In this document: positions 1 through 64,000 of the stretch, one piece after another
Layout of the letters: every line of letters starts with the position of its first letter
Position numbering within the stretch: the first letter of the stretch is position 1
From: a virus
DNA: 64,000 nucleotides
Virus record (IMG/VR): IMGVR_UViG_3300045988_108212
Location: 93,286-157,285 of that record
Strand: one strand, 5' to 3'
Made by a program: the position numbers and the translations under genes
The notes under the pieces: generated by a model
Told to the model about the DNA's origin: nothing
The model's input: only the letters and a program-made list of their open reading frames with translations
Databases searched by the model: none

Positions 1-226
1 ATCTACCGTTATCGACAATGCTATTAAACCATATTGCACTATAAATAGATCCGCTACCATCAATGTAATGATATCTTTCACCGTATTTTGGTTTCCAAAC
101 TTTAGACCCTGAATTAGTTTTTTCTTTTGGTTTCGCTCTTTCACAACATTTATCAAATAATGCTTTTATTAGATCCTGTTCTGCCTCTGGCAGCACTGAA
201 ATATCAATTGTTTTTGTTGTACTCAT
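1..226 (-). CDS. hypothetical protein, N-terminal part only (gene continues past left edge)
   Basis: ATG at 226-224 abuts the stop (229-227) of the upstream gene. The frame stays open to nt 1 (MSTTKTIDISVLPEAEQDLIKALFDK...). It is missing from the ORF track only because it is truncated. Confidence 0.45.
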   Translation of the reverse strand, partial: MSTTKTIDISVLPEAEQDLIKALFDKCCERAKPKEKTNSGSKVWKPKYGERYHYIDGSGSIYSAIWFNSIVDNGR

Positions 227-619
227 TTATTTCCCCTCACTTTTAAACTCTTCAATCTCTCTCCACGCCAAAACACTTTCGTCGTTATAGTATAAAATGT
301 TACTGTTACGCCTTCTCCATCCATGAGAATCGTGCCATGACCTATGAGTGCATTCACCTTTTATAAAAACCCAAACGTACTTAATATCTTCTGGCAGATC
401 ATCAGGATTCTTTCTTAAGTCATGCCATCTATACTTTTCTTTATATTCTTTTAACTCTTTCAATTCTCCCAGCCACTTCGCAAGTTGCTCATGATTTAAG
501 GCACAGTCAATCAATCCATCAAGTTCTTCATCGTCTGGATTCGCATGACACAACATGGCTTCTGTGTATTTCTTTGTTGCCATATCATTTGCGCATTTGA
601 TAGTTTCTTCTAAATTCAT
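227..619 (-). CDS. hypothetical protein; C-terminal half resembles a DUF551-type phage domain
   Basis: 130-aa ORF packed head-to-tail with its neighbours. The W-rich C-terminus (RWHDLRKNPDDLPED..VWVFIKGE..WRRRN) resembles DUF551 from memory only. Confidence 0.55.
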   Translation of the reverse strand: MNLEETIKCANDMATKKYTEAMLCHANPDDEELDGLIDCALNHEQLAKWLGELKELKEYKEKYRWHDLRKNPDDLPEDIKYVWVFIKGECTHRSWHDSHGWRRRNSNILYYNDESVLAWREIEEFKSEGK

Positions 620-634
620 TTGTTTCTCTCCTCT

Positions 635-922
635 CTAATCAATATCTGCGATACTCTCTACAAAACAGTTATAATAAATATATCTCTTACCTTTGTAGTC
701 AAACTTGACATATCCACCATCATTTGTATCAATATCAATTTTTCCTTTATATTCAGCAATCTTCTTACCGTCTGCCGTGTATACTGTAATGACTCTATTC
801 ATACCACCATTCCAATTGCTTTTCATATCAACAACTCCTCTTTTGAATCCTGCGGTACATCCTGTCATTGATCCTAAGCAAATCGTTGTTCCTAGAACCG
901 TTGCCAAAATTTTCTTTCTCAT
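635..922 (-). CDS. small lipoprotein
   Basis: N-terminus MRKKILATVLGTTICLGSMTGC is a signal peptide plus a lipobox Cys. AAGGAGAG SD lies upstream. Confidence 0.75.
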   Translation of the reverse strand: MRKKILATVLGTTICLGSMTGCTAGFKRGVVDMKSNWNGGMNRVITVYTADGKKIAEYKGKIDIDTNDGGYVKFDYKGKRYIYYNCFVESIADID

Positions 923-1330
923 TTATTTCTCTCCTTCTTCCTTATAGTAATATCCATACAAGCAACAATCTCCAGAATCCCATGTGTCGTAATAACAACC
1001 GTCTGAAATTGCAACTACATGATTCGCAACATTTACCAAGTAATTGCCTTGTTTATGATCTTTTGCAAAACTTTCAACTGTTGGTCGTTTAGATCCTTTT
1101 CGGTTGCTAATACCTTGATAAGCAAACCCATTATCGAATAAATATTCTTCGTAACATTTTCGCTCTGATGGCATACACTGCATATCCCTTGCGTATGGTA
1201 ACAAATCATCAAATGTTGTTAACCATTCTTTATCAAGCACTTTTGTTAATGCTCTGATCACGCAATCTGAATGATTGTCTTTTGTATCTTTATCGTTTGG
1301 TTGATAATATCTGTAAATTTTATTTGACAT
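923..1330 (-). CDS. hypothetical protein, possible papain-fold cysteine peptidase
   Basis: 135 aa. It has an early 'DCVIRAL' Cys and a late 'NHVVAISDG' His in the order expected for a Cys-His peptidase. SD GAAGGAGTGAG. The function is inferred only. Confidence 0.5.
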   Translation of the reverse strand: MSNKIYRYYQPNDKDTKDNHSDCVIRALTKVLDKEWLTTFDDLLPYARDMQCMPSERKCYEEYLFDNGFAYQGISNRKGSKRPTVESFAKDHKQGNYLVNVANHVVAISDGCYYDTWDSGDCCLYGYYYKEEGEK

Positions 1331-1386
1331 TTTCTCACTCCTTCATATTTCATTTTCTTGAAGTTTACCTTTCATTTGTTGAATAT

Positions 1387-1415
1387 AATATACCACTTCT
1401 TGCACATAGTGTCAA
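1387..1415 (-). promoter_or_regulatory. sigma-70-type promoter for the 1330<- operon
   Basis: The minus strand reads TTGCA-TTGACA-ctatGTGCAAgaagtgg-TATATT (17-nt spacer). It shares the GTGCAA element with the promoters at 12.9 and 38.75 kb. Confidence 0.55.
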
Positions 1416-1496
1416 TGCAAAATCTTCAACTTCTTGAATATTTTATTTTACATCCTGTATATAATATGTTACAATATAGATGTGGAGGTATATCAT

Positions 1497-1700
1497 ATGA
1501 TAAGTTATAAACCGCTTTTCGTAACTTTAGCGAAAAAGGGTATGACAAAATCTGATTTACGAACCGCTTTAAATATGGGGTCTGGTACAATTGCCAAGAT
1601 GGCAAAGAATCAGTATATCAGTCTCGAAAACATTGACAAAATTTGCTTATATCTTGATTGCAAAGTTGAAGATGTTATCGAGGTCATACCAAACGATTAA
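1497..1700 (+). CDS. XRE-family helix-turn-helix transcriptional regulator
   Basis: MISYKPLFVTLAKKGMTKSDLRTALNMGSGTIAKMAKNQYISLENIDKICLYLDCKVEDVI is a classic Cro/C1 HTH. GGAGG lies 8 nt before the internal ATG at 1497 (the ORF track starts at 1434). It is divergent from the minus operon. Confidence 0.85.
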   Translation: MISYKPLFVTLAKKGMTKSDLRTALNMGSGTIAKMAKNQYISLENIDKICLYLDCKVEDVIEVIPND

Positions 1701-1702
1701 CC

Positions 1703-1738
1703 AAAAAGACTTTAACCATTTAGGTTGAGGTCTTTTTT
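1703..1738 (+). terminator. rho-independent terminator
   Basis: AAAGACTTTAACC-attta-GGTTGAGGTCTTT stem followed by a T-run, directly after the XRE gene stop. Confidence 0.7.
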
Positions 1739-1740
1739 AG

Positions 1741-1878
1741 TGGAAACAACAGGAATCGAACCTGTGTCGGCAATTTATATGTGATGAAAATTAAATGTAA
1801 ATAAATAAAAATACTTATATGGAGGTAGAAAAATGAATGTTTATGTATTGCCTGCTCTACCAACTGAGCTATGTTTCC
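1741..1878 (-). tRNA. tRNA-like gene with a 74-nt insertion in the anticodon loop (CAU-type loop start); intron-bearing or disrupted
   Basis: The reverse complement reads GGAAACA-TA-GCTC-AGTTGGTA-GAGC-A-GGCAA-[74 nt, >80% AT]-TTGCC-GAC-ACAGG-TTCGATT-CCTGT-TGTTTCC-A. All four stems pair perfectly. Confidence 0.5.
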
Positions 1879-2008
1879 ATGACTGGCACTTTATACAACT
1901 ATATATAGTGGTTCAATAATTGGATAATCACTATATATTGTGTTTTATAGAGTCATAAAATGCCAGTTTTATGTTTGTGAAATTAATTTTTGTAGATGAA
2001 TTTATCTG

Positions 2009-2743
2009 CTATTTACGAGCGTTTTTCATCTGATCTAAGATAGCCTGAGCTTCCTGCTGTCGTTCATCCTGCTCCATACGATAATCTAATGTTTCTGCAC
2101 TAGATTCATACGCAATAGCAACGCCTTTGGCTTGTTCGCTAAGTTTCTTTGCTCCTTCTCGAACCTCTTCCAAACCTTCCTGAGCAACATTTGAACTATT
2201 ATATTGATCTAAATTTTTCTGTAATTCTGCAATCTGCTGATCTGCCTCCATCTGGAGAACTACAGTATCTTTTTCGCCTTTTAACTTAATGAGCTGATCA
2301 TATGCCTGGTTTTTAATTTCTTCCTGTTTATCCTTTGTGGTTTGCAACTCTGGGATTTTCTTTTCGTACACTGATTTCTGTGCCTTTAGCGTGGCTAATT
2401 TTTGAGCATAATACATTGCTTTTTTATCATCATGATTATCAATGTACTGGTTGATCATTGCCTCGGTTTTAGAAATTTCTTCTTTTGTTTCTTTGAGATC
2501 ATCTTCCATTGTTGCCAATCTACCAGCTACCGTTGTGTATGTACCCATTGTTTTCTTATAAAAGTCTTGTTTCTCTTTAATTGCAGTATTATATCTGGCT
2601 CTTGCTCCCTCTGGAGTCATTGCATTTTCTTTGATCTTTTCTGTAACTGTTCCAGATGCCACATTTTTAATCTGCTTTCCGTTTTTAGTAAATTGTAAAT
2701 ATGCGATAATTGCTACAATTACACAAATAATAATAATTGCCAT
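2009..2743 (-). CDS. membrane-anchored coiled-coil protein, PspA/IM30-like
   Basis: N-terminal TM helix (MAIIIICVIVAIIAYL) followed by about 220 aa of heptad-rich, E/K/Q-rich sequence similar in pattern to PspA. It lies immediately downstream of the flotillin gene. Confidence 0.45.
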   Translation of the reverse strand: MAIIIICVIVAIIAYLQFTKNGKQIKNVASGTVTEKIKENAMTPEGARARYNTAIKEKQDFYKKTMGTYTTVAGRLATMEDDLKETKEEISKTEAMINQYIDNHDDKKAMYYAQKLATLKAQKSVYEKKIPELQTTKDKQEEIKNQAYDQLIKLKGEKDTVVLQMEADQQIAELQKNLDQYNSSNVAQEGLEEVREGAKKLSEQAKGVAIAYESSAETLDYRMEQDERQQEAQAILDQMKNARK

Positions 2744-2757
2744 AATAATTTCTCCTA

Positions 2758-4218
2758 TTAGAACTCACGGTAATCTGCTGGCTCTGGTGTTCCAAGACTT
2801 TCATTATCTGTAAACTCTACTTCTTTATCTTCAGAAACAAAATCTTTCAACATCTTTGCAAGATCAACACCTGTAGATCCTTTAACACCATCTGATACCT
2901 GATTCACAACATTCATAATATCTTTTGTTAATTTTGTTGTATTTCCTTCTCCATACATAGTAATGCTTCCTACATTACCTAATGGCGCAGCTGCATTTTT
3001 AACTGCTTCTGGGAACATCTGGCACATCATTTCTACGATAGAAGCTTTACCCATCTGTTTCATAGCTTCAGCTTTCTTCTCAATAGCTTCTGCTTCAGCA
3101 ATACCTTTTGCTTTAATCGCCTCAGCTTCTGCTACACCTTTTGCTCGGATACCTTCAGCTTCCTGTTCCATAGCATATTTTGTAGATTCAGCTTCTTTTT
3201 CTTTAGCATATTTATTTGCTTCTGACTCTTTCTGTCTCTTATATAAATCTGCATCTGCTTTCTGCTGAGAAGCATATCTTTCAGCCTCTGCCTGTTTCTT
3301 GATCTGTGCATCTAATGTCTGCTCTGTTACCTCAACGTCTTTGCGTTTCAATTCAATTTCTTTTTCCTGACGCATAATATTAGCATCCGCAGTTACAACT
3401 TCAATTTCTTTACGTGATTTTTCTTCCTGAATCTTGTATGCTGCATCTGCCTCAGCCTTCTTTGCCTTTGAAATCTTCTCAAGTTCAGATTTTTTAATCT
3501 CCAGATTATTATTCTTTTCTGCAATCGCTGTTTCTGACTCGACTCTTGCATCATTCGCTTCTTTTTCAGCCATTGCTTTTGCTTTTTCAATATCTCTTTC
3601 GCTTTCAGCTCTGGAAATCGCAGCCTTCTTCTGAATTTTAACAACATTATCTACACCAAGATTTTCAATAACATCATTATCATCCATAAAATTCTGCACA
3701 TTAAAACTGATAATATCTAATCCCATTGCAGCAAGGTCTGGTTTTGCATTTTCTGTAACAAGCTGTGCGAATTTCTGACGATCGGAAACCATTTCTTCGA
3801 GACTCATCTTTCCAACGATCTCTCGCATATTACCTTCAAGGACTTCTCTTGCGACCTGTCCAATATCGCCTACTGGCTTATTTAAGAAGTTTTCTGCTGC
3901 AAGTTTTAATCTTTCTGGATTACTGCTAACCTTTACATTGACCGCTGCATCTACATTGATATTGATATAATCTGCTGTAGGCACAGAACTTGATGTCTTA
4001 ACATCAATTGGAATTAACTCAAGATTAAGATGATCTGCTTTTTCAAAGAATGGGATTTTTAACCCTGCCTTACCAATTAATGTCTTAGGTGTCTTTCTAA
4101 GTCCAGAAATAATATAAGCTTTATCTGGACTTGCTTTGACATAACCGCTACCGATAATAGCTCCTACGCCACCTACCGCAATAACCACTGGTACCACTGT
4201 TCCAATTACTTCAATCAT
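2758..4218 (-). CDS. flotillin / SPFH (band-7) domain protein
   Basis: N-terminal TM, then an SPFH core (YVKASPDKAYIISGLRK..IPFFEKADHLNLELIPIDV..). A long A/E/K-rich flotillin repeat region follows (AEAEAIKAKGIAEAEAIEKKAEAM), then a C-terminal FloT/YuaG-like tail. Confidence 0.9.
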   Translation of the reverse strand: MIEVIGTVVPVVIAVGGVGAIIGSGYVKASPDKAYIISGLRKTPKTLIGKAGLKIPFFEKADHLNLELIPIDVKTSSSVPTADYININVDAAVNVKVSSNPERLKLAAENFLNKPVGDIGQVAREVLEGNMREIVGKMSLEEMVSDRQKFAQLVTENAKPDLAAMGLDIISFNVQNFMDDNDVIENLGVDNVVKIQKKAAISRAESERDIEKAKAMAEKEANDARVESETAIAEKNNNLEIKKSELEKISKAKKAEADAAYKIQEEKSRKEIEVVTADANIMRQEKEIELKRKDVEVTEQTLDAQIKKQAEAERYASQQKADADLYKRQKESEANKYAKEKEAESTKYAMEQEAEGIRAKGVAEAEAIKAKGIAEAEAIEKKAEAMKQMGKASIVEMMCQMFPEAVKNAAAPLGNVGSITMYGEGNTTKLTKDIMNVVNQVSDGVKGSTGVDLAKMLKDFVSEDKEVEFTDNESLGTPEPADYREF

Positions 4219-4283
4219 AAATATCTCCTTTGTTATAAAATTTATTTATCACAACACCATATATAAATGTTATAATCTTGTTA

Positions 4284-4616
4284 TTAAATACACCCACCAC
4301 ATGAGTTAGGGCGAAAATCCTCTTCATTGATTGCTTTGAAGATCTGACGCTGAACATCAATGTCTGTTGTAATTTCATCTAACCAATATTTATTAGACTC
4401 AATCCACTCATCTTGTTTCAGTCCGTCATAATATGATTCCCATTCTTCAACCCAGTCCTTAAAATACCATCGCTCATATCTTTTATATGTATTCATAGGT
4501 TCTGTGCGTAAGTCTTCTGGAATCTTATCGGTAACATCTTTACCATCAACATAAAGCTTCCATTCTCCAATACAGAGTGCAAAACCACGACCTGTCCATT
4601 TTGCTTTAACTTCCAT
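4284..4616 (-). CDS. hypothetical W/E-rich protein ending in ...NSCGGCI
   Basis: 110 aa, starting 21 nt downstream of the radical SAM gene stop. The only cysteines near the end form a terminal C-G-G-C motif. Confidence 0.7.
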   Translation of the reverse strand: MEVKAKWTGRGFALCIGEWKLYVDGKDVTDKIPEDLRTEPMNTYKRYERWYFKDWVEEWESYYDGLKQDEWIESNKYWLDEITTDIDVQRQIFKAINEEDFRPNSCGGCI

Positions 4617-4636
4617 GTTTAATCATCCTCTTCAAT

Positions 4637-5599
4637 TTAATTTCCTAATGCAATTAATGAATTTCCACATGTAATTCTGTCTGCGTCTTCTTCTTTCGAT
4701 GGAACAAATACAATTACATCCCAACCGTCTTTTACAAGTGGTTGTTCAAATTTTTCATATACGTCAAAATCTGTTACAATCTCATATCCTTCGTCAACTG
4801 CTTCAACTGTTTCATGGATAGGAGTAATCTTTACAATGCATTTTTCCTTATCGAAATACTTGTTCATCAAATCTACGTCTAAATTACTTTTGGACGTAAC
4901 AGCAAAATTCAATGTGTACTTACGCTTCTTTGGCATTGGCAACCAATCAATAATGCCTCCGATCTCTGTTAAAGATAATGAACATCCTCGAAACATTTCA
5001 TTTCTTTGTTCTTCATTAAGAGTATTGATAGAGAACTGAAGACCAAAGCCATCTTCTCCACCATATTCGAATCCAGTTTTAACCCATTTATGTAAAAATT
5101 CTTTTAAATTATTATTTGCCTTTGGCATCATTGTAGAAATTACTGGATGATATGTGTTGAAATGTATATCACTGTCTGGATCTGCTAACATATGTGCAAT
5201 CTGTTTAGCCGAAGCAATTACATTTTGATTAAATGTAGGCTCTCCCATTCTTGCATAATGTACATTTAATCGTTCTCCATGTCTGATTCCTGATAAAGCA
5301 ATTCCAGAAGTGATCTCCATCATTAACTCTGGCAACGATGCGTTTCCTTTAAATCCAAGTTTAGGGCAATCACAGAAATTGCAATGCATCGGACAACCTT
5401 TCTGCGACGAAACAGTCACAACTAATTTTTCTCTAATATCAACTGGTTTATGTTCAACTTTTTCAATTCGTTTATCATACCCAAGAAAATCTGCCTTAAT
5501 GTTGTTTTCCTTGCCATAATCACCAACGAATAAGTATTCTAATGTTAAATCTGTATCGGAGATAATTTCTCCTGTATGTGTGTCTGTAATCTGTCTCAT
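4637..5599 (-). CDS. radical SAM enzyme, RlmN/Cfr-like
   Basis: VTVSSQKGCPMHCNFCDC (CxxxCxxC), MGEPTFN, LQFSINTLNEEQR, VKITPIHET and C-terminal RITCGNSL parallel the RlmN blocks LCVSSQVGCxxxCxFC / MGMGEPL / ISLHA / INLIPWNP / AACGQL. Confidence 0.8.
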   Translation of the reverse strand: MRQITDTHTGEIISDTDLTLEYLFVGDYGKENNIKADFLGYDKRIEKVEHKPVDIREKLVVTVSSQKGCPMHCNFCDCPKLGFKGNASLPELMMEITSGIALSGIRHGERLNVHYARMGEPTFNQNVIASAKQIAHMLADPDSDIHFNTYHPVISTMMPKANNNLKEFLHKWVKTGFEYGGEDGFGLQFSINTLNEEQRNEMFRGCSLSLTEIGGIIDWLPMPKKRKYTLNFAVTSKSNLDVDLMNKYFDKEKCIVKITPIHETVEAVDEGYEIVTDFDVYEKFEQPLVKDGWDVIVFVPSKEEDADRITCGNSLIALGN

Positions 5600-5629
5600 T
5601 TTCTCTCCTTCCTTTAAATTACTGTTTTA

Positions 5630-6097
5630 TTAATCAAATAATCCATACCCAAAGTGCTGTCTCAGTTCATCATTCCAACTATTAATCGATTCAACTTTTG
5701 GCTCTTGGACAAGCTTATATCGAAAATCTTCAGGCATAGACAGTGCGATAAAATTCATAATAAGTTTTGCACAATCTTTCCTTTCTTCAATATAATACAC
5801 GCCATCTTCTTTATAGAAATCAACCTCTTTAAAACACCCAGAATTATTTAAAATTTCAAATGCTGTTTCGCTCATTTCTGATTCTTGATACTCTGTCCAA
5901 ATCAGTCTCTCACTTCTATAACCAAGACCTAGACCCGTATAATCTTCATTGTAATTAAAAGCTACTCCTAGCTTTTTACAACTATCTTTATACGCTTGTC
6001 GAATTTTATGAATATCATAGTTACAATCAAATAAAAAACTTTCTGATATTTTATGCCCATCTTCCGACCAGTCGCCTAATTCTAATTTATAAATCAT
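5630..6097 (-). CDS. hypothetical protein
   Basis: 155-aa ORF with AAAGGAGAC SD; no family recognised. Confidence 0.7.
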   Translation of the reverse strand: MIYKLELGDWSEDGHKISESFLFDCNYDIHKIRQAYKDSCKKLGVAFNYNEDYTGLGLGYRSERLIWTEYQESEMSETAFEILNNSGCFKEVDFYKEDGVYYIEERKDCAKLIMNFIALSMPEDFRYKLVQEPKVESINSWNDELRQHFGYGLFD

Positions 6098-6154
6098 TCC
6101 AGTCTCCTTTCTTTAAGCACCCACCCGTCAAATTTGACGGGAAGGTGTATTATC

Positions 6155-6544
6155 TTAATCTTCTAACGAATCAATCATTGCACGTAATTCTGCTTCTGAC
6201 ATCTTCTCAATAGCCTCATCCTGTTTCTTGGAAAGAGCATCAATATATTTTCTCTGTGTCAGTTTCTTATTAATACGTTCCTTTTCAGCAAGTCTCTCAT
6301 TACGTTTTGTTGTAAAGATATACTTCACAATACCAATCGCAGCCGTTAATTTTGGATCAACATTTGCATCATCCAACAGACTTTCTTCTGAAGATTTAAC
6401 TTCCTGATCTTTCAGATTTTTATAAACCACGTCTAAATCTTTATCAGATAAATCCCATAAATCTTCTACGGATAATTCTCCCTTTGTTGATGGGAATCTC
6501 AATTTGCTTCTTGTTGCCATTTCGAATAAATTTTCTGTTGTCAT
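6155..6544 (-). CDS. hypothetical protein (acidic, helical)
   Basis: 129-aa ORF with AAGGAGAT SD; no family recognised. Confidence 0.7.
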   Translation of the reverse strand: MTTENLFEMATRSKLRFPSTKGELSVEDLWDLSDKDLDVVYKNLKDQEVKSSEESLLDDANVDPKLTAAIGIVKYIFTTKRNERLAEKERINKKLTQRKYIDALSKKQDEAIEKMSEAELRAMIDSLED

Positions 6545-6562
6545 AATTCAATCTCCTTTATA

Positions 6563-8632
6563 TTAAAATTTAATTTTAAGAACTCTTTCAGTTGCACCCT
6601 TGACTTTGACGATCACATCATCTCGTTTTGTAGAACTGAAACCAATTCCTGATAGCTGATTTGGGTCATCTGCGACATGCATCTTACTTCCTAAAGCCTC
6701 GAATACTCTCTTGTGCTGTACTAATTCCTGCTTCAAAAACTCATTGAAGAATCCATTTGGAGTATCTTCATTCACACATCCGTTTAACATGAACAGATAA
6801 TGTTTATGCCCAATACCTGTCTGTTCGTCCCAATAGTTAGGTGAATAACACATTACTGTTACTGGCACAAACTGATTTGTATTGATTCCCCAGATTTCTC
6901 TTGAAGATGTTGTTGATGGAAGTTTTTCTTTGATTGTGAACACTCCATCTTTTAATGTAACTGTAGCTACTGGCACGTTCTGTCCCTGTCTTAAAGGCTG
7001 ATCATATTCAAATTCGTAAATCTGACCATCAAATTCAATCTCGGCTGTAAATCCAGATGTACCATTGTTATGACAATAATTGTGTACGAAAAAATCATAA
7101 TCTCCATCAACCATTTTAGATTTATCTGCCCATGTGATATTTTCTACAGCAGGTTTTCCTTTTTCTGGATTGATTACATCAACATCAAGTCTGCCTCGTG
7201 TCACGTGATCAACCATATGGCTAAAGAAAATATGCTGACAAGGTGTTTTACAATGTGCATCAAAATCATCCCTATTCCAATCTTTTCCTGCATTCCACTG
7301 AATTGAAAATCTTAAGACTCCATCGACTGCTCCACCTGCGTTCTTAACTCTTTCTTTCATTTCGCTATCTGTCATATTTCCTGTGTATGCCCAACTGAAA
7401 GGATTACTCCACTTCATCATATTCTTAGCATCTTTATTTACAGGTGCGATCAGCGAAACCATATTCTTCTTGTGACGATTTTCAAACAGAACTTCTAATT
7501 CTTTTGCTGTTGGTAGAACATCTGATACAAATTTCTCTGCACTGATCTCTTCTACTTTAGAAAATTTCTTAGGATTTACAGCGACTTCCTTGCTCATCTC
7601 GTCAAAAATATCTAAGCCACCCTGGATACGTGGTGCTGCATCACGATTACAAAACAGAATATTGTTTACTGTAATATCATCAAGTCTTGCAAATCTACGC
7701 TGCAATGAATCCATATATCCTAAATCCGTTACAGTTTTCTTTGCATCCTCAAGCATTTTCTTAGTAAAAATTGCCTTTGGTCGTTTATAATTCGCAGGAG
7801 CTACAACATTTTCATAAGCCTTTACTGCATTGTCTAAGTCCATACCTTCACTGATATTTACAAGTAATGTACCGATACTATGATTTCTAATACGACCAAC
7901 TACATCTCCGATCGTCATGGCTTTTGTCCATGTGTATGTATCTTTTTCTTCATCAGACAAACCATTGTATTCTCGCTGATATTTTCTAAAATCTTTTAAT
8001 ACTTTTGCCCATTCCTGTCCTCTGTAAAGAGTGTTTGAAGCAATCAGTTCTAACACTGTATCAACAGCTTCTTCTGTGATTTCATCAAGTGATCTTTTGA
8101 ACACATTCTTTCGATCTCTAACTTTTGCTTTTACTGTAGGAATATCAGATTTCCTTTCCAGTAATCTCTCTGGAATCGGTGTATACATATGAGTCCATTT
8201 GATAATCTGCTTATCTTCTGTATACTCATTTGTCGTTTTTGTACCAACTGTATTTGTAAAATGTCTCCAAATATCTTTAATTGGCTTTGATTCTACATAT
8301 GTTCGTAAAGCATCAACTACTGGCTGAAATACGGCATCTTCAGTATCAATTTCCCAGATTGTATGAATCTTGCCGTCAACAATTGCCACAGCTCCACCGA
8401 TTGTTTTAATAAAGTTTCGGCAATGACCACAGTCATATTCTCGTCGTTTGCGATACATTTTGTTTGTTCCTTCAGGAAAACTACTCAGATATACTTCCCA
8501 CAGCACATCTTTATCAATATCAGTTTCATACAATGTAGAATTGTTTTTCTCTACATAGTCGAGCATTTTATTTAAACGCTCTGACAATTTGTTTAAAAAA
8601 TTGCTCCAGTTTTCATTCATTGGTGTGCACAT
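6563..8632 (-). CDS. large conserved-looking hypothetical protein (689 aa)
   Basis: Long uninterrupted ORF with GGAGATAAATT SD. It has an N-terminal YDCGHCRNF CxxC motif and a C-terminal block LRFSIQWN..DFDAHC..LDVDVINP..VENITW..FVHNY..AEIEFDG. I cannot name the family. Confidence 0.75.
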   Translation of the reverse strand: MCTPMNENWSNFLNKLSERLNKMLDYVEKNNSTLYETDIDKDVLWEVYLSSFPEGTNKMYRKRREYDCGHCRNFIKTIGGAVAIVDGKIHTIWEIDTEDAVFQPVVDALRTYVESKPIKDIWRHFTNTVGTKTTNEYTEDKQIIKWTHMYTPIPERLLERKSDIPTVKAKVRDRKNVFKRSLDEITEEAVDTVLELIASNTLYRGQEWAKVLKDFRKYQREYNGLSDEEKDTYTWTKAMTIGDVVGRIRNHSIGTLLVNISEGMDLDNAVKAYENVVAPANYKRPKAIFTKKMLEDAKKTVTDLGYMDSLQRRFARLDDITVNNILFCNRDAAPRIQGGLDIFDEMSKEVAVNPKKFSKVEEISAEKFVSDVLPTAKELEVLFENRHKKNMVSLIAPVNKDAKNMMKWSNPFSWAYTGNMTDSEMKERVKNAGGAVDGVLRFSIQWNAGKDWNRDDFDAHCKTPCQHIFFSHMVDHVTRGRLDVDVINPEKGKPAVENITWADKSKMVDGDYDFFVHNYCHNNGTSGFTAEIEFDGQIYEFEYDQPLRQGQNVPVATVTLKDGVFTIKEKLPSTTSSREIWGINTNQFVPVTVMCYSPNYWDEQTGIGHKHYLFMLNGCVNEDTPNGFFNEFLKQELVQHKRVFEALGSKMHVADDPNQLSGIGFSSTKRDDVIVKVKGATERVLKIKF

Positions 8633-8653
8633 AATTTATCTCCTTTTTATGTA

Positions 8654-9958
8654 TTATTTAATTGCTACGAATTTTTCATCCTGTTTGTTGTCATTAATAT
8701 ATATTTCTTTGCCCTTAAGTTCTGGAAAATATTTCTTGGCAAGTTTCTTGAATTCATTAATATTTTTAAGACTTTCGTCATCATATGAATCAAACAACAT
8801 TTCATCTTTGATTTCCCTAAAGAACTTCGCATGAGGTAAACCTTTTCTTTCCTCTTCTCTCTTCTTATCATTCTCAAGAATCTCTTCTAATTTACATAAA
8901 TTCTCTGTCACTTCAATGCAGCTACTTGGATATTTCACATATTTGTTTGTCCAAAAATCAACTGCATCATGAGCACCTGCATTACCAAACAGGTATTTTA
9001 ATACACAAGTCTTGAAACCTTCTTCTCTGTTAAATCTGTCGAATCTGCTTGTATAAGCAACAGTTTCAGTACCACAGTTCCAAACCACCTTAACCATACC
9101 TCTGTAAAATTTAGCCTTAGTTACTGGTTTACCACCTCTTTCGAGTGGCTTACCATTACTATCTAAAACAGGTTCCCTAACTGTCATCTCTTTGTCTACA
9201 TAAATAACTTTTTTGATTTTGTCTTTTAATTTTTCTGTATTCATATCTTTCTCCTCTTCGTTTCCTGTAAGTTCACTCATGATTTCATCCAATTTTTCTG
9301 GCGCAAATGTTAAAGTTGCACTCATTTCACCATTCCAATCAATATGTGTTGGTGCATAAGGACTCAACCCACGGTCGTCATGTATCATCCACGATTTCCC
9401 TGTGGTTGAAAGCTCACCAGCCTCATTCTTTATTGGTTCTGACGTTGCAGTAATTGGTTTTTGTTGATAGTGTGACAGAGCAGACACTCTTCTTTCTGAG
9501 AGTGACGGTAGGGTTAATGTATCAACCTGTATTTTGTCGGCTGAAATCGTACCTGTCTGAATCTCAATATCTTCATTCATTGTTCCACGAATAAGCACAA
9601 CCTGTAGTTCATCTGAAGTTCGAACAACACAATTAATATACCTATATAAATCACCATCAAACCACATCTTATTATTACTATTTATTTTCGTATATATTAA
9701 ATGATGTAACCCTGTAGCTGTTGGATCAATGGCTTTATCATCTTCCCCAAATACACTACATACAGGCAAAAGTTTTTGAAAGCTCGATCCTCTACTTCTG
9801 TTATATTCGACACTTACTACCTTGAAAAGTACATTCTCAACATCGGAAAATACTTGTATATAATCTCCAATGCTCAAACGAATTTCATCATCACTATCAA
9901 GTCTCTTTCTGTGTCTGCCTTTAGTCTGCACCCAAACGCCCGTTTTATTTTCATCCAT
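8654..9958 (-). CDS. hypothetical protein (434 aa)
   Basis: Long ORF with GAGAGGAGAATTAT SD; no family recognised. Confidence 0.75.
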   Translation of the reverse strand: MDENKTGVWVQTKGRHRKRLDSDDEIRLSIGDYIQVFSDVENVLFKVVSVEYNRSRGSSFQKLLPVCSVFGEDDKAIDPTATGLHHLIYTKINSNNKMWFDGDLYRYINCVVRTSDELQVVLIRGTMNEDIEIQTGTISADKIQVDTLTLPSLSERRVSALSHYQQKPITATSEPIKNEAGELSTTGKSWMIHDDRGLSPYAPTHIDWNGEMSATLTFAPEKLDEIMSELTGNEEEKDMNTEKLKDKIKKVIYVDKEMTVREPVLDSNGKPLERGGKPVTKAKFYRGMVKVVWNCGTETVAYTSRFDRFNREEGFKTCVLKYLFGNAGAHDAVDFWTNKYVKYPSSCIEVTENLCKLEEILENDKKREEERKGLPHAKFFREIKDEMLFDSYDDESLKNINEFKKLAKKYFPELKGKEIYINDNKQDEKFVAIK

Positions 9959-10153
9959 ATAATTCTCCTCTCTAATGTATCAATTTGTTACTTTACATTT
10001 TCACGGTATTGATATTCATCGACACTCAATACCTGCGTACCCATCTCTAGTACCAAGACGGTACTGGAATTTATCTCCTTTCTAACATAATATTTACATT
10101 TTAATTTTGCACAAATGCCTGTGCGAGTCATTACATATAATAAGGAAGAAACT

Positions 10154-10804
10154 CTACCCAATTATATTCTGGATAAGCTCATAATACTTTGTCCTGCCGA
10201 CATACGACTTATGTTCTGCATCTTTTAATTCTTTCTTCAAAGTACATATATCTTTCTGATTATCCATGCAATTCTGCATCACTTCTATGTATCGAATACA
10301 ATTCTTGATCTTTCTATGCAATTCTTGTAAGGTTTTAAGATACCCAACAATCACTGCACGTTTCGCAGCATCAATCTTTTTAAACTCAATCGCATGAAGA
10401 ATATCACTTCTGGCAGAATCGGCATATGATAATGCCTGTTCTAATTCAAACTTCTTTTCTCCTAATTGATCTGAGTCATATGCTAGAAGTCCTACTATAG
10501 CTCTTTCCTCAGTCTCTATATTGTCGATCAATGTATTATCACATTCCCAATCCATAAAGCAATTTCCATTACTTTTACGCATTATTTCACTAGATTCCAT
10601 AGGTTTTCCAACTTTACCTAGCTCAATTTCTCTGGCATGAAATCCGTCTTTCATCCACGTATATTTATGCTTCAAACCTAAAATGTGCTTTGCTTGCTTA
10701 GAGGTAAATTGAGTAGCTTCAGACTTACGATTATCACGAACGTATTTATTTCTTGCATGATCTCTTTTCACATAGAACTCTCCATTCGTAATTATGTATT
10801 TCAT
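10154..10804 (-). CDS. hypothetical protein
   Basis: 216-aa ORF with CAGGAGTGATGT SD. Confidence 0.7.
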   Translation of the reverse strand: MKYIITNGEFYVKRDHARNKYVRDNRKSEATQFTSKQAKHILGLKHKYTWMKDGFHAREIELGKVGKPMESSEIMRKSNGNCFMDWECDNTLIDNIETEERAIVGLLAYDSDQLGEKKFELEQALSYADSARSDILHAIEFKKIDAAKRAVIVGYLKTLQELHRKIKNCIRYIEVMQNCMDNQKDICTLKKELKDAEHKSYVGRTKYYELIQNIIG

Positions 10805-10850
10805 ACATCACTCCTGTATTTAATTGTAGTTTTTTGGAAAAATTTTCATG

Positions 10851-10879
10851 TTGACGAACATGTTTAGAATTGTTATAAT
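10851..10879 (+). promoter_or_regulatory. near-consensus sigma-70 promoter on the strand opposite the surrounding genes
   Basis: TTGACG (10851-10856), a 17-nt spacer, then TATAAT (10874-10879). Confidence 0.55.
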
Positions 10880-10885
10880 GATTTT

Positions 10886-10981
10886 AAGGATAATAATATC
10901 CTTATCTATTAAACAATTCTAAATATCAAATTCGATTTTCTATCGTGCTGCCAACACGGTAGATTCAAAAAATCTTTTTTT
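10886..10981 (+). ncRNA. candidate ~95-nt small RNA
   Basis: It starts just after the 10851 promoter. There is an 8-bp hairpin TAAGGATA-ataa-TATCCTTA (10885-10904) and an 8-bp hairpin CTATCGTG-N7-CACGGTAG (10940-10962). A T7 run follows at 10975-10981. No ORF or SD is present. Confidence 0.35.
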
Positions 10982-10997
10982 GTTATCTATGATTTGT

Positions 10998-11363
10998 TTA
11001 GTTGAAATTTTTAGTTTGTGTGAAAGTAGAAGTTTTACCAAAGACTTCTGCTTTCTTTTTTATTGTCTGTATTTTTATTCCAACATTGTATCTCTCTTTG
11101 TATGTAAATTGCAGGCATTTGATTATGTCAAATATGTCGTCCTGCCTAATATGAGAGAACAAATTCTCATCTTGAATAAATTCGATCCAATGATATGAAA
11201 GATCTTTATCTTTGCCATAGATCTTCATCTTTCTATCATCTGCTCGAATCTTATATTCACTCAGAAACCACGATGACATTTCTGATGAGTGTAAATCAAG
11301 TACATCAATATGCATTTGATTTGATTGATTCGCTACCAATGTTTTTAATATTTGATTGTCCAT
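10998..11363 (-). CDS. hypothetical protein
   Basis: 121-aa ORF with AAGGAAGGTATATGT SD. Confidence 0.7.
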   Translation of the reverse strand: MDNQILKTLVANQSNQMHIDVLDLHSSEMSSWFLSEYKIRADDRKMKIYGKDKDLSYHWIEFIQDENLFSHIRQDDIFDIIKCLQFTYKERYNVGIKIQTIKKKAEVFGKTSTFTQTKNFN

Positions 11364-11377
11364 ACATATACCTTCCT

Positions 11378-12394
11378 TTATTCTGTCATAATTTGATGTA
11401 CACGATAATTCTTATAGTCCTCATCTTTATATAAATAACCAATAGTTTTACCAATTACAGTTTGACGATCACTAAATTGTTTCTTTTTTAATCTATATGA
11501 TATATAATAATTATAATAAAATTCAATTGCAATTTCACTAAATTGACGTGCGATTATAGATCGTGCGATTCCTTCTTTTGATTTAATATAATATAAATCT
11601 GCAATTGCCTTGATATCCATTTTAGATTTTAAATATTGTATAAAACCAGAATTAATAACATCAATGGTTGTCAATTTCTCATAAGATAAAGTGTTACCAG
11701 TTAATTCTAATTGAGACTGCACATTATTATATATCCTCTTTTGCTCTGCTTGATATTCTTCTATATTATTACATTTTTTTCGTGGTATTAATACAAAATC
11801 ATCATATATATTCGTATCTCCCATTTTCAATTTATATTCATTCAATGTCTCGATAAAATCTTTGGAGACTGGTTTCCCAAAAATTGTTAAATCATTTTGA
11901 TTAATATCTGAGAATTTTAGATTTCTTAACTCCTTTCCATTTATCCCATTATATAAACTCACAATATGAAATCTAGTATTCAATTTGGTATCGGCTGATG
12001 CATTGCACGACATCAGATTCGAAATAAACGCATTTATTTTATCTGGTGTAACATAATTAACATTAACTCTATTTGAAAAATATATATCAACTGCTAATTG
12101 CAAGTTTATAAATTTATCATTAACAAATGGATTATATTTAATGTAATTTTGTTCATATGCATAAGTATATAGTTTAACGAGCTGGTCATATCTTTTTTTA
12201 ATAGAATTCATACTTTTGGTTTTTTTACCTCTAGTATCTGATAATATAGCCTCTTGGATTGTACCTGGTGCATACGTTAACCCAGATTCATTGTCGTCCG
12301 CAATATCAGAATCTAACAACCAATTCCATGTTGGGCGACGTGATTCTGATACGTGAGAATCTATATAATTTTGTATCAATTCTTTATTATTCAT
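11378..12394 (-). CDS. integrase-like protein lacking recognisable catalytic residues
   Basis: SAM-like N-domain pattern (YAYEQNYIKYNPF) and 'GKELRNLKFSDI' in place of the usual 'GLRxSEL..L.W.DI' box. No HxxR or terminal Y box was seen. The preferred start is the ATG after TGGAGAA (the ORF track begins at 12406). Confidence 0.45.
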   Translation of the reverse strand: MNNKELIQNYIDSHVSESRRPTWNWLLDSDIADDNESGLTYAPGTIQEAILSDTRGKKTKSMNSIKKRYDQLVKLYTYAYEQNYIKYNPFVNDKFINLQLAVDIYFSNRVNVNYVTPDKINAFISNLMSCNASADTKLNTRFHIVSLYNGINGKELRNLKFSDINQNDLTIFGKPVSKDFIETLNEYKLKMGDTNIYDDFVLIPRKKCNNIEEYQAEQKRIYNNVQSQLELTGNTLSYEKLTTIDVINSGFIQYLKSKMDIKAIADLYYIKSKEGIARSIIARQFSEIAIEFYYNYYISYRLKKKQFSDRQTVIGKTIGYLYKDEDYKNYRVHQIMTE

Positions 12395-12408
12395 AATATT
12401 CTCCATTT

Positions 12409-12858
12409 CTAGGATGCCATTGCATTCATGTACGATAACATGCCGTTTTGTATTAAAATGCCATGTCCTATTTTTAACATTAAAGATAGATCAGATATTC
12501 TTCCCCAATACTCTAAAAGATTATTCTTTGGAATTGTTCTTCCTTGCTCTAAATACACCTGTGATACCATTTTTAATCCATTACTGGTATTTGGATAAAT
12601 GGTTACATGTGTCGGTATCCAGTTCCTTAATTTTTTTGTAATTGGATACACGTTAATCTCTGTGCTCGTATTATTACAAATATTATTAGAATATACGATG
12701 ACTGGTCTTTTCCCATGCAAGATATGACTACCTTCAATTTTCGGCAAATCTGCAAAATATATTCCCCAAACTTGAGGATTTTGATATTTACCATATACAT
12801 ATTCTTTTCTTTTTCTGTTATCGTTTCCTTTTCTTTCTTTGTTAGTATATCCGTTCAT
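12409..12858 (-). CDS. MazF/PemK/EndoA-family toxin-like endoribonuclease with basic N-terminal extension
   Basis: IYFADLPKIEGSHILHGKRPVIVYSN..PITKKLRNWIPTHVTI..SQVYLEQGRTIPKNNL parallels B. subtilis EndoA [47 protein letters not shown]. The start is set at the ATG after GAGGGA, because the ORF-track ATG at 12918 lies inside the promoter. Confidence 0.8.
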   Translation of the reverse strand: MNGYTNKERKGNDNRKRKEYVYGKYQNPQVWGIYFADLPKIEGSHILHGKRPVIVYSNNICNNTSTEINVYPITKKLRNWIPTHVTIYPNTSNGLKMVSQVYLEQGRTIPKNNLLEYWGRISDLSLMLKIGHGILIQNGMLSYMNAMAS

Positions 12859-12908
12859 TTTTACGTCCCTCAACTTTCCCCAGTTGTATTTTTTATTTTC
12901 ATGAATTA

Positions 12909-12946
12909 AATATACCATACTTTTTGCACCCTGTCAATAGGTGCAA
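12909..12946 (-). promoter_or_regulatory. promoter with its -35 box embedded in a 7-bp inverted repeat (operator-like); twin of 38739-38776
   Basis: The minus strand reads TTGCACC-ta-TTGACA-g-GGTGCAA-aaagtatgg-TATATT (17-nt spacer). Confidence 0.6.
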
Positions 12947-13018
12947 GAAAGAAAGTTAATTTTTGTTGTGAACAAAGAATCTCTACATTTCTTATTATAA
13001 TGCTACCATAGAACAAAA

Positions 13019-13339
13019 TCAAGATATTTTTCGAACAGATGTTCTCTTTTTGTTCGAACACTTTACTTTGTGCTTACTTGGAAGGGGGAAATACTGTCTA
13101 ACTTTATGAGGCTTATCCAGTTTCCATTTCTTTTCTTCAAAATCATAGTCACAAAAATCAAGCACTTCGTCCACACATCCATCATTATATTTGTAATCCA
13201 CAATAACAGGATATGTTTTATACCTCATGTAACGTGATGCATTATCTGGTTTTAATGGTGGAATCTCTGCTGAAATCCACATAAGATTCTGGTTTGCTTT
13301 CTTTTCTTCCTTATTTTGTCTAATCGTATTTATCTTCAT
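13019..13339 (-). CDS. hypothetical protein
   Basis: 106-aa ORF with TAGGAGAATTTTGT SD. Confidence 0.65.
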   Translation of the reverse strand: MKINTIRQNKEEKKANQNLMWISAEIPPLKPDNASRYMRYKTYPVIVDYKYNDGCVDEVLDFCDYDFEEKKWKLDKPHKVRQYFPLPSKHKVKCSNKKRTSVRKIS

Positions 13340-13350
13340 ACAAAATTCTC

Positions 13351-14097
13351 CTATAAAATCCTAATAATTTGTTCGTAAATTGCAATCGCATTATCTCCTG
13401 GAAAGTTCTGGTTCACATGCATATGTCCAAAGAACCACTTTTTATATTCAACAGATTCTTTAATCTCTTGCAAATAATCCGTCAATATATCTGTTTTATA
13501 CACTCCTAATCCTTGGTCCATTTGACATAATACAGATGCATATGGACTATGTGTAATTATATAATCCACTTGCGATCCATTCTGCTTCAGATTCATCATA
13601 CCTTCTGTCATTTCCTCCTCTGAAGGCAATTCTTCTTTCCACCAGCTCACATGATTAATCCTAAACATTTTGTCATAATCTCTGTACCATTCATTAATTC
13701 TTGGATCGTCTGGCTCTAAAATTCCATCTTGCACATCATGGGAACTGGCACCGCCAAATGTAAAGAATTTCTTTACTTGAATTTCAAACACCTGTCCACG
13801 CATAAGATGAAATACAGAGTCTTTGATCTTGTGAATCTTTCCGCCACACCATTTCTCTACAGGATATTGATATAAGCGGTCGTAATTTTCATGATTCCCA
13901 CATACAAACAATGTAGTAAATGGCTTGTTATCTAACCATTCCAGATTATATCGTTCTTCTTTTGTGTCATGCCACAGTCCAAAATCTCCGCAGATAATCA
14001 CATAATCATCTTTGGTTAACTCAACTCCCTCTGGGAAAGAACGACTGTTTAATCGAGTCATCCAATCCCCATGTGTATCTCCTGTTACAAATATCAT
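13351..14097 (-). CDS. calcineurin-like metallophosphoesterase
   Basis: Motifs GDTHGD, GDFG, GNHE and HSP/GHMH occur in canonical order. The start overlaps the upstream gene's stop (ATGA). Confidence 0.85.
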   Translation of the reverse strand: MIFVTGDTHGDWMTRLNSRSFPEGVELTKDDYVIICGDFGLWHDTKEERYNLEWLDNKPFTTLFVCGNHENYDRLYQYPVEKWCGGKIHKIKDSVFHLMRGQVFEIQVKKFFTFGGASSHDVQDGILEPDDPRINEWYRDYDKMFRINHVSWWKEELPSEEEMTEGMMNLKQNGSQVDYIITHSPYASVLCQMDQGLGVYKTDILTDYLQEIKESVEYKKWFFGHMHVNQNFPGDNAIAIYEQIIRIL

Positions 14098-15044
14098 ACA
14101 ATTACTCCTTCCAATAACTCTTCTAATGCCTGCATATTATCTTCATGTACTCTATCATCTTGATCTGCATCATCTTTGCCAGTCTTATAAGCAAACTTGA
14201 TAATCTCCATAACTCTATCATAACTCACATTAACAACATTTTCCTTCAATCCGTTAAAAGCCCCACTGATAATTTCCTTGTATGTCTGCGCAATATCATC
14301 AAACAATACATGAGTTTCTTCCTCTGTGATTGTTGCATACAGAAATGTCATTGCAGGGCTACTATGATTCAATAATCTCATAAGTGTATACAATACGTTC
14401 TGATCATCTTTATGATCGACAAGTGTCCAATACACAAAGTTCTTTCGTAATGTATGCGTACCAATATTGTCCTCAATTCCAACTGCTTTAGCACCTTTTT
14501 TAACAAAATCCAAAGCATTTGCTTCAGTCATGTGTCCTGATCCAGACTTACATGTTCCAAAAACATAATCATCCATTGGCACTTCGCCATCAATCTTGAC
14601 ATCATATTTAGTTCCTGCAACAGCTTCAAAGAAAATATCCACTGCTTCAGTTACCAAATCGTTAAAGTATACAGTTCTGAATTTCTTTGTTTTCTTTTCC
14701 TGCTTACGAGTCTTATCGTCTAATAAATCGCCCCATTTGAGTCTGACGATATCAGAGATACGATATGCTGTATTGTTTCCAACTGCAACCAAAAGATTGT
14801 TTCTGGCAGCTACATATCGTTTGTACTCTGTGTACGATTTATCAATCTGGTCTCTAAAATATGCATTAAAGGCTGCAAATTGTTTTCTGTCCTTGATCGG
14901 ATACACTAAAGATGATACGCCTTTCTGTTTGTTAGATCGAGTCCATTTAGGACTTCCATCCTTACGTCTTTTAATCTTTGTTTCAGATTCTTCTGCGTTA
15001 TTATTGTTTACTGTTTCAATAACTTCAAACTGTGTTGCTGCCAT
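14094..15044 (-). CDS. tyrosine recombinase / integrase
   Basis: AYRISDIVRLKWGDL (Arg box), GTHTLRKNF (HxxR) and LLNHSSPAMTFLYA (His/Tyr box). SD is GAGAGGAGAG. Confidence 0.85.
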   Translation of the reverse strand: MAATQFEVIETVNNNNAEESETKIKRRKDGSPKWTRSNKQKGVSSLVYPIKDRKQFAAFNAYFRDQIDKSYTEYKRYVAARNNLLVAVGNNTAYRISDIVRLKWGDLLDDKTRKQEKKTKKFRTVYFNDLVTEAVDIFFEAVAGTKYDVKIDGEVPMDDYVFGTCKSGSGHMTEANALDFVKKGAKAVGIEDNIGTHTLRKNFVYWTLVDHKDDQNVLYTLMRLLNHSSPAMTFLYATITEEETHVLFDDIAQTYKEIISGAFNGLKENVVNVSYDRVMEIIKFAYKTGKDDADQDDRVHEDNMQALEELLEGVIV

Positions 15045-15146
15045 GATAATCTCTCCTCTCTAATTATTACACTGTTCACGTACTTCTGGTCTAATTTCTA
15101 CTTCGATTAATTCCATAATTCTTACTCCTATTCTCTAAATTTAGGC

Positions 15147-15173
15147 AAAATAAAAAGAAGCCCCTAAGCTTCT
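15147..15173 (-). terminator. rho-independent terminator
   Basis: The minus strand reads AGAAGC-ttaggg-GCTTCT followed by TTTTATTTT, downstream of the 15198 gene. Confidence 0.65.
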
Positions 15174-15197
15174 CAATCTCATTCTGTTATTCAATTT

Positions 15198-15662
15198 CTA
15201 CAATGGTCTAATAATATCAGGATTCATGATCAGAATACTATCACAATCCCAACCGTAAAGCTCATAATATAACTCATAATCACCTTTGGATAAATTAAGC
15301 TTAATTGCATCAACTCCATCTTCGACCATCTTCTCAAAATCTGGCACAACGCCCATTGTATCAAATAAATATTCTGGGAGATATCCCGATAGATCTTGCG
15401 TTGGAACCTGCTTTAAATCGGCTTTCGCTGTCCATTCAACAATATTTGCCGAATCATCCAATGTAAATTTAAAGTTTTTGTCTAGTTTATCAATTCTAAA
15501 ATCATTATCAATACACCATTTCTCCCACGGCTGATCCGCCTTTATATCCGATGCCCATAAACCTCCAAATGGTTTGTTAATCATGTTTCTGTTCACAATT
15601 GACATAAACAACTCTTTCTCAAACTTATCACTTCCGTAGTGAATATAAATATTTTCTGACAT
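15198..15662 (-). CDS. hypothetical protein
   Basis: 154-aa ORF with AAAGGATGG SD. Confidence 0.7.
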   Translation of the reverse strand: MSENIYIHYGSDKFEKELFMSIVNRNMINKPFGGLWASDIKADQPWEKWCIDNDFRIDKLDKNFKFTLDDSANIVEWTAKADLKQVPTQDLSGYLPEYLFDTMGVVPDFEKMVEDGVDAIKLNLSKGDYELYYELYGWDCDSILIMNPDIIRPL

Positions 15663-15683
15663 TTTTCCATCCTTTCGTCAAAC

Positions 15684-16406
15684 TTATCCTGTCATCTGCT
15701 TCTCAAACAACTGTCTTTCCAACGCACCAAAATCATAATCACGATCACATTCCAAGTGTGCAAGGTTCGTTACCTTTGGCTTTTGTTTAGCGTTCTTCTT
15801 AGCCTGATTTCGTTCCCAGTTTCGTACTGCTGCCTTCCAGTCTTGCATCTTGCTATTGCCCATCATCCAATCTTTGGCTGTGTAATAATCCACAAACTCT
15901 TCTGGATCAATCCCATTGTTTCTTTGTTGACAATATCTGGAGACTTGCTCGCAATCAGGCGGTGTGAATCGCTTTATATTATTATTATTATATTTATTAT
16001 TATTCTTTACTTTCTTTTTATGTGTCGCTTCTGCGTCGTTTTGGTGTCGTTTCTGTGTAGCTTGTTCGTCTACAAAACCTTGATAAACACTGTAATTTAC
16101 TATGGTTATGACCGTCTTTTTAGTGTCGCTTTTTACATGTATGATACTGTCGTTTTCCAGTGTCTTTAAAAATTTGATAACCTTTGAATTACTCCACCCC
16201 CATCGATCACACAATCTTCTGATCGAAGTAACCATCGATCCTCGCTCGACTATTTCTAAGTTTCCATCAACATACTTAGGTTGATTATTATAACCTGCGA
16301 GAATAAGTAAGTCAATCATTGCTTGTCCTCTGGCAAATGGTTTGTCTTCCCATAGCCAATGATCTGTAATTTTCCGATGGAGTTTGATCCATCCTGTGTT
16401 ACTCAT
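15684..16406 (-). CDS. phage replisome organizer / DnaD-like replication protein
   Basis: N-terminus WIKLHRKITDHWLWEDKPFARGQAMIDLLILA. The C-terminus FVDYYTAKDWMMGNSKMQDWKAAVRNWERN matches the conserved phage C-terminal DnaD-type domain. Confidence 0.75.
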   Translation of the reverse strand: MSNTGWIKLHRKITDHWLWEDKPFARGQAMIDLLILAGYNNQPKYVDGNLEIVERGSMVTSIRRLCDRWGWSNSKVIKFLKTLENDSIIHVKSDTKKTVITIVNYSVYQGFVDEQATQKRHQNDAEATHKKKVKNNNKYNNNNIKRFTPPDCEQVSRYCQQRNNGIDPEEFVDYYTAKDWMMGNSKMQDWKAAVRNWERNQAKKNAKQKPKVTNLAHLECDRDYDFGALERQLFEKQMTG

Positions 16407-16446
16407 GGCATCACTCCCCTCTATATATGGAGATAAAATTCTCCTT

Positions 16447-16692
16447 TCACTGTTTTAAATGCTCACCTGTTAATTCATCAATTGCATAATGTGTCATAAA
16501 TTCATCATAGCTCATTATACGTTTACCACAGTCACAGCATGTCATACATTTATTATATGTGCAGCATTCAGTAATTTCTTCATCTTGAAAATGTCCATCA
16601 AAACTATATATATCGGTTCCATTAGCTTTAAACCTAACAGCCATTCCACGATCACTTCCGCAGTGCGGACATTTTGTTATTTGTTTTCTCAT
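16447..16692 (-). CDS. zinc-ribbon protein
   Basis: CPHCGS ... CCDCGK cysteine pairs; overlaps the upstream stop. Confidence 0.65.
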   Translation of the reverse strand: MRKQITKCPHCGSDRGMAVRFKANGTDIYSFDGHFQDEEITECCTYNKCMTCCDCGKRIMSYDEFMTHYAIDELTGEHLKQ

Positions 16693-17063
16693 TTAGCACC
16701 TCCTTCTGATTCTATCTCTTCAATTTCATTTTGTTTAATCCAACGATCAGAAATTTCAGCCAACATATTAATATACAAAACAGGAAAATTTCCATTATAA
16801 ATCTCTTTACGTTCTTTGTAAAACCTCAACAACTTATCATCGCTCCAATTTTTGTATTGATTCTTTGCGAAATTTTCTTTCTTCATATTTTCATGCTCTC
16901 GAATCCATCGTTGACCGATTTCATCCAGAACTATATATTGCTCAGAAAAAGTTCTATCGCTTCTTATTCCATGTGATTTTGCTTGAAGATTTAACTTTCC
17001 CTGCTCTAACAGTTCTTCGTCTGTATATTCAGACATGCACTTGTGGTCATTTAAATCCACCAT
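16689..17063 (-). CDS. hypothetical protein
   Basis: 124-aa ORF with GGGAGGCGG SD. Confidence 0.7.
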   Translation of the reverse strand: MVDLNDHKCMSEYTDEELLEQGKLNLQAKSHGIRSDRTFSEQYIVLDEIGQRWIREHENMKKENFAKNQYKNWSDDKLLRFYKERKEIYNGNFPVLYINMLAEISDRWIKQNEIEEIESEGGAK

Positions 17064-17091
17064 CTATACCGCCTCCCATCAAATTTTCGTT

Positions 17092-17820
17092 TTATTCTTC
17101 ATCAAGTTCCATATGATTTACATCAACAGGATTCTCTAATTTTAAAATATCTTCTTTCTGTTCTACAAGAGCCTGTTGAGCTATTGCATTAATTTTATTC
17201 TGTGCAAAAGCCTCGATTTCTCCTTTAGCTTCTGTAATTGTTTTGTCTATCTGATTTTGGAATTGATCAAAGATAAATTTTGAACTAGATTCCATACCTT
17301 GAGTCACGTTGGCAAGTCTTCTCAGAATCATTTCTCGATCACCTTTTCCAATAGATTTCTTCGTAGTAAAAAGCTCCTTGACTTCATCATAAAATTCTTT
17401 TGCATCGCTCATACGCTCGTTCATACACTCTTTAAATTCATTTGTTATCTGCTGTCTTTTATTGATAAAATCCGCTTCGTTAATACGTCCTTTACCACGT
17501 AAATATTTAATAGTACATGGAGTACCTGTTCCAACATTCATAGAAGTAATTAATTCCGCAAATTGTGATTGCGACATTTCTACTTCCAGAATCTCATCTT
17601 CTCCAACATACCAATCATCATTGAGTCCCCTTGTAACCACACCTTCCCTTAATACCATATGGATTGTATCGTTATGCTGAATGCTACTGCCAAATAAATT
17701 GCTATGCCCGCCATGAGTACGATTGAATGATAACATTCCAAATGATGGGTGTTTATATGATGTTCCAAGAGCATCTTCTGATATTATATAATCTCCTTCT
17801 TTCCTAGCATTTTCTCTCAT
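17092..17820 (-). CDS. hypothetical protein
   Basis: 242-aa ORF with a conserved-looking N-half (SFGMLSFNRTHGG..LFGSSI..EVEMSQSQFAELITSMN); family not recalled. Confidence 0.7.
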   Translation of the reverse strand: MRENARKEGDYIISEDALGTSYKHPSFGMLSFNRTHGGHSNLFGSSIQHNDTIHMVLREGVVTRGLNDDWYVGEDEILEVEMSQSQFAELITSMNVGTGTPCTIKYLRGKGRINEADFINKRQQITNEFKECMNERMSDAKEFYDEVKELFTTKKSIGKGDREMILRRLANVTQGMESSSKFIFDQFQNQIDKTITEAKGEIEAFAQNKINAIAQQALVEQKEDILKLENPVDVNHMELDEE

Positions 17821-17844
17821 TTATCCAATTTCCTTTCCATTTGC

Positions 17845-18228
17845 TTATTTATTTGCCCAGTTAACTTGAATATCATATTCATCACATAATTCTCTGAATA
17901 TTTCCGTTGTTACTAAGAATTTTCCTTGACAAAAATTGTTAGCTACAAGTCCTAAGTTACTTTTGTATCCATCGACGAAAATATCCGATAGAGAACCATC
18001 ATAATCTATAATACAATCTTCTTCAACCATTTGTAGAAACTCTTTTCCACTGAATAGATCATAAATATTATAGGTACAATGCATATCTTTTATCATATCA
18101 TCTGTTAAAACACCATGATATAACCTTCTTAAATCTTCAAGCTGCCATACCCTATGCATCATTCCATCTTTACCATAAGCAAAATCTATATCTCCTTTTG
18201 ATATAAATTTCTTTTCTTTATCTTCCAC
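17845..18228 (-). CDS. hypothetical protein
   Basis: 127-aa ORF. Confidence 0.65.
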   Translation of the reverse strand: MEDKEKKFISKGDIDFAYGKDGMMHRVWQLEDLRRLYHGVLTDDMIKDMHCTYNIYDLFSGKEFLQMVEEDCIIDYDGSLSDIFVDGYKSNLGLVANNFCQGKFLVTTEIFRELCDEYDIQVNWANK

Positions 18229-18312
18229 CTACTCTCATCCCTTTCTATATTTTTAAAGCATACCATTACAAAAAATGATATGCTTTAACTTGTTCTATCT
18301 TATTAAGTTGCT

Positions 18313-19098
18313 CTAAAATTCATCCCATTCTTCGTCAATTACTAACCCAAATGCAGGATGATATTCTGCATCACAAACTACATGATCTTTATACATTCTA
18401 TATCCTTTTTCAAGAACATATTTTACAGGGAACGGACATTCAAACATATCCAAATCTCCATCTTTAATTGCTTCGTCTAACTTACATTCTGGAATTGCAA
18501 GGATAGAATGTCCAGAATCAGCAAAATAATAATTGAATTCTTTTAATTCCTCTGGAAGTCCTTTATAATTATCTTTCTTTGCTCCGTGAAGATCTTCTAC
18601 ACTTCTACGAATTGTATTTGTTTCTACTTTTTCTTCTGTCGGCTGATCATCTTTGTCATCAAAAACTGACCATGCCAATGTTCTGCAAAAATCCCCTGAC
18701 CAGTTTGAGATTATGGTACAAAATGGCGTTGGAATATCTACAATGAATGGCAGTTCTGGGTGATATTCACCCAAGGATTTTCCAAACAAATCTTTGTACG
18801 CACACTCTATTGATCTCATTGCAAGGGATAATCCGCTTCTATCTTTGCATCCTACTGTTGTCAGCAATACAATATTTTTGCCTTCAGCTTCTAATATAAC
18901 TTCTGCACAATAGAAAGCTCCATCCGCAGTAATATGCAATTTAGTTTCATCCATAAACGGTACTGTGTAATTAGATGATACATTCCTATCAAATTCAATA
19001 AGCTCTCTCATTCTAGTTCTTATTTCACTACTGATTTCCTCTGAATAAGATTTTCTCATATGCCCTGTCAACAGAGTATAATGATTAATATATTCCAT
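18313..19098 (-). CDS. hypothetical protein
   Basis: 261-aa ORF whose start abuts the upstream gene's stop. Confidence 0.7.
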   Translation of the reverse strand: MEYINHYTLLTGHMRKSYSEEISSEIRTRMRELIEFDRNVSSNYTVPFMDETKLHITADGAFYCAEVILEAEGKNIVLLTTVGCKDRSGLSLAMRSIECAYKDLFGKSLGEYHPELPFIVDIPTPFCTIISNWSGDFCRTLAWSVFDDKDDQPTEEKVETNTIRRSVEDLHGAKKDNYKGLPEELKEFNYYFADSGHSILAIPECKLDEAIKDGDLDMFECPFPVKYVLEKGYRMYKDHVVCDAEYHPAFGLVIDEEWDEF

Positions 19099-20087
19099 TA
19101 CTTGTCCACCTTAACCCTTCTCATTTCTCTGACTTCTTTTTTATACTGTTCGATAGCATCAAGTGCATTTTCAGTATAACAAAAATCATACTTTTTCGCA
19201 AAGTTATTTACAGACCTGTAATTGGCTATAGGTACTTCCACACACCCTTTATCCCGACTATACCGATTATTCATAATTTTCCTTGTAGCATTGTAAATTT
19301 CATTACTCCTTGCGCTCCAACGCAATGTTAGAACTTTATCTTCTGAATCGTAATTAATCCAACGAGTGTTTTCTTTTTTATAATTTCCACTGATTGCCAT
19401 TTCTGTAATTTCACTATCATGAATACAAATTGCAAACCCATTCTGCAATAAGCCATGTCCAATTTCTGCTACTCTATCAGCATAATTTCCGCTTTTCTCG
19501 GTCAGACAACGACACCAACAACAATCATCTTCATTCCATCTATAATCTTTTGATTTAACCAAATTGATGAAGTCCTGATCTTTCAGATAAAACAGGCATA
19601 TTTTATCAAGTTTTTTAACAATTTCCACAACACCTTCATGTTCTAATCTTTCTGGTGCCACAGCATCAATACTAATGATTCTTTCTCGACGTTCTTTCTC
19701 CCTCTTAGTTCGTTTATATTTTCGCAGAAAATCTTGTTTACTAATAAATCGGTCTAAGTCTAACCAAAAAGAAGCTGTCGTTTCATTCTCAATAATAGAT
19801 TGTGCCGTTCTGTCGTTTTCAAACTCATTGTAAAAACCCAATCGAATGGTATTACCCCATGCTACTTGTTTTTCCGTTCCTGTTAGGTTTGGAAATCCGT
19901 ATTCTTCTGATAGTTCTTTAGACTTTTTGTTTTCTTCTGCAATTTTTCTTTCTTTTTCTTCTTTTGCACATTTCGGACATAAATGAGAAAAAGCATAGTC
20001 AGCTTTTCTCTGTCTTTCACTCATTTTTCCAATCACATTTACTACGCCATCATGCCCACAAGCGTAAGTACCTTCATATTTAGCCAT
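19098..20087 (-). CDS. hypothetical protein with N-terminal zinc ribbon
   Basis: YACGHDG..HLCPKCAKEE. The preferred start is MAKYEG after AAAGGGG (the ORF track begins at 20111). Confidence 0.7.
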   Translation of the reverse strand: MAKYEGTYACGHDGVVNVIGKMSERQRKADYAFSHLCPKCAKEEKERKIAEENKKSKELSEEYGFPNLTGTEKQVAWGNTIRLGFYNEFENDRTAQSIIENETTASFWLDLDRFISKQDFLRKYKRTKREKERRERIISIDAVAPERLEHEGVVEIVKKLDKICLFYLKDQDFINLVKSKDYRWNEDDCCWCRCLTEKSGNYADRVAEIGHGLLQNGFAICIHDSEITEMAISGNYKKENTRWINYDSEDKVLTLRWSARSNEIYNATRKIMNNRYSRDKGCVEVPIANYRSVNNFAKKYDFCYTENALDAIEQYKKEVREMRRVKVDK

Positions 20088-20115
20088 ACTTACCCCTTTC
20101 CTTTCTATCAAAGTT

Positions 20116-20619
20116 TCATTTTATCTTATGATCGTCACATTCCCATACCGCTTCATAGCAGACATCTAACACATCTCTTACGATTTGTTTCCTTTGACTT
20201 AACTTTGCTTCTGTTTTTTCAATATCCTCTTTATCACGCAATAAATACATATATTTTTGATACGGCATATTTGTATCTGCTAGTTTTTCTTCTATGGCGA
20301 TCCTTTCATCAATTACTTTTCTTAGTTTATTACCTAATTCCTTATTCTTATCTTTAAGCGCTTTGATAATTGCATATCCATACATTCTTTGATATTTAGA
20401 CTCAAATTTTCCATCTTTGAATTCATAACGATCCTCAACCTTGCAGGCATCTAAAATCTTATCTCCGTTTTCTCTGCACTCATTTAACAATTCTAATAAA
20501 CTCTGTTCGTTATCAAATGAAGCATAACAAATTTCACCTTCCTTTGTTTCATATATGCAGATATAAGGTTCTGCTGGTTCATAAGCACATGATGCACCAT
20601 CTCTTCTTGTCATCCCCAT
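20116..20619 (-). CDS. hypothetical protein
   Basis: 167-aa ORF. Confidence 0.65.
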   Translation of the reverse strand: MGMTRRDGASCAYEPAEPYICIYETKEGEICYASFDNEQSLLELLNECRENGDKILDACKVEDRYEFKDGKFESKYQRMYGYAIIKALKDKNKELGNKLRKVIDERIAIEEKLADTNMPYQKYMYLLRDKEDIEKTEAKLSQRKQIVRDVLDVCYEAVWECDDHKIK

Positions 20620-20644
20620 TTTATACCATTCCTTTCTAACATAA

Positions 20645-21016
20645 TTATTCTTTACAAGCTACAATGCAAGTTGGATAATTGTAATTATACATTTTTTTAA
20701 ACAAAGATTCCAGCCTTCTGTACACTCCATCTTTTATCATATCTTTTTCCGTTTCTACATTAGAATAAATAACAATATAATCAATGAGTTCATATTTAAG
20801 CTGCTTCATTTTCTGAATATATTGTGTAATGTCCTTTTCCATCAGATCGAAACTGTCTACTTCTGTAAAAAAATAATTTTCTGGAATCCAGTTCATATTC
20901 GCAAAAAGATCTTTTTCTTTATATAATACAATCAAACAATTTTCTGGTGGGCATTGCTTTAATAATCGTGTTAACAATTTGGACTTTCCAATACCCTTTA
21001 ATGTTAATATTTCCAT
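20645..21016 (-). CDS. hypothetical protein
   Basis: ORF with AAGAAGGA SD. The LKGIGKSKL stretch is only a degenerate P-loop and is not called. Confidence 0.6.
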   Translation of the reverse strand: MEILTLKGIGKSKLLTRLLKQCPPENCLIVLYKEKDLFANMNWIPENYFFTEVDSFDLMEKDITQYIQKMKQLKYELIDYIVIYSNVETEKDMIKDGVYRRLESLFKKMYNYNYPTCIVACKE

Positions 21017-21057
21017 TTCTATCATTCCTTCTTATCAAATATTTGTTTCATTACTAT

Positions 21058-21270
21058 TTACTGACATGTGTTTATTAATGCCGTTACTGTGGATTGACAC
21101 AGATTTTTAAAGCATTTTGAACACAAAAAGACTGGATACGTCTCTACATAGTTTCCATCTTTATATTGAAACACAATCTTTTTCATATTCTTATCTTTAT
21201 CCGAAAATTTTCTACACTCAATACAAGCTCCAAATTCATCTGGCAAATCTGCCACATTATATATTTTCAT
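21058..21270 (-). CDS. small Cys-rich (zinc-finger-like) protein
   Basis: CIECRKF ... CSKCFKNLC. Confidence 0.6.
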   Translation of the reverse strand: MKIYNVADLPDEFGACIECRKFSDKDKNMKKIVFQYKDGNYVETYPVFLCSKCFKNLCQSTVTALINTCQ

Positions 21271-21287
21271 AATTATATCACACCTTC

Positions 21288-22382
21288 CTACTCTTCTGAA
21301 ATAATTTCCACCGCTGCTTCGTAAAATCTGTTGTACAAAGTTGTATTTGTTTTAATAAGCTGAGATTTAGACAATCCATGAGCATATTCATCCCAGTTGA
21401 CACCATTCTCTGTCATCTTAGTGTAGATTTTCCGATACACAGACGTTCCACCTTTAGACCTATTTCCAATATGATTAGCATAATTGGTAATCTTGATCTT
21501 CATTTCTTCCCAATCAGGCTGTGCATTTTCTTTGCGGAACTGTCGCAGAAGTTTTTCCAATGAATTGACTAACAGATCAGGATACTTGTCATAGCAAAGA
21601 TCAATCGTTGGTACATTGCCTCTTTCGCTAATATTATACTTCTCTTTGTATTCTTTCCGATCCTGTTCCCACACAATTCCATATGTGTTAGTGAGATACC
21701 TGTATACTTCTTTAAGAATATCTCTCGTAGTAGTTCCTAATTCATCAGATTCTTTTAGAATATCATTAATGATAGAATATACGTTGGATTTCCATTCGTT
21801 AAGTTTGTATTCTGCAATAACACTTTCAGTATCTACTACTGGAATATCTTTCGTAGGTTTACCGATCTGCTTATATAGTTCTTTTCGTTCGGTTTTCATC
21901 TCTTTTACAATGTCCGCCAACTGATTAAAACCTTTGATAGTAACATTGTATAGGCGTTCATTGTTTCTTTCCATCTGCCTCATAAGTTCTGTCTGTTCTG
22001 TAAGAAATTGCTCCACTGTTGTTACGGGAGTTCCTGTTCTTAAATTTCCATGACGATAAGCTCCAATCACATCCCATACCCAATCCATAAAGGCATCAGC
22101 CTTGGGTTGTCTACGTCTTCTACAAATTTCATAAATGCCACGTTCATTATAGATATAACTAGAATAAGATTTTCCATCAGTTGTTTCCAATTTGGTAACA
22201 ACTGAATCTCTATCTAGTCTTTCTTTATTAGCATCGTGAATTTTTGCAATGGCGACTCTAGGATCTTTATATTCTAATGCAAACCCAATCTGTTGTCTGC
22301 TCATCCACAACTGATCCTCAGCACTATAAAAATCACACGCTATATCGTTAAAATTTTCCGTTTTTACTAACTGTAGGTTCAT
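21288..22382 (-). CDS. Bro-N domain / antirepressor-like protein
   Basis: The N-terminus FNDIACDFYSAEDQLWMSRQQIGFALEYKDPRVAIAKIHDANKERL..ERGIYEICRRRRQPKADAFMDWVWDVI fits the Bro-N pattern. Confidence 0.7.
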   Translation of the reverse strand: MNLQLVKTENFNDIACDFYSAEDQLWMSRQQIGFALEYKDPRVAIAKIHDANKERLDRDSVVTKLETTDGKSYSSYIYNERGIYEICRRRRQPKADAFMDWVWDVIGAYRHGNLRTGTPVTTVEQFLTEQTELMRQMERNNERLYNVTIKGFNQLADIVKEMKTERKELYKQIGKPTKDIPVVDTESVIAEYKLNEWKSNVYSIINDILKESDELGTTTRDILKEVYRYLTNTYGIVWEQDRKEYKEKYNISERGNVPTIDLCYDKYPDLLVNSLEKLLRQFRKENAQPDWEEMKIKITNYANHIGNRSKGGTSVYRKIYTKMTENGVNWDEYAHGLSKSQLIKTNTTLYNRFYEAAVEIISEE

Positions 22383-22454
22383 TCTTCATCTTCCTTTCTA
22401 AACTGTCTTATTTTTCTCTACACTCATTATTTTTGTATAACTGTATTCCGTAAA

Positions 22455-22532
22455 CTAATAGAAATAAAATCAACATTTAATTCCAACTATTAGTGTGCCA
22501 ATCCTAATAGAAACCTATTCTATTCCTATTAG
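22455..22532. promoter_or_regulatory. cluster of four CTAATAG/CTATTAG heptamers (operator-like) upstream of the Bro-N gene
   Basis: CTAATAG at 22455 and 22504; its reverse complement CTATTAG at 22487 and 22526. Confidence 0.4.
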
Positions 22533-22601
22533 TTCTCTATATAATCAACACCTTACCTATTAACAATTCTATGCTTAGTTAATCATTAATTTGTGTATAA
22601 T

Positions 22602-22636
22602 AAATTTGACAAAGAACCGACCTGCCAAATCGGTTC
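22602..22636 (-). terminator. terminator hairpin (second of tandem pair)
   Basis: The minus strand reads GAACCGA-N9-TCGGTTC followed by TTTGTCAAATTT. Confidence 0.5.
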
Positions 22637-22653
22637 CTGCCAAATATTTCCGT

Positions 22654-22683
22654 AAAATAAAAAGAACCTTCCGTTCGGTTCTT
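22654..22683 (-). terminator. rho-independent terminator
   Basis: The minus strand reads AAGAACC-N8-GGTTCTT followed by TTTATTTT, downstream of the 22705 gene. Confidence 0.7.
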
Positions 22684-22704
22684 TGCCAAAATTATTATAT
22701 GGAA

Positions 22705-22941
22705 TTATTTAATAAATGCCGTTCCTATTTTTATAATAAACCAAGTCCATAAAATAATAGTAGTTGGTTTATCAATAACTCCTATTGTATCATCTAGTAA
22801 GTCAGTATATTTCTTTAAGTTTGTATTGTAATATTCATCAATTAATTTCAGAGCTGCATTAACAATAAAAACAATAGTCTCTAATGTAATCATTACTCCT
22901 ACAAATACATCTGAATACCGAATAATCTGTTCTAATTCCAT
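22705..22941 (-). CDS. small membrane protein (2 TM)
   Basis: Hydrophobic segments VFVGVMITLETIVFIVNAAL and TIILWTWFIIKIGTAFI. Confidence 0.6.
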   Translation of the reverse strand: MELEQIIRYSDVFVGVMITLETIVFIVNAALKLIDEYYNTNLKKYTDLLDDTIGVIDKPTTIILWTWFIIKIGTAFIK

Positions 22942-24284
22942 ACTTCATCATCCTCATCTTCATTATCATATAAATTTTCCACAGGTGCCGTCTGTTGGAA
23001 CATATCTGTTGGAGATAGGTTTCTAGCCTCGCACATTGCACAAAAGACTTTCAATACCTTATCCCATTCATGTTCTTGAATCCACTGAAGAAATGGTTTC
23101 TTTCCACGTTTCTTAACATCAATCTGATATTTATACTGTAAGTTCTTATAAAGCTCATTCCACATAACAGAGAATTGCGTTCCTGTTACCGCAGCCAACT
23201 TCCTAATCCCAGCGTTCATCTTATTGCGATCATCCCATGTTAAAATTTCCGCTGCTAATAACTTGTTATCATTCTGCAACTTCTGATTCTCTTCTTTAAG
23301 TTCTTTATTTTGTGTTCGCAGATCGGTTACCATAGCAAGCTTGACATCCTCAGAAAATGACGGGAAGTAGTGTTCAATGAACTGTGACTCTTTCCCAAAG
23401 TCAACTGCACCGCCTGTCTTACGGATGTTTTTAAGATATTCTTTAATCTGTTTCTTCATCTGCTTTGCAATCGGCTTACGTGATTGCATACACACTTCAT
23501 AGAGTCCATCTTCTGTGAGAAACCAAAATGGAACTTTAGTTTTTCCATCAGTGTCTAATTGACCTAAATTCTGAGTGCCAAGATTGTTGGCAGTCAAAAT
23601 TTTAGTCTTAAATTTTTCATCTGAATCAACAGATTGTAACATCATGTCTGTCTTATATTTTCCATTATCTCTCTTACTGTAATCAATCCATTCTGCAACA
23701 TCTCTCGCAAGGAATAACGGATCTTCAATACTTCTATACAGATCAATTCGTCTGCCTAAAATTTCCGTTGTGTCAACAAGCTGCACACCTGCCTCTACCT
23801 GTTCTTGTTCTCTCTGTTCTTCTATCGTGATATAATCGTTGATAAAAACATAATATCTTACGCTCTCAGCAAGGTTTGAAGTTTCCATCAGTAAAGATAA
23901 TCTGATTAAGCATTTAAGAGTGAACACCTTAGCACCCTTATAACCGAATGAGATATTTAATCCGTTCGGATACGTTACCATGATTCTTCCCTTCTGTTTT
24001 TCCGTTGTTGCATCCTGACCATCAATAATCTCCTGCACTGTCTTAACTTCCATCCCATCTTCCAAAAATTCTTTACGATACTTCGTACACAATCGTTTGA
24101 CTTCCTCAACATCTCCATCAAAAAATCGTGCTACCTGTTCCGTAGTGATATAATCTCGTCCAGGGAGCCACGGAATCGGCTTGATCGTAACTTGTTTTAA
24201 AAGTTCTGTGTTCTGCACCAGTTCATCTCTCTTTGCCTTATCCAAAATTGGATCGCAAGGGATTTCCATTTCGTTTAGATTCAT
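22932..24284 (-). CDS. antirepressor-like protein (Bro-N/KilA-type middle domain)
   Basis: DPLFLARDVAEWIDYSKRDNGKYKTDMML..WFLTEDGLYEVCMQSRKPIAKQMKKQI. The preferred start is MNLNEM after AAAGGTGGAATTAATT. Confidence 0.6.
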   Translation of the reverse strand: MNLNEMEIPCDPILDKAKRDELVQNTELLKQVTIKPIPWLPGRDYITTEQVARFFDGDVEEVKRLCTKYRKEFLEDGMEVKTVQEIIDGQDATTEKQKGRIMVTYPNGLNISFGYKGAKVFTLKCLIRLSLLMETSNLAESVRYYVFINDYITIEEQREQEQVEAGVQLVDTTEILGRRIDLYRSIEDPLFLARDVAEWIDYSKRDNGKYKTDMMLQSVDSDEKFKTKILTANNLGTQNLGQLDTDGKTKVPFWFLTEDGLYEVCMQSRKPIAKQMKKQIKEYLKNIRKTGGAVDFGKESQFIEHYFPSFSEDVKLAMVTDLRTQNKELKEENQKLQNDNKLLAAEILTWDDRNKMNAGIRKLAAVTGTQFSVMWNELYKNLQYKYQIDVKKRGKKPFLQWIQEHEWDKVLKVFCAMCEARNLSPTDMFQQTAPVENLYDNEDEDDEVWN

Positions 24285-24380
24285 AATTAATTCCACCTTT
24301 CTTATGTAAAAATTTGTATAAAAAAAGACACTCTGGAATTTTCCATAAGTATCCTAGTTACCTATATTAATTTGTATTCA

Positions 24381-24908
24381 CTATAATTCTAGTTCATCAA
24401 TTTCTGGCGTATCGGAATGATCCATTTCCCTTAGTTCTTCAATGCTAGTTCCTAATGACATAATAGCCAATTTGAATTGTTCGGGATCAACATATCCCGC
24501 AGGTCTATGCCAAAAATTTTTAGCGAAGTCTGGATTATCTTCTTTTTCCCATTCATAAGCTCTGTGAAATGCTTCATCATATAGTAGTCTAGCTCGTGTT
24601 GGCAGCTTCATCGGATCATATCCTCTACTTTGCTGTCTATAATCTTCTATTATGTTATCCCAGCTAAGATCATCAGGAATCTTTTCTATTATGTATACTT
24701 CTTGTAAAGCTTCTTCAGGTACATCAGGATAATAAACTAAAGCATATCTTTCGTTTCCATCCTTAATGTATTTGTATACTTCATGTTCTAGGTCTGGAAG
24801 TGCCGTATATTCTAATCCGCTTTCTTTTAGTTCCTTTACCCAATTTCTTATAGAAGATGCTTGTCTCCACACATCTTTTCCATAATGCTTGAATTTATTC
24901 ATATTCAT
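24381..24908 (-). CDS. hypothetical protein
   Basis: ORF with GGAAGGAG SD before the internal ATG. Confidence 0.65.
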   Translation of the reverse strand: MNMNKFKHYGKDVWRQASSIRNWVKELKESGLEYTALPDLEHEVYKYIKDGNERYALVYYPDVPEEALQEVYIIEKIPDDLSWDNIIEDYRQQSRGYDPMKLPTRARLLYDEAFHRAYEWEKEDNPDFAKNFWHRPAGYVDPEQFKLAIMSLGTSIEELREMDHSDTPEIDELEL

Positions 24909-24954
24909 AACTCCTTCCATATATAATCTGCTTTATCAAATAATATTTTCCATT

Positions 24955-25125
24955 CTATCTTCCGTTCCAAAGATCGGAAAAAAACTTATAAATCCCATAC
25001 AGAATAGCAACAAATGCTATAACCATTAAAATTCCATAGCCACCACCTAAGATAGCTCCTAACATATATTCCAAACTATCCTCTGGAACGATAAATATAA
25101 TTATTAATAATAAAACCAACGGCAT
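24955..25125 (-). CDS. small membrane protein (56 aa; below ORF-track cutoff)
   Basis: AAAGGAGAATAAATT-ATG. The product MPLVLLLIIIFIVPEDSLEYMLGAILGGGYGILMVIAFVAILYGIYKFFSDLWNGR has two hydrophobic helices. Confidence 0.55.
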   Translation of the reverse strand: MPLVLLLIIIFIVPEDSLEYMLGAILGGGYGILMVIAFVAILYGIYKFFSDLWNGR

Positions 25126-25233
25126 AATTTATTCTCCTTTGCTTTGTTCTTGAAGTTTCTCTGATCATCTGGTATCTCAACCAATATGTATATATTATCA
25201 TTTTCTTCAACCATCGTAAACAGTCCGTAGAAA

Positions 25234-25428
25234 TTACACTTCACTTTCCTCTACCTCACTTGCGAATAACTTGTACTCATAGTCGTAACCACCGCCATCA
25301 CAAGGTATATCAATATCTCCTGTATTAATCTTTTCCGCTACAATATTTCTTGCTTCGTCCTCTGTTTCTGCTTTGATTTCAACTGATCTCTTATATGTTT
25401 CTACAACATCTATTATATATTTTTTCAT
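25234..25428 (-). CDS. hypothetical protein
   Basis: GGAAGGATGGAAATTTAC-ATG; no family. Confidence 0.6.
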   Translation of the reverse strand: MKKYIIDVVETYKRSVEIKAETEDEARNIVAEKINTGDIDIPCDGGGYDYEYKLFASEVEESEV

Positions 25429-25445
25429 GTAAATTTCCATCCTTC

Positions 25446-25787
25446 CTATTGTTTTTCTAGTGCTTCAATAAAAGTCTTATACATAAGAATATCTTGCTTA
25501 AGACAGTTCTCAAAGACCACTTTGCCTTTTTGATTAAGAAATAAATCAGAAGAAAGATTTTGTAATCGTATTTCATAATTTTTCTTTCGTCTATTTAATT
25601 TTTCCAACAATTCTTCTCGTGTTCCACATTGTCGGATGTCGGGACCTAAGCTACTATTTAATTCCATATCATTTCCATACCAATAGAAATTTCTTTTTGA
25701 GTCTGGGCTGCATACCAATTTACATACTACACCAAGACCATCTGGTTTGGTCGTTGTTCCATAATTTGATTCTACTAAAACTCTCAT
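25446..25787 (-). CDS. hypothetical protein
   Basis: GGAAGGATGGAAATAATC-ATG; no family. Confidence 0.65.
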   Translation of the reverse strand: MRVLVESNYGTTTKPDGLGVVCKLVCSPDSKRNFYWYGNDMELNSSLGPDIRQCGTREELLEKLNRRKKNYEIRLQNLSSDLFLNQKGKVVFENCLKQDILMYKTFIEALEKQ

Positions 25788-25822
25788 GATTATTTCCATC
25801 CTTCCTACGATAAAATTGACAT

Positions 25823-26104
25823 TTAATTTTCATCATCTATAACTTCCATACAAACTTCTCGTGCTTTATCCCAAACATTGAGCATAATAGTTGCATCATG
25901 TACTGCTGTTGTTAATTCTTTTACCTCTTCTTTCAGTCTTTTATACTGTTTGAGTGAGATTTCTTGCGTATAGCTTTCTGCCTGAACCAACTTCATATGA
26001 ACAATTGCTAATGTTTTCGTCAGGCTAGATAAAGTTTGAGAAGCATCTTCATACTCTTGACATATTGCCACCATCATTTCTGTATCATATTTTTTATCAT
26101 TCAT
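25823..26104 (-). CDS. hypothetical protein
   Basis: GGAGATGGAAATT-ATG; helical. Confidence 0.6.
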   Translation of the reverse strand: MNDKKYDTEMMVAICQEYEDASQTLSSLTKTLAIVHMKLVQAESYTQEISLKQYKRLKEEVKELTTAVHDATIMLNVWDKAREVCMEVIDDEN

Positions 26105-26116
26105 AATTTCCATCTC

Positions 26117-26350
26117 CTATCTGCAAATAGATCCATCTGCATTGACAAGCTTATTTTCCATTTCTGCGTTGTTGTCTGCAATATTGTGTAACACATAATA
26201 CAGCAGATCATCTTTTTTAGACAATTTTCCAACGCTTTCGGTTAACATTTCCATATCTTCTTTATAATCATCTACAAACGTGTCATAGTCCATTCCTAAA
26301 GACATATTAAATAAGATGTTTGCGATTCTTTTTGCTTCTTTGTTTTCCAT
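26117..26350 (-). CDS. hypothetical protein
   Basis: GGAGAGTGATTAGTT-ATG. Confidence 0.6.
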   Translation of the reverse strand: MENKEAKRIANILFNMSLGMDYDTFVDDYKEDMEMLTESVGKLSKKDDLLYYVLHNIADNNAEMENKLVNADGSICR

Positions 26351-26364
26351 AACTAATCACTCTC

Positions 26365-27009
26365 CTATTCTTTAATCTCGTTTGCAATGTCGTTTCTTGT
26401 TCCTCTGATAGAGCATCCTTCTGTATCATGTCGCATCAGGATCTCGTAAATCTGTTCCTCCTCTTCCTCTGTTAGAGAAAATCCTCCCCAATATCCATAA
26501 TCATTCTCTCCGTGACACATAACGATTCCGATAATTTCCTGTTTTGTTTCTGCATTCATAATTCTTCCATCCTGTTCTTCTACGTCAATCCATTCTGGTT
26601 CTCCATCAATGTAACATCCGCAATCTTCTGCCCCAAACTCTAATTCAGTAGGGTTAAAAGTGATATTATCCATCATGTATGTTTTAATTTCATTTTTTGT
26701 AAGATCTACATTGTATTTTTCTGCAACCGCTGTGTAAAAATCATCAAGTATATACGCATCAGGGTTTTCCATGATACCGCTAATACTAAATTCTTCTGCA
26801 TAATATTTTCCGTTGATTTCTACGATGTCACGCCATGTGAATTTGTGTTCCTTAAATTCATTAATAATGTCACTTGCAATCATTCCAATAATCGGCTGTT
26901 TTCCGCATTGCTGTCGTTCTAGCTCGCAGTTAACTAATTCCAATACATCAATATCCAGTCCGTTCTCTGTTTTTACGATTGCACTATAATAATCTCTATA
27001 TTTGTTCAT
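26365..27009 (-). CDS. hypothetical protein, paralog of 27424-27867 with extra C-terminal domain
   Basis: MNKYRDYYSAIVKTENGLDIDV..FKEHKFTWRDIVEINGKYYAEEFSISGIM..DCGCYIDGEPEWID aligns with the 27424 product. GAGGTGGAAATT-ATG. Confidence 0.7.
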   Translation of the reverse strand: MNKYRDYYSAIVKTENGLDIDVLELVNCELERQQCGKQPIIGMIASDIINEFKEHKFTWRDIVEINGKYYAEEFSISGIMENPDAYILDDFYTAVAEKYNVDLTKNEIKTYMMDNITFNPTELEFGAEDCGCYIDGEPEWIDVEEQDGRIMNAETKQEIIGIVMCHGENDYGYWGGFSLTEEEEEQIYEILMRHDTEGCSIRGTRNDIANEIKE

Positions 27010-27048
27010 AATTTCCACCTCATATCTTTCTTCCAAATCTGCATTTTA

Positions 27049-27336
27049 TTATCCGACTAATTCTAAGTATCCAGCCTTCACAAGATCCTCTTTTTGTGAT
27101 AATGGCTGCGGTACATACTGCATACCCTTTTCTCGATCGTAGTCGTAATACCATACACTGTATTCTTCAATCGGTTCCAATATATGGATCGCAAGACTAA
27201 CTTCCATTACGTTTACCGCCTGAACGCAAGCGTTCTTCATATCTTCTAAACTACATAATGTGCTGTATTGTGGTTTTAATTTTTCCACAAAATCTTCAAA
27301 GTCTAATCTTTCATACTCTTCTCTGCTAACTTTCAT
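27049..27336 (-). CDS. hypothetical protein
   Basis: 95-aa ORF between the two paralogs. Confidence 0.6.
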   Translation of the reverse strand: MKVSREEYERLDFEDFVEKLKPQYSTLCSLEDMKNACVQAVNVMEVSLAIHILEPIEEYSVWYYDYDREKGMQYVPQPLSQKEDLVKAGYLELVG

Positions 27337-27362
27337 TCGTTCTTACCTCGTTTCTTTCCATT

Positions 27363-27394
27363 AAAAAAAGGAAGATACATTTCTGCATCTTCCT
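27363..27394 (-). terminator. rho-independent terminator
   Basis: The minus strand reads AGGAAGAT-N10-ATCTTCCT followed by TTTTTTT. Confidence 0.8.
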
Positions 27395-27423
27395 AGATTA
27401 CTTTGTTCTTATTTAATTTTCCG

Positions 27424-27867
27424 CTAGTCTATACACCATTCAGGCGTTCCGTCAATATAGCAACCACAATCTCCGGCAAGAATAATTTCCGTTGGATTTA
27501 ATGGTATATTATCCATTGTATATGTCTTAATATCCTTCGGACTAACATCATACTTCTTTGCTACAGCTTCTAAAAAATCATCAATCTGATATGTATTTTT
27601 ATCATCCATCAAACCACTAATCATGAACTCTTCTTCATATAATTTTCCATTGACTTGTACGATATCTTTCCATGTAAAATGATGTTTCTTGAATTCATTT
27701 AAAGTGTCTTTGGCAAACGATTTTCCAAAGCATCCATCTTTGCAATCGCAACTACTACAATCTATATAAGAATGATGATTGCAAGTATTATTACATTTGT
27801 TTACGTCAATATCTAATCCGTGATCTGTTTTTGTAATTGCATGGTAATAATCTTTATATCTAAGCAT
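27424..27867 (-). CDS. hypothetical protein, paralog of 26365-27009
   Basis: MLRYKDYYHAITKTDHGLDIDV..FKKHHFTWKDIVQVNGKLYEEEFMISGLM..DCGCYIDGTPEWCID. GGATGGTGGAAAAT-ATG. Confidence 0.7.
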   Translation of the reverse strand: MLRYKDYYHAITKTDHGLDIDVNKCNNTCNHHSYIDCSSCDCKDGCFGKSFAKDTLNEFKKHHFTWKDIVQVNGKLYEEEFMISGLMDDKNTYQIDDFLEAVAKKYDVSPKDIKTYTMDNIPLNPTEIILAGDCGCYIDGTPEWCID

Positions 27868-27881
27868 ATTTTCCACCATCC

Positions 27882-28220
27882 TTATTCACATTCTTTCTTT
27901 CCGATAAGCTGAATAATGCAACCAAAATCTCCAGCACGATATACTCTAATTTTGTCTGCCTTATAATCTGCCATCAATCCTACATCGTCATAGATTTTGA
28001 GCCATGCCCTGAATCCTGATGATGTTTCAAATTCCATCTCTAAGGTATAGTGATCTCCGATCTTTGCGTTCTCATCCACAATATAAGCATTATATCTTCC
28101 ATCACAACCAAAATTTAAGATATTCGCCTTCAATCCGTCTTTTGTTGTGCCTACAAAAATTAAAGCCGCAATATCACTATCCCCAATAAATTCTCTATCG
28201 TATTCTTTATATGATTTCAT
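27882..28220 (-). CDS. hypothetical protein
   Basis: GGAAGGTGGAAATT-ATG. Confidence 0.65.
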   Translation of the reverse strand: MKSYKEYDREFIGDSDIAALIFVGTTKDGLKANILNFGCDGRYNAYIVDENAKIGDHYTLEMEFETSSGFRAWLKIYDDVGLMADYKADKIRVYRAGDFGCIIQLIGKKECE

Positions 28221-28233
28221 AATTTCCACCTTC

Positions 28234-28713
28234 CTATTCTTCATAATTTTCTAAATCCCAATGTTCTTTTAAAAGCTGGATCACAAACTCAGGATATCCC
28301 ATAAAGTAATACCATTCATAAGATTCTTCTATCTGATCTAGTTCTTCTCTAGTAAGATCTTCACAATATTCTTCATTATATCCGTTTTCGTCTGCCCACG
28401 TTTCAAAATCCATTGCCGTTTTCTGAAAATCTTTAACCTTATCACTAATCCGTTGCAAGTCGTTCTCTTCAATCGTGATTAAAGGTTTTCCATAATCATC
28501 GTAAAGATCTTCCCACAAATCATTATTCCATTGGATCTTTGGTTCGTGCTGGATATAAATGTTTGTTAATCCGTTTACATTCAATCCCGTTGTAGCTACT
28601 AATTTTCCAGTTTCTTTTTCTACGCCATAAAACATTCCCGGTTTTACACAAAATCCACCGTAAGAGGCGTGTCTAAAATGTTCAGGCAAGATCAGTTCTT
28701 TGAACTCGTACAT
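28234..28713 (-). CDS. hypothetical protein
   Basis: AAGAAGGAAATT-ATG (MYEFKEL...). The longer ORF-track version (to 28845) would run through a promoter and a tRNA-like fragment. Confidence 0.6.
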   Translation of the reverse strand: MYEFKELILPEHFRHASYGGFCVKPGMFYGVEKETGKLVATTGLNVNGLTNIYIQHEPKIQWNNDLWEDLYDDYGKPLITIEENDLQRISDKVKDFQKTAMDFETWADENGYNEEYCEDLTREELDQIEESYEWYYFMGYPEFVIQLLKEHWDLENYEE

Positions 28714-28764
28714 AATTTCCTTCTTTCTGCCTATCAGGACTTTAAATATTAATAGTTTTCCTTT

Positions 28765-28793
28765 ATTATACACGATAATTTCCATCGTGAAAA
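28765..28793 (-). promoter_or_regulatory. candidate promoter
   Basis: The minus strand reads TTTTCA-17 nt-TATAAT, placed between the repeat region and the 28713 start. Confidence 0.4.
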
Positions 28794-28853
28794 GTGACGG
28801 GATAGGAATCGAACCCACCGATAAAAGCACTCTTTTATCTACCATACGCCACC

Positions 28854-28950
28854 GTTTTTCCGTTCCAATACGTCACTACCATCAACCAGTAGTACAGTCT
28901 TTCCGTTCATATAAAGTAACTATTAGCTTCAATAGTCGAGTCTTTCCGTT
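28854..28950. repeat. three direct repeats with 43-nt period (AGTCTTTCCGTT x2 exact, GTTTTTCCGTT x1)
   Basis: The copies begin at 28854, 28896 and 28939, in an intergenic region upstream of the candidate promoter. Confidence 0.7.
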
Positions 28951-28988
28951 ATGGTGTATACTCATATCATCATGAGTAGTAAAAGCCT

Positions 28989-29237
28989 TTAATTGGCTAT
29001 GTAACTAAATAATTCTGACGGATCTTCTTTTAAAATTTCCGTCATGCCGTTAATTGCTTCTTCTTGCGTTCTGTATTTCCGAAAAATTCCGAACGTGTTC
29101 TTGAATAATAAGAAGTATTTGTAACCATGTAAGCTATCATCAATTCCAGCGTTCGGAGGATTTTCCGTAAAGTATAACGTGTGATACTTGCGTTCTACGT
29201 GACACGCTAATGATTCCATAGTTGTTCTGCGACTCAT
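28989..29237 (-). CDS. hypothetical protein
   Basis: GTAGGTGGAAAGA-ATG. Confidence 0.6.
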   Translation of the reverse strand: MSRRTTMESLACHVERKYHTLYFTENPPNAGIDDSLHGYKYFLLFKNTFGIFRKYRTQEEAINGMTEILKEDPSELFSYIAN

Positions 29238-29253
29238 TCTTTCCACCTACTTT

Positions 29254-29442
29254 CTAATCTTCTTTATATTTAAAATAAACGTCTACATTGTTCTTATCAT
29301 CGTGGCTCCAACTAGATCCAACGTATTTTCCACTCATACCACAATCTTCTAAATCGTACTCACAACATAAGTCATTGTATTCATCGGGCGTATTACAAAA
29401 AATTTCTGTTCTACCATCTGTATAAGTGTTTCTTACGATCAT
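29254..29442 (-). CDS. hypothetical protein
   Basis: GTAGGTGGAAATT-ATG. Confidence 0.6.
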   Translation of the reverse strand: MIVRNTYTDGRTEIFCNTPDEYNDLCCEYDLEDCGMSGKYVGSSWSHDDKNNVDVYFKYKED

Positions 29443-29451
29443 AATTTCCAC

Positions 29452-29910
29452 CTACTTTCTTGTATTTAACATTTTCTTTCTAAAATCTTTTATTTGTTCC
29501 ATCGTTAACCATTTAGGTTTTTGTTCGTCTGTAAATGAATTCCATATTTTTTCCATCTCATCGCAATGTTTTTCAATGCTTTCTTTATATAAGTATTTCT
29601 TACAACCGTTTCCATTTCTTAAGAAGTATTCGCAATCTGCTTTTAATCTACTTAGAAACTGATAATCACGTTCTCTAAGATTCCTTGAAAATGGTTTATC
29701 GCATTTGATTTCTTGCATTACTGACTGATTTGGTTCACCACAAATATCTCCAAGTTCATCCATGTAAGCACCAGTGTATAAGTCAAGTCCATTTTTCCCA
29801 TCGTTTATGTCAAAATATAGCTTTTCGTTTTCATCTTTATAGCATGGATATTCCATAAATCCACCACCAAAACCGACGAATTTTACTGTTAATGTATTTG
29901 TATTTTCCAT
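29452..29910 (-). CDS. hypothetical protein (C-terminal half resembles domains seen in conjugative-element leading regions)
   Basis: GGCGGTGGAAAC-ATG. The RERDYQFLSRLKADCEYFLRNGNGCKKYLY..KPKWLTMEQI pattern is recalled from plasmid/ICE polyvalent proteins; no family name is asserted. Confidence 0.6.
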   Translation of the reverse strand: MENTNTLTVKFVGFGGGFMEYPCYKDENEKLYFDINDGKNGLDLYTGAYMDELGDICGEPNQSVMQEIKCDKPFSRNLRERDYQFLSRLKADCEYFLRNGNGCKKYLYKESIEKHCDEMEKIWNSFTDEQKPKWLTMEQIKDFRKKMLNTRK

Positions 29911-29925
29911 GTTTCCACCGCCCTT

Positions 29926-30198
29926 CTATAATCTTTCCATCAGTTCTACGGCTAAGATATACGCTACATACTTCCATACGTTCACATATCCGTTTAGATC
30001 TTCCAGCTTGCATTGTAATACCGTATGGATCATTCCATCGCAGAAGCCCTTGCTTTTAAGTTCTGCGATAAGATCTTTCTTTGCGATCGGTGGCAAGGCT
30101 GCGACTCTGATTTTTCCAATGTCAAAAGTGTTACGTTCTTCCTTTTCCACTGTCTGAATCACTACCATGTTTGTTCTTGTCATCTTTAAAATTTCCAT
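29926..30198 (-). CDS. hypothetical protein
   Basis: GGAGAATAATT-ATG. Confidence 0.6.
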   Translation of the reverse strand: MEILKMTRTNMVVIQTVEKEERNTFDIGKIRVAALPPIAKKDLIAELKSKGFCDGMIHTVLQCKLEDLNGYVNVWKYVAYILAVELMERL

Positions 30199-30208
30199 AA
30201 TTATTCTC

Positions 30209-30445
30209 CTATTCTTCCTCATCTTCTATACATTCGCCACAATCTATTGCTTCATCTTTACAAGCATACAATATACCGCCAAATCCACAGTTACACTCCC
30301 AATCCTCAAACAATTCCTGGATAGAATCTCCATCGTTCATAAAATATCTGTCCATAGATTCCATTAAATCTTTTAATGAAAAACCGTGATCAATCATCCA
30401 TTGTAACTGATACTGTTCATAAGTTTGTTTCTTTGAAATTTCCAT
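30209..30445 (-). CDS. hypothetical acidic Cys-containing protein
   Basis: GGAAGGTACACAAA-ATG. Confidence 0.6.
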   Translation of the reverse strand: MEISKKQTYEQYQLQWMIDHGFSLKDLMESMDRYFMNDGDSIQELFEDWECNCGFGGILYACKDEAIDCGECIEDEEE

Positions 30446-30462
30446 TTTGTGTACCTTCCTTT

Positions 30463-30768
30463 TTATAAATCATTTCTTAATGTTGTTAAATTCCATTCAA
30501 TAAATGACGAATCATCGTTTACTTGTTCAATACGTGCAAAACTTCCATCATCGGATATATCGACAAATAATCCATAATCACTATAATCCTTTTCAGAAAC
30601 ACTCATATCAATTTCCAATTCTCTACATTCTATGTTCAATTCATCCTGATATTGTTTTCTAATAAATGCAACCGCTTCTTCTTCTGTACTAAAAACATAA
30701 AGCGGTGAATCACAATCAAAACTGTAATAAACAGATACAAAGTATAAATCTTTTAAGTTCTTTTCCAT
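30463..30768 (-). CDS. hypothetical protein
   Basis: CAGGAGGAACGATAGA-ATG. Confidence 0.6.
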   Translation of the reverse strand: MEKNLKDLYFVSVYYSFDCDSPLYVFSTEEEAVAFIRKQYQDELNIECRELEIDMSVSEKDYSDYGLFVDISDDGSFARIEQVNDDSSFIEWNLTTLRNDL

Positions 30769-30785
30769 TCTATCGTTCCTCCTGG

Positions 30786-31001
30786 TTATTTCCACCAATT
30801 TTTATATACTTCTATAATGTCATCAGAATTATTTTCAAAATCTTTTCCATGCTTATAGATTGATATATCAGTTGCTTTAATCTCATCACTATGTAACCAC
30901 TTCATAGTTTCTCTAAGTTGTTCATACCCGTAAACTTCATAGCTATCCCTATACCCATTCTTATCTTCATAATAGATAAGATACGTTGCACGATGATTCA
31001 T
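30786..31001 (-). CDS. hypothetical protein
   Basis: GGAGGATGGAAGATT-ATG. Confidence 0.6.
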   Translation of the reverse strand: MNHRATYLIYYEDKNGYRDSYEVYGYEQLRETMKWLHSDEIKATDISIYKHGKDFENNSDDIIEVYKNWWK

Positions 31002-31015
31002 AATCTTCCATCCTC

Positions 31016-31249
31016 CTATGCCGTAATCAGTTCATAATCTTCCAGTAGCTCCATCAGGTTTGCTTTTTTCCATCTATGCAACACTCGATCACCCGTTTCA
31101 TTTCTAATCGGTTTGGCAAGCTGATTCCCATTGTGATCTTTCTTCCATTGCATAAATTGTTTAACTGAATTGTGATAATGTCCATCGTTGTGGACTTCTA
31201 TGTATTTGTTCTCATTCCTTTTGTTTCTGTATATAGTAATCGTTGTCAT
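31016..31249 (-). CDS. hypothetical protein
   Basis: GGAGTGTAAAACT-ATG. Confidence 0.6.
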   Translation of the reverse strand: MTTITIYRNKRNENKYIEVHNDGHYHNSVKQFMQWKKDHNGNQLAKPIRNETGDRVLHRWKKANLMELLEDYELITA

Positions 31250-31253
31250 AGTT

Positions 31254-31538
31254 TTACACTCCTTCCTTAACTTCCATTGCCATCCAATCAGCTTTCTTGA
31301 TCTTTTCCATACCGTGGAACACTAAGAAGCCGTTTACATGGTTCATAGTTGTTGGGCTGTAATCGTTCCACAATCGGATAAGTTTTCCGTTGACTAACTT
31401 ACAGACAATAGTTTCATATGATTTAAGCTCGTAACCATTGTCGATAACTCTTTCTTTTGCTTTACCGTAAAAACTCTTTCTTCCAGTAAGACAAGGAATA
31501 TCATAAAATCCAGTGTACATTGTATTTTCTTTTCTCAT
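31254..31538 (-). CDS. hypothetical protein
   Basis: GAAGGTTAGAACT-ATG; the start was chosen to avoid overlap with the upstream gene. Confidence 0.55.
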   Translation of the reverse strand: MRKENTMYTGFYDIPCLTGRKSFYGKAKERVIDNGYELKSYETIVCKLVNGKLIRLWNDYSPTTMNHVNGFLVFHGMEKIKKADWMAMEVKEGV

Positions 31539-31554
31539 AGTTCTAACCTTCTTT

Positions 31555-32163
31555 CTATCTGATTTTTCCATTATCTGCGATCGCTTCTACGTCATCACAG
31601 TAACTATTACAAGGATTCCATACACAATAGCTTGTTACGTGCTTTCCTTTTCTTACACGTTTGTTATACGCAAGGTAGTAACCTTTTCCATACGTTCCAT
31701 GTTTACCTCCGGCAGAAACACTTTTAATAATTTCCACATAAATCGTATGCTTTACAGCACGTTCACGAATCATTTTATCGGTTAATTTTCCAGTGCTGAT
31801 ATACTTTACTCTATAGGCTTTTAAGTCGTACTCGTGGCGTATATAATCGTTTACAAGCTGGATGTTTTTATTCTTTGCATTGATCTTTACAATAGAATCA
31901 TCGAGCTTGTTTTTTGTTCTATGAGTGTTAAATTTTACAATGACAACGGTAGTCCCTGGATAGGCATATGATTCCTTGCGAACTTTCCAGCAATAACCAT
32001 CTGCCGTATCAATTGTACCGTCACTGTTATAAATGCCGTTTATCGTTCTGTACGTGCTTCTTTTTGTCTTTGCGTGTACAGTATTTCCAAAGATTAAAAA
32101 AGCCGTAAACATGAGTGCTACAGCTAATAGGATCTTGATTGTTTTGTTCTGTTTTGTTCTCAT
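31555..32163 (-). CDS. secreted or membrane-anchored protein
   Basis: MRTKQNKTIKILLAVALMFTAFLIFGNTVHA is a signal peptide/anchor. GAAGGTAAACACACA-ATG. Confidence 0.65.
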   Translation of the reverse strand: MRTKQNKTIKILLAVALMFTAFLIFGNTVHAKTKRSTYRTINGIYNSDGTIDTADGYCWKVRKESYAYPGTTVVIVKFNTHRTKNKLDDSIVKINAKNKNIQLVNDYIRHEYDLKAYRVKYISTGKLTDKMIRERAVKHTIYVEIIKSVSAGGKHGTYGKGYYLAYNKRVRKGKHVTSYCVWNPCNSYCDDVEAIADNGKIR

Positions 32164-32182
32164 TGTGTGTTTACCTTCTTTC

Positions 32183-32578
32183 TTAATATTCAAAATTCGG
32201 AAATAGTTCGTATAAATCTTCTTCATCTATGTATTTTCCATTAATTGTGATACTAACGGCATAGGATACAAAATATTTTCCATTATCATCTTCTAAACCA
32301 TCATCATCTTCTTGTTTCCAAAAAGAAAAGCAACTACCACAAATACAAATATCTTTTGCTTCTAAATTGTTAATAAAATGCTGATTGATTTCATTAAGAA
32401 CGAATTGTTCAAAATTGAAATTTTCCGCTTTTGCTAATGTGGATTTTCCCGTTAACCAGTCTGCATCTTTTCCACGTAAAGGATCAATAAGTTCTCCATG
32501 TTCATTCTCTTGAAATATGTCGGCAGAAATCCCATGCAATTTAATTGTGTCAAGTTCTCTATATTTTTCAAAATTCAT
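32183..32578 (-). CDS. hypothetical protein
   Basis: GAAGGTAAATGATT-ATG. Confidence 0.6.
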   Translation of the reverse strand: MNFEKYRELDTIKLHGISADIFQENEHGELIDPLRGKDADWLTGKSTLAKAENFNFEQFVLNEINQHFINNLEAKDICICGSCFSFWKQEDDDGLEDDNGKYFVSYAVSITINGKYIDEEDLYELFPNFEY

Positions 32579-32596
32579 AATCATTTACCTTCTTTC

Positions 32597-32788
32597 TTAT
32601 TCTGTATCTGTATCATCATCAAAAAATCCAACGCAAGCAAGCATATAGACAGCGGTAATCATTACCAACAACGCTTCTAATATAAAGGCTTGCGGGATCT
32701 TTATAAACGCAATAATAGCCATTGCAATTCCTACAATCGCAACGGCTATATCTATCGGTTGTGGTTTATGTAATTGTATTTTTTCCAT
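32597..32788 (-). CDS. small membrane protein (2 TM)
   Basis: IAVAIVGIAMAIIAFI and ALLVMITAVYMLACVGFF. Confidence 0.6.
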   Translation of the reverse strand: MEKIQLHKPQPIDIAVAIVGIAMAIIAFIKIPQAFILEALLVMITAVYMLACVGFFDDDTDTE

Positions 32789-32803
32789 TGTTCTTTCCTC
32801 CTC

Positions 32804-33055
32804 CTACTCGTCAACTCTTTCTATCATAAAATTACCACCGTGATATAAGTTCAGTCCGTGATTTCCACCAGTGATATACATATCATCAGTGATCCCATCA
32901 CGTTCTATATCTTCATCTGAAACAAATACGCCCATATTTCCATTAGATTCTAGTTGATCGATCGCAAGATCTAAGATTGCACCATAATTCGTTGTAGGTT
33001 CGTCAACTGTTACAAGTTCGCTGAAATAACCAAAAATCACTTTATATTTTGTCAT
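32804..33055 (-). CDS. hypothetical protein
   Basis: 83-aa ORF with GAAGGAAGGATATT SD. Confidence 0.6.
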   Translation of the reverse strand: MTKYKVIFGYFSELVTVDEPTTNYGAILDLAIDQLESNGNMGVFVSDEDIERDGITDDMYITGGNHGLNLYHGGNFMIERVDE

Positions 33056-33103
33056 AATATCCTTCCTTCTGCCCTTTACGGGACTTTATTTCTTTATAAG
33101 TTC

Positions 33104-33137
33104 AATAAAATAGACAAGTCGTGTTTTGACTTGTCTA
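33104..33137 (-). terminator. rho-independent terminator
   Basis: The minus strand reads TAGACAAGT-N8-ACTTGTCTA followed by TTTTATT. Confidence 0.75.
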
Positions 33138-33148
33138 TAATATTCAAT

Positions 33149-33511
33149 CTATAAATACGCCACAAACTCTGAAAAATCAACCGTATCATATAAGTTCTTG
33201 ATTTTCTCATGATATACATTGTCAAGTTCTTCTTGAGTATCTACCCACGGCATACCATTAAAAACCTTCTCAGCTTCTTGTAAGATATACTGTTTTGCTA
33301 ATGGCTGTAAATCACAAACAACCGTTTCTGCTTCTTTATGTGGGCAAAACGGTTCAATAAGATCCTTTCTTATGTTATCTTGAATATAACTTTCCAAACT
33401 TGAACCGTTCTTTTTATCATCTGATTTATTAAAAAATTCTAACAGTTGTCCAACCGTTAGAATTTTAATCTCATTGTCATCATATTCATCAGCATATAAA
33501 TATTGTTCCAT
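33149..33511 (-). CDS. hypothetical protein
   Basis: 120-aa ORF with AAAGGAGTG SD. Confidence 0.65.
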   Translation of the reverse strand: MEQYLYADEYDDNEIKILTVGQLLEFFNKSDDKKNGSSLESYIQDNIRKDLIEPFCPHKEAETVVCDLQPLAKQYILQEAEKVFNGMPWVDTQEELDNVYHEKIKNLYDTVDFSEFVAYL

Positions 33512-33535
33512 AATTCAAACACTCCTTTTATTTCT

Positions 33536-34048
33536 CTAATATGGCTTAACAATAGTTCCATAGATTGCATGGAACAAAGTATTTTCATACTTTTCATTTT
33601 CACAACCACTTAATTTTTTTAGCTGATTTCTCATATTTTCATATACTTCCTGGAATTCTGTATATGCTTTTTTAGATACTTCTAACTGTTTTTCTAATGA
33701 AACAAGATTGTCTTTTAAATCGTCAATCCTATTATTGATCTTTTCTTTAATCTGATTTACGTCATAAAGAATAGGTATATATTGCCTATTCTCGTATTTT
33801 GTTTCGTGGCAAAAAATAGAGTCGTGTTCATAACCGCTGGACTCAGACCATCCACAGATTGATAATTCTGCACTATTATCTTTTGCCGTATATGTAGCTC
33901 CGTCAAAATTCTTTGACATATTTTTGAATGGTGCACCATCTTTTTTGGTTGGATATGTAACTTTCTCCCATTTTTCAATTAAGCACTTTGTTCTTTCGAT
34001 CTGTCTTTTGATTTCTGTCTGAATTCCATCTAAATCATAATAGTTCAT
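33536..34048 (-). CDS. hypothetical protein
   Basis: 170-aa ORF with AAGGAGGTATATT SD. Confidence 0.65.
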   Translation of the reverse strand: MNYYDLDGIQTEIKRQIERTKCLIEKWEKVTYPTKKDGAPFKNMSKNFDGATYTAKDNSAELSICGWSESSGYEHDSIFCHETKYENRQYIPILYDVNQIKEKINNRIDDLKDNLVSLEKQLEVSKKAYTEFQEVYENMRNQLKKLSGCENEKYENTLFHAIYGTIVKPY

Positions 34049-34059
34049 AATATACCTCC

Positions 34060-34608
34060 TTAATTTACAATTGAAATGTAGCCGTTGAATGCTGTAGAAT
34101 TAACATACCAACCACGAATATTCATTTCACGACTGAATTTTTCATAATCAAAATAATTTGATACACTTGTTGGAATATTTTCAAGTAGTCCAGTATTATC
34201 AACATACTGATAAGCAACGTCTTTCATGCTGTCGCAATCTGAATAGATGATATAGTTACCATCTTCTACAATGTCAAAGGCTTCATCTAAAGTTGATGTT
34301 TCTGAACTAATTTCATTAAATACCGTTCTTTCTTCATCTGAAAGTTCTGAATACCGTTCTCCAATTTCCTGGAGTCTTGAAAGTGGTGTGTATTCTCCTA
34401 AGTCCGTTGTATCAAACTCTGCATCATAATCAGCGATAAAGTATTCTTCATATTCTGCACCAATGCCGATTTCTTTCAAGATGTTTTTGATTTCGTCTTC
34501 ATCAGCAAGTGGGAAATTTACAGCTTTATCAATGATTTCTCCTTCATTGTATTTCCCTAAGTTTGTAACCCATGCTGTAAAACCGTCTTTATTTGTGTTC
34601 GTGTTCAT
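34060..34608 (-). CDS. ardA: ArdA anti-restriction protein (DNA mimic)
   Basis: WVTNLGKYNEGEIIDKAVNFP..EYEEYFIADYD..IIYSDCDSMKDVAYQYVDNTGLLENIPTSVSNYFDYEKFSREMN matches the Tn916 Orf18/ArdA blocks (LGKYNEGEL, EYEEY.I.DYE, I.HSDCDDMYDVA.YY.E.TG). Confidence 0.9.
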   Translation of the reverse strand: MNTNTNKDGFTAWVTNLGKYNEGEIIDKAVNFPLADEDEIKNILKEIGIGAEYEEYFIADYDAEFDTTDLGEYTPLSRLQEIGERYSELSDEERTVFNEISSETSTLDEAFDIVEDGNYIIYSDCDSMKDVAYQYVDNTGLLENIPTSVSNYFDYEKFSREMNIRGWYVNSTAFNGYISIVN

Positions 34609-34713
34609 GATAATACCTTCTTTCTTTAGTTACCCGACTTATAAAAGCGGGATTTTGTTTATAAGTACAATTAAAGACACAACTCTTGTTGTGTCTTGTA
34701 TTCTACTTATAAA

Positions 34714-34968
34714 TTATGCATTGTACATTGCGTATTCTTCACCCAACATACAACAAATATCAGATTGTCTTTTACAATCACCTATTAAAACCCATGTGAC
34801 TTTTCTTGCCATTTCCCTAGAATCAAGATTATATTTAGTAAAAATATAATCAATTTTTTCATCTACTGAATAATATTTAAAAAATAATGGTAATTGTGTT
34901 TGTTTTAAAGAAGCAATTGCTTCTTTAATTTTATTATTTTTATTTTCATCTTTATATAATGTAATCAT
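34714..34968 (-). CDS. hypothetical protein (first gene of the leftward early operon)
   Basis: AAAGGAGTAAAG-ATG (MITLYKDENK...). The ORF-track start at 35034 lacks an SD. Confidence 0.55.
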   Translation of the reverse strand: MITLYKDENKNNKIKEAIASLKQTQLPLFFKYYSVDEKIDYIFTKYNLDSREMARKVTWVLIGDCKRQSDICCMLGEEYAMYNA

Positions 34969-35124
34969 CTTTACTCCTTTACTCTTTTGAGATTTTAATT
35001 CAGTTATAAGTTCATGAATGGATACAAATAACAATATCGTAGACAGAGGTCAACTAAATGTGCATACTACGCAAGGCGTTAATTTGTACCCCATCATCGA
35101 CCTATAAAAGAATTATGAAATCTT

Positions 35125-35144
35125 AACCAGCTTTATAACTGGTT
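35125..35144. repeat. hairpin motif AACCAG-N8-CTGGTT (copy 1 of 2)
   Basis: TTAACCAGCTTTATAACTGGT here. A near-identical TAACCAGCATCTTAACTGGT lies at 35603-35622. The two copies bracket the structured leader region. Confidence 0.6.
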
Positions 35145-35252
35145 GATTCATTGTTAATCTTTAGGTTTTGATGTTTTATTCAAAAAAGATTTTTCAGAGT
35201 GTTTATAAAACACCCTTAAGTTATACCGTTCAATGTAATGTATAGTGTTCTG

Positions 35253-35364
35253 CGTTGCTGGTGTCTCCCGACATTAGCCATACATACTAACTAATGGGTT
35301 ATTAGCTAAATAACCTTAATGTCACTTATTGCATCGGGCGACACTCTACCCTATCATCTTTTTT
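35253..35364 (+). ncRNA. candidate structured small RNA 1 (antisense to early-operon leader)
   Basis: A 10/11-bp closing stem GTGTCTCCCGA (35261-71) / TCGGGCGACAC (35334-44) encloses the nested hairpins GGTTATT-agcta-AATAACC and CATTAG..CTAATG. A T6 run lies at 35359-64, and TATAGT is upstream at 35241. Confidence 0.35.
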
Positions 35365-35494
35365 ACATGGGTTATGGCGTTACCATGAGTTTTTATAGAA
35401 GTATTCTTTTCTTCTTTTATTCGGTTGTGTTTAACCGTTTTAAATAGGGATTTAAAAAGTCTGAATTGACTTTTTAGAAAAGATATGGTATCCT

Positions 35495-35589
35495 AGAATT
35501 GTCTAGGTTCAGGGATACCGAAATCCCAAAGATGATATGGGCAGAAAGCCTTTTTTGATTAAGGCTGAACGCCTTTATCATCTTTTTTT
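35495..35589 (+). ncRNA. candidate structured small RNA 2 with strong intrinsic terminator
   Basis: TTGACT-17-TATCCT at 35466-35494. GGTATCC/GGATACC (35487/35513) competes with GGGAT-accgaa-ATCCC. The terminator stem is GATGATA (35531) ... TATCATC (35576) plus T7. Confidence 0.4.
35531..35589 (+). terminator. rho-independent terminator (plus strand) inside a minus-strand leader
   Basis: GATGATA...TATCATC with inner hairpin AGCCTT-N8-AAGGCT, followed by TTTTTTT. Confidence 0.65.
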
Positions 35590-35602
35590 ATTTAATTTTT
35601 GT

Positions 35603-35622
35603 AACCAGCATCTTAACTGGTA
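35603..35622. repeat. hairpin motif AACCAG-N8-CTGGT (copy 2 of 2)
   Basis: See 35125-35144. Confidence 0.6.
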
Positions 35623-35696
35623 TCAAGTTAAGTGAGATTTTAAACTCTGCGGATCAATCAAGATCGTTTGTTTTGCTTCTCTTTTAACTTGTCTTT

Positions 35697-35726
35697 ATTA
35701 TATCATGTATTTACTTGATTTGTCAA
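35697..35726 (-). promoter_or_regulatory. consensus sigma-70 promoter for the leftward early arm
   Basis: The minus strand reads TTGACA-18 nt-TATAAT. No minus-strand gene lies between it and 34968, implying a leader of about 720 nt. Confidence 0.65.
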
Positions 35727-35798
35727 GTATTTATTTAATATTTTTTAAAAATATTTGTTTACTATTTAATATAATAAATAAAGGAAGGTAAAACATAC

Positions 35799-36035
35799 AT
35801 GATATATATAGATAATACTCAATTGATCGCAAGTATAAAAGAATTACAATTAAGAAAGAATTATACGCAAAAACAACTTGCAACGGCTATTGGTATCTCA
35901 CCAGCTAATTTATCTAATATCCTAAAAAACAAAAAGTCATTGACGTTTGAAGATGTCAATAAAATTTGTAATGGTTTAGGCTACAAATTGGACTATCGTT
36001 TTATAGATACAGATAATACTAGCAAAGATCAATAA
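35799..36035 (+). CDS. XRE-family helix-turn-helix transcriptional regulator
   Basis: LRKNYTQKQLATAIGISPANLSNILKNKKSLTFEDVNKICNGLGYKL. AAAGGAAGG SD. Confidence 0.85.
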   Translation: MIYIDNTQLIASIKELQLRKNYTQKQLATAIGISPANLSNILKNKKSLTFEDVNKICNGLGYKLDYRFIDTDNTSKDQ

Positions 36036-36622
36036 TAACGTGTACTCTGCCCCTATGCACTCATAAAGCCTTATACAATCGTTTAAATGCTTTAGAATGT
36101 AACTATGCAAAGATCATTTGTATTATATAGAAGAAACACGTATAAAACAGTATTATAAACGCAATATATAAGTATATCTATTATAGCATAATGTATGACA
36201 CTTGCGTATGCCGTAGGTGTACTCTTATATAGTATTATGTATATGTAGTATATTTATTAATTGTGTCTTTAGGGTGCATGGTATATAGTTGTATATTATA
36301 CTATTATATGTTATTATATAGTTATCATAGTTTGGATCTAGTTTTGCGTGGTAGTATGAGATATACTATCATGTTATATTTGTATATGTATTTGTTTATG
36401 TATGATAGTTTGATCTTGTATGATTGCTATATATTAATTTGTTTAGTTTATATTTTAATTTGTGTAGTTATCGCAAGTGCTGGAAGTCTGCCAAACATCG
36501 AACACTTGTTTGGTTAGTAGTGTAGCATGGTTTTATGGTGTTGTCAAGTGGTATAGATTATAGGTATATGTAGGTGGTTGGTATAGAGTGAAGTTATAGG
36601 CGGGTTGGTGGCGTGGATAGAC

Positions 36623-36668
36623 TATCCAACACATTATGTAAAAGTGTTGGATAATAGACAAGTGTTGG
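36623..36668. repeat. iteron-like CCAACAC/GTGTTGG set including a 10-bp inverted repeat
   Basis: TATCCAACAC (36623-32) / GTGTTGGATA (36644-53) form an inverted repeat. A third AAGTGTTGG copy lies at 36660-68. Confidence 0.7.
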
Positions 36669-36686
36669 TTAACAGTCGTTTGCTAG

Positions 36687-36704
36687 TAGTCCGATATCGG
36701 ACTA
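36687..36704. repeat. perfect 18-bp palindrome TAGTCCGATATCGGACTA
   Basis: Read directly from the sequence. The flanks GTCGTT (36675) / AACGAC (36706) extend it imperfectly. Confidence 0.9.
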
Positions 36705-36998
36705 TAACGACACGTACAGAATATTGTACAGTTTGTACACTATATTAAATAACCATATAACGTAGCATCCTATACTATATGGAAATAGTTGGAAATTATT
36801 TGCACTCTGCCTCCTGATCTTCCTACAAATTATTTACAGTTATTTATAAAATTCATTTGATAAAATTATAGTATTTCAAATAGATTTATCCAGTATTTAC
36901 CATAGTTTTTATATATTTATAACTATACTATGTAGGGGGTATATTTACATATTTCACAATATAGTTTTTATACTTTTTGCCTTGATGTCTTCAACACG

Positions 36999-37148
36999 CC
37001 AAATATCTCCCTTTCATTTTTTAATCTATTATTTTCCAATTTTTTAATCACTTTCTTCCAATTTCTTCCTTTTTTCTTAAATCCATCAAAATCCCCACTA
37101 TTCTTGCACTTTCACTACTTTTCTCCTATCTCATTAAAAAAACATTAC
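36999..37148 (+). other. G-free polypyrimidine/A tract (107 nt with no G, then one G, then 42 nt with no G)
   Basis: Hand count: there is no g between 36999 and 37105 or between 37107 and 37148. Confidence 0.9.
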
Positions 37149-37862
37149 GTCGTAAGTGACGTCGTTCAACTTCCCTATTTAAGCCACTTTTGACAATTAC
37201 ACCTTACCCAAAATGACCAGATTTTTTACTTTTTCGCACCTAACACACCACTTAATCCCTCATAAATACTGACTTCAGACGACCTCACTCAAATTTTATT
37301 GCCATTTTGACCAAAATCAGATCTTTTACACACCTCTTTTTTGCAAGTTTCCATTTTCAAAACACTACCACAAACTTCTCTTCTCTCCTTTATTTTTACA
37401 TTACATCTTAAAAACCCAAAAATTCATTTTTGTACCCATGCCTGACGACCTCACTTTTTGATTGTCAAAACAGGGTGTCACCAATTTCGTACCTATCTTG
37501 CATCAAAACCCTTATAAATACTGAATAAAACGACAATTACTCTTCTACTCCTCTTCTCTCTTATCCCAAGCAAACATGCAAAATTATTGCGCAGTTTAGG
37601 AGAGGCAGGATAAGCGTTAGCGTTCCTTCTCGACATTGCTACCGCAGGTAATACCACTTACACTCTTCCATTTCTCAAAAGATCATGTTATACTGCCATT
37701 GAGGGCTTAGGCAACCCTTAGCATCTACGCCAAAACAGACATAAAAAATGATATTAAGGTATTCAAGTTGGTACCCCAGATAATGTATCTGCAAATGCAT
37801 TATCAGAATTTATGTTCAGGGAAATTTCTCTGGGCATATTTTTTACACCTTACAATCTATCA

Positions 37863-37891
37863 TTGCAATAAAGTATCTTATATGATATAAT
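37863..37891 (+). promoter_or_regulatory. near-consensus sigma-70 promoter inside the gene desert
   Basis: TTGCAA (37863-68), a 17-nt spacer, then TATAAT (37886-91). It points toward the three ~55-nt repeats. Confidence 0.5.
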
Positions 37892-38104
37892 CGTGTATAT
37901 GGCATTGAACAAGACATTCAATGTATTCCATGTATCAATAAAAACAATCCCTCGCAAGGCAAAACATTTTAATAAGATGGAATCCCTTGAACTATCAACC
38001 AGATTTGTGACAGATAGTGAACACAAGCAATCTATCAATCAGACACTCAGCCTTGCAAGCAGGGATTATTTTTATGCAAAAAATTATCTTTCATACAGTC
38101 CTAT

Positions 38105-38625
38105 AAAAAATCGCACTCTACAGATCATAAATCCATTTTACCTATCTACTCTAACAACTCTCCACGACATACCACAAAATCCATATTTGACGGATATACT
38201 CTTCTAAACATTGAGAATCACATATAATCAACACCAACCATTATGCAGCAGATTCCCTAGTCAGACATTTGCCACAACCCATCTTAGATCCACGGTAAAA
38301 ATATCTCTTCATTATACCATTAAAAAATGTACTCTGAGAGAGCAAATTTCAATTCTACTATCTTACCCTAACAAGTTATCGCCAGAACATATAAAATGGA
38401 AATTAGCATCCGATTTCTCGCCTAAACATTGCAAAAGTACCCTAAGTAATTTCACACATAACCTGGCTCTCGCACTAATATCACATAAGGGGTACACTTT
38501 ACATTGAAAAGATCATTGTCGGCACTAGTATATATTGTACATGAAAAAGTACAATGATATTTCCTATGAAAAAAATGCACCTGAGAGATCATAAATCAAT
38601 TTTACACCTCTCCCCTACCAACAAT
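38105..38625 (+). repeat. three degenerate ~55-nt direct repeats, period ~217 and ~247 nt
   Basis: The copies lie at 38105-38158, 38322-38375 and 38569-38625. The shared core is AAAAAATGCAC(T)CTGAGAGATCATAAATCAATTTTAC...CTAAC(A)A, about 70% pairwise by eye. Confidence 0.7.
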
Positions 38626-38738
38626 ACCAATTTACCTATAGAATTGAAATTCACCACAAAAAGCTCTTCTAAATGTACAGAATCCAGTATAAAGAAAATT
38701 ACATTCTACCCAGATAAAAATATAACTAACTTCCCTCA

Positions 38739-38776
38739 TTGCACCCGTTGACAAGGTGCAAAAAGTATGTTAAAAT
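38739..38776 (+). promoter_or_regulatory. promoter with its -35 box embedded in a 7-bp inverted repeat; twin of 12909-12946
   Basis: TTGCACC-cg-TTGACA-a-GGTGCAA-aaagtatgt-TAAAAT (17-nt spacer). The ATG of the 38783 ORF sits 7 nt after the -10 box. Confidence 0.65.
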
Positions 38777-38782
38777 ACCAAT

Positions 38783-39175
38783 ATGCTTAAAAAGAAAACA
38801 AAGAAAGAAAGGATATATATTGTGAAGAATATGAGTAATTTAAAAAGTAATTGCAATGAAGAGACAAAACTCTCTTTCAATTTGCCACCAAATATTACAC
38901 CAGATATGATATGCCAGATAATCAATTCTGGTAATCTGTGCAAAGATTCTTTTAAAGAATATATGTTGGCAGATACCAGAAAAGAAATTGCAATGAAGAT
39001 TCATAGTTATTGGAAAGATAATTCTGAGATATTATATCCAAGATCTTCAAGATTATATATGTGGTTGTACTACAATGAGATAACCAGAAAAAGATTACGG
39101 ACATTGCAGGAAGAAAATATAAAACAATTATCATATATGATCTACATGATGAAAAACAAAGAAAGGAGAAATTAA
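38783..39175 (+). CDS. hypothetical basic protein (start uncertain: leaderless ATG 38783, or GTG 38822 / ATG 38831)
   Basis: 130-aa ORF, the first plus-strand gene after the desert. It has no SD before 38783; AAAGGA lies before the GTG. Confidence 0.55.
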   Translation: MLKKKTKKERIYIVKNMSNLKSNCNEETKLSFNLPPNITPDMICQIINSGNLCKDSFKEYMLADTRKEIAMKIHSYWKDNSEILYPRSSRLYMWLYYNEITRKRLRTLQEENIKQLSYMIYMMKNKERRN

Positions 39176-39178
39176 AAG

Positions 39179-39265
39179 ATGATCAATACAATTGTCAAGA
39201 CAGATGAAAGATCAAAAGAGAAAAGAGATGAGCGTCAGCGAACACGGAATTTTTTCGTTGAGTAA
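39179..39265 (+). CDS. possible 28-aa basic micro-ORF
   Basis: AAAGGAGAAATTAAAAG-ATG; product MINTIVKTDERSKEKRDERQRTRNFFVE. It overlaps an AGCGTCAGCGA repeat. Confidence 0.25.
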   Translation: MINTIVKTDERSKEKRDERQRTRNFFVE

Positions 39266-39499
39266 GCGTCAGCGACCGAAACAAAAAATAGGTAGGGAAT
39301 ATTTATATTCCCGTGTTTTGTATAGGTAATATGTCCTATATAGATAACACGTCTCTTATAGTTAATATTGTCGGTTAAGCGATTAAAAATTATTTGTCTA
39401 GCTATTTAGACGTGTCTATCAAATCAACACCTGTTGTACTTATGCTGAGATTTTGTCTACACACAAGTTAATAACCAAGATAGCAAAGGAGAATTATTT

Positions 39500-40363
39500 A
39501 TGAAACAAATTAAACCCGAAGGAAAACGACAGAACTTTCATGTTATTCCACATTTTCTAATCTACAATCCAGAGTTTGGAGAAAAAAGAATATTATTTCA
39601 AATGGCGTTAGCAAACAATATGATGTTAAAATGGAATCCAGAAAAACCACCGATTCTTTATAATACAAATTTACTCGTGCGCCAAATGAGCTTTTCACAG
39701 AATTACAACTCATCAGGCATCAATGAACAAGTTAAAAAATTTATGAAATTAATTGAAGACAAAGGCTATGTTAAAAAAGTTGCATCACCAATCAAGCAGC
39801 TTACATTATATAATGTTCCGAATGAAAACACTGAAGAAAATTTATTCCTACAAAAGAAACATTACGGTATAATTTATAACTTCGAGTTCTTATACTTGCT
39901 CCGATTACATAAGACGAATTCAATGCCATATAATACCAGAATATGGAATGTATTACTCGTGTTAGCATATCTAAGATACAATATTATCATGCGAGTTTCA
40001 GAAGATTTTAATTCGAAAAAAAATAGAAAGAAAAGACCAGAAACATATGTGAAAACATATGATGATATCGGAAAGGAACTTGGATTACATCGAACTACTA
40101 TTGAAAAATGTGTTAAGGTTCTTGATGAGGCAGGGATTATCTATCATGAGCAATTATTCAAAACTCTTCCTGGCACTGATAGAGTTGTATATAGTCGAAT
40201 TGCTTTTACAAATAAATATAAATATGACGGAACTCAAGAATATCGCTTGGATTCCAATTACGATTATAAAAAAGAAATCGAAGAAATTAAATTACAGTTA
40301 AAACCTTACGGAGAATTTGGGAAAGCAACTAATGCTTCTTCTGATTTAGAAAACCTTGATTAA
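39500..40363 (+). CDS. hypothetical protein with C-terminal winged-helix-like segment
   Basis: AAAGGAGAATTATTT-ATG. YDDIGKELGLHRTTIEKCVKVLDEAGIIY looks like a wHTH. Confidence 0.65.
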   Translation: MKQIKPEGKRQNFHVIPHFLIYNPEFGEKRILFQMALANNMMLKWNPEKPPILYNTNLLVRQMSFSQNYNSSGINEQVKKFMKLIEDKGYVKKVASPIKQLTLYNVPNENTEENLFLQKKHYGIIYNFEFLYLLRLHKTNSMPYNTRIWNVLLVLAYLRYNIIMRVSEDFNSKKNRKKRPETYVKTYDDIGKELGLHRTTIEKCVKVLDEAGIIYHEQLFKTLPGTDRVVYSRIAFTNKYKYDGTQEYRLDSNYDYKKEIEEIKLQLKPYGEFGKATNASSDLENLD

Positions 40364-40458
40364 TCGCTTTGTTGGCAGCATTGTGAGTAATCAAGTAAAC
40401 ACAAATTAAAAATTAACTAAACAATAATATACATAACGAAAGGATCTAACAAATTTTC

Positions 40459-40896
40459 ATGACAAAACAATTAAATACAGAACTCAAAGACTTATTGGCT
40501 ACTTCTGATCGTATCTCATTTGAGAACATTACACAAGAACAGTTCGCAGTCAAACTTGCAGCACAGAGACTACGCACTACTCCTTCTTCAAAGAAAAGAT
40601 TAAAAAGAAATGATGGTATTCGAGCAAGAGATAGTACAACAGATTCTGTAGTCTATAAGCCAACGCATGACCAGTATTATCGTATTTTCATCAACGATAT
40701 TTTAAGCAATATTCGATCAGGTGGCACTGATTATTGTTTTAAATGGTATCAAGTAAAAGAATTGCTGCGGTTTCACAAGCACACGTTGATATGCAAAATG
40801 GTCAAAGAAAGCACGAGTGCCCGTGGCATTTATTTCAAGGTATCTCTTCCCAACGATTGGCGAAAGATTGAGAAGAATATTATACCAGAACAGTAA
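40459..40896 (+). CDS. hypothetical protein
   Basis: 145-aa ORF with GAAAGGATC SD. Confidence 0.65.
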   Translation: MTKQLNTELKDLLATSDRISFENITQEQFAVKLAAQRLRTTPSSKKRLKRNDGIRARDSTTDSVVYKPTHDQYYRIFINDILSNIRSGGTDYCFKWYQVKELLRFHKHTLICKMVKESTSARGIYFKVSLPNDWRKIEKNIIPEQ

Positions 40897-40973
40897 GCAT
40901 GAATTACTGAAATACATAATAAACACAAATTAATAATTAAACTAAACAAATACATAAATAAGGAGACTTTTCA

Positions 40974-41402
40974 ATGAAATCCAGAAAATTTAATAAAGAA
41001 AAATACACAGAACAGAAGGCAATGAAGAAAAAGAATCGTCCACAGCGCAGTTATACAAGCCTTGGGACAACCATTGAGATTCCGATCAATCACAGAAAGC
41101 ATAAAATTTTAGCTACTGCCCGACATAATGATGAAAACGGCAAAGAGGATGAAACATTTACAGTGACACTTTCAATTGCCAAAGAGACAGGAGATTTCCC
41201 AATCTGGCATCAGTTTGAAGATGATTTACAAATCACGGCAAAGAGATATTCTCTTAGAACTGCTCTGATGGCTAAGGTAGTTGAGCTTGAAACAGCTGGC
41301 GATCTTGATATACATATTGAATCTGCTGATACTATCTACAAGCTTCTTGAATGTGCAGGCGATTACCTAAGCGGTAAATCAAATACAGTGGAGGTGCAGT
41401 AG
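40974..41402 (+). CDS. hypothetical protein
   Basis: 142-aa ORF with AAGGAGAC SD. Confidence 0.65.
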   Translation: MKSRKFNKEKYTEQKAMKKKNRPQRSYTSLGTTIEIPINHRKHKILATARHNDENGKEDETFTVTLSIAKETGDFPIWHQFEDDLQITAKRYSLRTALMAKVVELETAGDLDIHIESADTIYKLLECAGDYLSGKSNTVEVQ

Positions 41403-41403
41403 A

Positions 41404-41613
41404 ATGATAGTTTTATTTACGATTCTGATTGGTGGTGCCGTACTGTTTTGCGCAGGAATGTGTCGTTCTGCTGCTACCAGAGAAATGATTACGGAAGATA
41501 TTTATTGCCAGATCAAAGCAGAAAGTTTACATAAAAACGCTTTCAGGAAACCAAGAACTGAAATGGAACAGATGACAGACATGATTTTTAAAGAAAGCGA
41601 GGATGATGAGTAG
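41404..41613 (+). CDS. small membrane protein
   Basis: MIVLFTILIGGAVLFCAGMC TM helix; coupled to the upstream stop. Confidence 0.6.
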   Translation: MIVLFTILIGGAVLFCAGMCRSAATREMITEDIYCQIKAESLHKNAFRKPRTEMEQMTDMIFKESEDDE

Positions 41614-41614
41614 A

Positions 41615-44431
41615 ATGGCATTAGATAAACAAATTCATGTACATTCTGTGGATACAGGGCATTTTTACACAGAAAAAGAAAAGGCTTTACATAAGCAAAA
41701 TATGTACATTCGACAGGAACGTGCAGCAATACATAATCAATTAAAGGATTTAGAAAAACAAGCAAAAAGGCAAGGGTTTTCTGATCAGCAGATTAAAAAT
41801 ATCGAAGCAATTCATATGCGTAGACAAGATATTATTGACACCATATATGATAAAAACTTTAAAGAGCTAAGACAGTCTGATGATATACTTGATCAGATCC
41901 AATATTGGTCAACGCTTAAAAGTTATAAAACTTTCCCTGCGAAAGATGTCAAAGAAAAACTACTGCTAAGGCTCAAGCGGGCGGTTGATACAAATGTAAA
42001 TCTTGCAAAGCATGAGCATGAAGATCGAGTAAAAATTCGATGTTTTTATGAAAAAGATTTGAATGATACAAATACTGTATCTCTGTTTGAGTCATTCTTA
42101 AGCAGGACAATTCAAGCAGAAACCGATATGTTATGCGAAGATTTAGTTATTGTCCAAGTATATTACTTCGATATTTTCAAAGATCTTTGTTTTCATGGTA
42201 TGAACTACTGCGATAAAGATGGCGTAATTACAAAATATAGATACTTCACCTCTTCTGCTGGTCAGATTCGTACAAAAAAAGCTGTATTCATCAAGGAAGA
42301 AACATGGCAGAAATATGAGAAAACATTAATGTGTGGACTCACAATCGACAAAATTAATGATGAAAAACATCAAGGGAACAATGTTAACAAACACTTAGCC
42401 TACCTTGCATTGACTAATTCAGCGACTGATTTATGGGCAGATTTTGACATTGACAAATCAATCGTTGTAGATGATATGGAGACTATGGTTTCAGGACTTT
42501 TTGATTCTATTGATGATAAGACGTATGAAATTAAGAGGGTTTCTTCTTCTGTTCCAATTCCTCACATGGACGGATGCGGAATCGCAGACCCAAGTGTATT
42601 AAATGCAAATGCAATGGTGCGTATCCCTTGGATCAAAGGACTTCTTGGGAAATTTGCATTTATTGAGCTGATCAAAGAAAAAGGTTGGTCGCCAATTATT
42701 ACAGATATTTACGGCAAAGAACATAATGTTATTGAAGAAGATATTAAAATCATTTTCACAAAAAGTCAGTTTAAGATGTGGAAATATTATGATTCATGGG
42801 AAGAATATAAACAATATTATCACGAATTTGGATGTACCGCAGGTTTGTGTAATGTTGAGGAAGAATACATAAAAAATGCTTCTATAAATTATCAGATGTT
42901 GCAGACGCTCACTGATATTACAGATACAGAAATTGAAACATTGAGTAAAAGATCAGTTAAAAAAATCTCTACACTTTGTGATTCTGTACAACATATGCAG
43001 AGAACTTTGGGAATCAATCCATATAATACTCACATGACACCTTTTCAGGAAGCTGTAAAAATCTATCCAAATTTATTAAATGATACATATGCGAAAGACA
43101 CTATCAGAGAAATTAAGAATAGTATGCTGAAGAAATATCGCAGTGGAAAACTAGATGTTTATGGAAAATATACTTTCTTAATTCCAGATTTATATGCAGT
43201 TTGTGAATACTACTTTGGGCATATTGAAAATCCTAAAGGATTGCTTGATGATCATGAAGTGTACTGCAAGATGTTTCCTAAAAATGATAAGCTTGATTGT
43301 CTGAGAAGCCCTCATTTATATAAGGAACATGCAGTAAGATTTAACATTGCTTACGATGCATACGGAGAAAGAAAAGCCGAAATTTCAAAATGGTTTACTA
43401 CAAATGCGTTGTATACGAGCGTGCATGATTTAATCTCACGAATTTTACAATTTGACAATGATGGAGACAAGGCATTGGTGGTCGCAGATAAAAATTTCGT
43501 TGATATTGCAGAAAGAAATATGAATAATGTTGTACCTTTGTATTATGAAATGAAAAAAGCAAAATCTGTTTTGATTACTCCAGAAAATATTTATAATGGA
43601 TTGATTCATGCGTTTACTGGAGGTAATATCGGACCTTATAGCAATAACATTACAAAGATTTGGAACAGTGATATTTTTGTTAATGGGTCTGAGGAAGATA
43701 AACAAGAAGCCATCGACACCGTAAAACTTTTGTGTATGGAAAATAATTTCGTTATTGATTATGCAAAAACTTTATACAAGCCTGTTCGTCCTGAAAAGGT
43801 TGCTAAACAAATTGCAAAATTTACACAGAAGAAACTTCCTCACTTTTTTGTGTATGCAAAAGACAAGATGGAATCTCAGGTAGAAGAACGAAATCAGAGT
43901 TTTGTTAATAAGTTGTATGACATTGTTCCGAATGTGCAGATTAATACACGGAAACTTAAGATTGATGAAATTGAATACGATAAAATGATGTTCGATGTTA
44001 ATACAAAAGTTGATAAAAATGTCATAGAAATCTATGATCGACTGAATAAACAGTACAGATATAAATTCAATATTGTTGATGAACGTGTGGCAAACGATTC
44101 ATTTGTAAAGCAGACGATTTTAAAAGAATTTGAAAAGACTGGATACTCTGCAATTGAAATCACAGACATGTTGGTTAAACATCTGTACTCTAAAAACAAA
44201 CGATACAAACAATTGTTGTGGTTTGTGTATGGAGAATACATTGTTGAAAATTTAAAACATCATGTTGTAATCAAACCAACAAAAAAAGTACAATGCGTTG
44301 ATTGTGGAGAACTATTTGAAGTGTACGTTCGTAATGCCAAAAAGGTACGATGTGATTCTTGTCAGAAAGTTTTTAGAAAACAATTTCAGAAGGAATTAAT
44401 GAAGAAAAGACGTCAAAATACAGAATGTTAG
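41615..44431 (+). CDS. YonO/QDE-1-like single-subunit (two-barrel) RNA polymerase candidate with C-terminal zinc ribbon
   Basis: About 940 aa. CLRSPHLYKEH (43301-) is followed ~47 aa later by QFDNDGDKALVVAD (DNDGD = 43454-43468). This matches the R-x-P..H ... DxDGD spacing of YonO and the eukaryotic-type RdRP family. The C-terminus carries CVDCG..CDSCQ. Confidence 0.55.
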   Translation: MALDKQIHVHSVDTGHFYTEKEKALHKQNMYIRQERAAIHNQLKDLEKQAKRQGFSDQQIKNIEAIHMRRQDIIDTIYDKNFKELRQSDDILDQIQYWSTLKSYKTFPAKDVKEKLLLRLKRAVDTNVNLAKHEHEDRVKIRCFYEKDLNDTNTVSLFESFLSRTIQAETDMLCEDLVIVQVYYFDIFKDLCFHGMNYCDKDGVITKYRYFTSSAGQIRTKKAVFIKEETWQKYEKTLMCGLTIDKINDEKHQGNNVNKHLAYLALTNSATDLWADFDIDKSIVVDDMETMVSGLFDSIDDKTYEIKRVSSSVPIPHMDGCGIADPSVLNANAMVRIPWIKGLLGKFAFIELIKEKGWSPIITDIYGKEHNVIEEDIKIIFTKSQFKMWKYYDSWEEYKQYYHEFGCTAGLCNVEEEYIKNASINYQMLQTLTDITDTEIETLSKRSVKKISTLCDSVQHMQRTLGINPYNTHMTPFQEAVKIYPNLLNDTYAKDTIREIKNSMLKKYRSGKLDVYGKYTFLIPDLYAVCEYYFGHIENPKGLLDDHEVYCKMFPKNDKLDCLRSPHLYKEHAVRFNIAYDAYGERKAEISKWFTTNALYTSVHDLISRILQFDNDGDKALVVADKNFVDIAERNMNNVVPLYYEMKKAKSVLITPENIYNGLIHAFTGGNIGPYSNNITKIWNSDIFVNGSEEDKQEAIDTVKLLCMENNFVIDYAKTLYKPVRPEKVAKQIAKFTQKKLPHFFVYAKDKMESQVEERNQSFVNKLYDIVPNVQINTRKLKIDEIEYDKMMFDVNTKVDKNVIEIYDRLNKQYRYKFNIVDERVANDSFVKQTILKEFEKTGYSAIEITDMLVKHLYSKNKRYKQLLWFVYGEYIVENLKHHVVIKPTKKVQCVDCGELFEVYVRNAKKVRCDSCQKVFRKQFQKELMKKRRQNTEC

Positions 44432-44452
44432 CTTTTGATATTAGGTTAAAAA

Positions 44453-44513
44453 CAACCGTTTTTTTCGGCTAAATATTTTTAAAAAAATGACAAACATCCG
44501 AAAAAAACGGTTG
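44453..44513. repeat. perfect 16-bp inverted repeat CAACCGTTTTTTTCGG / CCGAAAAAAACGGTTG with 29-nt loop
   Basis: The arms lie at 44453-44468 and 44498-44513, just downstream of the RNAP-like gene. Confidence 0.85.
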
Positions 44514-44588
44514 GTGAAATGTGTGTATATGGAGAAGCATATATTATTCTTCATATGCACATCAATTTTTAAAATTTTAAGAAAGTAG

Positions 44589-44891
44589 ATGATGATAATA
44601 ACTAAACTTGATTTTTATAAAATGATTGCAAAAAGGGAAAATATTTCTCAGGAAATAATTAAAAAGATTTTTCGTTCTGCCGAAGATATTTTGTTCGATG
44701 AATTATCTTCCGTAAATGACTGTGAAATTAAAAAAATTCATATTATGGACGGACTAAGCGTAGAGTCTAAAATTGTGAATAAAAAAGAACGGAATCTGCC
44801 AAATGGAATTAAAGTCCAAAGTGAACCAACAGTTAAAATCACTCCGAAAATAACTCGCTGGTATAAAGATAAGATTAATCAGAACAGATAA
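44589..44891 (+). CDS. divergent HU/IHF-like DNA-binding protein
   Basis: An N-terminal helical part (KLDFYKMIAKRENISQEIIKKIFRSAEDILFDEL) is followed by a beta-arm-like stretch KERNLPNGIKVQSEPTVKITPKITRWYKDKI. Confidence 0.5.
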   Translation: MMIITKLDFYKMIAKRENISQEIIKKIFRSAEDILFDELSSVNDCEIKKIHIMDGLSVESKIVNKKERNLPNGIKVQSEPTVKITPKITRWYKDKINQNR

Positions 44892-45081
44892 ACTCTCAAA
44901 GTACCAATTTGCACTTTGTGTAAATGCTCACGCTGTTTGCAGCTAAAGAAATTTCACACCGTGAGTTCCGAGGTCTATGTCATCAAAAACAAAAAATCAG
45001 AGATGGTATCCGAGACTTGCAACTGTTCTATTAATATAGTAGACCTCCAGAGGAAACTGAAAAGCAACCAAAGGAGAAATC

Positions 45082-45471
45082 ATGAAAAAGAAAATTTCAA
45101 TTATTACATTAGTTATGGCAATGCTACTAGCGGTTGGAGGATTCACTACTTCTACTGCTGTCTCTGCGAAAAATAAGAAAGTCAAATGTTTGGGAACATA
45201 TAAGATTACTGCATACTGCGGTTGTCGGTCGTGTTCTGGCGGTTGGGGAAACCGAACTGCTTCAGGTCGCAGAGCAAAACAAGGCAGAACCATATCAGTT
45301 GATAGGAGAAAAATTAAATTAGGTACTAAAGTTAGAATCAACGGACACTGGTATATCGCTCAGGACGTTGGTGGCGGAGTAAGAGGAAAACATATTGATA
45401 TGTACTTCTCTTCTCACTCACAGGTCAAGAGATTCGGCAAAAAGTATCGTAAAGTATATGTGATAAAGTAA
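45082..45471 (+). CDS. secreted 3D-domain (MltA/RlpA-like barrel) cell-wall protein
   Basis: Signal peptide MKKKISIITLVMAMLLAVGGFTTSTAVSA. YKITAYCGCRSCSGGWGNRTASGRRAKQGRTISVD..IAQDVGGGVRGKHIDMYF carries the three-Asp pattern. Confidence 0.8.
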   Translation: MKKKISIITLVMAMLLAVGGFTTSTAVSAKNKKVKCLGTYKITAYCGCRSCSGGWGNRTASGRRAKQGRTISVDRRKIKLGTKVRINGHWYIAQDVGGGVRGKHIDMYFSSHSQVKRFGKKYRKVYVIK

Positions 45472-45818
45472 CAAAAAGCTAATTTTATCACACGTAAGAA
45501 ATATCGCCTATAGGGCATCAATGAAGATATTTTGGTGAGTATGGGACGCCATACAAAACACAGAGGTATAAAGCTCGTATGTTTGGAGCTTGCGTATAGA
45601 CATTTACCATAGAATTTACAGGAGTAATATAACTCTGATTTCAAATGTGTTGGACGCCTTTTAGTGCATACGCAAATTATTTGTCGGTAACTCATGTACA
45701 CATCAAGTAGTGTACACCGACTAATGGATATTTTCTCGGATAAATACCGAGCCTCCATTTATTATTCTGGCAGGTGGCGAAATGTCATCTGTACATTATA
45801 TTAAAGGAGAAAATAATT

Positions 45819-46523
45819 ATGAATACAACAGCAATTACAACATTCAATAACGAAGAATTTGGTAATGTGAGAACTCTTACAATTGATGGAGATCTTTGGT
45901 TTGTTGGCAAGGATATTACAGAATGTCTTGGATATTCTAAGGCACGAAATGCTATTTCTTCCCATGTTGATAACGAAGATAAAAAGGACGCCCCAATTCA
46001 GGGCACCCTTGGCGGAGCACAGACGATGAAGGTTGTTAACGAATCTGGCGTTTACTCTCTTATTTTTGGAAGTAAACTGGAATCCGCTAAAAAGTTCAAG
46101 AAATGGGTTACATCTGAAGTTTTACCGTCTCTTCGCAAGACTGGTACATATACAATAGTGGCGACTCAACCGAATACAACTTCTTCTATTATTGTTCAGC
46201 CAACAAGTGATATAGAGTTGCCAAAAGCAACAAATACTTGGTATCTAAAAAATAGAAAGCGTCTAAAAGAATTGTGTAATCTTATGAATATTGAGCGTAG
46301 AACTTTATATCATCTGATTCTGACAGAGATTGGAAATACGATTGACATTGAGCAATCAAAATCAATTTACACAAGAGATCACGGATTCCCACCAGAATTC
46401 ATCATGGATGTTGTTGGTTATTTCACTAAAATGCAAGAAATTGCTGATGAATATCTTGACAGATTATTAGAAAAATATGAGTCTTTGAATTCAGATAATG
46501 ATGAAGAAGATGAAAGTGTATAG
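45819..46523 (+). CDS. Bro-N domain antirepressor-like protein
   Basis: AAAGGAGAAAATAATT-ATG. FNNEEFGNVRTLTIDGDLWFVGKDITECLGYSKARNAISSHVD..ESGVYSLIFGSKLESAKKFKKWVTSEVLPSLRKTG is canonical Bro-N. Confidence 0.85.
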   Translation: MNTTAITTFNNEEFGNVRTLTIDGDLWFVGKDITECLGYSKARNAISSHVDNEDKKDAPIQGTLGGAQTMKVVNESGVYSLIFGSKLESAKKFKKWVTSEVLPSLRKTGTYTIVATQPNTTSSIIVQPTSDIELPKATNTWYLKNRKRLKELCNLMNIERRTLYHLILTEIGNTIDIEQSKSIYTRDHGFPPEFIMDVVGYFTKMQEIADEYLDRLLEKYESLNSDNDEEDESV

Positions 46524-46887
46524 TAATTTACCATATTATAAAACATTGCACCTTGCGTGCCCAACAAGAAATGAAGTGATCCGACTAAGATCGGTGGATT
46601 TAGGCTATTAGCTGATAAAAGAAAACACAAATCGTTGAAAGAGTGGTGCCGAAGTACAAGGTGGATCTCGTGTAGAAACTTGCGATACTCTAATCCAAGG
46701 TGTTTTGATCGCACAAAGAATGTGTGTCTTTTTATAGAGTGGTCTACAAAAATTACACAATTAAGTGTATGGCATATTCTGGAAATGTTATATTTCGCTT
46801 ATTGTATGGATAAGTATGCCAAAAGTGAGGAGGAATCACTCACTAAAATTTGTGTTAGTTTTGTTGAAATTAATACAGATACAGAAT

Positions 46888-46979
46888 GTACGGGTGGCAG
46901 AGCTGGTTTAATGCGCAGGATTGCTAATCCTGTATACGTACGAATATGCGTATCCTGGGGTCGTAGCCCAGTCCGTACG
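46888..46979 (+). tRNA. tRNA-Ser(GCU), type II
   Basis: Acceptor GTACGGG/TCCGTAC, a 3-bp D stem, and anticodon arm CAGGA-TTGCTAA-TCCTG. A 7-bp variable arm ATACGTA..TATGCGTAT is present. The T arm is CTGGG-GTCGTAG-CCCAG, with an atypical T loop. Confidence 0.7.
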
Positions 46980-46985
46980 CTAAAT

Positions 46986-47060
46986 CGCACCATCGTCTAA
47001 ATGGTTTTAGGACACATCCCTTTCACGGATGCAATACGAGTTCGACTCTCGTTGGTGTGA
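46986..47060 (+). tRNA. tRNA-Glu(UUC)
   Basis: Acceptor CGCACCA/TGGTGTG, D stem GTCT/GGAC, anticodon arm CATCC-CTTTCAC-GGATG and T arm ACGAG-TTCGACT-CTCGT. Confidence 0.75.
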
Positions 47061-47100
47061 TGTTTGTCCTACAATGTTCTTCGGACTTGTGGGCTAATAT

Positions 47101-47184
47101 CCCTGTTTATACTGCTAAGGAGACAGGCAAAACTGTAAATTTTGCGGCTTCGGTCACGAGTGGGTTCGATTCCCTCAACAGGGA
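47101..47184 (+). tRNA. tRNA-Tyr(GUA), type II
   Basis: Acceptor CCCTGTT/AACAGGG and anticodon arm CAAAA-CTGTAAA-TTTTG. The variable arm is GGC-TTCG-GTC and the T loop is TTCGATT. The D region is one nt longer than canonical. Confidence 0.6.
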
Positions 47185-47225
47185 TGATTAGGTTAGTAAC
47201 TATACGATAGATTAACCAAAAAATA

Positions 47226-47307
47226 TGCGAACACCCTGATGGTTGGTGGATATTGGAATGTATACCTCTTCTGATATTCTGATGGAGTTCATCACTTCAG
47301 TTCGCCC
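47226..47307 (+). pseudogene. degenerate tRNA-like element with 16-nt 'anticodon' loop
   Basis: A 6-bp acceptor GCGAAC/GTTCGC, a T-like arm TGGAG-TTCATCA-CTTCA and the stem GGAAT/ATTCT around GUAUACCUCUUCUGAU. The D arm is poor. Confidence 0.25.
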
Positions 47308-47398
47308 TAGAAAAGCAATACTTACACACTGTTGCTTTTTAGAAATATGTATTGTCTCGCCAGTGTGTACGTATGAGAGGCAAATACATATTCGTTAT

Positions 47399-47472
47399 TG
47401 ACATGTAGCTCAATTGGACAGAGCACAACGCTACGGACGTTGGTGTTGCAGGTTCGATTCCTGTCGTGTCAG
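47399..47472 (+). tRNA. tRNA-Arg(ACG)
   Basis: Acceptor TGACATG/CGTGTCA, D arm GCTC-AATTGGACA-GAGC, anticodon arm CAACG-CTACGGA-CGTTG and T arm GCAGG-TTCGATT-CCTGT. Confidence 0.85.
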
Positions 47473-47475
47473 TTT

Positions 47476-47559
47476 TCCTATATACCTCAGTTGGCAGAGG
47501 GTCATCACAGCAAGGATAACATTAGATGAAAGTCGCTGGTTCGAATCCAGCTGTAGGAA
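47476..47559 (+). tRNA. tRNA-like gene with canonical body but an 18-nt anticodon loop (identity undetermined)
   Basis: TCCTATA-TA-CCTC-AGTTGGCA-GAGG-G-TCATC-[ACAGCAAGGATAACATTA]-GATGA-AAGTC-GCTGG-TTCGAAT-CCAGC-TGTAGGA-A. Confidence 0.6.
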
Positions 47560-47565
47560 TTATAT

Positions 47566-47638
47566 TCTCGTATAGCTCAACTGGTAGAGCGGATGGCTGT
47601 TAACCATCATGTCGGAGGTTCAAATCCTTCTACGAGAG
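47566..47638 (+). tRNA. tRNA-Asn(GUU)
   Basis: Acceptor TCTCGTA/TACGAGA, D arm GCTC-AACTGGTA-GAGC, anticodon arm GATGG-CTGTTAA-CCATC and T arm GGAGG-TTCAAAT-CCTTC. Confidence 0.9.
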
Positions 47639-48228
47639 TTTGTATTTTAAACATAAGCAACTCGGTTATAAAACTCAATGCCATGAGTCCGAGAGATATT
47701 CTAGGCACATATGTCGAATTGGAGAGATACATTGTACGGATACGTTCTTTGTGTCTCTTTTTATGTCGGAGTGATCTGATATGGACAAGAGAGAAACTCT
47801 CAAGCAAATGGATATTGTGCAGCATTTTGGTCTGGTTAACGCACAGAACTTTTCGCTACAATAATAGACGCTCCTGTGGAGAATAATCCACTTCAATGCG
47901 TACTCTGGCAGGTACGTAAAAGGTGGAAAAGCCAAATAATGTAGTTTGATGTGAATCTGTTCAAAAGACAGTGTATAAGAAAAGTCGCTGGTATGTCGCT
48001 CAAGTCAGTTAAGGGTAAGTTCAAATTTATAAAAACATTCTAAAACTTAATTCTGAACGGTGGGTTGACATTGCATGTATTGATCATGTCATAGAACTGG
48101 TTTTTTAGACTTAGGTAAGAAGTTAGAGGTCGCTCCTCGAAGCTCAGACTTATCTACTATGTTGCAGAATAAACTGTTCCACAAATGACTGTAAGGTGAA
48201 GACCTGCTTTAAAATTAAAATACATTTA
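47639..48228 (+). ncRNA. candidate large structured non-coding RNA embedded in the tRNA array
   Basis: This 590-nt tRNA-to-tRNA gap has no credible ORF. GC is about 40-43% in sampled lines versus about 30% in flanking genes. It has many nested helices, such as CTCGG..CCGAG (47661/47689), AGAGATAC..GTGTCTCT (47723/47751), GTGGA-gaataa-TCCAC and GCGTAC-N8-GTACG (47875-47920). Confidence 0.4.
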
Positions 48229-48300
48229 AGGGGTATCGCCAAGTGGTAAGGCACAGCACTTTGACTGCTGTATTCACTGGTTCAAATCCAGTTATCCCTG
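48229..48300 (+). tRNA. tRNA-Gln(UUG)
   Basis: Acceptor AGGGGTA/TATCCCT, anticodon arm CAGCA-CTTTGAC-TGCTG and T arm ACTGG-TTCAAAT-CCAGT. Confidence 0.85.
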
Positions 48301-48301
48301 T

Positions 48302-48376
48302 CGCAGAATGGAGAAGTTTGGTTATCTCGTCAGGTTCATGCCCTGAAGATCGGTGGTTCAAATCCACCTTCTGCTA
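48302..48376 (+). tRNA. tRNA-Met or Ile2 (CAU)
   Basis: D stem GAGA/TCTC, anticodon arm TCAGG-TTCATGC-CCTGA and T arm GGTGG-TTCAAAT-CCACC. The acceptor is GCAGAA/TTCTGC with a C1xU72 mismatch. Confidence 0.75.
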
Positions 48377-48408
48377 TTTTTCTAGGTTTCATTTTATTTT
48401 TCATATAG

Positions 48409-48440
48409 TATCCTTTATTGGTAGGGACATTTATGTCCTT
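48409..48440 (+). other. 13-bp hairpin between tRNAs (possible processing signal)
   Basis: TATTGGTAGGGAC-ATTTAT-GTCCTTACCAATA, with no T-run. Confidence 0.6.
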
Positions 48441-48447
48441 ACCAATA

Positions 48448-48523
48448 TTGCACAGTGGAAAAGTTGGTAAATTCGCTCGTTCCATTTGGTTCTGGAGACG
48501 TAGGTTCAAATCCTACCTGTGCA
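48448..48523 (+). tRNA. tRNA-like gene with irregular anticodon arm (best fold gives 8-nt loop UUUGGUUC; UGG?)
   Basis: Perfect acceptor TGCACAG/CTGTGCA and T arm GTAGG-TTCAAAT-CCTAC, with a normal 76-nt length. The only 5-bp anticodon stem (TTCCA/TGGAG) encloses 8 nt and leaves an abnormal junction. Confidence 0.5.
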
Positions 48524-48622
48524 ATCAAAGAGCTGTTTGATTGGCAGTTCTTTTTCAACAAAGATTTTTTCTCATTGTTAGCATATAGTGGATGGATATT
48601 AATTCATCTACTACTCCTTTCT

Positions 48623-48692
48623 GGCTTGGTAGTTCATTGGTAGAACGCAATACTTTTAATATTGTGAAGCGGTTCAAATCCGTTCCAAGCCC
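48623..48692 (+). tRNA. tRNA-Lys(UUU)
   Basis: Acceptor GGCTTGG/CCAAGCC, D arm GTTC-ATTGGTA-GAAC, anticodon arm CAATA-CTTTTAA-TATTG and T arm AGCGG-TTCAAAT-CCGTT. The variable loop is short. Confidence 0.8.
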
Positions 48693-48769
48693 TTTTCTAT
48701 CCAGTATATATGTACGACGACTGCTATATGCAGCGTCAAGCATCACGCATCACTGGAAATATTTTAAGA

Positions 48770-48940
48770 ATGGAGGGATCTTCTATAATTAAGATCACCA
48801 AAAATGAAGCTTTCTATCTTCGCTCAAAAGGATTCAAGGACAAATCTGATATTCATCAGACGTATTCTGGACATCCTACTTACTATGCAAGTGAGAAAAG
48901 AAGAGTAATGAAAGCTCTAAAGAACTATAGAGAAAGATAG
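48770..48940 (+). CDS. hypothetical small basic protein
   Basis: MEGSSIIKITKNEAFYLRSKGF... The upstream part of the ORF-track frame overlaps tRNA-Lys flanks. Confidence 0.5.
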   Translation: MEGSSIIKITKNEAFYLRSKGFKDKSDIHQTYSGHPTYYASEKRRVMKALKNYRER

Positions 48941-48949
48941 GTGTTCTCT

Positions 48950-50380
48950 ATGAAGAAAAAACAAAAGAATATCAGAGTATCATTTGTGGACGAACCTGCT
49001 GCTATGGATGTTACTGGTTCTATGGTTTATGTAAAAACAGATACTCACAACATTTTGATTGATGCTGGCTTACATCAGTCAAATAGTAAATACGATGATT
49101 TTCTTGTAAATAAGAGAAGATTCAAAGAATTTAAGCCAAAAGACATTGATTATATCTTTATTTCCCATCTCCATGCGGATCACGTATTTTTAAGCCCAAG
49201 ACTATATAAAGAGGGATGTTCTGCAAAAATGATTGTTGCACAAGACAATTATCGAATTATGCATCGAATGGCTGAAGATTCTGCTTATATTATTGAAAGA
49301 GATATAGAATTAATTAACAATCAACATGGGAAGAATTATGACCCATTGTATACTATTGAAGATGTAGAACGTACAATGAATTATGTTTCTGAATATCCTG
49401 TGATGGAAAAGATTGTTATTGATGATAATTTATCATTTATGCTTATTCCAAACGGACATTTGCTTGGTAGTGTGCAAATTTTATTGTATCTCAAACAGAA
49501 CAATGTTGAAAAGACTTTGTTGTTTACAGGAGATATTGGAAATTCTAAAGTACATAATTATTACGTTAATAAGTTTACTCCTGTTAATCATGCAGATTTA
49601 GTCATTGGAGAATCAACTTATGGAGATCGCCCAGATTTAAAAACTGGACAAAAAGAAAGAAATAATGATATCGAAAAGTTATTTTCTATTATCGCACAAC
49701 AGGTATGCGAAATGCATGGACAGGTAATTATACCAACTTTCGCAAATCACAGACTCCAATTTCTTACAACAATGATTTATCAGGTCATGAAAGATTATGA
49801 TTTTCCTTATAAAGTATACATTGATACACCGTTAGGGATTGATATTTTTAATGAATATCGCAAAATCTTATCGGGAGATGAACTAGAATTGTTTGATAAG
49901 GTCTTAAATTGGGATAACTTAGTGTTTGTGCGTGATGCAGAATCCAGTAAAGCACTGGTACATAGTAATGAACCATGTGTAATATTATCTACATCTGGGA
50001 TGTGTAATAATGGTAGAATTAGACACCATTTGAAAAAAGCAGTTTCAAATCCTAACGCTACTGTTCTATTTGTAGGATTCAGTACGCCAGGAAGTTTAGC
50101 TGCATTACTTAAAGACAAAAATGTTAAATCTATCTCTATAGATAATAAACAATATACTTGTAGATGTGCAAGTTTCTCACTCAAATCTCTTAGTGGACAT
50201 GCTCCATTCTGCCAACTTCTCGATTACTACTCTTCTATTAACACAAATCGAATTGTATTACATCATGGATCAGAAAAAGCAAAGTTAACATTAAAAGAGA
50301 AATTAACTTCTGAACTTGAAAAGAAATGCAAAAGTACACGAGTTATTATTGCAAATTCAAGTTTGAAAATTTCATTATAG
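48950..50380 (+). CDS. MBL-fold beta-CASP ribonuclease (RNase J / CPSF73-like)
   Basis: ILIDAG, HLHADH, NGHLLGS and TGDIG are MBL motifs 1-4. ESTYG, LSGHA and LHHGSE are beta-CASP motifs A-C. Confidence 0.8.
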   Translation: MKKKQKNIRVSFVDEPAAMDVTGSMVYVKTDTHNILIDAGLHQSNSKYDDFLVNKRRFKEFKPKDIDYIFISHLHADHVFLSPRLYKEGCSAKMIVAQDNYRIMHRMAEDSAYIIERDIELINNQHGKNYDPLYTIEDVERTMNYVSEYPVMEKIVIDDNLSFMLIPNGHLLGSVQILLYLKQNNVEKTLLFTGDIGNSKVHNYYVNKFTPVNHADLVIGESTYGDRPDLKTGQKERNNDIEKLFSIIAQQVCEMHGQVIIPTFANHRLQFLTTMIYQVMKDYDFPYKVYIDTPLGIDIFNEYRKILSGDELELFDKVLNWDNLVFVRDAESSKALVHSNEPCVILSTSGMCNNGRIRHHLKKAVSNPNATVLFVGFSTPGSLAALLKDKNVKSISIDNKQYTCRCASFSLKSLSGHAPFCQLLDYYSSINTNRIVLHHGSEKAKLTLKEKLTSELEKKCKSTRVIIANSSLKISL

Positions 50381-50389
50381 AAAGGACTG

Positions 50390-50992
50390 TTGAATATAGA
50401 ATTCGAACTTCCAATTAAAGATTTACTAAAACAATTTGGCGGTGGACTGCCAGATGTAGTAGATTATCAGTATTATGTAAATTTACAGCAGCGCAGAATT
50501 ATTGTAAATGAAGCCATTTGCGATACCATCCTTGAAAGTGCTGTTCTCCCACTTATTGAGATGGATAATGATGGTTCTGGAGAACCTATTACAATTATTC
50601 TTGATTCACTTGGTGGCGATGTATATAGAGGATTTAATCTTGTTGATGTTATTGAAAAGATTAAAACTCCACTTACGATTCACATTATGAGTATGGCAGC
50701 CAGTATGGGACTACATATTGCTATGGCAGGGCATAATAATCCAAATGCAAAAACCGTATGTCATCCATTTAGTGTAGGTTTACTTCATAGTGGATCAGAA
50801 TCTGTTAGCGGAACAGCTCATGCTGTAAGAGATTTATTTAATTTTTCACAGAAATACGAAGAGAAAATTAAACAGTATGTACTTTCACATTCTAATATTA
50901 ATGAAGAAATGTACGAAAAAGTATATCGTCAGGAATTGTGGCTTGATGCAGGTGAAATGCTTCGCCTTGGAATTGTAGACGAAATCATTTAA
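50390..50992 (+). CDS. ClpP-family (S14) serine protease
   Basis: ILDSLGGDVYRGFNLVDVI..IMSMAASMGLHIAMAG..LLHSGS..ELWLDAGEMLRLGIVDEI parallels ClpP I.SPGG..G..IyD / G.AASMG / HQP / D. The TTG start is uncertain. Confidence 0.8.
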   Translation: MNIEFELPIKDLLKQFGGGLPDVVDYQYYVNLQQRRIIVNEAICDTILESAVLPLIEMDNDGSGEPITIILDSLGGDVYRGFNLVDVIEKIKTPLTIHIMSMAASMGLHIAMAGHNNPNAKTVCHPFSVGLLHSGSESVSGTAHAVRDLFNFSQKYEEKIKQYVLSHSNINEEMYEKVYRQELWLDAGEMLRLGIVDEII

Positions 50993-51112
50993 TTTTTATT
51001 TATAAAAATGCTTAAACTCCCTCTATTTACACTATACCACATTTTTAATCAAGTGTGTAGAGGTATTTCACAAATAATTAAAAAATTCACATTAGTTTAA
51101 AGGAGGATAAAT

Positions 51113-51325
51113 ATGGCTAAAGCTTTATCTTATAAAAAATCTACTACTGTCACAGTTAAGGCGGCAGGTTATGTAGACATCGAAAAAGGAGTTATTGAAA
51201 CAGAAGAAGGAAATGTATCTTTCAAAGATTTATTAAAAGACTTTGATGGAAAATATGGTGAATTTCAGATGAAAGAAAAGACGGATGAAGATCTGGAATT
51301 AAACGTACCTTCTGATGAAGAATAG
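51113..51325 (+). CDS. hypothetical acidic protein
   Basis: AAAGGAGGATAAAT-ATG; 70 aa. Confidence 0.7.
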   Translation: MAKALSYKKSTTVTVKAAGYVDIEKGVIETEEGNVSFKDLLKDFDGKYGEFQMKEKTDEDLELNVPSDEE

Positions 51326-51341
51326 ATTGGAGTGAAGATTT

Positions 51342-52562
51342 ATCAGTATTAATTTTGAACAAGAATTAGCAAAAATCGGATTAACTCCAGAAACATATGA
51401 GGCTGTCTGTGCAGATATTGATTCAAAACTTGACGGTGTAGTTGATATCGACTGGCAGGAAATTAAAGAAAAATATCATGTACAATGTGCAAGCGATACA
51501 ATTCGCAAGTCCTCTTCTACTCCATTTGGTGGTAGATTCAGAGATGCTTATTTTCGCAGCAAGCAAAAATCTGGTAACGATGAAAAATCTGAAGATCAGT
51601 TATTATATGAAAAAATTCGTAAGGAACGACAGAAATTACAGACAGTTAATTTAGAGAGAAATCGTATTTCTCGCCAAGAAAGTCGTTTTGAGCTGTTCAA
51701 TGAATATGTGGCTGAAGCAATTCAGATGCTACCAAACCCAGACTTCAAACCTCTGAGAGTTGAAGATAAATCTAAAGGATATGTGCTTTCTATTGCAGAT
51801 ATTCATTATAATGCAGTATTTAAGAGTGTTAACAACGAATACTCTCCAGAAATTTGCATTGAAAGATTTCAAAAATTATTATCCAAGACCATTGTGCTGA
51901 TACATAGGCTTGGCATTTCTAAACTCAAAGTCGTCACATTAGGTGATGACATTCAGGGTATCTTACGTCTTACTGACGTTAAGCTCAACGACTCTGCCGT
52001 TGTTAAGGCAGTTGTTGATATCTCAAAAATCATTTCACATTTCTTAAATGAATTATCTAAATATGTTGAAATTGAATATTATTGCGTAGGTCGAAGCAAC
52101 CACAGCCAAACACGACCTATAGGAACAAGAGCTTCTGAATTATGTGCGGAAGACTTTGAATATATTATTGGAAATTATATCAATGAATGTTTGGCAAACA
52201 ATGATCGTGTTGAAGTACATCTTGATCTGGAATCTGATTGTATTCACGTTCCTGTCGCTGGCTTTAATATTGTTGCAATGCATGGGCATACCTTAAGAGG
52301 AATTGATAGCGCCATTCAAAATATGGAGTCTATCTATAACGAAGATATTGATTTCTTGTTAGTTGGTCATTACCATGGAATGCTTGAAAAATCTCTCAGC
52401 GAAGGTATTACATGCGATAAGGAAATTTTAGTGTGCCCAAGTTTTGTAGGTAGCGATCCTTATGCAGACAGTATTTTTAAAGGGTCAAAGAGTGCTTGCA
52501 AACTATTTGAGTTCACAGAACATGATGGGCATACAGCATCGTTCAAGATGCAATTAAATTAA
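51342..52562 (+). CDS. metallophosphoesterase with ~120-aa N-terminal extension; non-canonical start (ATC 51342 / ATT 51348?)
   Basis: Motifs SIADIHYN, LGDDIQG, GRSNHS, AMHGH and VGHYH are present. The frame is open from 51336 with a protein-like sequence, but the first ATG/GTG/TTG in frame is the GTG at 51708. GGAG lies at 51329. Confidence 0.6.
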   Translation: MSINFEQELAKIGLTPETYEAVCADIDSKLDGVVDIDWQEIKEKYHVQCASDTIRKSSSTPFGGRFRDAYFRSKQKSGNDEKSEDQLLYEKIRKERQKLQTVNLERNRISRQESRFELFNEYVAEAIQMLPNPDFKPLRVEDKSKGYVLSIADIHYNAVFKSVNNEYSPEICIERFQKLLSKTIVLIHRLGISKLKVVTLGDDIQGILRLTDVKLNDSAVVKAVVDISKIISHFLNELSKYVEIEYYCVGRSNHSQTRPIGTRASELCAEDFEYIIGNYINECLANNDRVEVHLDLESDCIHVPVAGFNIVAMHGHTLRGIDSAIQNMESIYNEDIDFLLVGHYHGMLEKSLSEGITCDKEILVCPSFVGSDPYADSIFKGSKSACKLFEFTEHDGHTASFKMQLN

Positions 52563-52789
52563 CATTTCGGCAGTCTTTTTTAGGATCAATCTCTCAAAAC
52601 AGGTCGGACAGACTGCCTATTATGAGCAGAGGATATTACTTCTTCTGCTCCATTTCTATAAATGATTTACGGGTACTCAAAAGTGGGTAGCCGTAGAAAT
52701 ATAAGAAATTATTAACAATTTACGATTTCTCTAAACTGAGAAATCGTGATAAAAACTATAAAATTACAAAGAATAAAGGAGAAATTATT

Positions 52790-53068
52790 ATGTTAAAAGG
52801 AACAGAATTAGTAGAAATTATTGCAGAAGCAAACGGAATTACTAAGAAAGAAGCAAAAATCGAATTAGACCGTGTTATTGAAGGAATTGCAACAGCAATC
52901 GAAAAAGGTGGAGTTCGTGTTTCTGGATTAGGAACATTTGAAGTTGTTGAACGTGCAGCAAGAACATGTAGAAACCCACAGACAGGTGAAATGATGGAAG
53001 TACCTGCTAAGAAAGCTCCAAAATTTAAAGCGGCTAAATCTTTAAAAGATGCTGTAGCGGCACAGTAA
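52790..53068 (+). CDS. HU-family DNA-binding protein
   Basis: MLKGTELVEIIAEANGITKKEAKIELDRVIEGIATAIEKGGVRVSGLGTFEVVERAARTCRNPQTGEMMEVPAKKAPKFKAAKSLKDAV is canonical HU/TF1. Confidence 0.9.
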   Translation: MLKGTELVEIIAEANGITKKEAKIELDRVIEGIATAIEKGGVRVSGLGTFEVVERAARTCRNPQTGEMMEVPAKKAPKFKAAKSLKDAVAAQ

Positions 53069-53080
53069 GGAAGTGAGTTC

Positions 53081-53650
53081 TTGTATAAAGAAAAATATAA
53101 CAAATATGAAGATCTACAAATCACTGATTTCGAAGACGAAATCGATCTTTTATTTACAGTCGACGATCAGTTGGAAGACGGTGATATGTGCGTAGATATT
53201 GTGGCGGATGATATGACTATCCGCCATTTATTATCACTGGCAATGACGGAGTTAGATTTTGCTCCAAGAAAAATTAGCATGGAAAAAGATCATGCATTAT
53301 ATTGCTTAGAAATGTTTGATGATGGAAGTCTAAGAGTATTTTTATATGATCAGTTTCATAATGACTCTTTACAAGGAACTTCTATTTATCTATATCAGAA
53401 TGATATTACACAGAATGTTGTTGAATTTATGTTAAATTTCTATGATGATTCAAATATTATTCTGTATGGATATAATGATGAAGATGATGATTTTACTACT
53501 GGTGATGTCAGTGATTTAGATTCAAAACAAATTAAAACAGATTCAGTTATTGATACGCTTGTCGGGTTAGGTGTATTGATAGAATTGCTGGACTTATCAA
53601 ATGACGATGGTAGCCACAGTGCTACTCTCTATTACTTAACAAGGTGGTGA
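53081..53650 (+). CDS. hypothetical very acidic protein
   Basis: 189-aa ORF with a TTG start after GGAAGTGAG. Confidence 0.55.
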   Translation: MYKEKYNKYEDLQITDFEDEIDLLFTVDDQLEDGDMCVDIVADDMTIRHLLSLAMTELDFAPRKISMEKDHALYCLEMFDDGSLRVFLYDQFHNDSLQGTSIYLYQNDITQNVVEFMLNFYDDSNIILYGYNDEDDDFTTGDVSDLDSKQIKTDSVIDTLVGLGVLIELLDLSNDDGSHSATLYYLTRW

Positions 53651-54540
53651 GAACAATAGGTAAATGTGAAAAGAAAAAATGTTTAGCTTGCGATAAAGAT
53701 ATTTCTGTACGACAGTTTTATTCAAGTAATTCACCGTTACACGCAGACCACCTAGTACCTTGGTGTAAAAAATGTATATTCAAAAACGTATTAGATTCTG
53801 ATGGCAGATTAGATAAAAACAAATGCAAATCTGTTTTACGCCAAATCGATAAACCATTTCATATCAAATATATCAATGCTGCAAGAGATGAATTATCAAG
53901 AAAAAATCAATCTTTAAATGGGGACGTTGATGATTACGGACAAAAAATTTTTCAGTTGTATATGAAAAATATTCAAAGTTTGCCACAGTTAAGAAAAGAA
54001 ACATATGCTGATAGCGATACAGAAGATCGGACATACGCTGAAAAATTAGCAGAATCTAATACAAAATCAATTCAAAAAAAGAAAGAGAAACAAACTTCTA
54101 ATACTTCTCAAAAAACCTTTTCTAAAATCTATAGCCAGAAATGGCGTGGGGAATACACGCAGGAAGATATAGATTATCTTGACAATTATTATCTTGGACT
54201 TGAAAGAGATTATAAAATCGTTACAGAAAATCATAGAGATTACGCAAAGAAAATTGCAAAAGCGTCGCTTCAGATGGACAAGACTTTTGATGATATGATG
54301 AACAACGTCGCAGGGGCAGACGCTAAGTATAAGGCTGCCAGAGAGGCATTTGACACACTGTCAAAGTCTGCCAAATTCAGCGAAAGTACCAGAAGTGTAA
54401 ATGATGTTGGTGCAAGTAGCTTCTCAAAAGTTTGTGCTATGGTAGAAAGTCATAACTGGATTCCTGAATATCATCCGATGGAAAAAGATACTGTCGATGA
54501 ATTAATTGACTATTTGAGTACAATTACAAAATCACTGTAA
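53644..54540 (+). CDS. putative terminase small subunit (N-terminal zinc ribbon)
   Basis: The call rests on position immediately upstream of the large terminase. CLACDK..WCKKC motif; no family match is asserted. Confidence 0.4.
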   Translation: MVRTIGKCEKKKCLACDKDISVRQFYSSNSPLHADHLVPWCKKCIFKNVLDSDGRLDKNKCKSVLRQIDKPFHIKYINAARDELSRKNQSLNGDVDDYGQKIFQLYMKNIQSLPQLRKETYADSDTEDRTYAEKLAESNTKSIQKKKEKQTSNTSQKTFSKIYSQKWRGEYTQEDIDYLDNYYLGLERDYKIVTENHRDYAKKIAKASLQMDKTFDDMMNNVAGADAKYKAAREAFDTLSKSAKFSESTRSVNDVGASSFSKVCAMVESHNWIPEYHPMEKDTVDELIDYLSTITKSL

Positions 54541-54552
54541 GAGGTAAATATC

Positions 54553-56298
54553 ATGGATATTTTAGATATAGACTTCGATGAAGTGAACAAACGTATGGCT
54601 CAAAGAGCCAGTGAATTGGGAGTTCAAGATATAGATCCTTCAGAAGATACCATAGATTACGAAGCATGGACAAAATTCTTTTCTTATTATCGGTATTACA
54701 TCGATGATTTTGCAACAGATATTTTAGGGATTGAACTCTTTCCTTTTCAAAGAGTTATATTGAGAGCAATGGCAAGAGGGCAAATGTCAGTATTGATTGC
54801 ATGTCGTGGACTCGGTAAGTCATGGATCGTAGCCGTCTTCTATATTTGCATCTCGATATTATATCCAAATGTCAAATGTGGAATTGCTTCAGGAAGTAAC
54901 CAACAGGCTAGAAACGTAATTATTCAGAAAATTAAGGGTGAGTTAATCAAGAATGGAACTATCGCAAAAGAGATAGTTATGCCAATTCATACTTCTCCTG
55001 ATGATTGTTATGTTGAATTTAATGGTGGCGGTGAAATTCGTGCCATTACTGTTGCACAAGATCGTGGTGGAGAATCTGCTCGTTCCTGGCGTTTTAATTA
55101 TTTATTGATTGATGAAGCTCGTCTGGTTAAAGATGATATCATTGAAACAATTTTGATTCCTATGACAAAAACCAAACGTCAAAATGCTTTAAAATGGCAC
55201 AAAAATGAAAAGGGTAAAGTTATTTTTATCTCTTCTGCTTATCTGAAAACAAGCGGATTATACAAGAGATTTAAATATCATTTTGAGCAAATGTGCTCTG
55301 GGAACAAGAGGTATGTTGCAATTTGTTTCCCTTATCAAGTTGGTGTACAAGCTGGTCTTTTTGATATGGAAGACATTGAGCAAGAGTTATCTAAACCTTC
55401 TATGACAAAAGACAAATTCGCTTATGAATATGAGGGAATTTTCGTTGGTTCCAGCGGAGAAAGTTATTACCCATATGAACTTACAATGCCTTGTAGAAAA
55501 CTTGAATATGGCGAATCAGATCAACCTCGAAAATCTCAATCTATCTATGTCATCACCCATGACGTAGCTGTATCTAATGAAAAGAATTCGGATAACGCAT
55601 GTACTCATGTTATCAAACTGAAAATGAGACCAAATGGTACTTATACAAAATCTGTCGTGTATACAAAAGTCATGAATGGTATACCTTTGAATAAACAAAG
55701 AGATTTCTTAAGAGAACTCATTCATATACATTTCCCTAACACAAAGAAACTGGTTATAGATGATAACGGAGTTGGTGCAGGTTTACCAACAATGTTTTAT
55801 GAAAGTTGGGAATATACAGATCCTAAAACGAAAAACACAGTAGAATATCCGCCATTGATAAAAGACGATGATGAAGATGGATTTCTACTTGATAACGCAG
55901 TTCCATTAATTCGTGGTGTTCATGCGTCAAATGAATTTCATAAAACATTCTATCCTTACATGAAATCATGCTTCGAGGATAGATCTCTTGAATTACTATC
56001 AACCTCTGAAGAAGTTGACTCTCTGTATAAGAACGGAGAGATTACTGCGGAACAATACGCACAGCATGTAGAGCATGACATCTTGCAGAGTGAATTAAGC
56101 AATATTAAGATGGATTATTCTGAACATGGAAATGTTCAATATGTTCGTATTGTCAAGGGGCAAAAGAGAGATAGAGCTACTTCTCTTTGTTATGGATTAT
56201 CTGTTATTTATGAATGGGAAGAAGAAAATAGATACACATTATTTAACAATAATAAAAGTCATGGTTATGACTTACTTAATGAATATACATATGTTTAA
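54553..56298 (+). CDS. terL: terminase large subunit
   Basis: Walker A IACRGLGKSW, Walker B LLIDEARLV and a C-terminal nuclease-like half. The gene order terS-terL-portal is consistent. Confidence 0.9.
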   Translation: MDILDIDFDEVNKRMAQRASELGVQDIDPSEDTIDYEAWTKFFSYYRYYIDDFATDILGIELFPFQRVILRAMARGQMSVLIACRGLGKSWIVAVFYICISILYPNVKCGIASGSNQQARNVIIQKIKGELIKNGTIAKEIVMPIHTSPDDCYVEFNGGGEIRAITVAQDRGGESARSWRFNYLLIDEARLVKDDIIETILIPMTKTKRQNALKWHKNEKGKVIFISSAYLKTSGLYKRFKYHFEQMCSGNKRYVAICFPYQVGVQAGLFDMEDIEQELSKPSMTKDKFAYEYEGIFVGSSGESYYPYELTMPCRKLEYGESDQPRKSQSIYVITHDVAVSNEKNSDNACTHVIKLKMRPNGTYTKSVVYTKVMNGIPLNKQRDFLRELIHIHFPNTKKLVIDDNGVGAGLPTMFYESWEYTDPKTKNTVEYPPLIKDDDEDGFLLDNAVPLIRGVHASNEFHKTFYPYMKSCFEDRSLELLSTSEEVDSLYKNGEITAEQYAQHVEHDILQSELSNIKMDYSEHGNVQYVRIVKGQKRDRATSLCYGLSVIYEWEEENRYTLFNNNKSHGYDLLNEYTYV

Positions 56299-56321
56299 AA
56301 ATTACAGGAAGGAGGTGCTAT

Positions 56322-57914
56322 GTGGCAACAAAAAATAAAACAGATGCACAAACACAATCATATGTTACAGAATTTATTCAGGCATATAATAGTCAAAGTG
56401 CAGCTGGACAATCATTCTTCTTGTCTCCTCAATTGCTGAATAGTACATTGAAGAATGTCAATATGAAAGGCGCAATTTTTCCAAGAGAAAAGATTGAAAG
56501 AATGGTTTTAGCACCTCATCAATTCGAACAAGAATTGCGACAGCTTTCATATTCATATTACAATTCGATTTCTATATACAGACATCTCATAGACTTTACG
56601 TCTTCTATATTAGATTTTGATTGGGAACCAATTCCTTACACATTGGACGGAAAACCAATCACGGCATCTGATTATCATTCAAAAAGATTTCAAAAAGATT
56701 ATAAAGTTGTAACTAATTTTTTTAATCGCTTTAATGTTAAAAGAGAATTTAATAAAGTTATGTTCAATATTTCTAATTATGATACATACTATACATCACT
56801 TCGTGAATTCGATGATCATGCATATTTACAGGAACTGCCTGCTGAATATTGTATGATTGACGCAGATTCATATCTTGGATACCTCTTTTCTTTTAACTTA
56901 TCTTATTTTGTTCAAAGCGGTGTCGATATTGATGGATATGCCCCATGCTTTAAAGCTATGTTTAATAATGCTTTACAATCATCTGAAAATACTTATGGGT
57001 CAAATTTAGCGAAACATAATGGACGATGGGTATATTATCAGCAAATGCATCCTGATGATGCTTGGGTATTTAAATACAATAACAATTTTGCAGGATCAGT
57101 TCCACCAGTATTAGACATGTTTTTAGATTATTCCAAATTAAGTAAGTTCAAAGATCTTGAGGAAGCCAAAAAAGAACTTGAGGCGTATAAGGTCATCTTT
57201 GCTTCTGTCCCACGCCTACAAAATGGAAAAATGGGAAACAAAGTGGATGATTTTGCGATCAGCGCTGAAGAACTCGGTAAGTTTATTGCAACTGTAAAAG
57301 AAAGTCTTGGTTCTAATCTTGGATCAAAATCTGCCGTAGATTTTAAAGCTGCACCATTGGAGAATTTTAAAATGTTCGACTTCTCCCCTTCTGCTTCAGA
57401 GAAAAACTTATTAGAAACAGAGATGAATAACATGGTTCGTGAATCTGGTATGGCAGATGCAATTCTACAAGGCGGTAACAACGTATCGTCTATCAATTTA
57501 TATAAACAGACAATCTCTGCAAAAATGGAAAAATTATATCCTCAATTTGCATCATTCTGTGAATATCATATCAATAAAAACACAGATAAATATAAATTCA
57601 AAATTAAATTTGTTGGAACAATGTTTGACCGTGAAGATCGTAGAAAGGCAGCTAATGAAGATATGGAAAGAGGAATTATCACCCCTGCTATATTCTCTTC
57701 AAGAGGTATTCAAATTACCGATGCAGCTAATACGATGAATTTTATGCATGGACTTGGATTTCCTCAAAGCTTTACGCCTATTCAAACAGCATCTACGATG
57801 TCAAGCGAAGATAAGAAATCTTCTGGTCGAACAAAATTATCAGATGATCAAATCACCGATTCTGGAGAACAGACAAGAAATATCGGTGCAAATGAAGATA
57901 AAAAGGAGGCGTAA
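56322..57914 (+). CDS. portal protein
   Basis: 530 aa, directly after terL. GTG start after GGAGGTG. Called from size and position. Confidence 0.7.
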   Translation: MATKNKTDAQTQSYVTEFIQAYNSQSAAGQSFFLSPQLLNSTLKNVNMKGAIFPREKIERMVLAPHQFEQELRQLSYSYYNSISIYRHLIDFTSSILDFDWEPIPYTLDGKPITASDYHSKRFQKDYKVVTNFFNRFNVKREFNKVMFNISNYDTYYTSLREFDDHAYLQELPAEYCMIDADSYLGYLFSFNLSYFVQSGVDIDGYAPCFKAMFNNALQSSENTYGSNLAKHNGRWVYYQQMHPDDAWVFKYNNNFAGSVPPVLDMFLDYSKLSKFKDLEEAKKELEAYKVIFASVPRLQNGKMGNKVDDFAISAEELGKFIATVKESLGSNLGSKSAVDFKAAPLENFKMFDFSPSASEKNLLETEMNNMVRESGMADAILQGGNNVSSINLYKQTISAKMEKLYPQFASFCEYHINKNTDKYKFKIKFVGTMFDREDRRKAANEDMERGIITPAIFSSRGIQITDAANTMNFMHGLGFPQSFTPIQTASTMSSEDKKSSGRTKLSDDQITDSGEQTRNIGANEDKKEA

Positions 57915-57915
57915 C

Positions 57916-58110
57916 ATGTTCATTCGTAATCCTTTATCAATAAAACAGAAAACAATTAAAGTTAAAGATAATGATGTTTATGAATTTTTATCAAGGCATG
58001 GTATTACACCTCTTGGAAAAGATGAAACTACCTGGTTCTATTCTGATAATGATCGTACTGCATCATTATTAAAACAATATAGAAAAGGTGGTGATATAGA
58101 AAATGAGTGA
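57916..58110 (+). CDS. hypothetical small protein
   Basis: AAAAGGAGGCGTAAC-ATG (MFIRNPLSIK...). The ORF-track frame starts inside the portal gene. Confidence 0.6.
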   Translation: MFIRNPLSIKQKTIKVKDNDVYEFLSRHGITPLGKDETTWFYSDNDRTASLLKQYRKGGDIENE

Positions 58111-59491
58111 TAAAAAACTTTTAAAGTTCGCAGTTGAAATGAAAGAAGACCCCGTAAAGGTAGAGAAATCTCAGTTCACAAAATTGCATTTACGCATTTA
58201 TAGTGCCGACAAAATTAATGATCATAATTTCATCATGAGTATGGATGTGTTGAAAAAATATGCTGATACAATTGCTGGTAAGCCTCTTTTGGCTTATTAC
58301 AACAAGAACGGTGATTATGGTAAAGGTGATTTTGGGGGACATGAACACAGTCCACTAGCACAGGAAATCGCAGTTGGGTTTATTCCTTTTAATCCAGAAA
58401 TTTCTTATGAAATAGAAAATGCTACTACATATTTATGTGTCGATGGATACATTTGGAATACATATTACGAGCATATTGTCGATGTGTTCTATAAAGATGG
58501 TGGCATTAAAGGTGTTTCGGTTGAGATGTATGTTTTAGATTCTAAATTGCAAAAGAATAATGTTGAGGAAATATTACAATATTCTTTTACTGGAGTAACA
58601 TTAATTGGCAAAACAGATGCTTATAATACAAAAATTAAGCCTGCTGTTGATGGGTGTCAAGCAAAAATTATACAATTCGCTGCTATTACATTAGATGATG
58701 TGATGCAGCCAGAATTTAATAAAGCAAAACAACTATTTGAAAAACAATTAGTTAAAAATGCAATTGAGGAGCCAGAATCTGATGGTTCTATTTTATTGCA
58801 AAAAAATAAATCAGAGAAGGAGGAAGAAATGGCAGAAACTTCAAAAGATCTCGAAAAAGAAATCAAAGATACAGAAGAAAAAGAAATTATTGAAAATTCT
58901 ACAGAAGTTGTTGAAAGCAATATTGTTATTGAGAATTCCACAGAGGAAGTTCCTGAGACTGTTGAAAATGCAGAAAGCAATGGTCAAGCAGTTGAAGAAA
59001 ATAGTAATGAAGTTGTTGAAAACTCTGACGATGTGGACAAGAACAGTGATCCAGATATTCAGGAAAATGACACAGAAGAAACTGAAAGCTCTTGTGATTA
59101 CGATGAATTAAGCCAGAAATGTGCTGAATTTGCAACCGCTTTAAAAGAAAAAGAATCTGAAAATGAAGCATTGAGAATTGAAAACGCTTCTCTTCGTGAA
59201 TTCAAACATAACAAAGAGATGGAAGATGTTACAAAAACAGTAAATCTTGTTCTTAACAGCGTATCTAGCACATTATCCGCAAAGCAATTAACTGAGTGGA
59301 AAGAAAAAGGATTACAGTGCAACGCTTCTACTGTTGATGGGTATGTAAATAGCTTAAAAGCATTTGCTTATGATATCCAGCAAGAAAAAGGCGTACAAGA
59401 AAAAGAATTATTAAGAAACTCAATCCCTACTCAGGCAGTTGAAACAGAGCCTGAGTCTGAAGACATTTGGGAAAGAATGAAAAACTATTAA
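58103..59491 (+). CDS. scaffolding-like protein (acidic repeat centre, coiled-coil C-terminus)
   Basis: It lies between the portal and capsid genes, with an E/N/V-rich repeat (ENSTEVVESNIVIENSTEEVPETVENAESN..) and a coiled coil. Confidence 0.5.
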   Translation: MSDKKLLKFAVEMKEDPVKVEKSQFTKLHLRIYSADKINDHNFIMSMDVLKKYADTIAGKPLLAYYNKNGDYGKGDFGGHEHSPLAQEIAVGFIPFNPEISYEIENATTYLCVDGYIWNTYYEHIVDVFYKDGGIKGVSVEMYVLDSKLQKNNVEEILQYSFTGVTLIGKTDAYNTKIKPAVDGCQAKIIQFAAITLDDVMQPEFNKAKQLFEKQLVKNAIEEPESDGSILLQKNKSEKEEEMAETSKDLEKEIKDTEEKEIIENSTEVVESNIVIENSTEEVPETVENAESNGQAVEENSNEVVENSDDVDKNSDPDIQENDTEETESSCDYDELSQKCAEFATALKEKESENEALRIENASLREFKHNKEMEDVTKTVNLVLNSVSSTLSAKQLTEWKEKGLQCNASTVDGYVNSLKAFAYDIQQEKGVQEKELLRNSIPTQAVETEPESEDIWERMKNY

Positions 59492-59510
59492 ACCTAAAAG
59501 GAGGACAAAA

Positions 59511-60029
59511 ATGGCAACTAATATTCTTATTTTAAGATCAGCTGCATCTGGGGACAACGATGTAAAAACTGGTGTGACTACAACTGAAGTTGAAAATGGA
59601 TATGCTGTTGCACTTGGCGAAGTTTCAACAGATAGAGAAACACGTAACGCATTCAAGGTAGCAGCTCCTACAGAAGGAAAAGATTTAATCGGATTAGTAT
59701 ACAACGCTGACGTACCATCTCTGACAGACGGAATGGGAAACGTATTTAAAGGAATTACATCTGATCCTAGAACAATTAAATTTGAGGCAGGGACGCCTTT
59801 CAATATTTATATGCCTTCAATCGGAGACGAAATCGCAATGACAGAAATCTCTGGAGAAGCAACTGGCGCTAAATATGTTATTTACAAAGCTGGCGACAGC
59901 AAGCCTACATATTCAACAGATGGTACTGATGGATTATTAACATTCAAGATCACAGGAAAGAAATACGTTTCTGTTGGTGCTGAAAGAGTCCCAACTGTAG
60001 AACTGATTGCAGTACCAAACGTAGCTTAA
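59511..60029 (+). CDS. head-associated protein (decoration or auxiliary capsid protein?)
   Basis: AAAGGAGGACAAAA-ATG. It lies immediately upstream of the capsid gene and has a beta-rich composition. Confidence 0.45.
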   Translation: MATNILILRSAASGDNDVKTGVTTTEVENGYAVALGEVSTDRETRNAFKVAAPTEGKDLIGLVYNADVPSLTDGMGNVFKGITSDPRTIKFEAGTPFNIYMPSIGDEIAMTEISGEATGAKYVIYKAGDSKPTYSTDGTDGLLTFKITGKKYVSVGAERVPTVELIAVPNVA

Positions 60030-60052
60030 TAATAAAAGGAGGGATTTAAGAA

Positions 60053-61132
60053 ATGGCTTATAGAAAAATTGAATTTGCCACATCTGCTGGCAGAGATCTG
60101 ATTCCAGCATTCAAAGAATATGTGAATCATTATAGAAAAGAAAACTTTGCAACATCTAAAATCTTTAGCAGAAATACATCACTGGCTGACAAGAGAAAAT
60201 TAGTAGATAAAGTTGCTCATGCTGAAATTGCAAAATTCGCTAATGTGGATGAGTCCTTAGTTGGATCTACACAGTTAGTAACACATCCTGTATATAACTG
60301 GGCTTTCTTCGCAGTTGTAAACAAACTGGTTGATGCAGTTATTCCTGATGTTGTAGCAGAAGATTTTGCAGCTGTCGCAAATGTAACAACTGTTGGTAGA
60401 GGAAACTCTGCAACATTCAAATTAAAATCTAACGATTTATTTGAAGTATCCGTGAATGGAAACAGCCGTAGACATGTAAATGCTCAGAAACAGTTCACAG
60501 GTGAGAAAACTTTAACCCCTGTTAACCATACAATCACAACACAGGTTGATCTGTATAGAGTTATGATTGGAGAAGACTCTTTAGCTGAATATGCTATGAA
60601 AGTAATCTTATCTATCGAAGCTGAAATTTCTGTAGACATTGCTTACACAATGCAGAAATCTTTTGATACAAGAACAGCTAATTTCAAAGCAACAGGATTC
60701 TCTGGTGCAACATTCCAGAAATTAGCCGCAAGAGTATCTGCTGCTAACGGTGGCGCTCGTGCAATCGCTTTTGGTACATCTATTGGATTAGGTGAAATCT
60801 TACCAGAAGATCAGTATTTAAAGATGGGTCTCGGTGAAACATATAATACAATCGGATACTTACCAGTATTCAAAGGTATTCCATTAATGGCAATTAATCA
60901 GACTATCGATTACACATCTGCCGATTATGATTTTGCAATTGATGACAAATACATCTATGTTGTATCTCCTGGACTCCAGAAATTGGTACAGGTTGTATTT
61001 GACGATGAAGGATTATATATTTCTGATAGCGAATTTGCTAATGGAAATTTAACACAGAATGCTTCATTACATAAAGGATGGGCTACAGGACTGATCACAA
61101 ATGCAAAACATGGAGTTGTTAAATTAAGTTAA
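60053..61132 (+). CDS. major capsid protein
   Basis: 359 aa with AAAGGAGGG SD. Position after scaffold, followed by a strong terminator, fits a highly expressed gene. The family was not verified. Confidence 0.6.
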   Translation: MAYRKIEFATSAGRDLIPAFKEYVNHYRKENFATSKIFSRNTSLADKRKLVDKVAHAEIAKFANVDESLVGSTQLVTHPVYNWAFFAVVNKLVDAVIPDVVAEDFAAVANVTTVGRGNSATFKLKSNDLFEVSVNGNSRRHVNAQKQFTGEKTLTPVNHTITTQVDLYRVMIGEDSLAEYAMKVILSIEAEISVDIAYTMQKSFDTRTANFKATGFSGATFQKLAARVSAANGGARAIAFGTSIGLGEILPEDQYLKMGLGETYNTIGYLPVFKGIPLMAINQTIDYTSADYDFAIDDKYIYVVSPGLQKLVQVVFDDEGLYISDSEFANGNLTQNASLHKGWATGLITNAKHGVVKLS

Positions 61133-61147
61133 TATAACAAAATGGTT

Positions 61148-61175
61148 GAGAGGGTCAAAACAGATCCTCTCTTTT
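61148..61175 (+). terminator. rho-independent terminator
   Basis: GAGAGG-N12-CCTCTC followed by TTTT. Confidence 0.75.
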
Positions 61176-61195
61176 GAATAAAGGAGCGATTAAAA

Positions 61196-61930
61196 ATGGC
61201 AGAGACTAAATCTACCAAAACAACAGCTAAAACATCTACGACTAGAAAATCAACTTCTAATTGTACCAAAGATGATTTGGTTAAAATGAATCAAGACTTG
61301 CAGGAATCAAACGCAAAGTTACAGAAACAGATACAAGAAATGATGGAAAATATGAAAATTTTAATGGCTGAAAAAACTGAGATTGAAAAGAAAAACGAAG
61401 AAATGCAAGAATCTCTTGATTCTGTTTCTGAATCAGAATATACAGACATCAATCCATTAAAGCCAATTAAAATTGTTTCGTTAACTGATGGTACAGTTGT
61501 ACTCAAAACACAGCCAAGCGGTGGCAAAGAATTTACAATCGACAAGTTTGGAAGTGCTATTACTGTTACATATCAGGACTTACAGAATATTATTATCAAC
61601 GACCGATCATTTATTGAGGACGGTGCAGTTTTCATTTGTGATAAAGATGTTGTTAATAATAACTATTTAGATGAATATTACAATAACTTCTTAACATTAG
61701 ATACAATCAAAAATATTTTATCATTTGATATTGATCATGTTACAGACATGGTGGCTAATACTACAGAATCTATTCAGGAATCTATTATCTCTTTACTTGT
61801 TAAAAAAATTAATAACAATGAATATGTAGATATGAATAAAGTAAGTGCTATCGGTCGTGTTTGTAAGAAACAATGTGATATTTTAAGATTAGCAATGGAT
61901 ATGAGAAGTGTTAATGAATCTGCGAAGTAA
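61196..61930 (+). CDS. hypothetical structural-module protein
   Basis: AAAGGAGCG SD with an N-terminal coiled coil. Confidence 0.65.
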   Translation: MAETKSTKTTAKTSTTRKSTSNCTKDDLVKMNQDLQESNAKLQKQIQEMMENMKILMAEKTEIEKKNEEMQESLDSVSESEYTDINPLKPIKIVSLTDGTVVLKTQPSGGKEFTIDKFGSAITVTYQDLQNIIINDRSFIEDGAVFICDKDVVNNNYLDEYYNNFLTLDTIKNILSFDIDHVTDMVANTTESIQESIISLLVKKINNNEYVDMNKVSAIGRVCKKQCDILRLAMDMRSVNESAK

Positions 61931-61944
61931 TTCGGAGGTGTAAT

Positions 61945-62421
61945 ATGGACAAAACACCTTATACAGATATTATTGAGTTGGTTTTGGCACTGATGAAGTC
62001 ATATGAATTAGATTCAATTTATGATGACGCAATACAAAACTCAGAAGATAAGGACGATTCTTCTGGTGATAAAGCAATGATTTTATTTTTCTTACCTTAT
62101 TTCAAATATGCGTCTGGAGAACTGCAAATTGCAGGGTCATCAATTGACACAACAAGAGATGATGAAAAGATGTCTTTCTCTACTCTTCTAACAGATGGAG
62201 AACAGTTAATGTTTGCAAAATATATTCTGATAGGGTATTTACAGAAAGAGACATTTGACATTCTACAAATGAAGCTTCATTTACAAGACGGGGACTTCAA
62301 GACATTCGCAGAAAAAAATAATCTGGAAGCCAAACTCAATGCATTAAATACGTTGAAAGACGAAATTAGTTGGAACGTCACAAGAAGCGGATATCACGCT
62401 AATGAAAAAGTCTGGGGGTAA
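61945..62421 (+). CDS. hypothetical head-completion/connector-region protein
   Basis: CGGAGGTG SD. The function is suggested by position only. Confidence 0.55.
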   Translation: MDKTPYTDIIELVLALMKSYELDSIYDDAIQNSEDKDDSSGDKAMILFFLPYFKYASGELQIAGSSIDTTRDDEKMSFSTLLTDGEQLMFAKYILIGYLQKETFDILQMKLHLQDGDFKTFAEKNNLEAKLNALNTLKDEISWNVTRSGYHANEKVWG

Positions 62422-62423
62422 TT

Positions 62424-62729
62424 ATGGAATATATAAAAACCCTTTCAGTACAAAAAATTGATGAATACATAGATGTTCTAACAAGCAAAATTTATTCAGT
62501 TCTGCCATTGTACGAAGAACATTGTAGTAATATTGAGCTGAATAAAAAGATTGGAAATCTTATAGCTTTAACAAATGGATTTCTAATTATGTTAAACAAA
62601 GATAGCAAAATTTCTATTGAAATTCTTTCATATCTTTATCATTTACAAACCGTTTCTACGCACAAAGAAGTTCGGTCTTGTGTTCTAACCTCTTGTGCTC
62701 TTTTGCAAAAAATGAAGGATGGTGATTGA
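62424..62729 (+). CDS. hypothetical protein
   Basis: 101-aa ORF coupled to its neighbours. Confidence 0.6.
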   Translation: MEYIKTLSVQKIDEYIDVLTSKIYSVLPLYEEHCSNIELNKKIGNLIALTNGFLIMLNKDSKISIEILSYLYHLQTVSTHKEVRSCVLTSCALLQKMKDGD

Positions 62730-62730
62730 T

Positions 62731-63813
62731 ATGCCATTGGCTTCATACAAATTATCAAGAAAATTTCAAAAGTCTAATCCAAGAGAAGAGATGAAACGTA
62801 CAAAACGATTACAGGTAGAGTCGTTATATCATCTAGCAGTAGATAGGGAAGATAACGCTTTACTAAACGGTGAACCATTTGTGAAATCTCCTCGTGTGTT
62901 CGATGTAAGAACAACTGATGAGTCACATACGAAACTTACAATCGAAACTATTGAAAATGATGATCGTTTTGAAATCGGAGATTATGTTACGTTATCCGAT
63001 GGAATTTATTTGTGCATACACTCTTTTATTTTTCATGACCTATATTGTCGTGGAATATTTCAGAAATGTAATATGAATATATATTGGCTCAATGAAGGTG
63101 GTAAATTATGTTCTCAGTGGTGTATTGATTTAAATACAACACAGTACAACAGTGGAGAACAATCTGGACAATATATGAGAGTTGGATCAACTCAACATAT
63201 GCTCAAAATGCAGTGTAACGAAGAAACAGTCAAACTCGATTCTCCAAAAAGAATTTTCTTAGATAAAAATATGGATAACCCAACATGCTATAAAGTTAGC
63301 CAAAATGATAATACTCCATATAATTATGGATCAAAAGGATTGTGTTATATCACATTAGCACAGGCTGGTAAAAATACAGAAGCCGATAAGTGCATCACAT
63401 TAGATAATGGTACAAAAGCATGGGTTGCTGATTATTTTGAACCAGATACAAAACCTGAAGAAAAACCTATTGATCCAACACCTACGGAACCAGATGTCCC
63501 AGACACTCCTGTTGTTGAGCAGACTTGTACTGCTACTATTAAATATCGTTACAAGAAAGTTTATATAGGTAAAAAATCTACATTTACTGCTTCTTTTAAA
63601 GATAACGATGGTAATACAGTAGACACGAAACCTCAATGGAATATTGAATGTGATTTCAAAGACTCTATTAATATAGAAGAAACTGGTTCAAATTTGATTA
63701 TTTTGATCTCTGATGCTAGGTTAATTGGACGAACTTTTACTTTGAAATTATCTGCAAAAGATAATACTTCTTCTACCGCTTCTACCGAAGTATCTGTAGA
63801 GAGTTTGATTTAG
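62731..63813 (+). CDS. structural protein with C-terminal Ig-like (Big_2-type) domain
   Basis: A P/T/E linker (KPEEKPIDPTPTEPDVPDTP) is followed by TATIKYRYKKVYIGKKSTFTASFKDNDGNTVD..LIILISDARLIGRTFTLKLSAKD. Confidence 0.6.
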   Translation: MPLASYKLSRKFQKSNPREEMKRTKRLQVESLYHLAVDREDNALLNGEPFVKSPRVFDVRTTDESHTKLTIETIENDDRFEIGDYVTLSDGIYLCIHSFIFHDLYCRGIFQKCNMNIYWLNEGGKLCSQWCIDLNTTQYNSGEQSGQYMRVGSTQHMLKMQCNEETVKLDSPKRIFLDKNMDNPTCYKVSQNDNTPYNYGSKGLCYITLAQAGKNTEADKCITLDNGTKAWVADYFEPDTKPEEKPIDPTPTEPDVPDTPVVEQTCTATIKYRYKKVYIGKKSTFTASFKDNDGNTVDTKPQWNIECDFKDSINIEETGSNLIILISDARLIGRTFTLKLSAKDNTSSTASTEVSVESLI

Positions 63814-63823
63814 GAGGGATGGA

Positions 63824-64000
63824 ATGAGGAAAACTGATGAGATGATGGATAATCCTCTTGTTCTATCTGGTCTTATCAAAGACGTTGTAGGCAATATTTT
63901 TCTGACAAATGAAGATTTAACAGATTTAGTAATGCCTGTCTTAGACAATGACGATTATTCATATGAAGATAATTGGTTTGGATGTCGAATCAAAAAAAAC
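63824..64000 (+). CDS. hypothetical protein, N-terminal part (runs off right edge)
   Basis: AGGAGGGATGGA-ATG; the frame is open to the end of the window. Confidence 0.5.
   Translation, partial: MRKTDEMMDNPLVLSGLIKDVVGNIFLTNEDLTDLVMPVLDNDDYSYEDNWFGCRIKKN

Follow-up and report, generated by a model that had tools for sequence, protein, structure and literature searches.

A one-cysteine branch of the RlmN/Cfr-type radical SAM fold is carried as swappable phage cargo and may be linked to NAD+ supply

To our knowledge, RlmN and Cfr, class A radical SAM methyltransferases whose targets are A2503 of 23S rRNA (C2/C8) and A37 of tRNA, are the sole characterised enzymes of their mechanistic class, both require two cysteines, and all characterised members of the RlmN/Cfr fold act on RNA. 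E. coli RlmN that lacks Cys118 stalls as a crosslink, and we take PDB entries 5HR6 and 5HR7 to be this trapped C118A state. For NAD salvage, we know of no missing step that a radical SAM enzyme would fill. Our literature search found no radical SAM enzyme for NAD salvage, NARP or NrtR regulons, and no link could be made between the nrtX/nrtY genes of the NrtR paper and the enzyme family described here. Among the published systems closest to our locus, two NARP papers contain no radical SAM enzyme (bioRxiv 10.1101/2024.02.11.579819, PMC13464706), and QueL of Clostridioides difficile (UniProt Q186P0), which takes queuine to preQ1, belongs to the radical SAM enzymes, shares its operon with the QrtT transporter and a nucleosidase (PMC11477304, PMC11130926) and has been assigned InterPro IPR006638 (PMC11130926 supplement). 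Here we compare with these systems a radical SAM gene found in the window, the whole 64,000-nucleotide stretch of viral DNA that was analysed (IMG/VR record IMGVR_UViG_3300045988_108212, positions 93,286 to 157,285).

The window encodes on its minus strand a radical SAM enzyme of 320 aa (ORF at 4637..5599; phrog_24834 match, 2.5e-80) and, beside it on the same strand, a PF27390 ('PM0253') protein of 110 aa that ends in RPNSCGGCI (ORF at 4284..4616; phrog_20678 match, 1.9e-19). Both ORFs lie where the first-pass annotation had placed them, and the small protein is W/E-rich and ends in NSCGGCI, as it had read. The RlmN/Cfr homology claimed there was likewise borne out: all of the quoted motifs were found in the enzyme, namely VTVSSQKGCPMHCNFCD (C69/C73/C76), MGEP (residues 118-121), FSINT (189-193) and ITCGNS (C311), with the CxxxCxxC [4Fe-4S]/SAM cluster codons (C69, C73, C76) mapping to 5372..5395 of the minus strand. 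A profile of 34 family sequences matched RlmN/Cfr across positions 24-298 of 306 (E from 1e-19 to 1e-17), and RlmN was the best PDB fold match of the AF2 enzyme model (pLDDT 91; Foldseek, E = 6.5e-10 to 1.6e-7, TM = 0.51-0.64), the second-best fold family beginning at E = 3e-4. The curated RlmN/Cfr models TIGR00048, NF008396 and TIGR04432 gave 35.5, 28.4 and 21.2 bits versus cut-offs of 290, 633 and 550, respectively, and these matches were restricted to enzyme residues 42-134. The enzyme is also ~60 residues shorter than RlmN at the N terminus (residue 34 pairs with RlmN residue 93; phmmer); the missing part is presumably the helical N-terminal accessory domain of RlmN, and the enzyme's own first 33 residues are predicted beta strands in the AF2 model. 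A word-indexed search returned 6904 homologues, which public databases name 'radical SAM', 'COG0820 Fe-S redox enzyme', automatically '23S rRNA methyltransferase', or by their fused domains only. Domain-model matches of the enzyme were solely radical SAM/RlmN, no homology to Adps, Namat, Nampt, Nmnat, PnuC or NadR was detected, the PADLOC defence-system models gave no match, and no near-identical cultured phage or plasmid match was found. The enzyme belongs to a branch of its own within the RlmN/Cfr-type radical SAM fold, one with no characterised member.

We next scored conservation columns over 44 diverse family members. Pairwise and family-profile alignments agreed with the earlier reading that Thr stands at the Cys118 position and that the Cys355 equivalent is kept. 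Thr62 of VTVSSQ (5414..5416, minus strand) pairs with Cys118, the 'resolving' cysteine, of E. coli RlmN (LCVSSQ, which reads LAVSSQ in entries of the C118A variant; phmmer against PDB), and Cys311 in ITCGN (4667..4669, minus strand) is the counterpart of the methyl-carrying Cys355, the family 'tCGq' falling on RlmN 'AACGQL' in the 34-sequence profile alignment. Across the 44 members, the Cys118-equivalent column holds I/T/N/A/M/S/V/L and never Cys (0/44), and the Cys355-equivalent column is Cys in 35; C69 and C76 never vary, C73 is Cys in 42, and D77, the family-specific residue directly after the cluster motif (codon 5369-5371, minus strand), is Asp in 38. Outside the cluster motif, the Cys311 column is the single conserved Cys, and no conserved substitute for Cys118 was found in these members, alternative cysteines being judged by column conservation. 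In phages Arash and BUCTxx99, whose RlmN-like proteins have two cysteines, Cys does occupy the Cys118 column. The branch therefore retains the SAM-cleaving [4Fe-4S] site and the C-terminal methyl-carrier Cys, and the second cysteine is absent family-wide. Given that RlmN without Cys118 stalls as a crosslink, this loss argues for a chemistry other than that of RlmN: a large natural family, spread over phages, bacteria and archaea, has the methyl-carrier cysteine only and must complete or redirect the reaction some other way. From the missing cysteine, the first-pass annotation had predicted a different chemistry, a thiol supplied by a partner, or a stalled crosslinking enzyme; the first of these is the best fit to the 44 columns, and the second failed when the neighbouring gene was followed across genomes, as described below.

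We further compared the locus with its close relatives (n = 48, the window plus 47 IMG/VR loci). The enzyme gene is free-standing, swappable cargo in a hotspot between the PF27390 gene and a conserved gene of 155 aa (5630..6097, minus strand; ORF with a phrog_20092 match), which forms the upstream border of the slot; nearly every close relative has this gene beside the slot, regardless of what the slot contains. The slot holds the enzyme alone in 13 relatives and PncA+Adps+Namat+NadE, sometimes with a macrodomain or HNH gene, in 26, and is empty in 7; enzyme and NAD-reconstitution cassette were found together in 0 of the 48. This mutual exclusion between the enzyme and NARP1 could be plain allelic replacement at a hotspot, without functional equivalence. 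Comparison with sister phages located both junctions. On the left is a 30-nt intergenic stretch with a ribosome-binding site (AAGGAAGGAG; 5600..5629, minus strand), which is near-identical whether the gene that comes next is that of the enzyme, that of PncA or the small one. On the right is the 20-nt spacer ATTGAAGAGGATGATTAAAC (4617..4636, minus strand), in which GGATGATTAAA agrees with the end of nadE, final codons and stop included (..GGATGATTAAATATG), as found in sister phages with the NAD cassette, so that the spacer looks like a relic of a replaced nadE cassette. The close adjacency of enzyme and small gene noted in the first pass is real, with 20 nt between them rather than the 21 nt given there; it is explained by a cassette swap, after which part of the 3' end of nadE apparently stayed behind in the spacer. 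Close spacing of two genes can thus arise by accident of cassette swapping.

Beyond this phage lineage, bacterial, archaeal and phage homologues of the enzyme were found inside NAD-salvage operons of unrelated genomes, with NAD genes at 11 of the 79 genome loci sampled (~14%). Most homologues are lone cargo among miscellaneous phage genes, and no NAD genes were found in the window. One operon order, NAPRT-PncA-rSAM-(NadE)-x-NrtR, occurs at L106, L112, L115, L116, L119 and L134; longer arrangements are PncA-NAPRT-Nudix-rSAM-NadE-NadD-PncC-...-NrtR (L089) and PncA-NAPRT-NadE-rSAM-NadD-PncC-NrtR-NadK (L109), and shorter ones are rSAM-PncA-NAPRT (L159), NadE-NMNAT-rSAM (L144) and rSAM-NMNAT-NrtR-like (L152). 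Among distant members, two are fused to an isochorismatase domain (P0273, P0297), others lie in an isochorismatase-TrxR-like-rSAM operon (L165-L169), and in one the family gene overlaps an NMNAT-like gene (L174). Fusion to the S component of an ECF transporter occurs in four relatives (36-41% identity), two of them also with an MTA/SAH nucleosidase domain, an architecture that would fit a small-molecule substrate. The transporter domain of these fusions best matches QueT, a sign of queuosine precursors more than of niacin. Around the homologues, a search for riboswitches of the preQ1 or NAD type brought up tRNAs and nothing else.

The loss of the second cysteine, the NAD-salvage clusters and the NAD-rebuilding cassette in the sister-phage slot suggest that the enzyme is NAD-related and not an RNA methylase. 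Our leading interpretation, which is drawn wholly from genomic association and which we hold as plausible though short of probable, is that it is a nicotinamide/NAD+-linked small-molecule enzyme, with neither rRNA nor tRNA as its target, carried as counter-defence cargo. It would act on a small molecule tied to nicotinamide/NAD+ supply, and the phage would carry it in place of the NARP1-type NAD+ reconstitution cassette of its sister phages, with the role of maintaining NAD+, or otherwise blunting NAD+-depleting host defences, during infection. More speculatively, SAM may be cleaved to a 5'-deoxyadenosyl radical, Cys311 may serve as one-carbon carrier or hydrogen-atom donor, an NAD-related metabolite may have its pyridine or adenine ring modified or released, and a non-cysteine group, perhaps the family-specific Asp77, may take over the finishing role of Cys118. 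In a narrower and more doubtful form, the phage enzyme would be an unrecognised pyridine-nucleotide enzyme, a one-cysteine RlmN offshoot that performs radical chemistry on nicotinamide or adenine and acts as a single-gene counter-defence interchangeable with NARP1; its candidate reactions would be a Minisci-type one-carbon transfer, or the freeing of niacin, in usable form, from a vitamer that could not otherwise be used. If true, a single-gene module would let phages withstand NAD+-depleting immunity. Placement in NAD-salvage operons and exchange with a proven NAD+-reconstitution cassette make for a cheaply testable hypothesis, which proposes either a new enzymatic NAD-supply step or a new way for phages to counter defences that deplete NAD+ (Thoeris, SIR2, DSR).

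The main rival is an RlmN/Cfr-like modification of host or phage RNA, at tRNA A37 or on 23S rRNA, which we consider unlikely; the methylation would be finished by a non-cysteine base, or covalent enzyme-RNA adducts would form, and the purpose would be to adjust translation or to shield tRNA from defence nucleases. Among the homologues, only RlmN and Cfr have a known function, they match the fold best, and the methyl-carrier Cys is conserved in the family, but Cys118, without which RlmN stalls as a crosslink, is lost family-wide, and ~60 N-terminal residues of RlmN are missing. Genomic context bears on this rival from both sides. Two-cysteine RlmN-like genes occur in other phages, the BUCTxx99 copy adjoining a tRNA array, and an 84%-identical homologue of our enzyme adjoins RNA-repair-type genes (RlaP, CCA-adding enzyme, DHH phosphoesterase), although these neighbours are variable cargo and are absent from a further locus (L082). 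The window itself has 10 tRNAs, a beta-CASP RNase and MazF; its tRNA array lies >40 kb from the enzyme gene and MazF ~7 kb away. Against this, the genes that recur next to family members are those of NAD salvage, not RNA genes, and some relatives are joined in one protein to the S component of a membrane transporter, so that an RNA target is weakened and the first-pass suggestion of an rRNA or tRNA substrate tied to the RNA-centred cargo of this phage was not supported. Net charge and pI were uninformative as a test of RNA binding, since phage RlmN-like proteins with two cysteines are just as acidic. The transporter fusions invite another reading, which we regard as improbable, that the enzyme is a queuosine-type precursor salvage lyase, functionally QueL-like, feeding tRNA or 7-deazaguanine DNA modification. 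QueL is likewise a radical SAM enzyme in an operon with the QrtT transporter and a nucleosidase, the ECF S component of the cellular relatives is of the QueT type (Pfam QueT, 37-40 bits versus a cut-off of 33.7 in 2 of the 4), and at L086 the fusion gene lies 3.5 kb downstream of a putative tgt ORF, read from its N-terminal sequence only. However, the regions upstream of the fusion genes yielded no preQ1 riboswitch, neither the window ORFs of at least 150 aa nor the recurrent neighbours included tgt/DpdA or que genes, and the NAD link is far commoner than the queuosine link. A genome scan based on a single peptide pattern picked up 98 relatives, with no C. difficile among them, and the InterPro entry of QueL, IPR006638, is one that we take not to be an RlmN-type signature.

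Least probable of all, and to our mind very hard to credit, is that the enzyme and the CGGC-tailed PF27390 protein form a pair in this phage, the tail being the missing thiol, a source of reducing equivalents, or the substrate. The two genes are adjacent on the same strand, 20 nt apart, and one distant family operon holds a thioredoxin-reductase-like gene. The small protein (pI 4.6) has 38 homologues in a word-indexed search and relatives encoded in 73 viral loci; precomputed PF27390 matches cover nearly all of the homologues, and the C-terminal SCGGCI and Cys15 are kept in nearly all full-length ones, so that the CxxC is strongly conserved on a flexible C-terminal tail. Its AF2 model has a pLDDT of 90.7, with low confidence in the CGGC-bearing tail, and a search of the fold against PDB gave no match at E below 0.7 and no thioredoxin-fold CxxC. 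The distribution of the two genes contradicts a pairing: the enzyme is present in 12 of the 73 phage loci with the small gene and absent from 61, and the small gene stays in place beside slots with the enzyme, slots with the NAD cassette and empty slots alike. Its homologues in T4-like Bragavirus phages have no radical SAM neighbour, none of the distant small-gene homologues has a radical SAM gene within 10 kb, and PF27390 was found near none of the enzyme homologues outside this phage lineage (~90 loci); the spacer between the genes is an apparent nadE relic. An obligate enzyme/small-protein pairing was rejected on synteny (73 small-gene loci, ~90 enzyme loci) and junction sequences, and the co-occurrence of the genes is likewise negative for the trans thiol partner suggested in the first pass. 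The small protein is a resident neighbour that stands outside the enzyme's system.

Returning to the interpretation of the enzyme as a possible contributor to NAD+ supply, its likeness to the NARP systems is one of place: it sits in the slot of the NARP1-type cassette (Adps + Namat) of sister phages, and its family occurs inside NAD-salvage operons, whereas in sequence it is unrelated to any component of NARP1, NARP2 or NARP3. With QueL of the queK-qrtT-queL operon it shares the radical SAM class and a link with an ECF S component and a nucleosidase, by fusion in the enzyme's cellular relatives; the comparison with QueL is by description, and the dominant context of the enzyme family is NAD, not queuosine. 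The two-cysteine RlmN-like proteins of Salmonella phage Arash (gp133c), Stenotrophomonas phage BUCTxx99 and Vibrio phages are similarly short (~310-320 aa; 22-25% identity to the enzyme), but both cysteines are present in them (MCVSTQ/ICCSTQ, GGGCGQLW) and no Asp follows the cluster motif. RlmN and Cfr themselves are homologous to the enzyme throughout the radical SAM core and have in common with it the CxxxCxxC motif, MGEP, an (S)xS(I/L)(N/H) strand and the C-terminal xCG(Q/N) cysteine. In contrast to them, the enzyme family lacks the Cys118-type cysteine, is ~60 residues shorter N-terminally, has a conserved Asp after the cluster motif, and is found in the context of NAD salvage or transporter fusion, not of ribosome or tRNA genes.

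We confirmed the two ORFs and the motifs behind the first-pass observation of an RlmN/Cfr-like enzyme with a CGGC-tailed neighbour. The 320-aa radical SAM enzyme is encoded on the minus strand at 4637..5599 and separated by 20 nt from the gene for a 110-aa protein (4284..4616, minus strand; C-terminus ...RPNSCGGCI). The enzyme carries the cluster motif VTVSSQKGCPMHCNFCD (C69, C73 and C76), MGEP (118-121), FSINT and ITCGNS (C311), and every motif quoted earlier was found. A word-indexed search returned 6904 homologues of the enzyme, which matched phrog_24834 at 2.5e-80, while the small protein matched phrog_20678 and, in precomputed Pfam matches, PF27390 ('PM0253'). These homologues and family matches show that both genes are real.

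In a single-sequence search with the enzyme, RlmN and Cfr were the only matches, and weak ones; TIGR00048 scored 35.5 bits (cut-off 290, residues 47-134) and phmmer against the PDB gave E 5e-7. A family profile built from 34 members gave matches to chains of RlmN and Cfr (E 1e-19 to 1e-17) over profile positions 24-298 of 306. The best PDB match of the AF2 model (pLDDT 91.2) was likewise RlmN (E 6.5e-10, TM about 0.6), with other radical SAM folds from E 3e-4. The phmmer and profile alignments placed Thr62 on RlmN Cys118, the 'resolving' cysteine, and the profile alignment placed Cys311 on Cys355, the methyl-carrying cysteine of AACGQL. Residue 34 aligned with RlmN residue 93, and therefore about 60 N-terminal RlmN residues are absent from the enzyme, whose residues 1-33 were predicted by AF2 to form beta strands.

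A further alignment covered 44 diverse full-length relatives, at about 25-57% identity to the window protein, drawn from cluster representatives (50% identity) that had been searched exhaustively. The initial structural reading, an RlmN-like protein with one cysteine missing, was right and extends to this whole family: Cys was absent from the Cys118 column (0/44), which held I, T, N, A, M, S, V or L, the Cys355 column was Cys in 35 of 44, and the three cluster cysteines were essentially invariant. No further Cys-rich column was found in this alignment, and an Asp straight after the cluster motif (FCD) was present in 38 relatives. In E. coli RlmN, variants at C118 become trapped as a covalent adduct with the RNA, the state represented by PDB entries 5HR6 and 5HR7. 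Since such variants stall and the family never has that cysteine, it is unlikely that its members run the RlmN cycle unchanged, and the absence in 44/44 relatives supports the 'different chemistry' that had been one of the options raised.

The small protein had also been proposed as a thiol donor or partner of the enzyme, which our analysis did not support. An IMG/VR scan revealed relatives of the small protein at 73 loci, of which 61 lacked the enzyme and 12 encoded it, all 12 from the window's own lineage; homologues at 48-60% identity had no radical SAM gene within 10 kb. Conversely, no PF27390 gene was found near enzyme homologues at 79 genome loci, at five loci of an 84%-identical homologue or in three cultured phages. 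T4-like Bragavirus phages of Proteus, Providencia, Morganella and Shigella encode homologues of the small protein at 30-35% identity; their genes sit with small genes next to tRNA arrays, and the products retain the SCGGCI end. The model of the 110-aa window protein was confident except for the tail (pLDDT 90.7), and no structural relative was found in the PDB. The C-terminus (D/E)(F/W)Rxx-SCGGCI-COOH is almost invariant (the window gene; 4001-4351 in the related locus L179), and Cys15 and this motif are kept from gut phages to the Bragavirus phages. With its CxxC on a flexible tail, the protein may have a redox or metal role.

Slot content between the 155-aa gene and the small gene was then classified for the window and 47 IMG/VR loci, 48 close relatives in all. 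The slot contained the enzyme alone in 13, a cassette of four genes, sometimes accompanied by a macrodomain or HNH gene, in 26, and nothing in 7, with a flank missing in 2; enzyme and cassette occurred together in none. The cassette genes, named from reading translated sequences and not from family search, encode a PncA-type isochorismatase/nicotinamidase, a PRPP-synthetase-like protein (278 aa), a NAMPT-like protein (489 aa) and NadE. By these names, the PRS-like and NAMPT-like pair has the make-up of NARP1 (Adps + Namat), a phage NAD+ reconstitution pathway directed against NAD+-depleting defence (bioRxiv 10.1101/2024.02.11.579819; PMC13586617). The intergenic sequence and ribosome-binding site past the 155-aa gene are nearly identical whatever gene comes next, and the 20-nt spacer past the enzyme gene, ATTGAAGAGGATGATTAAAC, contains GGATGATTAAA, a match to the final codons and stop codon of nadE where that gene abuts the small gene in cassette-bearing phages. 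Given this common left junction and the match to the nadE end, cassette replacement is the best explanation for the enzyme's close spacing to the small gene.

In sister phages with the cassette, the slot equivalent to window 4617-5629 holds a NARP1-like set extended by PncA and NadE (L014 6336-9998; L011 5529-9998; L033 5558-9998; L012 5802-9998). Some variants have an HNH endonuclease gene inserted, and others have a macrodomain gene or a NadE to which a nuclease-like extension is fused at the N terminus. Directly downstream in the window (2009-4218, minus strand) are genes for a 486-aa SPFH/Band-7/flotillin-like protein and a 244-aa protein resembling a coiled-coil membrane protein. The SPFH gene may also be variable cargo, as roughly one in three close relatives gave no tblastn match to it.

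Scanning one genome per species, we found 79 loci with enzyme relatives (35-77% identity, mostly gut MAGs), and NAD genes adjoined the enzyme gene at 11 of them, in at least six arrangements. These were NAPRT-PncA-rSAM-(NadE)-x-NrtR (L106, L112, L115, L116, L119 and L134, mostly Alphaproteobacteria MAGs), PncA-NAPRT-Nudix-rSAM-NadE-NadD-PncC-methyltransferase-NrtR (L089, Firmicutes MAG), PncA-NAPRT-NadE-rSAM-NadD-PncC-NrtR-NAD kinase (L109, uncultured-bacterium MAG), rSAM-PncA-NAPRT (L159, Methanobrevibacter MAG), NadE-NMNAT-rSAM (L144, Peregrinibacteria MAG) and rSAM-NMNAT-NrtR-like (L152, Woesearchaeota MAG). NadD, PncC, NMNAT (L144) and NAPRT exceeded at least one NCBIfam cut-off. Among more distant members, which show similar links, P0273 and P0297 (30-34% identity to the enzyme) are isochorismatase-domain fusions, P0325 (about 27%) belongs to an isochorismatase-thioredoxin-reductase-like-rSAM operon adjoining a TonB receptor, and the P0267 gene (about 26%) overlaps an NMNAT-like gene. 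Gene context thus ties the family to NAD salvage well beyond the window phage; a literature search turned up no publication that links a radical SAM enzyme to NAD salvage, NARP pathways or NrtR regulons. At L174 (5971-7185), the NMNAT-like gene that this distant member overlaps (P0267) is followed by a second radical SAM gene, MoaA/viperin-like (234 aa), and the group may be a small nucleotide-modification operon.

In four cellular relatives (34-41% identity), the N-terminal part is an ECF-transporter S component best matched by Pfam QueT (above cut-off in two), and two of the four have a C-terminal MTA/SAH nucleosidase domain (P0180 above the equivalog cut-off). MTA/SAH nucleosidase clears 5'-deoxyadenosine and SAH, by-products of radical SAM and methyl-transfer chemistry. 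An rRNA or tRNA substrate is difficult to square with fusion to a vitamin importer, and the suggested link to the phage's RNA cargo was not supported. An RNA target is possible, as all known relatives act on RNA and the genes next to the 84%-identical homologue encode RlaP, a CCA-adding enzyme and a DHH phosphoesterase, but these neighbours differ between loci. The QueT-type fusions, and an ORF with a typical tgt N-terminal motif 3.5 kb from one fusion gene, suggest a QueL-like role, although no preQ1 riboswitch or que gene was found accompanying the family. The counter-defence link could be one of genomic position only. We tentatively favour, at slightly below an even chance, a one-cysteine RlmN-like enzyme that acts on an NAD-related small molecule and is carried by this phage in place of a NARP1 cassette.

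The 84%-identical homologue (L081-L085, around 6001-11300; contigs of 62-457 kb) has a sigma factor, a GmrSD-like gene and DNA methylases nearby, and a variable block of RlaP, an unknown 320-aa gene, the CCA-adding enzyme and the DHH phosphoesterase. In several Alphaproteobacteria MAGs (L099, L114, L122 and L128, around 6001-7700), the enzyme gene is paired only with an apparent serine recombinase gene, flanked by apparent prephenate-dehydratase-like and alanine-racemase-like genes (all three neighbours named from sequence reading), with the look of a minimal mobile island. In a phage region of a Treponema MAG, a 223-aa CxxxCxxC protein (ECPHGCSYCY; no NCBIfam match; L146 5130-5801) is encoded immediately upstream of a homologue 70% identical to the enzyme. 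On the window's minus strand, about 7-9.5 kb from the enzyme, lie genes for a MazF/PemK-like protein extended by 50 residues at its N terminus (12409-12918), a calcineurin-like phosphoesterase (13351-14097) and an integrase-family protein (14094-15044). Ten tRNA genes occupy 46888-48692 (plus strand), and other parts of the window encode ArdA, three Bro-N proteins, LPD11, a beta-CASP RNase and ClpP.

Salmonella phage Arash (L003 1-5873) encodes homologues of the window's 689-aa (37%) and 129-aa (34%) proteins, annotated 'structural protein', with a two-cysteine RlmN-like gene about 2.6 kb downstream, loosely like the window's layout. The two-cysteine RlmN-like proteins of Arash and BUCTxx99, unlike the family, lack the FCD Asp and keep MCVSTQ/ICCSTQ and GGGCGQLW.

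What the first reader, a model, noticed from the sequence alone, without database searches (positions are those of the whole stretch)
36036..38782. 2.7-kb gene desert with mirror-image base skew and a 107-nt stretch containing no G
No credible ORF exists between the XRE gene (ends 36035) and 38783; the ORF-track hits there are low-complexity.

By hand count, 36241-36600 has about 6% C on the plus strand (22/360), while 36961-37560 has about 6.5% G (39/600). This includes 36999-37105 with zero G, and only one G in 150 nt. Read outward from about 36.8 kb, both arms are therefore G-starved C/A/T sequence.

This is opposite to the usual leading-strand or coding-strand purine bias, so neither ordinary replication skew nor decayed genes explains it well.

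Possible explanations include:
- long G-poor, unstructured ncRNAs (rut-like or protein-sponge RNAs);
- promoters and recognition arrays for the phage's own YonO-like RNAP;
- the packaging or terminal region of a circularly assembled linear genome.

A near-consensus promoter (37863-37891) fires rightward inside the region. A 12-nt exact repeat, GACGACCTCACT, occurs at 37278 and 37444.
Basis: seen in the sequence. Interest (0 to 1): 0.7.

Follow-up and report, generated by a model that had tools for sequence, protein, structure and literature searches.

The report
Phage genome-end region with skewed flanks
The "gene desert" is the genome-end (terminal-repeat and packaging) region of an SPbeta-like phage, and its mirror-image G/C-skewed flanks are a conserved, apparently undescribed hallmark of this phage group whose purpose is still unknown.

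Summary
The base counts are exact, the lowest-C and lowest-G windows of the 64 kb both lie here, and no ORF in the gap is conserved in relatives.

The region sits where SPbeta has its mapped packaging start (a ~250-bp block between yonR and yonP) and where phage Perkons has a mapped 264-bp direct terminal repeat. In both, this lies just upstream of the YonO-like RNA polymerase operon.

The window shares the signature motif GGGGGTATATTTACAT (36935-36950). It also shares the layout: C-poor arm (36241-36640), neutral ~300-bp block (~36683-36987), G-poor arm (36988-37560).

The same layout recurs in 21 lineages, including SPbeta, Perkons and prophages of Paenibacillus, Brevibacillus, Bacillus, Neobacillus and Mediterraneibacter.

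Arm sequences are not conserved. The right arm has two unalignable alleles in this clade, but both keep the composition. The substitution spectrum suggests selection rather than mutation bias.

The YonO promoter-array option is not. The G-poor RNA option is partly supported, because SPbeta's ncr1052 maps to the homologous arm.

The right third of the desert holds a conserved candidate sRNA and three degenerate tandem units. The identity is ordinary; the skewed arms are a new, unexplained detail.

The parts
35799..36035 (+). XRE-type HTH gene bordering the desert on the left. It occupies the same side as SPbeta yonR but points the other way.
   Evidence: Pfam HTH_3, E 4e-12; PHROG transcriptional regulators.
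36036..36240 (+). Region downstream of the XRE gene, with terminator-like hairpins (for example 36198-36220). Composition is ordinary.
36241..36640 (.). Left arm. The plus strand is C-poor (6-8% C) and G/T-rich, so the strand read leftward away from the block is G-poor. It is 76-94% identical among close relatives.
   Evidence: Equivalent arms in 21 lineages average 6-10% C and up to 27% G.
36683..36987 (.). Central block of about 305 bp with neutral skew, predicted to be the terminal repeat or packaging-start block (boundaries +/- 20 nt; the right boundary could be as far as ~37055). On the left it holds the palindrome AGTCCGATATCGGACT followed by CTATAACGAC.
   Evidence: Aligned by position and motifs to SPbeta's 250-bp pac fragment (L050 2554-2803) and Perkons's 264-bp repeat. 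One contig (L011) ends 6 nt from the predicted left boundary. Other contig ends are scattered.
36935..36950 (+). Signature motif GGGGGTATATTTACAT. In SPbeta it lies 48 nt inside the right boundary of the block.
   Evidence: GGGGGT is invariant in a 5-lineage alignment. The extended motif is present in most of the 21 lineages. 11 of 16 motif matches in 63 prophage loci sit at skew switches in the top 0.2% of positions. GGGGG occurs only 5 times in the window.
36988..37560 (.). Right arm. The plus strand is G-poor (6.5% G) and C/T-rich. It contains G-free runs at 36999-37105 and 37348-37431. It starts with TCTTCAACAC, which resembles the ACTTCCATTTCCACAC sequence just outside the block in SPbeta. 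Together with the right ~90 nt of the block, it exists as two unalignable alleles (~700 and ~825 bp) in the clade, both G-poor.
37155..37455 (.). G-containing islands in the right arm: GACGACCTCACT at 37278 and 37444, and an inverted near-copy at 37155-37166. The other allele has its own inverted pair, GTCGTCGAGAGA / TCTCTCGACGAC.
   Evidence: Not significant by chance statistics alone.
37575..37848 (+). Conserved segment of normal composition that ends in a strong intrinsic terminator (37811-37838 plus a T run).
   Evidence: Fold z-score -1.87. 86-96% identity in relatives.
37863..38078 (+). Candidate sRNA gene of about 180 nt: promoter 37863-37891, transcript about 37897-38075, terminator 38051-38064.
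   Evidence: MFE -43.6 kcal/mol, z -4.03, 0 of 200 shuffles fold as well. 98-99% identical in 18 relatives. No Rfam family.
38095..38790 (+). Three degenerate tandem units of 220-250 bp. The second holds another copy of the motif (GGGGTACACTTTACAT, 38489-38504). The third ends in the promoter 38748-38776 for the rightward operon.
   Evidence: ORFs here are broken in all relatives.
38822..39175 (+). First gene of the rightward operon that leads to the YonO-like polymerase (41603-44431). It more likely starts at GTG 38822 than at ATG 38783.
   Evidence: Direct reading of the sequence. Promoter position. RNAP homology.

Best explanation
The desert is the cis-acting genome-end region of an SPbeta-like temperate phage of about 150-165 kb.

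At its centre is a block of about 300 bp (~36683-36987). This block is the counterpart of SPbeta's ~250-bp packaging-start fragment and of Perkons's 264-bp direct terminal repeat. It is where terminase most likely opens the concatemer, and it carries the conserved motif GGGGGTATATTTACAT.

The block is flanked by two arms of 300-600 bp in which G and C are sorted onto opposite strands, so the strand read away from the block is G-poor on both sides.

Shown: position, motif, layout, family-wide recurrence, absence of genes, and composition kept while sequence turns over.

Inferred: the arms are selected for composition rather than sequence, and they act with the genome ends. My preferred reading (about 35%) is that they are DNA-level flanks of the terminase cut sites. 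They keep duplex stability, but neither strand can form G:C hairpins. They also carry almost no G/C-containing palindromic sites during end processing or DNA entry. A close second (about 30%) is that they are outward-transcribed, unstructured, C-rich leader RNAs.

The right third of the desert (37575-38790) is separate regulatory non-coding DNA: a terminator, a candidate sRNA, three tandem units and the operon promoter.

The confidence given (0.75) is for the identity of the region as the genome-end element with conserved skewed flanks, not for any one reading of what the arms do.
For: - Synteny: the gap lies at the divergence of a leftward and a rightward gene module, upstream of a YonO-like RNAP (41-49% identity to the Perkons, SPbeta-group and Clostridium phage D-1873 proteins).
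- SPbeta's genome opening point lies between yonR and yonP (Kohm et al., bioRxiv 10.1101/2021.11.22.469490). Its published 250-bp fragment is exactly the neutral block between a C-poor and a G-poor arm in SPBc2 and SPbetaL1. The BUCT082 record starts at that boundary.
- Perkons has a PhageTerm-mapped 264-bp terminal repeat 1.4 kb upstream of its polymerase operon (PMC13245101). Both its flanks are G-poor when read away from the repeat.
- The motif GGGGG(G)-N5-TTTACAT is shared.
- In 63 prophage loci found with the RNAP, 11 of 16 motif matches sit at skew switches of 0.96-1.52, each in the top 0.2% of positions.
- A meta-profile of 21 lineages gives 6-10% C left of the block, a neutral block, and 7% G with 27-28% C to the right.
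- Composition rather than sequence is kept: there are two unalignable right-arm alleles that are both G-poor, allelic left arms in the SPbeta group, and no shared repeated 6-mer beyond the null.
- Polymorphism among relatives is roughly strand-symmetric per site. Observed C/T (0.90) and G/A (0.88) on the enriched strands exceed the ratios implied by the substitution rates (0.30 and 0.55). This argues for selection.
- No genes.
Against: - No reads are available, so termini are not mapped for this phage.
- Metagenomic contig ends near the block are scattered. Only two independent contigs end at the same spot.
- Outside the GGGGG motif, the block aligns poorly with SPbeta and Perkons. The boundary motifs are only partial matches in the window.
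- Kohm et al. interpret SPbeta as headful packaging from a pac site, while Perkons is annotated with fixed terminal repeats, so the exact end type is unsettled.
- In every end-processing model, the part that becomes single-stranded is the repeat itself, which is not skewed. This weakens the hairpin-avoidance reading of the arms.
- About 40 of the 63 RNAP-bearing loci showed no such switch within the sequence held.
- The selection inference uses majority-rule polarisation and ignores recombination.
Confidence: 0.75

Rival explanations
1. The arms work as RNA. Promoters in or at the edge of the block drive divergent transcripts whose first 300-600 nt are G-poor, C-rich and unstructured. These act as Rho-loading (rut-like) leaders or attenuators. 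They would keep the polymerase operon and the leftward early genes silent in lysogens, or serve some other RNA role.
For: - Outward-strand RNAs are the four least structured of 636 400-nt windows, with C about four times G.
- C is enriched, not only G depleted.
- In SPbeta lysogens a 183-nt RNA, ncr1052 (=ncr44), was detected between yonR and yonP on the yonP strand (PMC2965217).
- With either coordinate offset that I could justify, it maps to L050 2790-2972 or 2839-3021, which is inside the G-poor arm and just downstream of a TGgTAAAAT extended -10 at 2770-2778.
- A strong plus-strand terminator lies downstream of the window's right arm (37811-37838).
Against: - ncr1052 rests on 2 cDNA reads, and my coordinate mapping partly uses a remembered gene coordinate.
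- Promoter-like sites in the region are no more frequent than in shuffles (26 found, 26.9 expected).
- No promoter is conserved across lineages at the block edge.
- The arms start at the block boundaries in all lineages, which ties them to the DNA ends rather than to transcription units.
- In the window, leftward transcription would run antisense through the XRE gene.
- My simple scan found no conserved terminator after the arms in other lineages.
Confidence: 0.3
2. The region is, or also is, the replication origin. The AT-rich block would be the unwinding element, and the arms, transcribed inward, would give G-rich RNAs that form R-loops and prime DNA synthesis, as in ColE1, T4 oriF or mitochondrial origins.
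For: - The genome-scale GC skew changes sign here, as at an origin: cumulative skew has its minimum near 38.7 kb.
- The 287-aa ORF at 39500-40363 weakly matches phage replication-initiator families (E 5e-5).
- DnaA-box clusters lie left of the block in two lineages (L073 and L059).
- G-rich non-template strands facing the block on both sides are the classic R-loop arrangement (established knowledge).
Against: - There are no DnaA boxes within one mismatch in the window's region, and only a 2.2-fold enrichment overall, driven by two loci.
- No inward promoters are evident.
- Plus-strand terminator-like hairpins lie between the XRE gene and the left arm.
- The local skew polarity is the reverse of an origin.
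- SPbeta has no Rep-like gene next to its block.
Confidence: 0.1
3. The skew is a neutral by-product of strand-biased mutation. For example, cytosine deamination could act on the strand that is repeatedly single-stranded next to the genome ends during resection or strand displacement.
For: The mirror symmetry about the ends and the lack of sequence conservation fit a process that starts at the ends. The left arm's C-poor strand is also T-rich (45% T).
Against: - The depleted base is replaced by its complement on the same strand (G rises to 27% and C to 27-28%, from a baseline of about 16%), which deamination does not produce.
- The right arm's C-poor strand is A-rich, not T-rich.
- Per-site substitution rates among relatives are close to strand-symmetric, and mutation pressure runs against the enriched base.
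Confidence: 0.08
4. The desert is decayed coding DNA or holds unrecognised genes, for example in another genetic code.
For: In the G-poor stretch only TAA can act as a stop on the plus strand, so long ORFs appear (37893-38207 and 38211-38507 are in one frame, separated by a single TAA).
Against: - The ORFs are interrupted by stops or frameshifts in nearly all 18 relatives.
- None matches a PHROG family, and blastn of the region finds nothing in 50,697 phage records.
- The tRNA set contains no suppressor.
- The same layout, without genes, occurs in SPbeta and Perkons.
Confidence: 0.02

Closest known systems
SPbeta pac region: the ~250-bp 'genome opening' fragment between yonR and yonP (Kohm et al., bioRxiv 10.1101/2021.11.22.469490; Fink and Zahler 1982, as cited there)
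   Same: It has the same position relative to the YonO-like polymerase operon and an XRE-type gene. It shares the GGGGGTATATTTACAT motif (identical 16-mer) and the same C-poor arm, neutral block, G-poor arm layout.
   Different: Outside the motif the sequences do not align. The window's arms are longer (400 and ~570 nt, against about 280-300). A further 1.2 kb of non-coding DNA and five genes lie between the arm and the polymerase gene. The XRE gene points the other way. In the passages I read, the papers do not mention the skewed arms.
Psychrobacillus phage Perkons, 264-bp short direct terminal repeat (PMC13245101; GenBank MT325768)
   Same: The repeat lies 1.4 kb upstream of a YonO-like polymerase operon, contains GGGGGTAT 38 nt from its inner end, and has G-poor flanks on both sides when read away from it.
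   Different: In Perkons the termini were mapped from reads; here they are only predicted. Perkons's left-side arm begins about 140 nt from the repeat and is A/T-richer.
Phage T7 terminal repeat with the adjacent short-repeat arrays SRL and SRR (Dunn and Studier 1983, from my own knowledge; sequence checked here)
   Same: It is a short exact terminal repeat followed on the left by a non-coding, strand-asymmetric stretch. T7 161-400 is 10.8% G and 27.9% C, and its function is likewise unexplained.
   Different: T7's stretch is an array of a conserved heptamer (CCTAAAG), whereas these arms share no repeated motif. T7's right side is not mirrored. SP6 and phiKMV show only weak skews next to their repeats.
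Rho utilisation (rut) regions of Rho-dependent terminators
   Same: They are long, C-rich, G-poor and predicted to be unstructured when transcribed outward.
   Different: The arms are several times longer than typical rut sites and paired in mirror image around a DNA-end element. Neither transcription nor Rho dependence has been shown.

Membership tests
SPbeta-like phage terminal region (pac block / short direct terminal repeat) | Lies at the divergence point upstream of the YonO-like RNA polymerase operon | tested here: met
   RNAP at 41603-44431 and gene orientation. Same arrangement in SPbetaL1, SPBc2 and Perkons.
SPbeta-like phage terminal region (pac block / short direct terminal repeat) | Motif GGGGG(G)-N5-TTTACAT near the inner (right) end of the block | tested here: met
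   36935-36950 is identical to the SPbeta 16-mer. The motif co-occurs with the skew switch in 11 further lineages.
SPbeta-like phage terminal region (pac block / short direct terminal repeat) | Boundary sequences: right TAGC|ACTTCCATTTCCACAC; left boundary about 20 nt before GTTAY-N4-6-CGAT | tested here: inconclusive
   The window has GATG|TCTTCAACAC at the expected +48 offset and CTATAACGAC on the left. These are partial matches only.
SPbeta-like phage terminal region (pac block / short direct terminal repeat) | C-poor arm and G-poor arm directly flanking the block | tested here: met
SPbeta-like phage terminal region (pac block / short direct terminal repeat) | Physical DNA ends or a packaging start at the block in virion DNA | not testable with these tools
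   No reads are available. Contig ends give only a weak hint (L011 ends 6 nt from the predicted boundary; L155 and L160 end at the same spot; the others are scattered).
T7-type terminal repeat with SRL/SRR arrays | Arrays of a conserved short repeat next to the terminal repeat | tested here: not met
   No 6-mer recurs across arms beyond a Markov null: best is 5 arms, null mean 4.1, null maximum 6.
Rho-dependent terminator / rut region | C-rich, G-poor, unstructured RNA stretch of 80 nt or more | tested here: met
   Composition. Weakest predicted folding in the window.
Rho-dependent terminator / rut region | The stretch is transcribed, and termination depends on Rho | not testable with these tools
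   The only evidence is the SPbeta ncr1052 detection in the literature.
Replication origin (DnaA boxes or iterons plus an AT-rich unwinding element) | Clustered initiator binding sites | tested here: not met
   There is no DnaA box within one mismatch in the 800 nt around the block in the window. The tandem units at 38095-38790 are 220-250 bp, not iteron-sized.
Known RNA families (Rfam 15) | Match at the gathering score | tested here: not met
   Nothing in 35000-39600 even at E<=5 beyond chance-level hits. Nothing in the SPbeta gap or the Perkons end.
Protein-coding or decayed genes | ORFs conserved in relatives, or homologous to known proteins | tested here: not met

The most novel reading that the evidence does not exclude
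The G/C strand-sorted arms are a selected cis-element, defined by composition rather than sequence, that flanks the genome ends of SPbeta-like phages across the Bacillota. Their function follows from strand asymmetry itself: either they support terminal-repeat processing and DNA entry, or they act as paired Rho-loading leaders that lock the phage polymerase operon. Such an element could be recognised by composition alone and used to find the genome ends of these prophages.
Probability: 0.4. Interest if true: 0.65.

Novelty: new variant of a known kind. Interest (0 to 1): 0.5.

Why it matters
SPbeta is a long-standing model temperate phage, yet its packaging signal and machinery are still uncharacterised.

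This analysis gives a precise, family-wide sequence signature for the genome end: the GGGGG-N5-TTTACAT motif, the boundary sequences, and the mirrored G/C skew. That signature locates the ends of SPbeta-like prophages in many Bacillota genomes directly from sequence.

The arms are an unusual case of non-coding DNA in which composition is conserved while sequence is free to change. SPbeta is genetically tractable, so the question of what strand-sorted G and C do next to a phage genome end can be tested directly.

For this window, the practical result is that the "desert" needs no exotic explanation for its existence, only for its skew.

Tried and rejected
- Known RNA families: Rfam at gathering and permissive thresholds found nothing in the region.
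- DNA similarity to 50,697 phage records: none.
- Hidden or decayed genes: rejected.
- Shared short repeats in the arms (a T7 SRL-like array): none beyond the null.
- Enrichment of CG or ACGA contexts for the few G residues in the arms: weak and inconsistent.
- Extra structure, or avoidance of structure, beyond what composition gives: z-scores 0.0 and -0.85.
- DnaA-box origin: supported in only two lineages, not in the window.
- B. subtilis Chi (AGCGG) arrays on the 3'-ended strands of the SPbeta arms: none seen on reading the sequences.
- Similarity of the motif to the mapped YonO start site. I placed Forrest et al.'s start site (2225998) on SPBc2, but my coordinate offset is uncertain by about 50 nt and the resemblance (CTATGGGTGACAT) is not robust. 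ATGGGTAC occurs at chance frequency in the window. I dropped this line.
- Contig-end pile-ups as a proxy for physical ends: inconclusive in IMG/VR and in 45 metagenome contigs.
- Conserved intrinsic terminators distal to the arms: my simple scan found none, and it also missed the window's own terminator, so it says little.
- More distant YonO-like phages (Enterocloster, Thomasclavelia): AT-rich gaps without the clear mirror.
- Other short-terminal-repeat phages (SP6, phiKMV, T7): no comparable mirrored arms.
Full report

Yes. The hand counts reproduce exactly: 22 C in 36241-36600, 39 G in 36961-37560, and no G in 36999-37105.

That 107-nt run is the longest G-free run in the window. The next longest (84 nt, 37348-37431) is in the same arm, and the longest elsewhere is 67 nt. 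The lowest-C and lowest-G 360-nt windows of the whole 64 kb both fall in this region.

GC skew runs from +0.55 to -0.62 across about 800 nt. Its sign is opposite to that of the flanking gene modules, which are negative on the left and positive on the right. A left-minus-right skew score has its window-wide maximum (1.2) at 36670-36690.

Only G and C are mirrored. T exceeds A on the plus strand in both arms.

The gap has no credible gene:
- ORFs of 40 aa or more are broken by stops or frameshifts in nearly all 18 close relatives. The one exception simply overlaps a 98-99% identical stretch.
- None matches PHROGs.
- blastn finds nothing among 50,697 phage records.
- No Rfam family matches.

**2. 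Context**

The window comes from an SPbeta-like phage.
- Genes at 1-35 kb run leftward, and genes from 38.8 kb run rightward.
- The 942-aa protein at 41603-44431 is a YonO-type single-chain RNA polymerase. It is 41-49% identical to those of Perkons, SPbeta-group phages and Clostridium phage D-1873.
- The left neighbour of the gap is an XRE-type HTH gene.
- Thirty-one close relatives exist in IMG/VR on contigs of up to 166 kb.

Conservation in those relatives varies along the gap:
- 37550-41620 is about 95% conserved, non-coding part included.
- 36007-36913 is 76-94% conserved.
- 36913-37550, the G-poor core, is replaced in most relatives by an unalignable segment of about 825 bp that is also G-poor (10-11% G, 25% C).

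**3. What it corresponds to**

Kohm et al. (bioRxiv 10.1101/2021.11.22.469490) place SPbeta's genome opening and packaging start between yonR (an XRE-like gene) and yonP (just upstream of yonO). They describe a sharp ~250-bp block there. Their supplement gives its sequence.

In SPBc2 and SPbetaL1 that block is exactly the skew-neutral stretch between a C-poor arm (GC skew up to +0.78) and a G-poor arm (-0.57). The GenBank record of phage BUCT082 starts at the block's first base.

Psychrobacillus phage Perkons has a YonO-like polymerase 41% identical to the window's. It carries a PhageTerm-mapped 264-bp short direct terminal repeat 1.4 kb upstream of its polymerase operon (PMC13245101). The DNA on both sides of that repeat is G-poor when read away from it, down to 1-2% G per 100 nt.

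The window, both alleles of its clade, SPbeta and Perkons all share GGGGGT near the right end of the block. The window's 16-mer, GGGGGTATATTTACAT, is identical to SPbeta's.

**4. How general it is**

A scan of one genome per species with the RNAP returned 63 loci. About 20 of them show a strong skew switch 1.3-7.5 kb upstream of the polymerase gene, with GGGGG 150-250 nt to the right of the switch point. These include Paenibacillus, Brevibacillus, Bacillus, Neobacillus, Mediterraneibacter and uncultured Eubacteriales.

Of 16 matches to GGGGG-N3-8-T[TA]ACA[TA] in these loci, 11 sit at switches scoring 0.96-1.52. Each is in the top 0.2% of 23,199 positions.

Many lineages also share two further features:
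- The sequence TAGC|ACTTCCATTTCCACAC about 48 nt after the motif, where | is the right boundary of the block in SPbeta and Perkons.
- A GTTAY-N4-6-CGAT element about 20 nt inside the left boundary.

The window has only partial versions of both: GATG|TCTTCAACAC and CTATAACGAC. From these I predict the block at about 36683-36987, with roughly 20 nt of uncertainty. The right boundary could be as far as about 37055.

A meta-profile of 21 lineages aligned on the motif gives:

| Position relative to motif | Composition |
|---|---|
| -500 to -200 | C 6-10%, G up to 27% |
| the block | neutral |
| +100 to +400 | G 7%, C 27-28% |

More distant YonO-like phages (Enterocloster, Thomasclavelia) do not show the clear mirror. 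Other short-terminal-repeat phages tested (T7, SP6, phiKMV) do not either. T7 does have a G-poor stretch (10.8% G, 27.9% C) directly after its left repeat.

**5. Nature of the arms**

The arms are compositional, not motif arrays:
- No 6-mer recurs across arms beyond a composition-matched null.
- The few G residues show no consistent context.
- Each arm folds as weakly as its shuffles do (z 0.0 and -0.85).
- As RNA, the outward-reading strands are the four least structured of 636 400-nt windows in the window, whereas the inward strands fold normally because of G-U pairs.

Sequence turns over while composition stays. This clade has two right-arm alleles, and the SPbeta group has allelic left arms.

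Among close relatives, per-site substitution rates are roughly strand-symmetric. In the ~825-bp right-arm allele (L001 type), for example, A>G is 0.187 against T>C 0.157, and G>A is 0.438 against C>T 0.516. The enriched base is far above the level those rates imply:
- In the right arm, C/T is 0.90 observed against about 0.30 implied.
- In the left arm, G/A is 0.88 observed against about 0.55 implied.

In addition, the depleted base is replaced by its complement on the same strand. Together these points argue for selection rather than deamination-type mutation bias. The estimate is rough, because it uses majority-rule polarity and ignores recombination.

**6. Mechanism**

What is shown is the identity of the region as the counterpart of the SPbeta pac block and the Perkons terminal repeat, and the family-wide arm-block-arm design. 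What the arms do is inference. I weigh four readings.

(a) *DNA-level flanks of the terminase cut sites* (about 35%). The arms begin at the block boundaries in all lineages, and the mirror symmetry matches the two DNA ends made by cutting. With G and C sorted onto opposite strands, GC content is kept (about 33%), but neither strand can form G:C hairpins. Nearly all palindromic sites that contain G or C are excluded as well. Against this reading, the segment that becomes single-stranded in the standard end-processing models is the repeat itself, and the repeat is not skewed.

(b) *Outward, unstructured, C-rich leader RNAs*, for example Rho-loading regions that insulate the polymerase operon (about 30%). 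Irnov et al. detected a 183-nt RNA in SPbeta lysogens, ncr1052 (=ncr44), on the yonP strand between yonR and yonP. They mapped their reads on NC_000964.3.
- I used my remembered coordinate for yonP and cross-checked it with two other RNAs from their table against the SPBc2 annotation.
- ncr1052 then maps to L050 2839-3021, or to 2790-2972 with a +49 correction.
- Both placements lie in the G-poor arm, just downstream of a TGgTAAAAT extended -10.
- The support is only 2 cDNA reads, and nothing is known for the window's phage.

(c) *Inward R-loop priming, or an origin* (about 10%). The genome-scale skew does switch here like an origin, and the 287-aa ORF weakly resembles replication initiators. 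However, DnaA boxes are absent in the window, and no inward promoters are evident.

(d) *Mutational by-product* (about 8%). This is disfavoured and by the A/T pattern.

**7. The rest of the desert**

The stretch 37575-38790 is conserved non-coding DNA of more ordinary composition.
- A segment ends in a strong terminator at 37811-37838.
- A candidate sRNA of about 180 nt has its own promoter and terminator. Its fold z-score is -4.03, and it is 98-99% identical in relatives.
- Three degenerate tandem units of 220-250 bp follow. The second contains another copy of the GGGG-N5-TTTACAT motif at 38489.
- The promoter at 38748-38776 serves the rightward operon. Its first gene more likely starts at GTG 38822.

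Second copies of the motif also occur upstream of the polymerase operon in Perkons, L080, L063 and L065. The motif could therefore be a regulatory or terminase-binding site rather than strictly an end marker.

**8. Verdict**

The promoter-array option is not supported. The G-poor RNA option remains open.

The region is a new member of a known kind of element, the SPbeta-type genome end. It carries a conserved and apparently selected compositional feature that I did not find described in the passages I read of the papers on SPbeta and Perkons. T7's left-end array is only a partial analogue.

Interest is moderate. The existence of the desert is explained. The reason for the mirror skew is not, but it is directly testable in SPbeta.

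Noticed in passing
window 47637-48225 (+), within 46888-48692: A full-length ROOL RNA (308.8 bits) is embedded in an array of ten tRNA genes, downstream of the YonO-like polymerase gene and upstream of the large rightward ORFs that begin at 48941.
   Followed up: no
window 1741-1878 (-): An Rfam tRNA match spans 138 nt but is not called by ARAGORN. It may be a tRNA gene interrupted by an intron or insertion.
   Followed up: no
window 37863-38078 (+): Candidate sRNA of about 180 nt with a sigma-A-type promoter and an intrinsic terminator. Fold z-score is -4.03, it is 98-99% identical in 18 relatives, and it matches no Rfam family.
   Followed up: partly
window 38095-38790 (+): Three degenerate tandem units of 220-250 bp with a well-conserved first 60 nt (CCTAT-AAAAAAT-GCAC-CTGAGAGATCATAAATCAATTTTAC). 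They are not coding in relatives, and their function is unknown.
   Followed up: partly
window 38489-38504 (+); also L034 775, L080 7151, L063 9090, L065 1149: Second, same-strand copies of the GGGG-N5-TTTACAT motif lie between the genome-end block and the polymerase operon in several lineages. The motif may therefore be a promoter or protein-binding site.
   Followed up: partly
window 34060-34608 (-): An ArdA anti-restriction gene (Pfam E 2.6e-30) lies 1.6 kb from the left arm of the end region. This is consistent with early expression from the DNA end that enters first.
   Followed up: no
window 39500-40363 (+): A 287-aa protein with weak matches to phage replication-initiator families (PHROG 8102, E 4.9e-5; PHROG 428, E 4.6e-4). 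It is 98-100% identical in 31 IMG/VR contigs.
   Followed up: no
L073 about 3327-3368; L059 about 3432-3474: Clusters of perfect or near-perfect DnaA boxes (TGTGGATAA) lie immediately left of the genome-end block in a Brevibacillus prophage and a Mediterraneibacter prophage. They are absent from most other lineages and from the window.
   Followed up: partly
L051 910-975 (-) and L050 630-733 (+) (SPBc2): Rfam finds a DUF3800-VIII RNA in the long non-coding stretch between yonN and yonK of SPbeta, and the SR6 antitoxin near yonT. The yonR-yonP gap itself has no Rfam match.
   Followed up: no
SPbeta-group records (e.g. H3-H11): In many SPbeta-group phages the YonO gene matches in two pieces. In the BUCT083 record (H4), a GIY-YIG nuclease is annotated under the split match. 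This suggests an intron or homing-endonuclease insertion in the polymerase gene. The window's copy is uninterrupted.
   Followed up: no

Follow-up and report, generated by a model that had tools for sequence, protein, structure and literature searches.

A tRNA-shaped gene with an enlarged anticodon loop in the tRNA island of human-gut phages: a candidate non-decoding tRNA mimic

What is the purpose of a tRNA gene whose body is intact and whose anticodon loop is far too long for decoding? The question is raised by a gene at positions 47476–47559 (plus strand; E1 hereafter) of a 64,000-nucleotide stretch of phage DNA, which was analysed at its full length and is called the window. E1 belongs to a tRNA island (46888–48692, plus strand) in which ARAGORN reports ten genes, eight of them confirmed as tRNA by Rfam. 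These are, all on the plus strand, tRNA-Ser(GCU) (46888–46979), tRNA-Glu(UUC) (46986–47060), tRNA-Tyr(GUA) (47100–47185), tRNA-Arg(ACG) (47399–47472), tRNA-Asn(GUU) (47566–47638), tRNA-Gln(UUG) (48229–48300), tRNA-Met(CAU) (48302–48376) and tRNA-Lys(UUU) (48623–48692). Two further irregular elements of the island, E3 (47227–47305) and E2 (48449–48524), and a stand-alone gene at 1741–1878 are considered with E1 below.

The full cloverleaf body of E1 was established from the sequence, the minimum-energy fold, the comparison of variants and a covariance model. The acceptor helix UCCUAUA/UGUAGGA includes one U.G pair and is followed by the discriminator A at 47559. The D stem CCUC/GAGG closes the loop AGUUGGCA and is separated by one linker nucleotide from the anticodon stem UCAUC/GAUGA (47502–47506/47525–47529), which encloses an 18-nt loop, ACAGCAAGGAUAACAUUA (47507–47524). 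The variable loop is AAGUC and the T arm GCUGG-UUCGAAU-CCAGC. CCA is not encoded, as in the neighbouring genes; tRNA-Arg lies 3 nt upstream and tRNA-Asn 6 nt downstream. This is the fold drawn by hand in the initial annotation (acceptor with one G.U pair, D stem, variable loop, T arm and 18-nt loop). Its every detail is found in the sequence, and the minimum-energy structure computed by RNAfold is exactly the cloverleaf with the 18-nt loop. The accompanying statement that no U33-NNN-R37 reading is possible holds for any closed 7-nt loop, but not for the bare sequence, in which a U-AAC-A string has that pattern outside such a loop.

Relatives of the phage were retrieved through the neighbouring beta-CASP protein, which gave 44 related IMG/VR loci on contigs of ~150–170 kb (90–98% amino-acid identity), and pattern scans added further E1 loci to this set. 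About 75 loci provided 13 distinct E1 variants. In their alignment 99.6% of the pair cells of the cloverleaf are paired, against 33–51% in slid controls. All 21 pairs of the 7/4/5/5-bp helices form, as they do in RNAfold, and the junctions are canonical (a 2-nt 8–9 junction, one nucleotide at position 26 and the 5-nt variable loop). Compensatory changes are found at acceptor pairs 6:67 (U.G, C-G, U-A) and 7:66 (A-U, G-C) and at T-stem pair 61:75 (C-G, U-A); note that the diversity is shallow, 11 of the 13 variants being at least 91.7% identical, and that these three pairs represent few independent events. The observed covariation was reached by 0 of 500 shuffles. The anticodon stem UCAUC/GAUGA is perfect and invariant in 13/13 variants, even between alleles that are 79% identical overall. 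In the same genome pairs the spacers adjacent to E1 are only 42–63% identical, against 79% for E1 itself; the spacer values come from global alignment, and spacers alone were used because gene-order changes confounded the values of individual elements. The comparison shows that the acceptor, D, anticodon-stem and T helices of E1 are maintained by selection. The proposal that a preserved scaffold carrying an altered loop implies function is borne out for E1 to that extent, by the paired cells and by the compensatory changes.

The loop has a different pattern of conservation. Followed through the relatives, as had been suggested at the outset, it is nowhere deleted and stays within 16–18 nt in all copies recovered. 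Most variants have 18 nt; the 79%-identical alleles of contigs L018 and L036 have 17 and 16 nt, respectively. None of the variants has the 7-nt loop of a decoding tRNA, in which position 33 is U and position 37 a purine. The loop is A-rich, with conserved ends (ACA...CAUUA) and a middle that varies in sequence and length. The elbow elements, T-loop UUCGAAU (conforming to UUCRANY) and D-loop GG, are present in 11/13 variants. The L018 and L036 alleles have the T loop UGCAAUU together with a D-loop AG, which may be a joint change of the elbow in a single lineage. Three candidate functions of the loop sequence were discarded. Pairing with the E3 loop and pairing of an Asn codon in the loop with the neighbouring tRNA-Asn are both at chance level, as is an SD-like AAGG, which is moreover lost in several variants. 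A search of the window for complementarity to the E1 loop gave one site only, with three mismatches and close to chance, and no tmRNA was detected in the window by ARAGORN.

A covariance model (R1) built from the E1 variants scores 111.9 bits with E1 of the window and 94–112 bits with the E1 copies. The same model gives 21–45 bits to ordinary tRNAs (E down to 3e-8), the best being tRNA-Asn with 45.3 bits. Because the E1-built model recognises ordinary tRNAs, E1 is a genuine tRNA homologue. It has no close canonical paralogue: among all tRNAs of the clade none resembling the E1 body closely was found, tRNA-Asn being the best and a weak match. The Rfam tRNA model (RF00005) has no match at 47476–47559, either at its 29-bit gathering score or at E<=10. 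E1 has in common with canonical bacterial and phage tRNAs the 7-bp acceptor, the 4-bp D stem with a GG loop, the 5-bp anticodon stem, the 5-nt variable loop, the 5-bp T stem with its UUCGAAU loop and a place in an array with tRNA-like spacing. It differs from them in a loop of 16–18 nt instead of 7 that has no U33/R37 frame.

Within the collections scanned E1 is confined to one clade of ~160-kb human-gut phages, and its metagenome matches are all from human gut. The phage of the window is of an uncultured type whose closest counterparts in GenBank are faecal contigs without annotation, with a beta-CASP protein of ~32% identity. Of 37 full loci, 36 contain E1 and all 37 contain E3. Eight related contigs are without E1, which indicates that the gene is dispensable; in L024, the one of them that was inspected, a tRNA-Trp is found instead. 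E1 changes position as a module: the order is Arg-E1-Asn-ROOL in the window, Arg-Asn-E1-ROOL in L018 and L036, Arg-Asn-E1-Gln in L002 and L007, and Arg-E1-Gln in L004, E1 being found both with and without the ROOL RNA described below. Three pattern scans of viral contigs, metagenomes and genomes, allowing loops of 4–30 nt, retrieved this clade only, plus chance matches in coding DNA or in Photorhabdus. They revealed neither an ancestor with a 7-nt loop nor the host of the E1 phages, and no E1 copy with a 7-nt loop was found in IMG/VR, the JGI/ENA metagenomes or the GTDB genomes. Among GenBank phages the tRNA array has no near match, and the distant matches are ordinary tRNAs only.

The island also codes for a large structured RNA. 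A ROOL RNA (RF03087; 47637–48225, plus strand) lies flush between tRNA-Asn and tRNA-Gln and matches the full model (1–574) with 308.8 bits (E 4e-70; gathering score 99.1 bits). ROOL and GOLLD RNAs are known near phage tRNA islands (PMC12286853). Downstream of the island, a beta-CASP RNase gene of the metallo-beta-lactamase fold had been noticed before and is found at 48941–50380 (plus strand; Pfam Beta-Casp 6e-25, Lactamase_B, RMMBL 2e-7). The closest solved structure of its product is the Thermus thermophilus RNase TTHA0252 (E 5e-39). In one distant relative (L251; MT835469.1, one of the GenBank faecal contigs) a tRNA island with a GOLLD RNA is directly upstream of the beta-CASP gene. Three more distant beta-CASP relatives have no tRNA island nearby, and we regard the neighbourhood of this gene as context only. 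Neither the ROOL RNA nor the insertions of homing-endonuclease and IscB elements into tRNA genes of the relatives, presented below, appeared in the initial annotation. The aberrant tRNA genes arise in an island that is demonstrably being invaded by both types of element.

The history of E2 (48449–48524, plus strand) is legible from its slot. It scores 44.5 bits with the Rfam tRNA model only when the anticodon arm is skipped, and the slot comparison identifies it as a diverged tRNA-Pro(UGG) allele. A canonical tRNA-Pro(UGG) with the loop UUUGGGU fills the slot in L004, L018, L021, L036 and L037, where the flanking hairpin, the T arm, the 3′ acceptor and the terminator match those of the window. 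E2 is ~68% identical to it. Its D stem has changed compensatorily from GCG/CGC to GAA/UUC, and its anticodon and variable region is disordered, with 24 nt (48476–48499) versus 22 nt in the Pro allele; the ancestral loop UUUGGUU is still recognisable, and a terminator-like hairpin follows the gene. The slot of the 37 loci is occupied by E2 in 15, by a 28-nt 3′ fragment in 14, by tRNA-Pro(UGG) in five and by a Pro scaffold with a UUG anticodon in two, while in one it is deleted by a fusion of the Met and E2 T loops. In the fragment alleles an HNH_3/NUMOD4 (I-HmuI-like) homing-endonuclease ORF replaces the 5′ two-thirds of the tRNA.

E2 had first been placed at 48448–48523 and its 8-nt loop read as the hallmark of a +1 frameshift suppressor. 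The length, the acceptor, the T arm and the stem UUCCA/UGGAG around the 8-nt loop UUUGGUUC do exist, but this stem is 4 nt out of register: five nucleotides link the D stem to it, just two are left for the variable region, and the sister allele (UGGAG to GUGAG) can form only three of the five pairs. The sole register common to both alleles is CUC/GAG (positions 27–29/41–43), with a loop of 12–16 nt. The tRNA-Pro derivatives sufA6 and sufB2 are reportedly +1 frameshift-suppressor tRNAs with 8-nt loops; quadruplet-decoding tRNAs are also known (PMC9094744). E2 resembles such suppressors by its derivation from tRNA-Pro(UGG) and by the 8-nt loop that can be drawn in it; it differs by a stem that is 4 nt off the register of the D and T arms and is disrupted in the sister allele, and by the frequent loss of the gene. 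The suppressor reading was rejected because the offset stem is not conserved and because the slot is truncated or deleted in 15/37 loci, or occupied by canonical tRNA-Pro(UGG) in some sisters. On these grounds E2 is best described as a dispensable, degenerating tRNA-Pro(UGG) allele.

The fate of E3 (47227–47305, plus strand) is the opposite, since it is found in every relative, including the contigs without E1. It had been described as a weak element at 47226–47307 with a 16-nt loop. The element is real, but it is not weak and had been mis-folded: comparison of 16 variants defines a tRNA-shaped four-way junction whose 9-bp arm ends in a 14-nt loop. A 6-bp acceptor-like helix (47227–47232/47300–47305) is followed by a small hairpin ACC-CUGAU-GGU, with variants [A/G]CC-CUGAU-GG[U/C] that exchange A-U for G-C. 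The 9-bp arm (47248–47256/47271–47279; GGAUAUUGG/CUGAUAUUC), in which U.G alternates with C-G and G.U with A-U, carries the loop AAUGUAUACCUCUU (47257–47270), of 14–15 nt across the variants, with a conserved UACCUCU; conservation of the loop is highest in GUAUACCUCU. The T-like arm is UGGAG-UUCAUCA-CUUCA and a terminator-like hairpin follows at ~47310–47345. Paired cells amount to 97%, with 15 extra pair types, against 31–49% in slid controls, so that here too a preserved scaffold points to function. The D-loop GG and A58 are missing, and E3 is therefore tRNA-shaped but not a tRNA; no Rfam family matches it. The comparison shows that E3 is a structured RNA under selection for its helices, and it is probably a separate functional RNA that is universally retained.

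The fourth gene (1741–1878, minus strand; Rfam tRNA 46.4 bits, ARAGORN intron mode) stands alone, with its own promoter-like and terminator-like flanks. It has a canonical tRNA body with an AT-rich loop of 74 nt on the anticodon stem GGCAA/UUGCC, and its fold z-score is −3.0. It is conserved across about 50 related contigs, L167 being the only one found without the 74-nt insert. There, at the anticodon loop, the same tRNA 5′ half runs directly into a HEARO RNA (98.9 bits) and an RRXRR+HNH IscB-like ORF. A word shared with E3 had been pointed out: ACCUC indeed occurs in both the E3 loop and the 74-nt insert, but a shared 5-mer is obtained in 76% of shuffles, which is chance level, and the link was dropped. 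The CCUC common to both is found in 0.6% of shuffles, for a motif that was chosen post hoc.

How might E1 be used? The reading that we favour, to which we give about an even chance of being right, is that E1 derives from a tRNA gene, has lost decoding and is kept as a structured RNA, i.e., a non-decoding tRNA mimic. E1 would probably be transcribed with the tRNA array, excised by RNase P and RNase Z and completed with CCA by the host enzyme; this tRNA-like maturation is suggested by the tight spacing to tRNA-Arg and tRNA-Asn and by the absence of an encoded CCA, as in the neighbours. Searches of 30+ ORFs with Pfam and PHROGs revealed no RNA ligase, kinase-phosphatase or CCA enzyme. Processing would yield a stable, L-shaped RNA. 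Because no 7-nt U33/R37 loop can form, this RNA would be unable to pair with a codon on the ribosome, and it would most plausibly compete for a factor that recognises the tRNA body together with the anticodon arm. As target we favour a defence nuclease of the host that cleaves tRNA or an enzyme that modifies anticodon loops, for which E1 could be a decoy or a sacrificial substrate. We infer this decoy step purely by analogy, prompted by the role of phage tRNAs in counter-defence and by the recruitment of pseudo-tRNAs. Counting against the mimic reading are the shallow diversity of the variants, the eight related contigs that do without E1 and the scan of 30 window ORFs, which revealed neither a tRNA-repair nor a ligase gene; the unconserved middle of the loop would also fit a loop that is free to drift as well as a binding platform.

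Several known systems offer partial likenesses. The tRNA cluster of phage T4 includes two small stable RNAs of unknown function, species 1 and 2 (rnaC/rnaD). They can be likened to E1, by description only, as structured RNAs, other than tRNAs, that share both their coding cluster and their processing with phage tRNAs. The YrlA/Y-RNA-like family (RF02553) also has a tRNA-like module and occurs in bacteria and phages. Its model scores 25.1 and 17.5 bits here (gathering score 69) and covers the T arm and the neighbouring gene only; its topology is different, with a Ro-binding stem in place of the anticodon side. Phage tRNAs counter anticodon nucleases, with anticodon-loop variants (PMC10264068), PARIS, with T5 tRNA-Lys (PMC11464382), and retron effectors, with tRNA-Tyr against retron PtuAB (PMC11555353). 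Like E1 they are phage-encoded in tRNA islands, and altered anticodon loops have been proposed to matter for host nucleases. They differ in that they decode with 7-nt loops and replace the cleaved host tRNAs, whereas E1 could only be a decoy or competitor; no case of a non-decoding decoy tRNA of this kind is described in the literature searched. Pseudo-tRNAs recruited to non-translational roles are exemplified by tRNA-Other of Bacillus cereus (PMC3399842), which, like other bacterial tRNA mimics, is tRNA-derived, non-translational and apparently put to another use, as proposed for E1. It is chromosomal, beside a genomic island and within longer transcripts, whereas E1 is phage-borne, in a tight tRNA array and a complete cloverleaf, and the two have no sequence relation.

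The mimic reading can be extended to E1, E3, the 1741–1878 gene and perhaps E2 as one set built on the tRNA scaffold. The body would serve as a chassis for processing, stability and recognition, the enlarged loop would be the working part, and E1 would neutralise a host anticodon-loop nuclease or defence as a decoy that either resists cleavage or is sacrificed to it. We consider this extension rather unlikely.

The main rival to the mimic reading, which seems to us improbable but deserves to be taken seriously, is that E1 is a dead tRNA gene. An insertion would have wrecked its loop and its RNA would be inert, the body being kept because its cleavage by RNase P and RNase Z releases neighbours such as ROOL (tRNA punctuation), or persisting simply by hitch-hiking. 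In L018, L022 and L036 E1 directly abuts the ROOL 5′ end, which its 3′ processing would then set. Drift of the loop middle in sequence and length, the eight related contigs that do without E1, and the mobile elements that demonstrably break neighbouring tRNA genes of the island would all be expected of a dead gene. In the window and many relatives, however, E1 lies between two ordinary tRNAs, and elsewhere in genomes that lack ROOL, so that additional punctuation is unneeded. Furthermore, RNase P and RNase Z do not require an anticodon arm, and yet the anticodon stem of E1 is invariant and its D stem kept. E1 is also retained in 36/37 loci, compared with 15/37 for the E2 allele in its slot.

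It is less probable still, and in our view doubtful, that the odd anticodon arms were selected at the DNA level, as alleles escaping homing endonucleases or RNA-guided IscB nucleases that are aimed at the tRNA genes of co-infecting relatives, the RNA being irrelevant. The E2 slot lends itself to this explanation: the HNH/NUMOD4 ORF has taken the tRNA 5′ part in 14/37 relatives, its junction retains the GAUC of a Pro-type variable loop, and E2 has diverged from the Pro allele precisely in its D, anticodon and variable regions, sharing the T arm and 3′ acceptor with it unchanged. The HEARO RNA and IscB-like ORF of L167, at the anticodon loop of the 1741–1878 homologue, are in line with it. No locus, however, has an endonuclease-occupied E1 allele, and the compensatory changes that keep the RNA helices of E1 and E3 are left unexplained. 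Escape at the DNA level may account for the origin of the alleles, especially E2, but not for their maintenance.

Very improbable is a third reading, that E1 still translates, either after removal of ~11 extra nucleotides as a very short intron or by cutting and religation, or because the large loop decodes unusually (recoding, quadruplet decoding). In its favour are the conserved loop ends ACA...CAUUA and the beta-CASP RNase gene 1.4 kb downstream, in a synteny that recurs in one distant relative; three more distant beta-CASP homologues are nevertheless not near a tRNA island. Inspection by hand shows that no contiguous deletion gives a 7-nt loop with U33, all splits leaving A33 or C33. A group I intron could not fit into eleven nucleotides, and no Intron_gpI match is given by Rfam; no bulge-helix-bulge pairing is seen within the loop in the sequence or by RNAfold, the ORFs scanned lack an RNA ligase, and the ARAGORN “anticodon” shifts between CAG, AAG and CGG from one variant to another. 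Finally, the reading of E1 as a class II tRNA-Leu(CAG) with a long variable arm, which ARAGORN returns for the window and for the majority of relatives, is already contradicted and hardly credible, because the ARAGORN drawing (A.G mismatch in the anticodon stem, 3-bp variable arm) demands A33 and C37, its anticodon stem is paired in 71% of the cells only, with one pair that never forms, its “anticodon” changes by variant and no call at all is made in L018 and L036, whereas UCAUC/GAUGA is perfect in 13/13 variants with canonical 1-nt and 5-nt junctions. The initial annotation had allowed that its hand fold might be superseded by that of a program or covariance model; the hand fold stands and the tRNA-Leu fold fails.

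E1 also matters for annotation. Single mutations in the loop decide whether gene finders call it Leu(CAG), Leu(AAG) or Pro(CGG), and such genes thereby skew phage tRNA censuses and codon-usage analyses. Gain and loss of ROOL, invasion by homing-endonuclease and IscB elements and an anticodon switch are seen together in one population, which makes these phages a good system for studying the evolution of tRNA islands. Such islands are now viewed as part of the contest between phages and host tRNA-cleaving defences. To our knowledge, the cases of counter-defence by phage tRNAs documented so far all involve working tRNAs. A selected tRNA body whose loop is inflated past decoding use would mean mimicry instead of replacement. 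E1 would illustrate in nature, and in compact form, the tRNA-scaffold principle of RNA engineering and, if the decoy role proves true, would be the first natural anti-defence RNA made by inflating a tRNA anticodon loop.

In 14 of the 37 full loci compared, the tRNA gene found in the slot of E2, a diverged allele of tRNA-Pro(UGG), has its 5′ two-thirds replaced by a homing-endonuclease ORF, and a 28-nt 3′ fragment remains (L002, L003, L005, L008, L011, L014–L016, L019, L023, L030, L032, L035, L039). The ORF (4989–5549 in L002) is of the HNH_3/NUMOD4 (I-HmuI-like) type. The slot of two other relatives, L006 (5430–5507) and L024 (5431–5508), carries a tRNA-Pro scaffold with the loop UUUUGGU. Its anticodon is UUG (Gln), not UGG, an apparent anticodon switch on a body that is otherwise of the Pro type. 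In L025 (5511–5588), a deletion between the two GGUUCAAAUCC T loops has joined tRNA-Met to the 3′ part of the gene in the E2 slot, which indicates that tRNA genes recombine with each other inside the island. In the window itself, E2 together with its terminator (48445–48559, + strand) matches the Streptococcus sRNA SpF41 weakly in Rfam (32.2 bits versus a gathering score of 52); what Rfam describes as SpF41 may in turn be no more than a degenerate tRNA followed by a terminator.

Another marginal member of the island is the tRNA-Tyr(GUA) gene called by ARAGORN at window positions 47100–47185 (+ strand). The Rfam tRNA model does not reach it at gathering score, and the sole Rfam match to this segment is tRNA-Sec, with 24 bits. 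The allele of the relatives, 81–85% identical, reaches 35–37 bits. A tRNA gene of unusual body with a Lys-like loop (CUUUUAA) is found at ~5609–5684 of L006, L024 and L036 (Rfam tRNA, 39.7 bits; not called by ARAGORN); it is possibly one more non-standard tRNA among the relatives.

The loop of E3, the tRNA-shaped four-way junction of the island (loop at window 47257–47270), and the insert in the anticodon loop of the stand-alone tRNA-like gene 1741–1878 have in common the string ACCUC[U/C], which resembles in sequence the anti-Shine-Dalgarno end of 16S rRNA and might bind ribosome-binding sites. No other portion of the E3 loop is as well conserved, and 15 of the 16 variants have the string intact. 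In one relative, L167, the homologue of 1741–1878 has at its anticodon loop a HEARO RNA (1018–1262, − strand), the type of RNA that guides IscB, and an RRXRR+HNH IscB-like ORF (from ~938 downward), placed directly after the tRNA 5′ half. Should the guide come from the stretch that immediately precedes the HEARO scaffold, this tRNA 5′ half would be the guide.

A full-length ROOL RNA (Rfam RF03087, 308.8 bits) is encoded at window 47637–48225 (+ strand) and occupies exactly the gap between tRNA-Asn and tRNA-Gln, so that tRNA processing would define both of its ends. Of ten relatives scanned with Rfam, five gave a ROOL match (L006, L018, L022, L024, L036) and five gave none (L002, L004, L007, L015, L037). 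A distant relative, L251 (MT835469.1, 9945–13440), whose beta-CASP protein is 32% identical, has a tRNA island immediately upstream of the beta-CASP gene. This island consists of tRNA-Met, a GOLLD RNA (RF02032, 172.6 bits), tRNA-Arg and tRNA-Ser, so that the synteny is the same but a different ornate RNA takes the place of ROOL. Three homologues more distant still (L252–L254) lack such an island.
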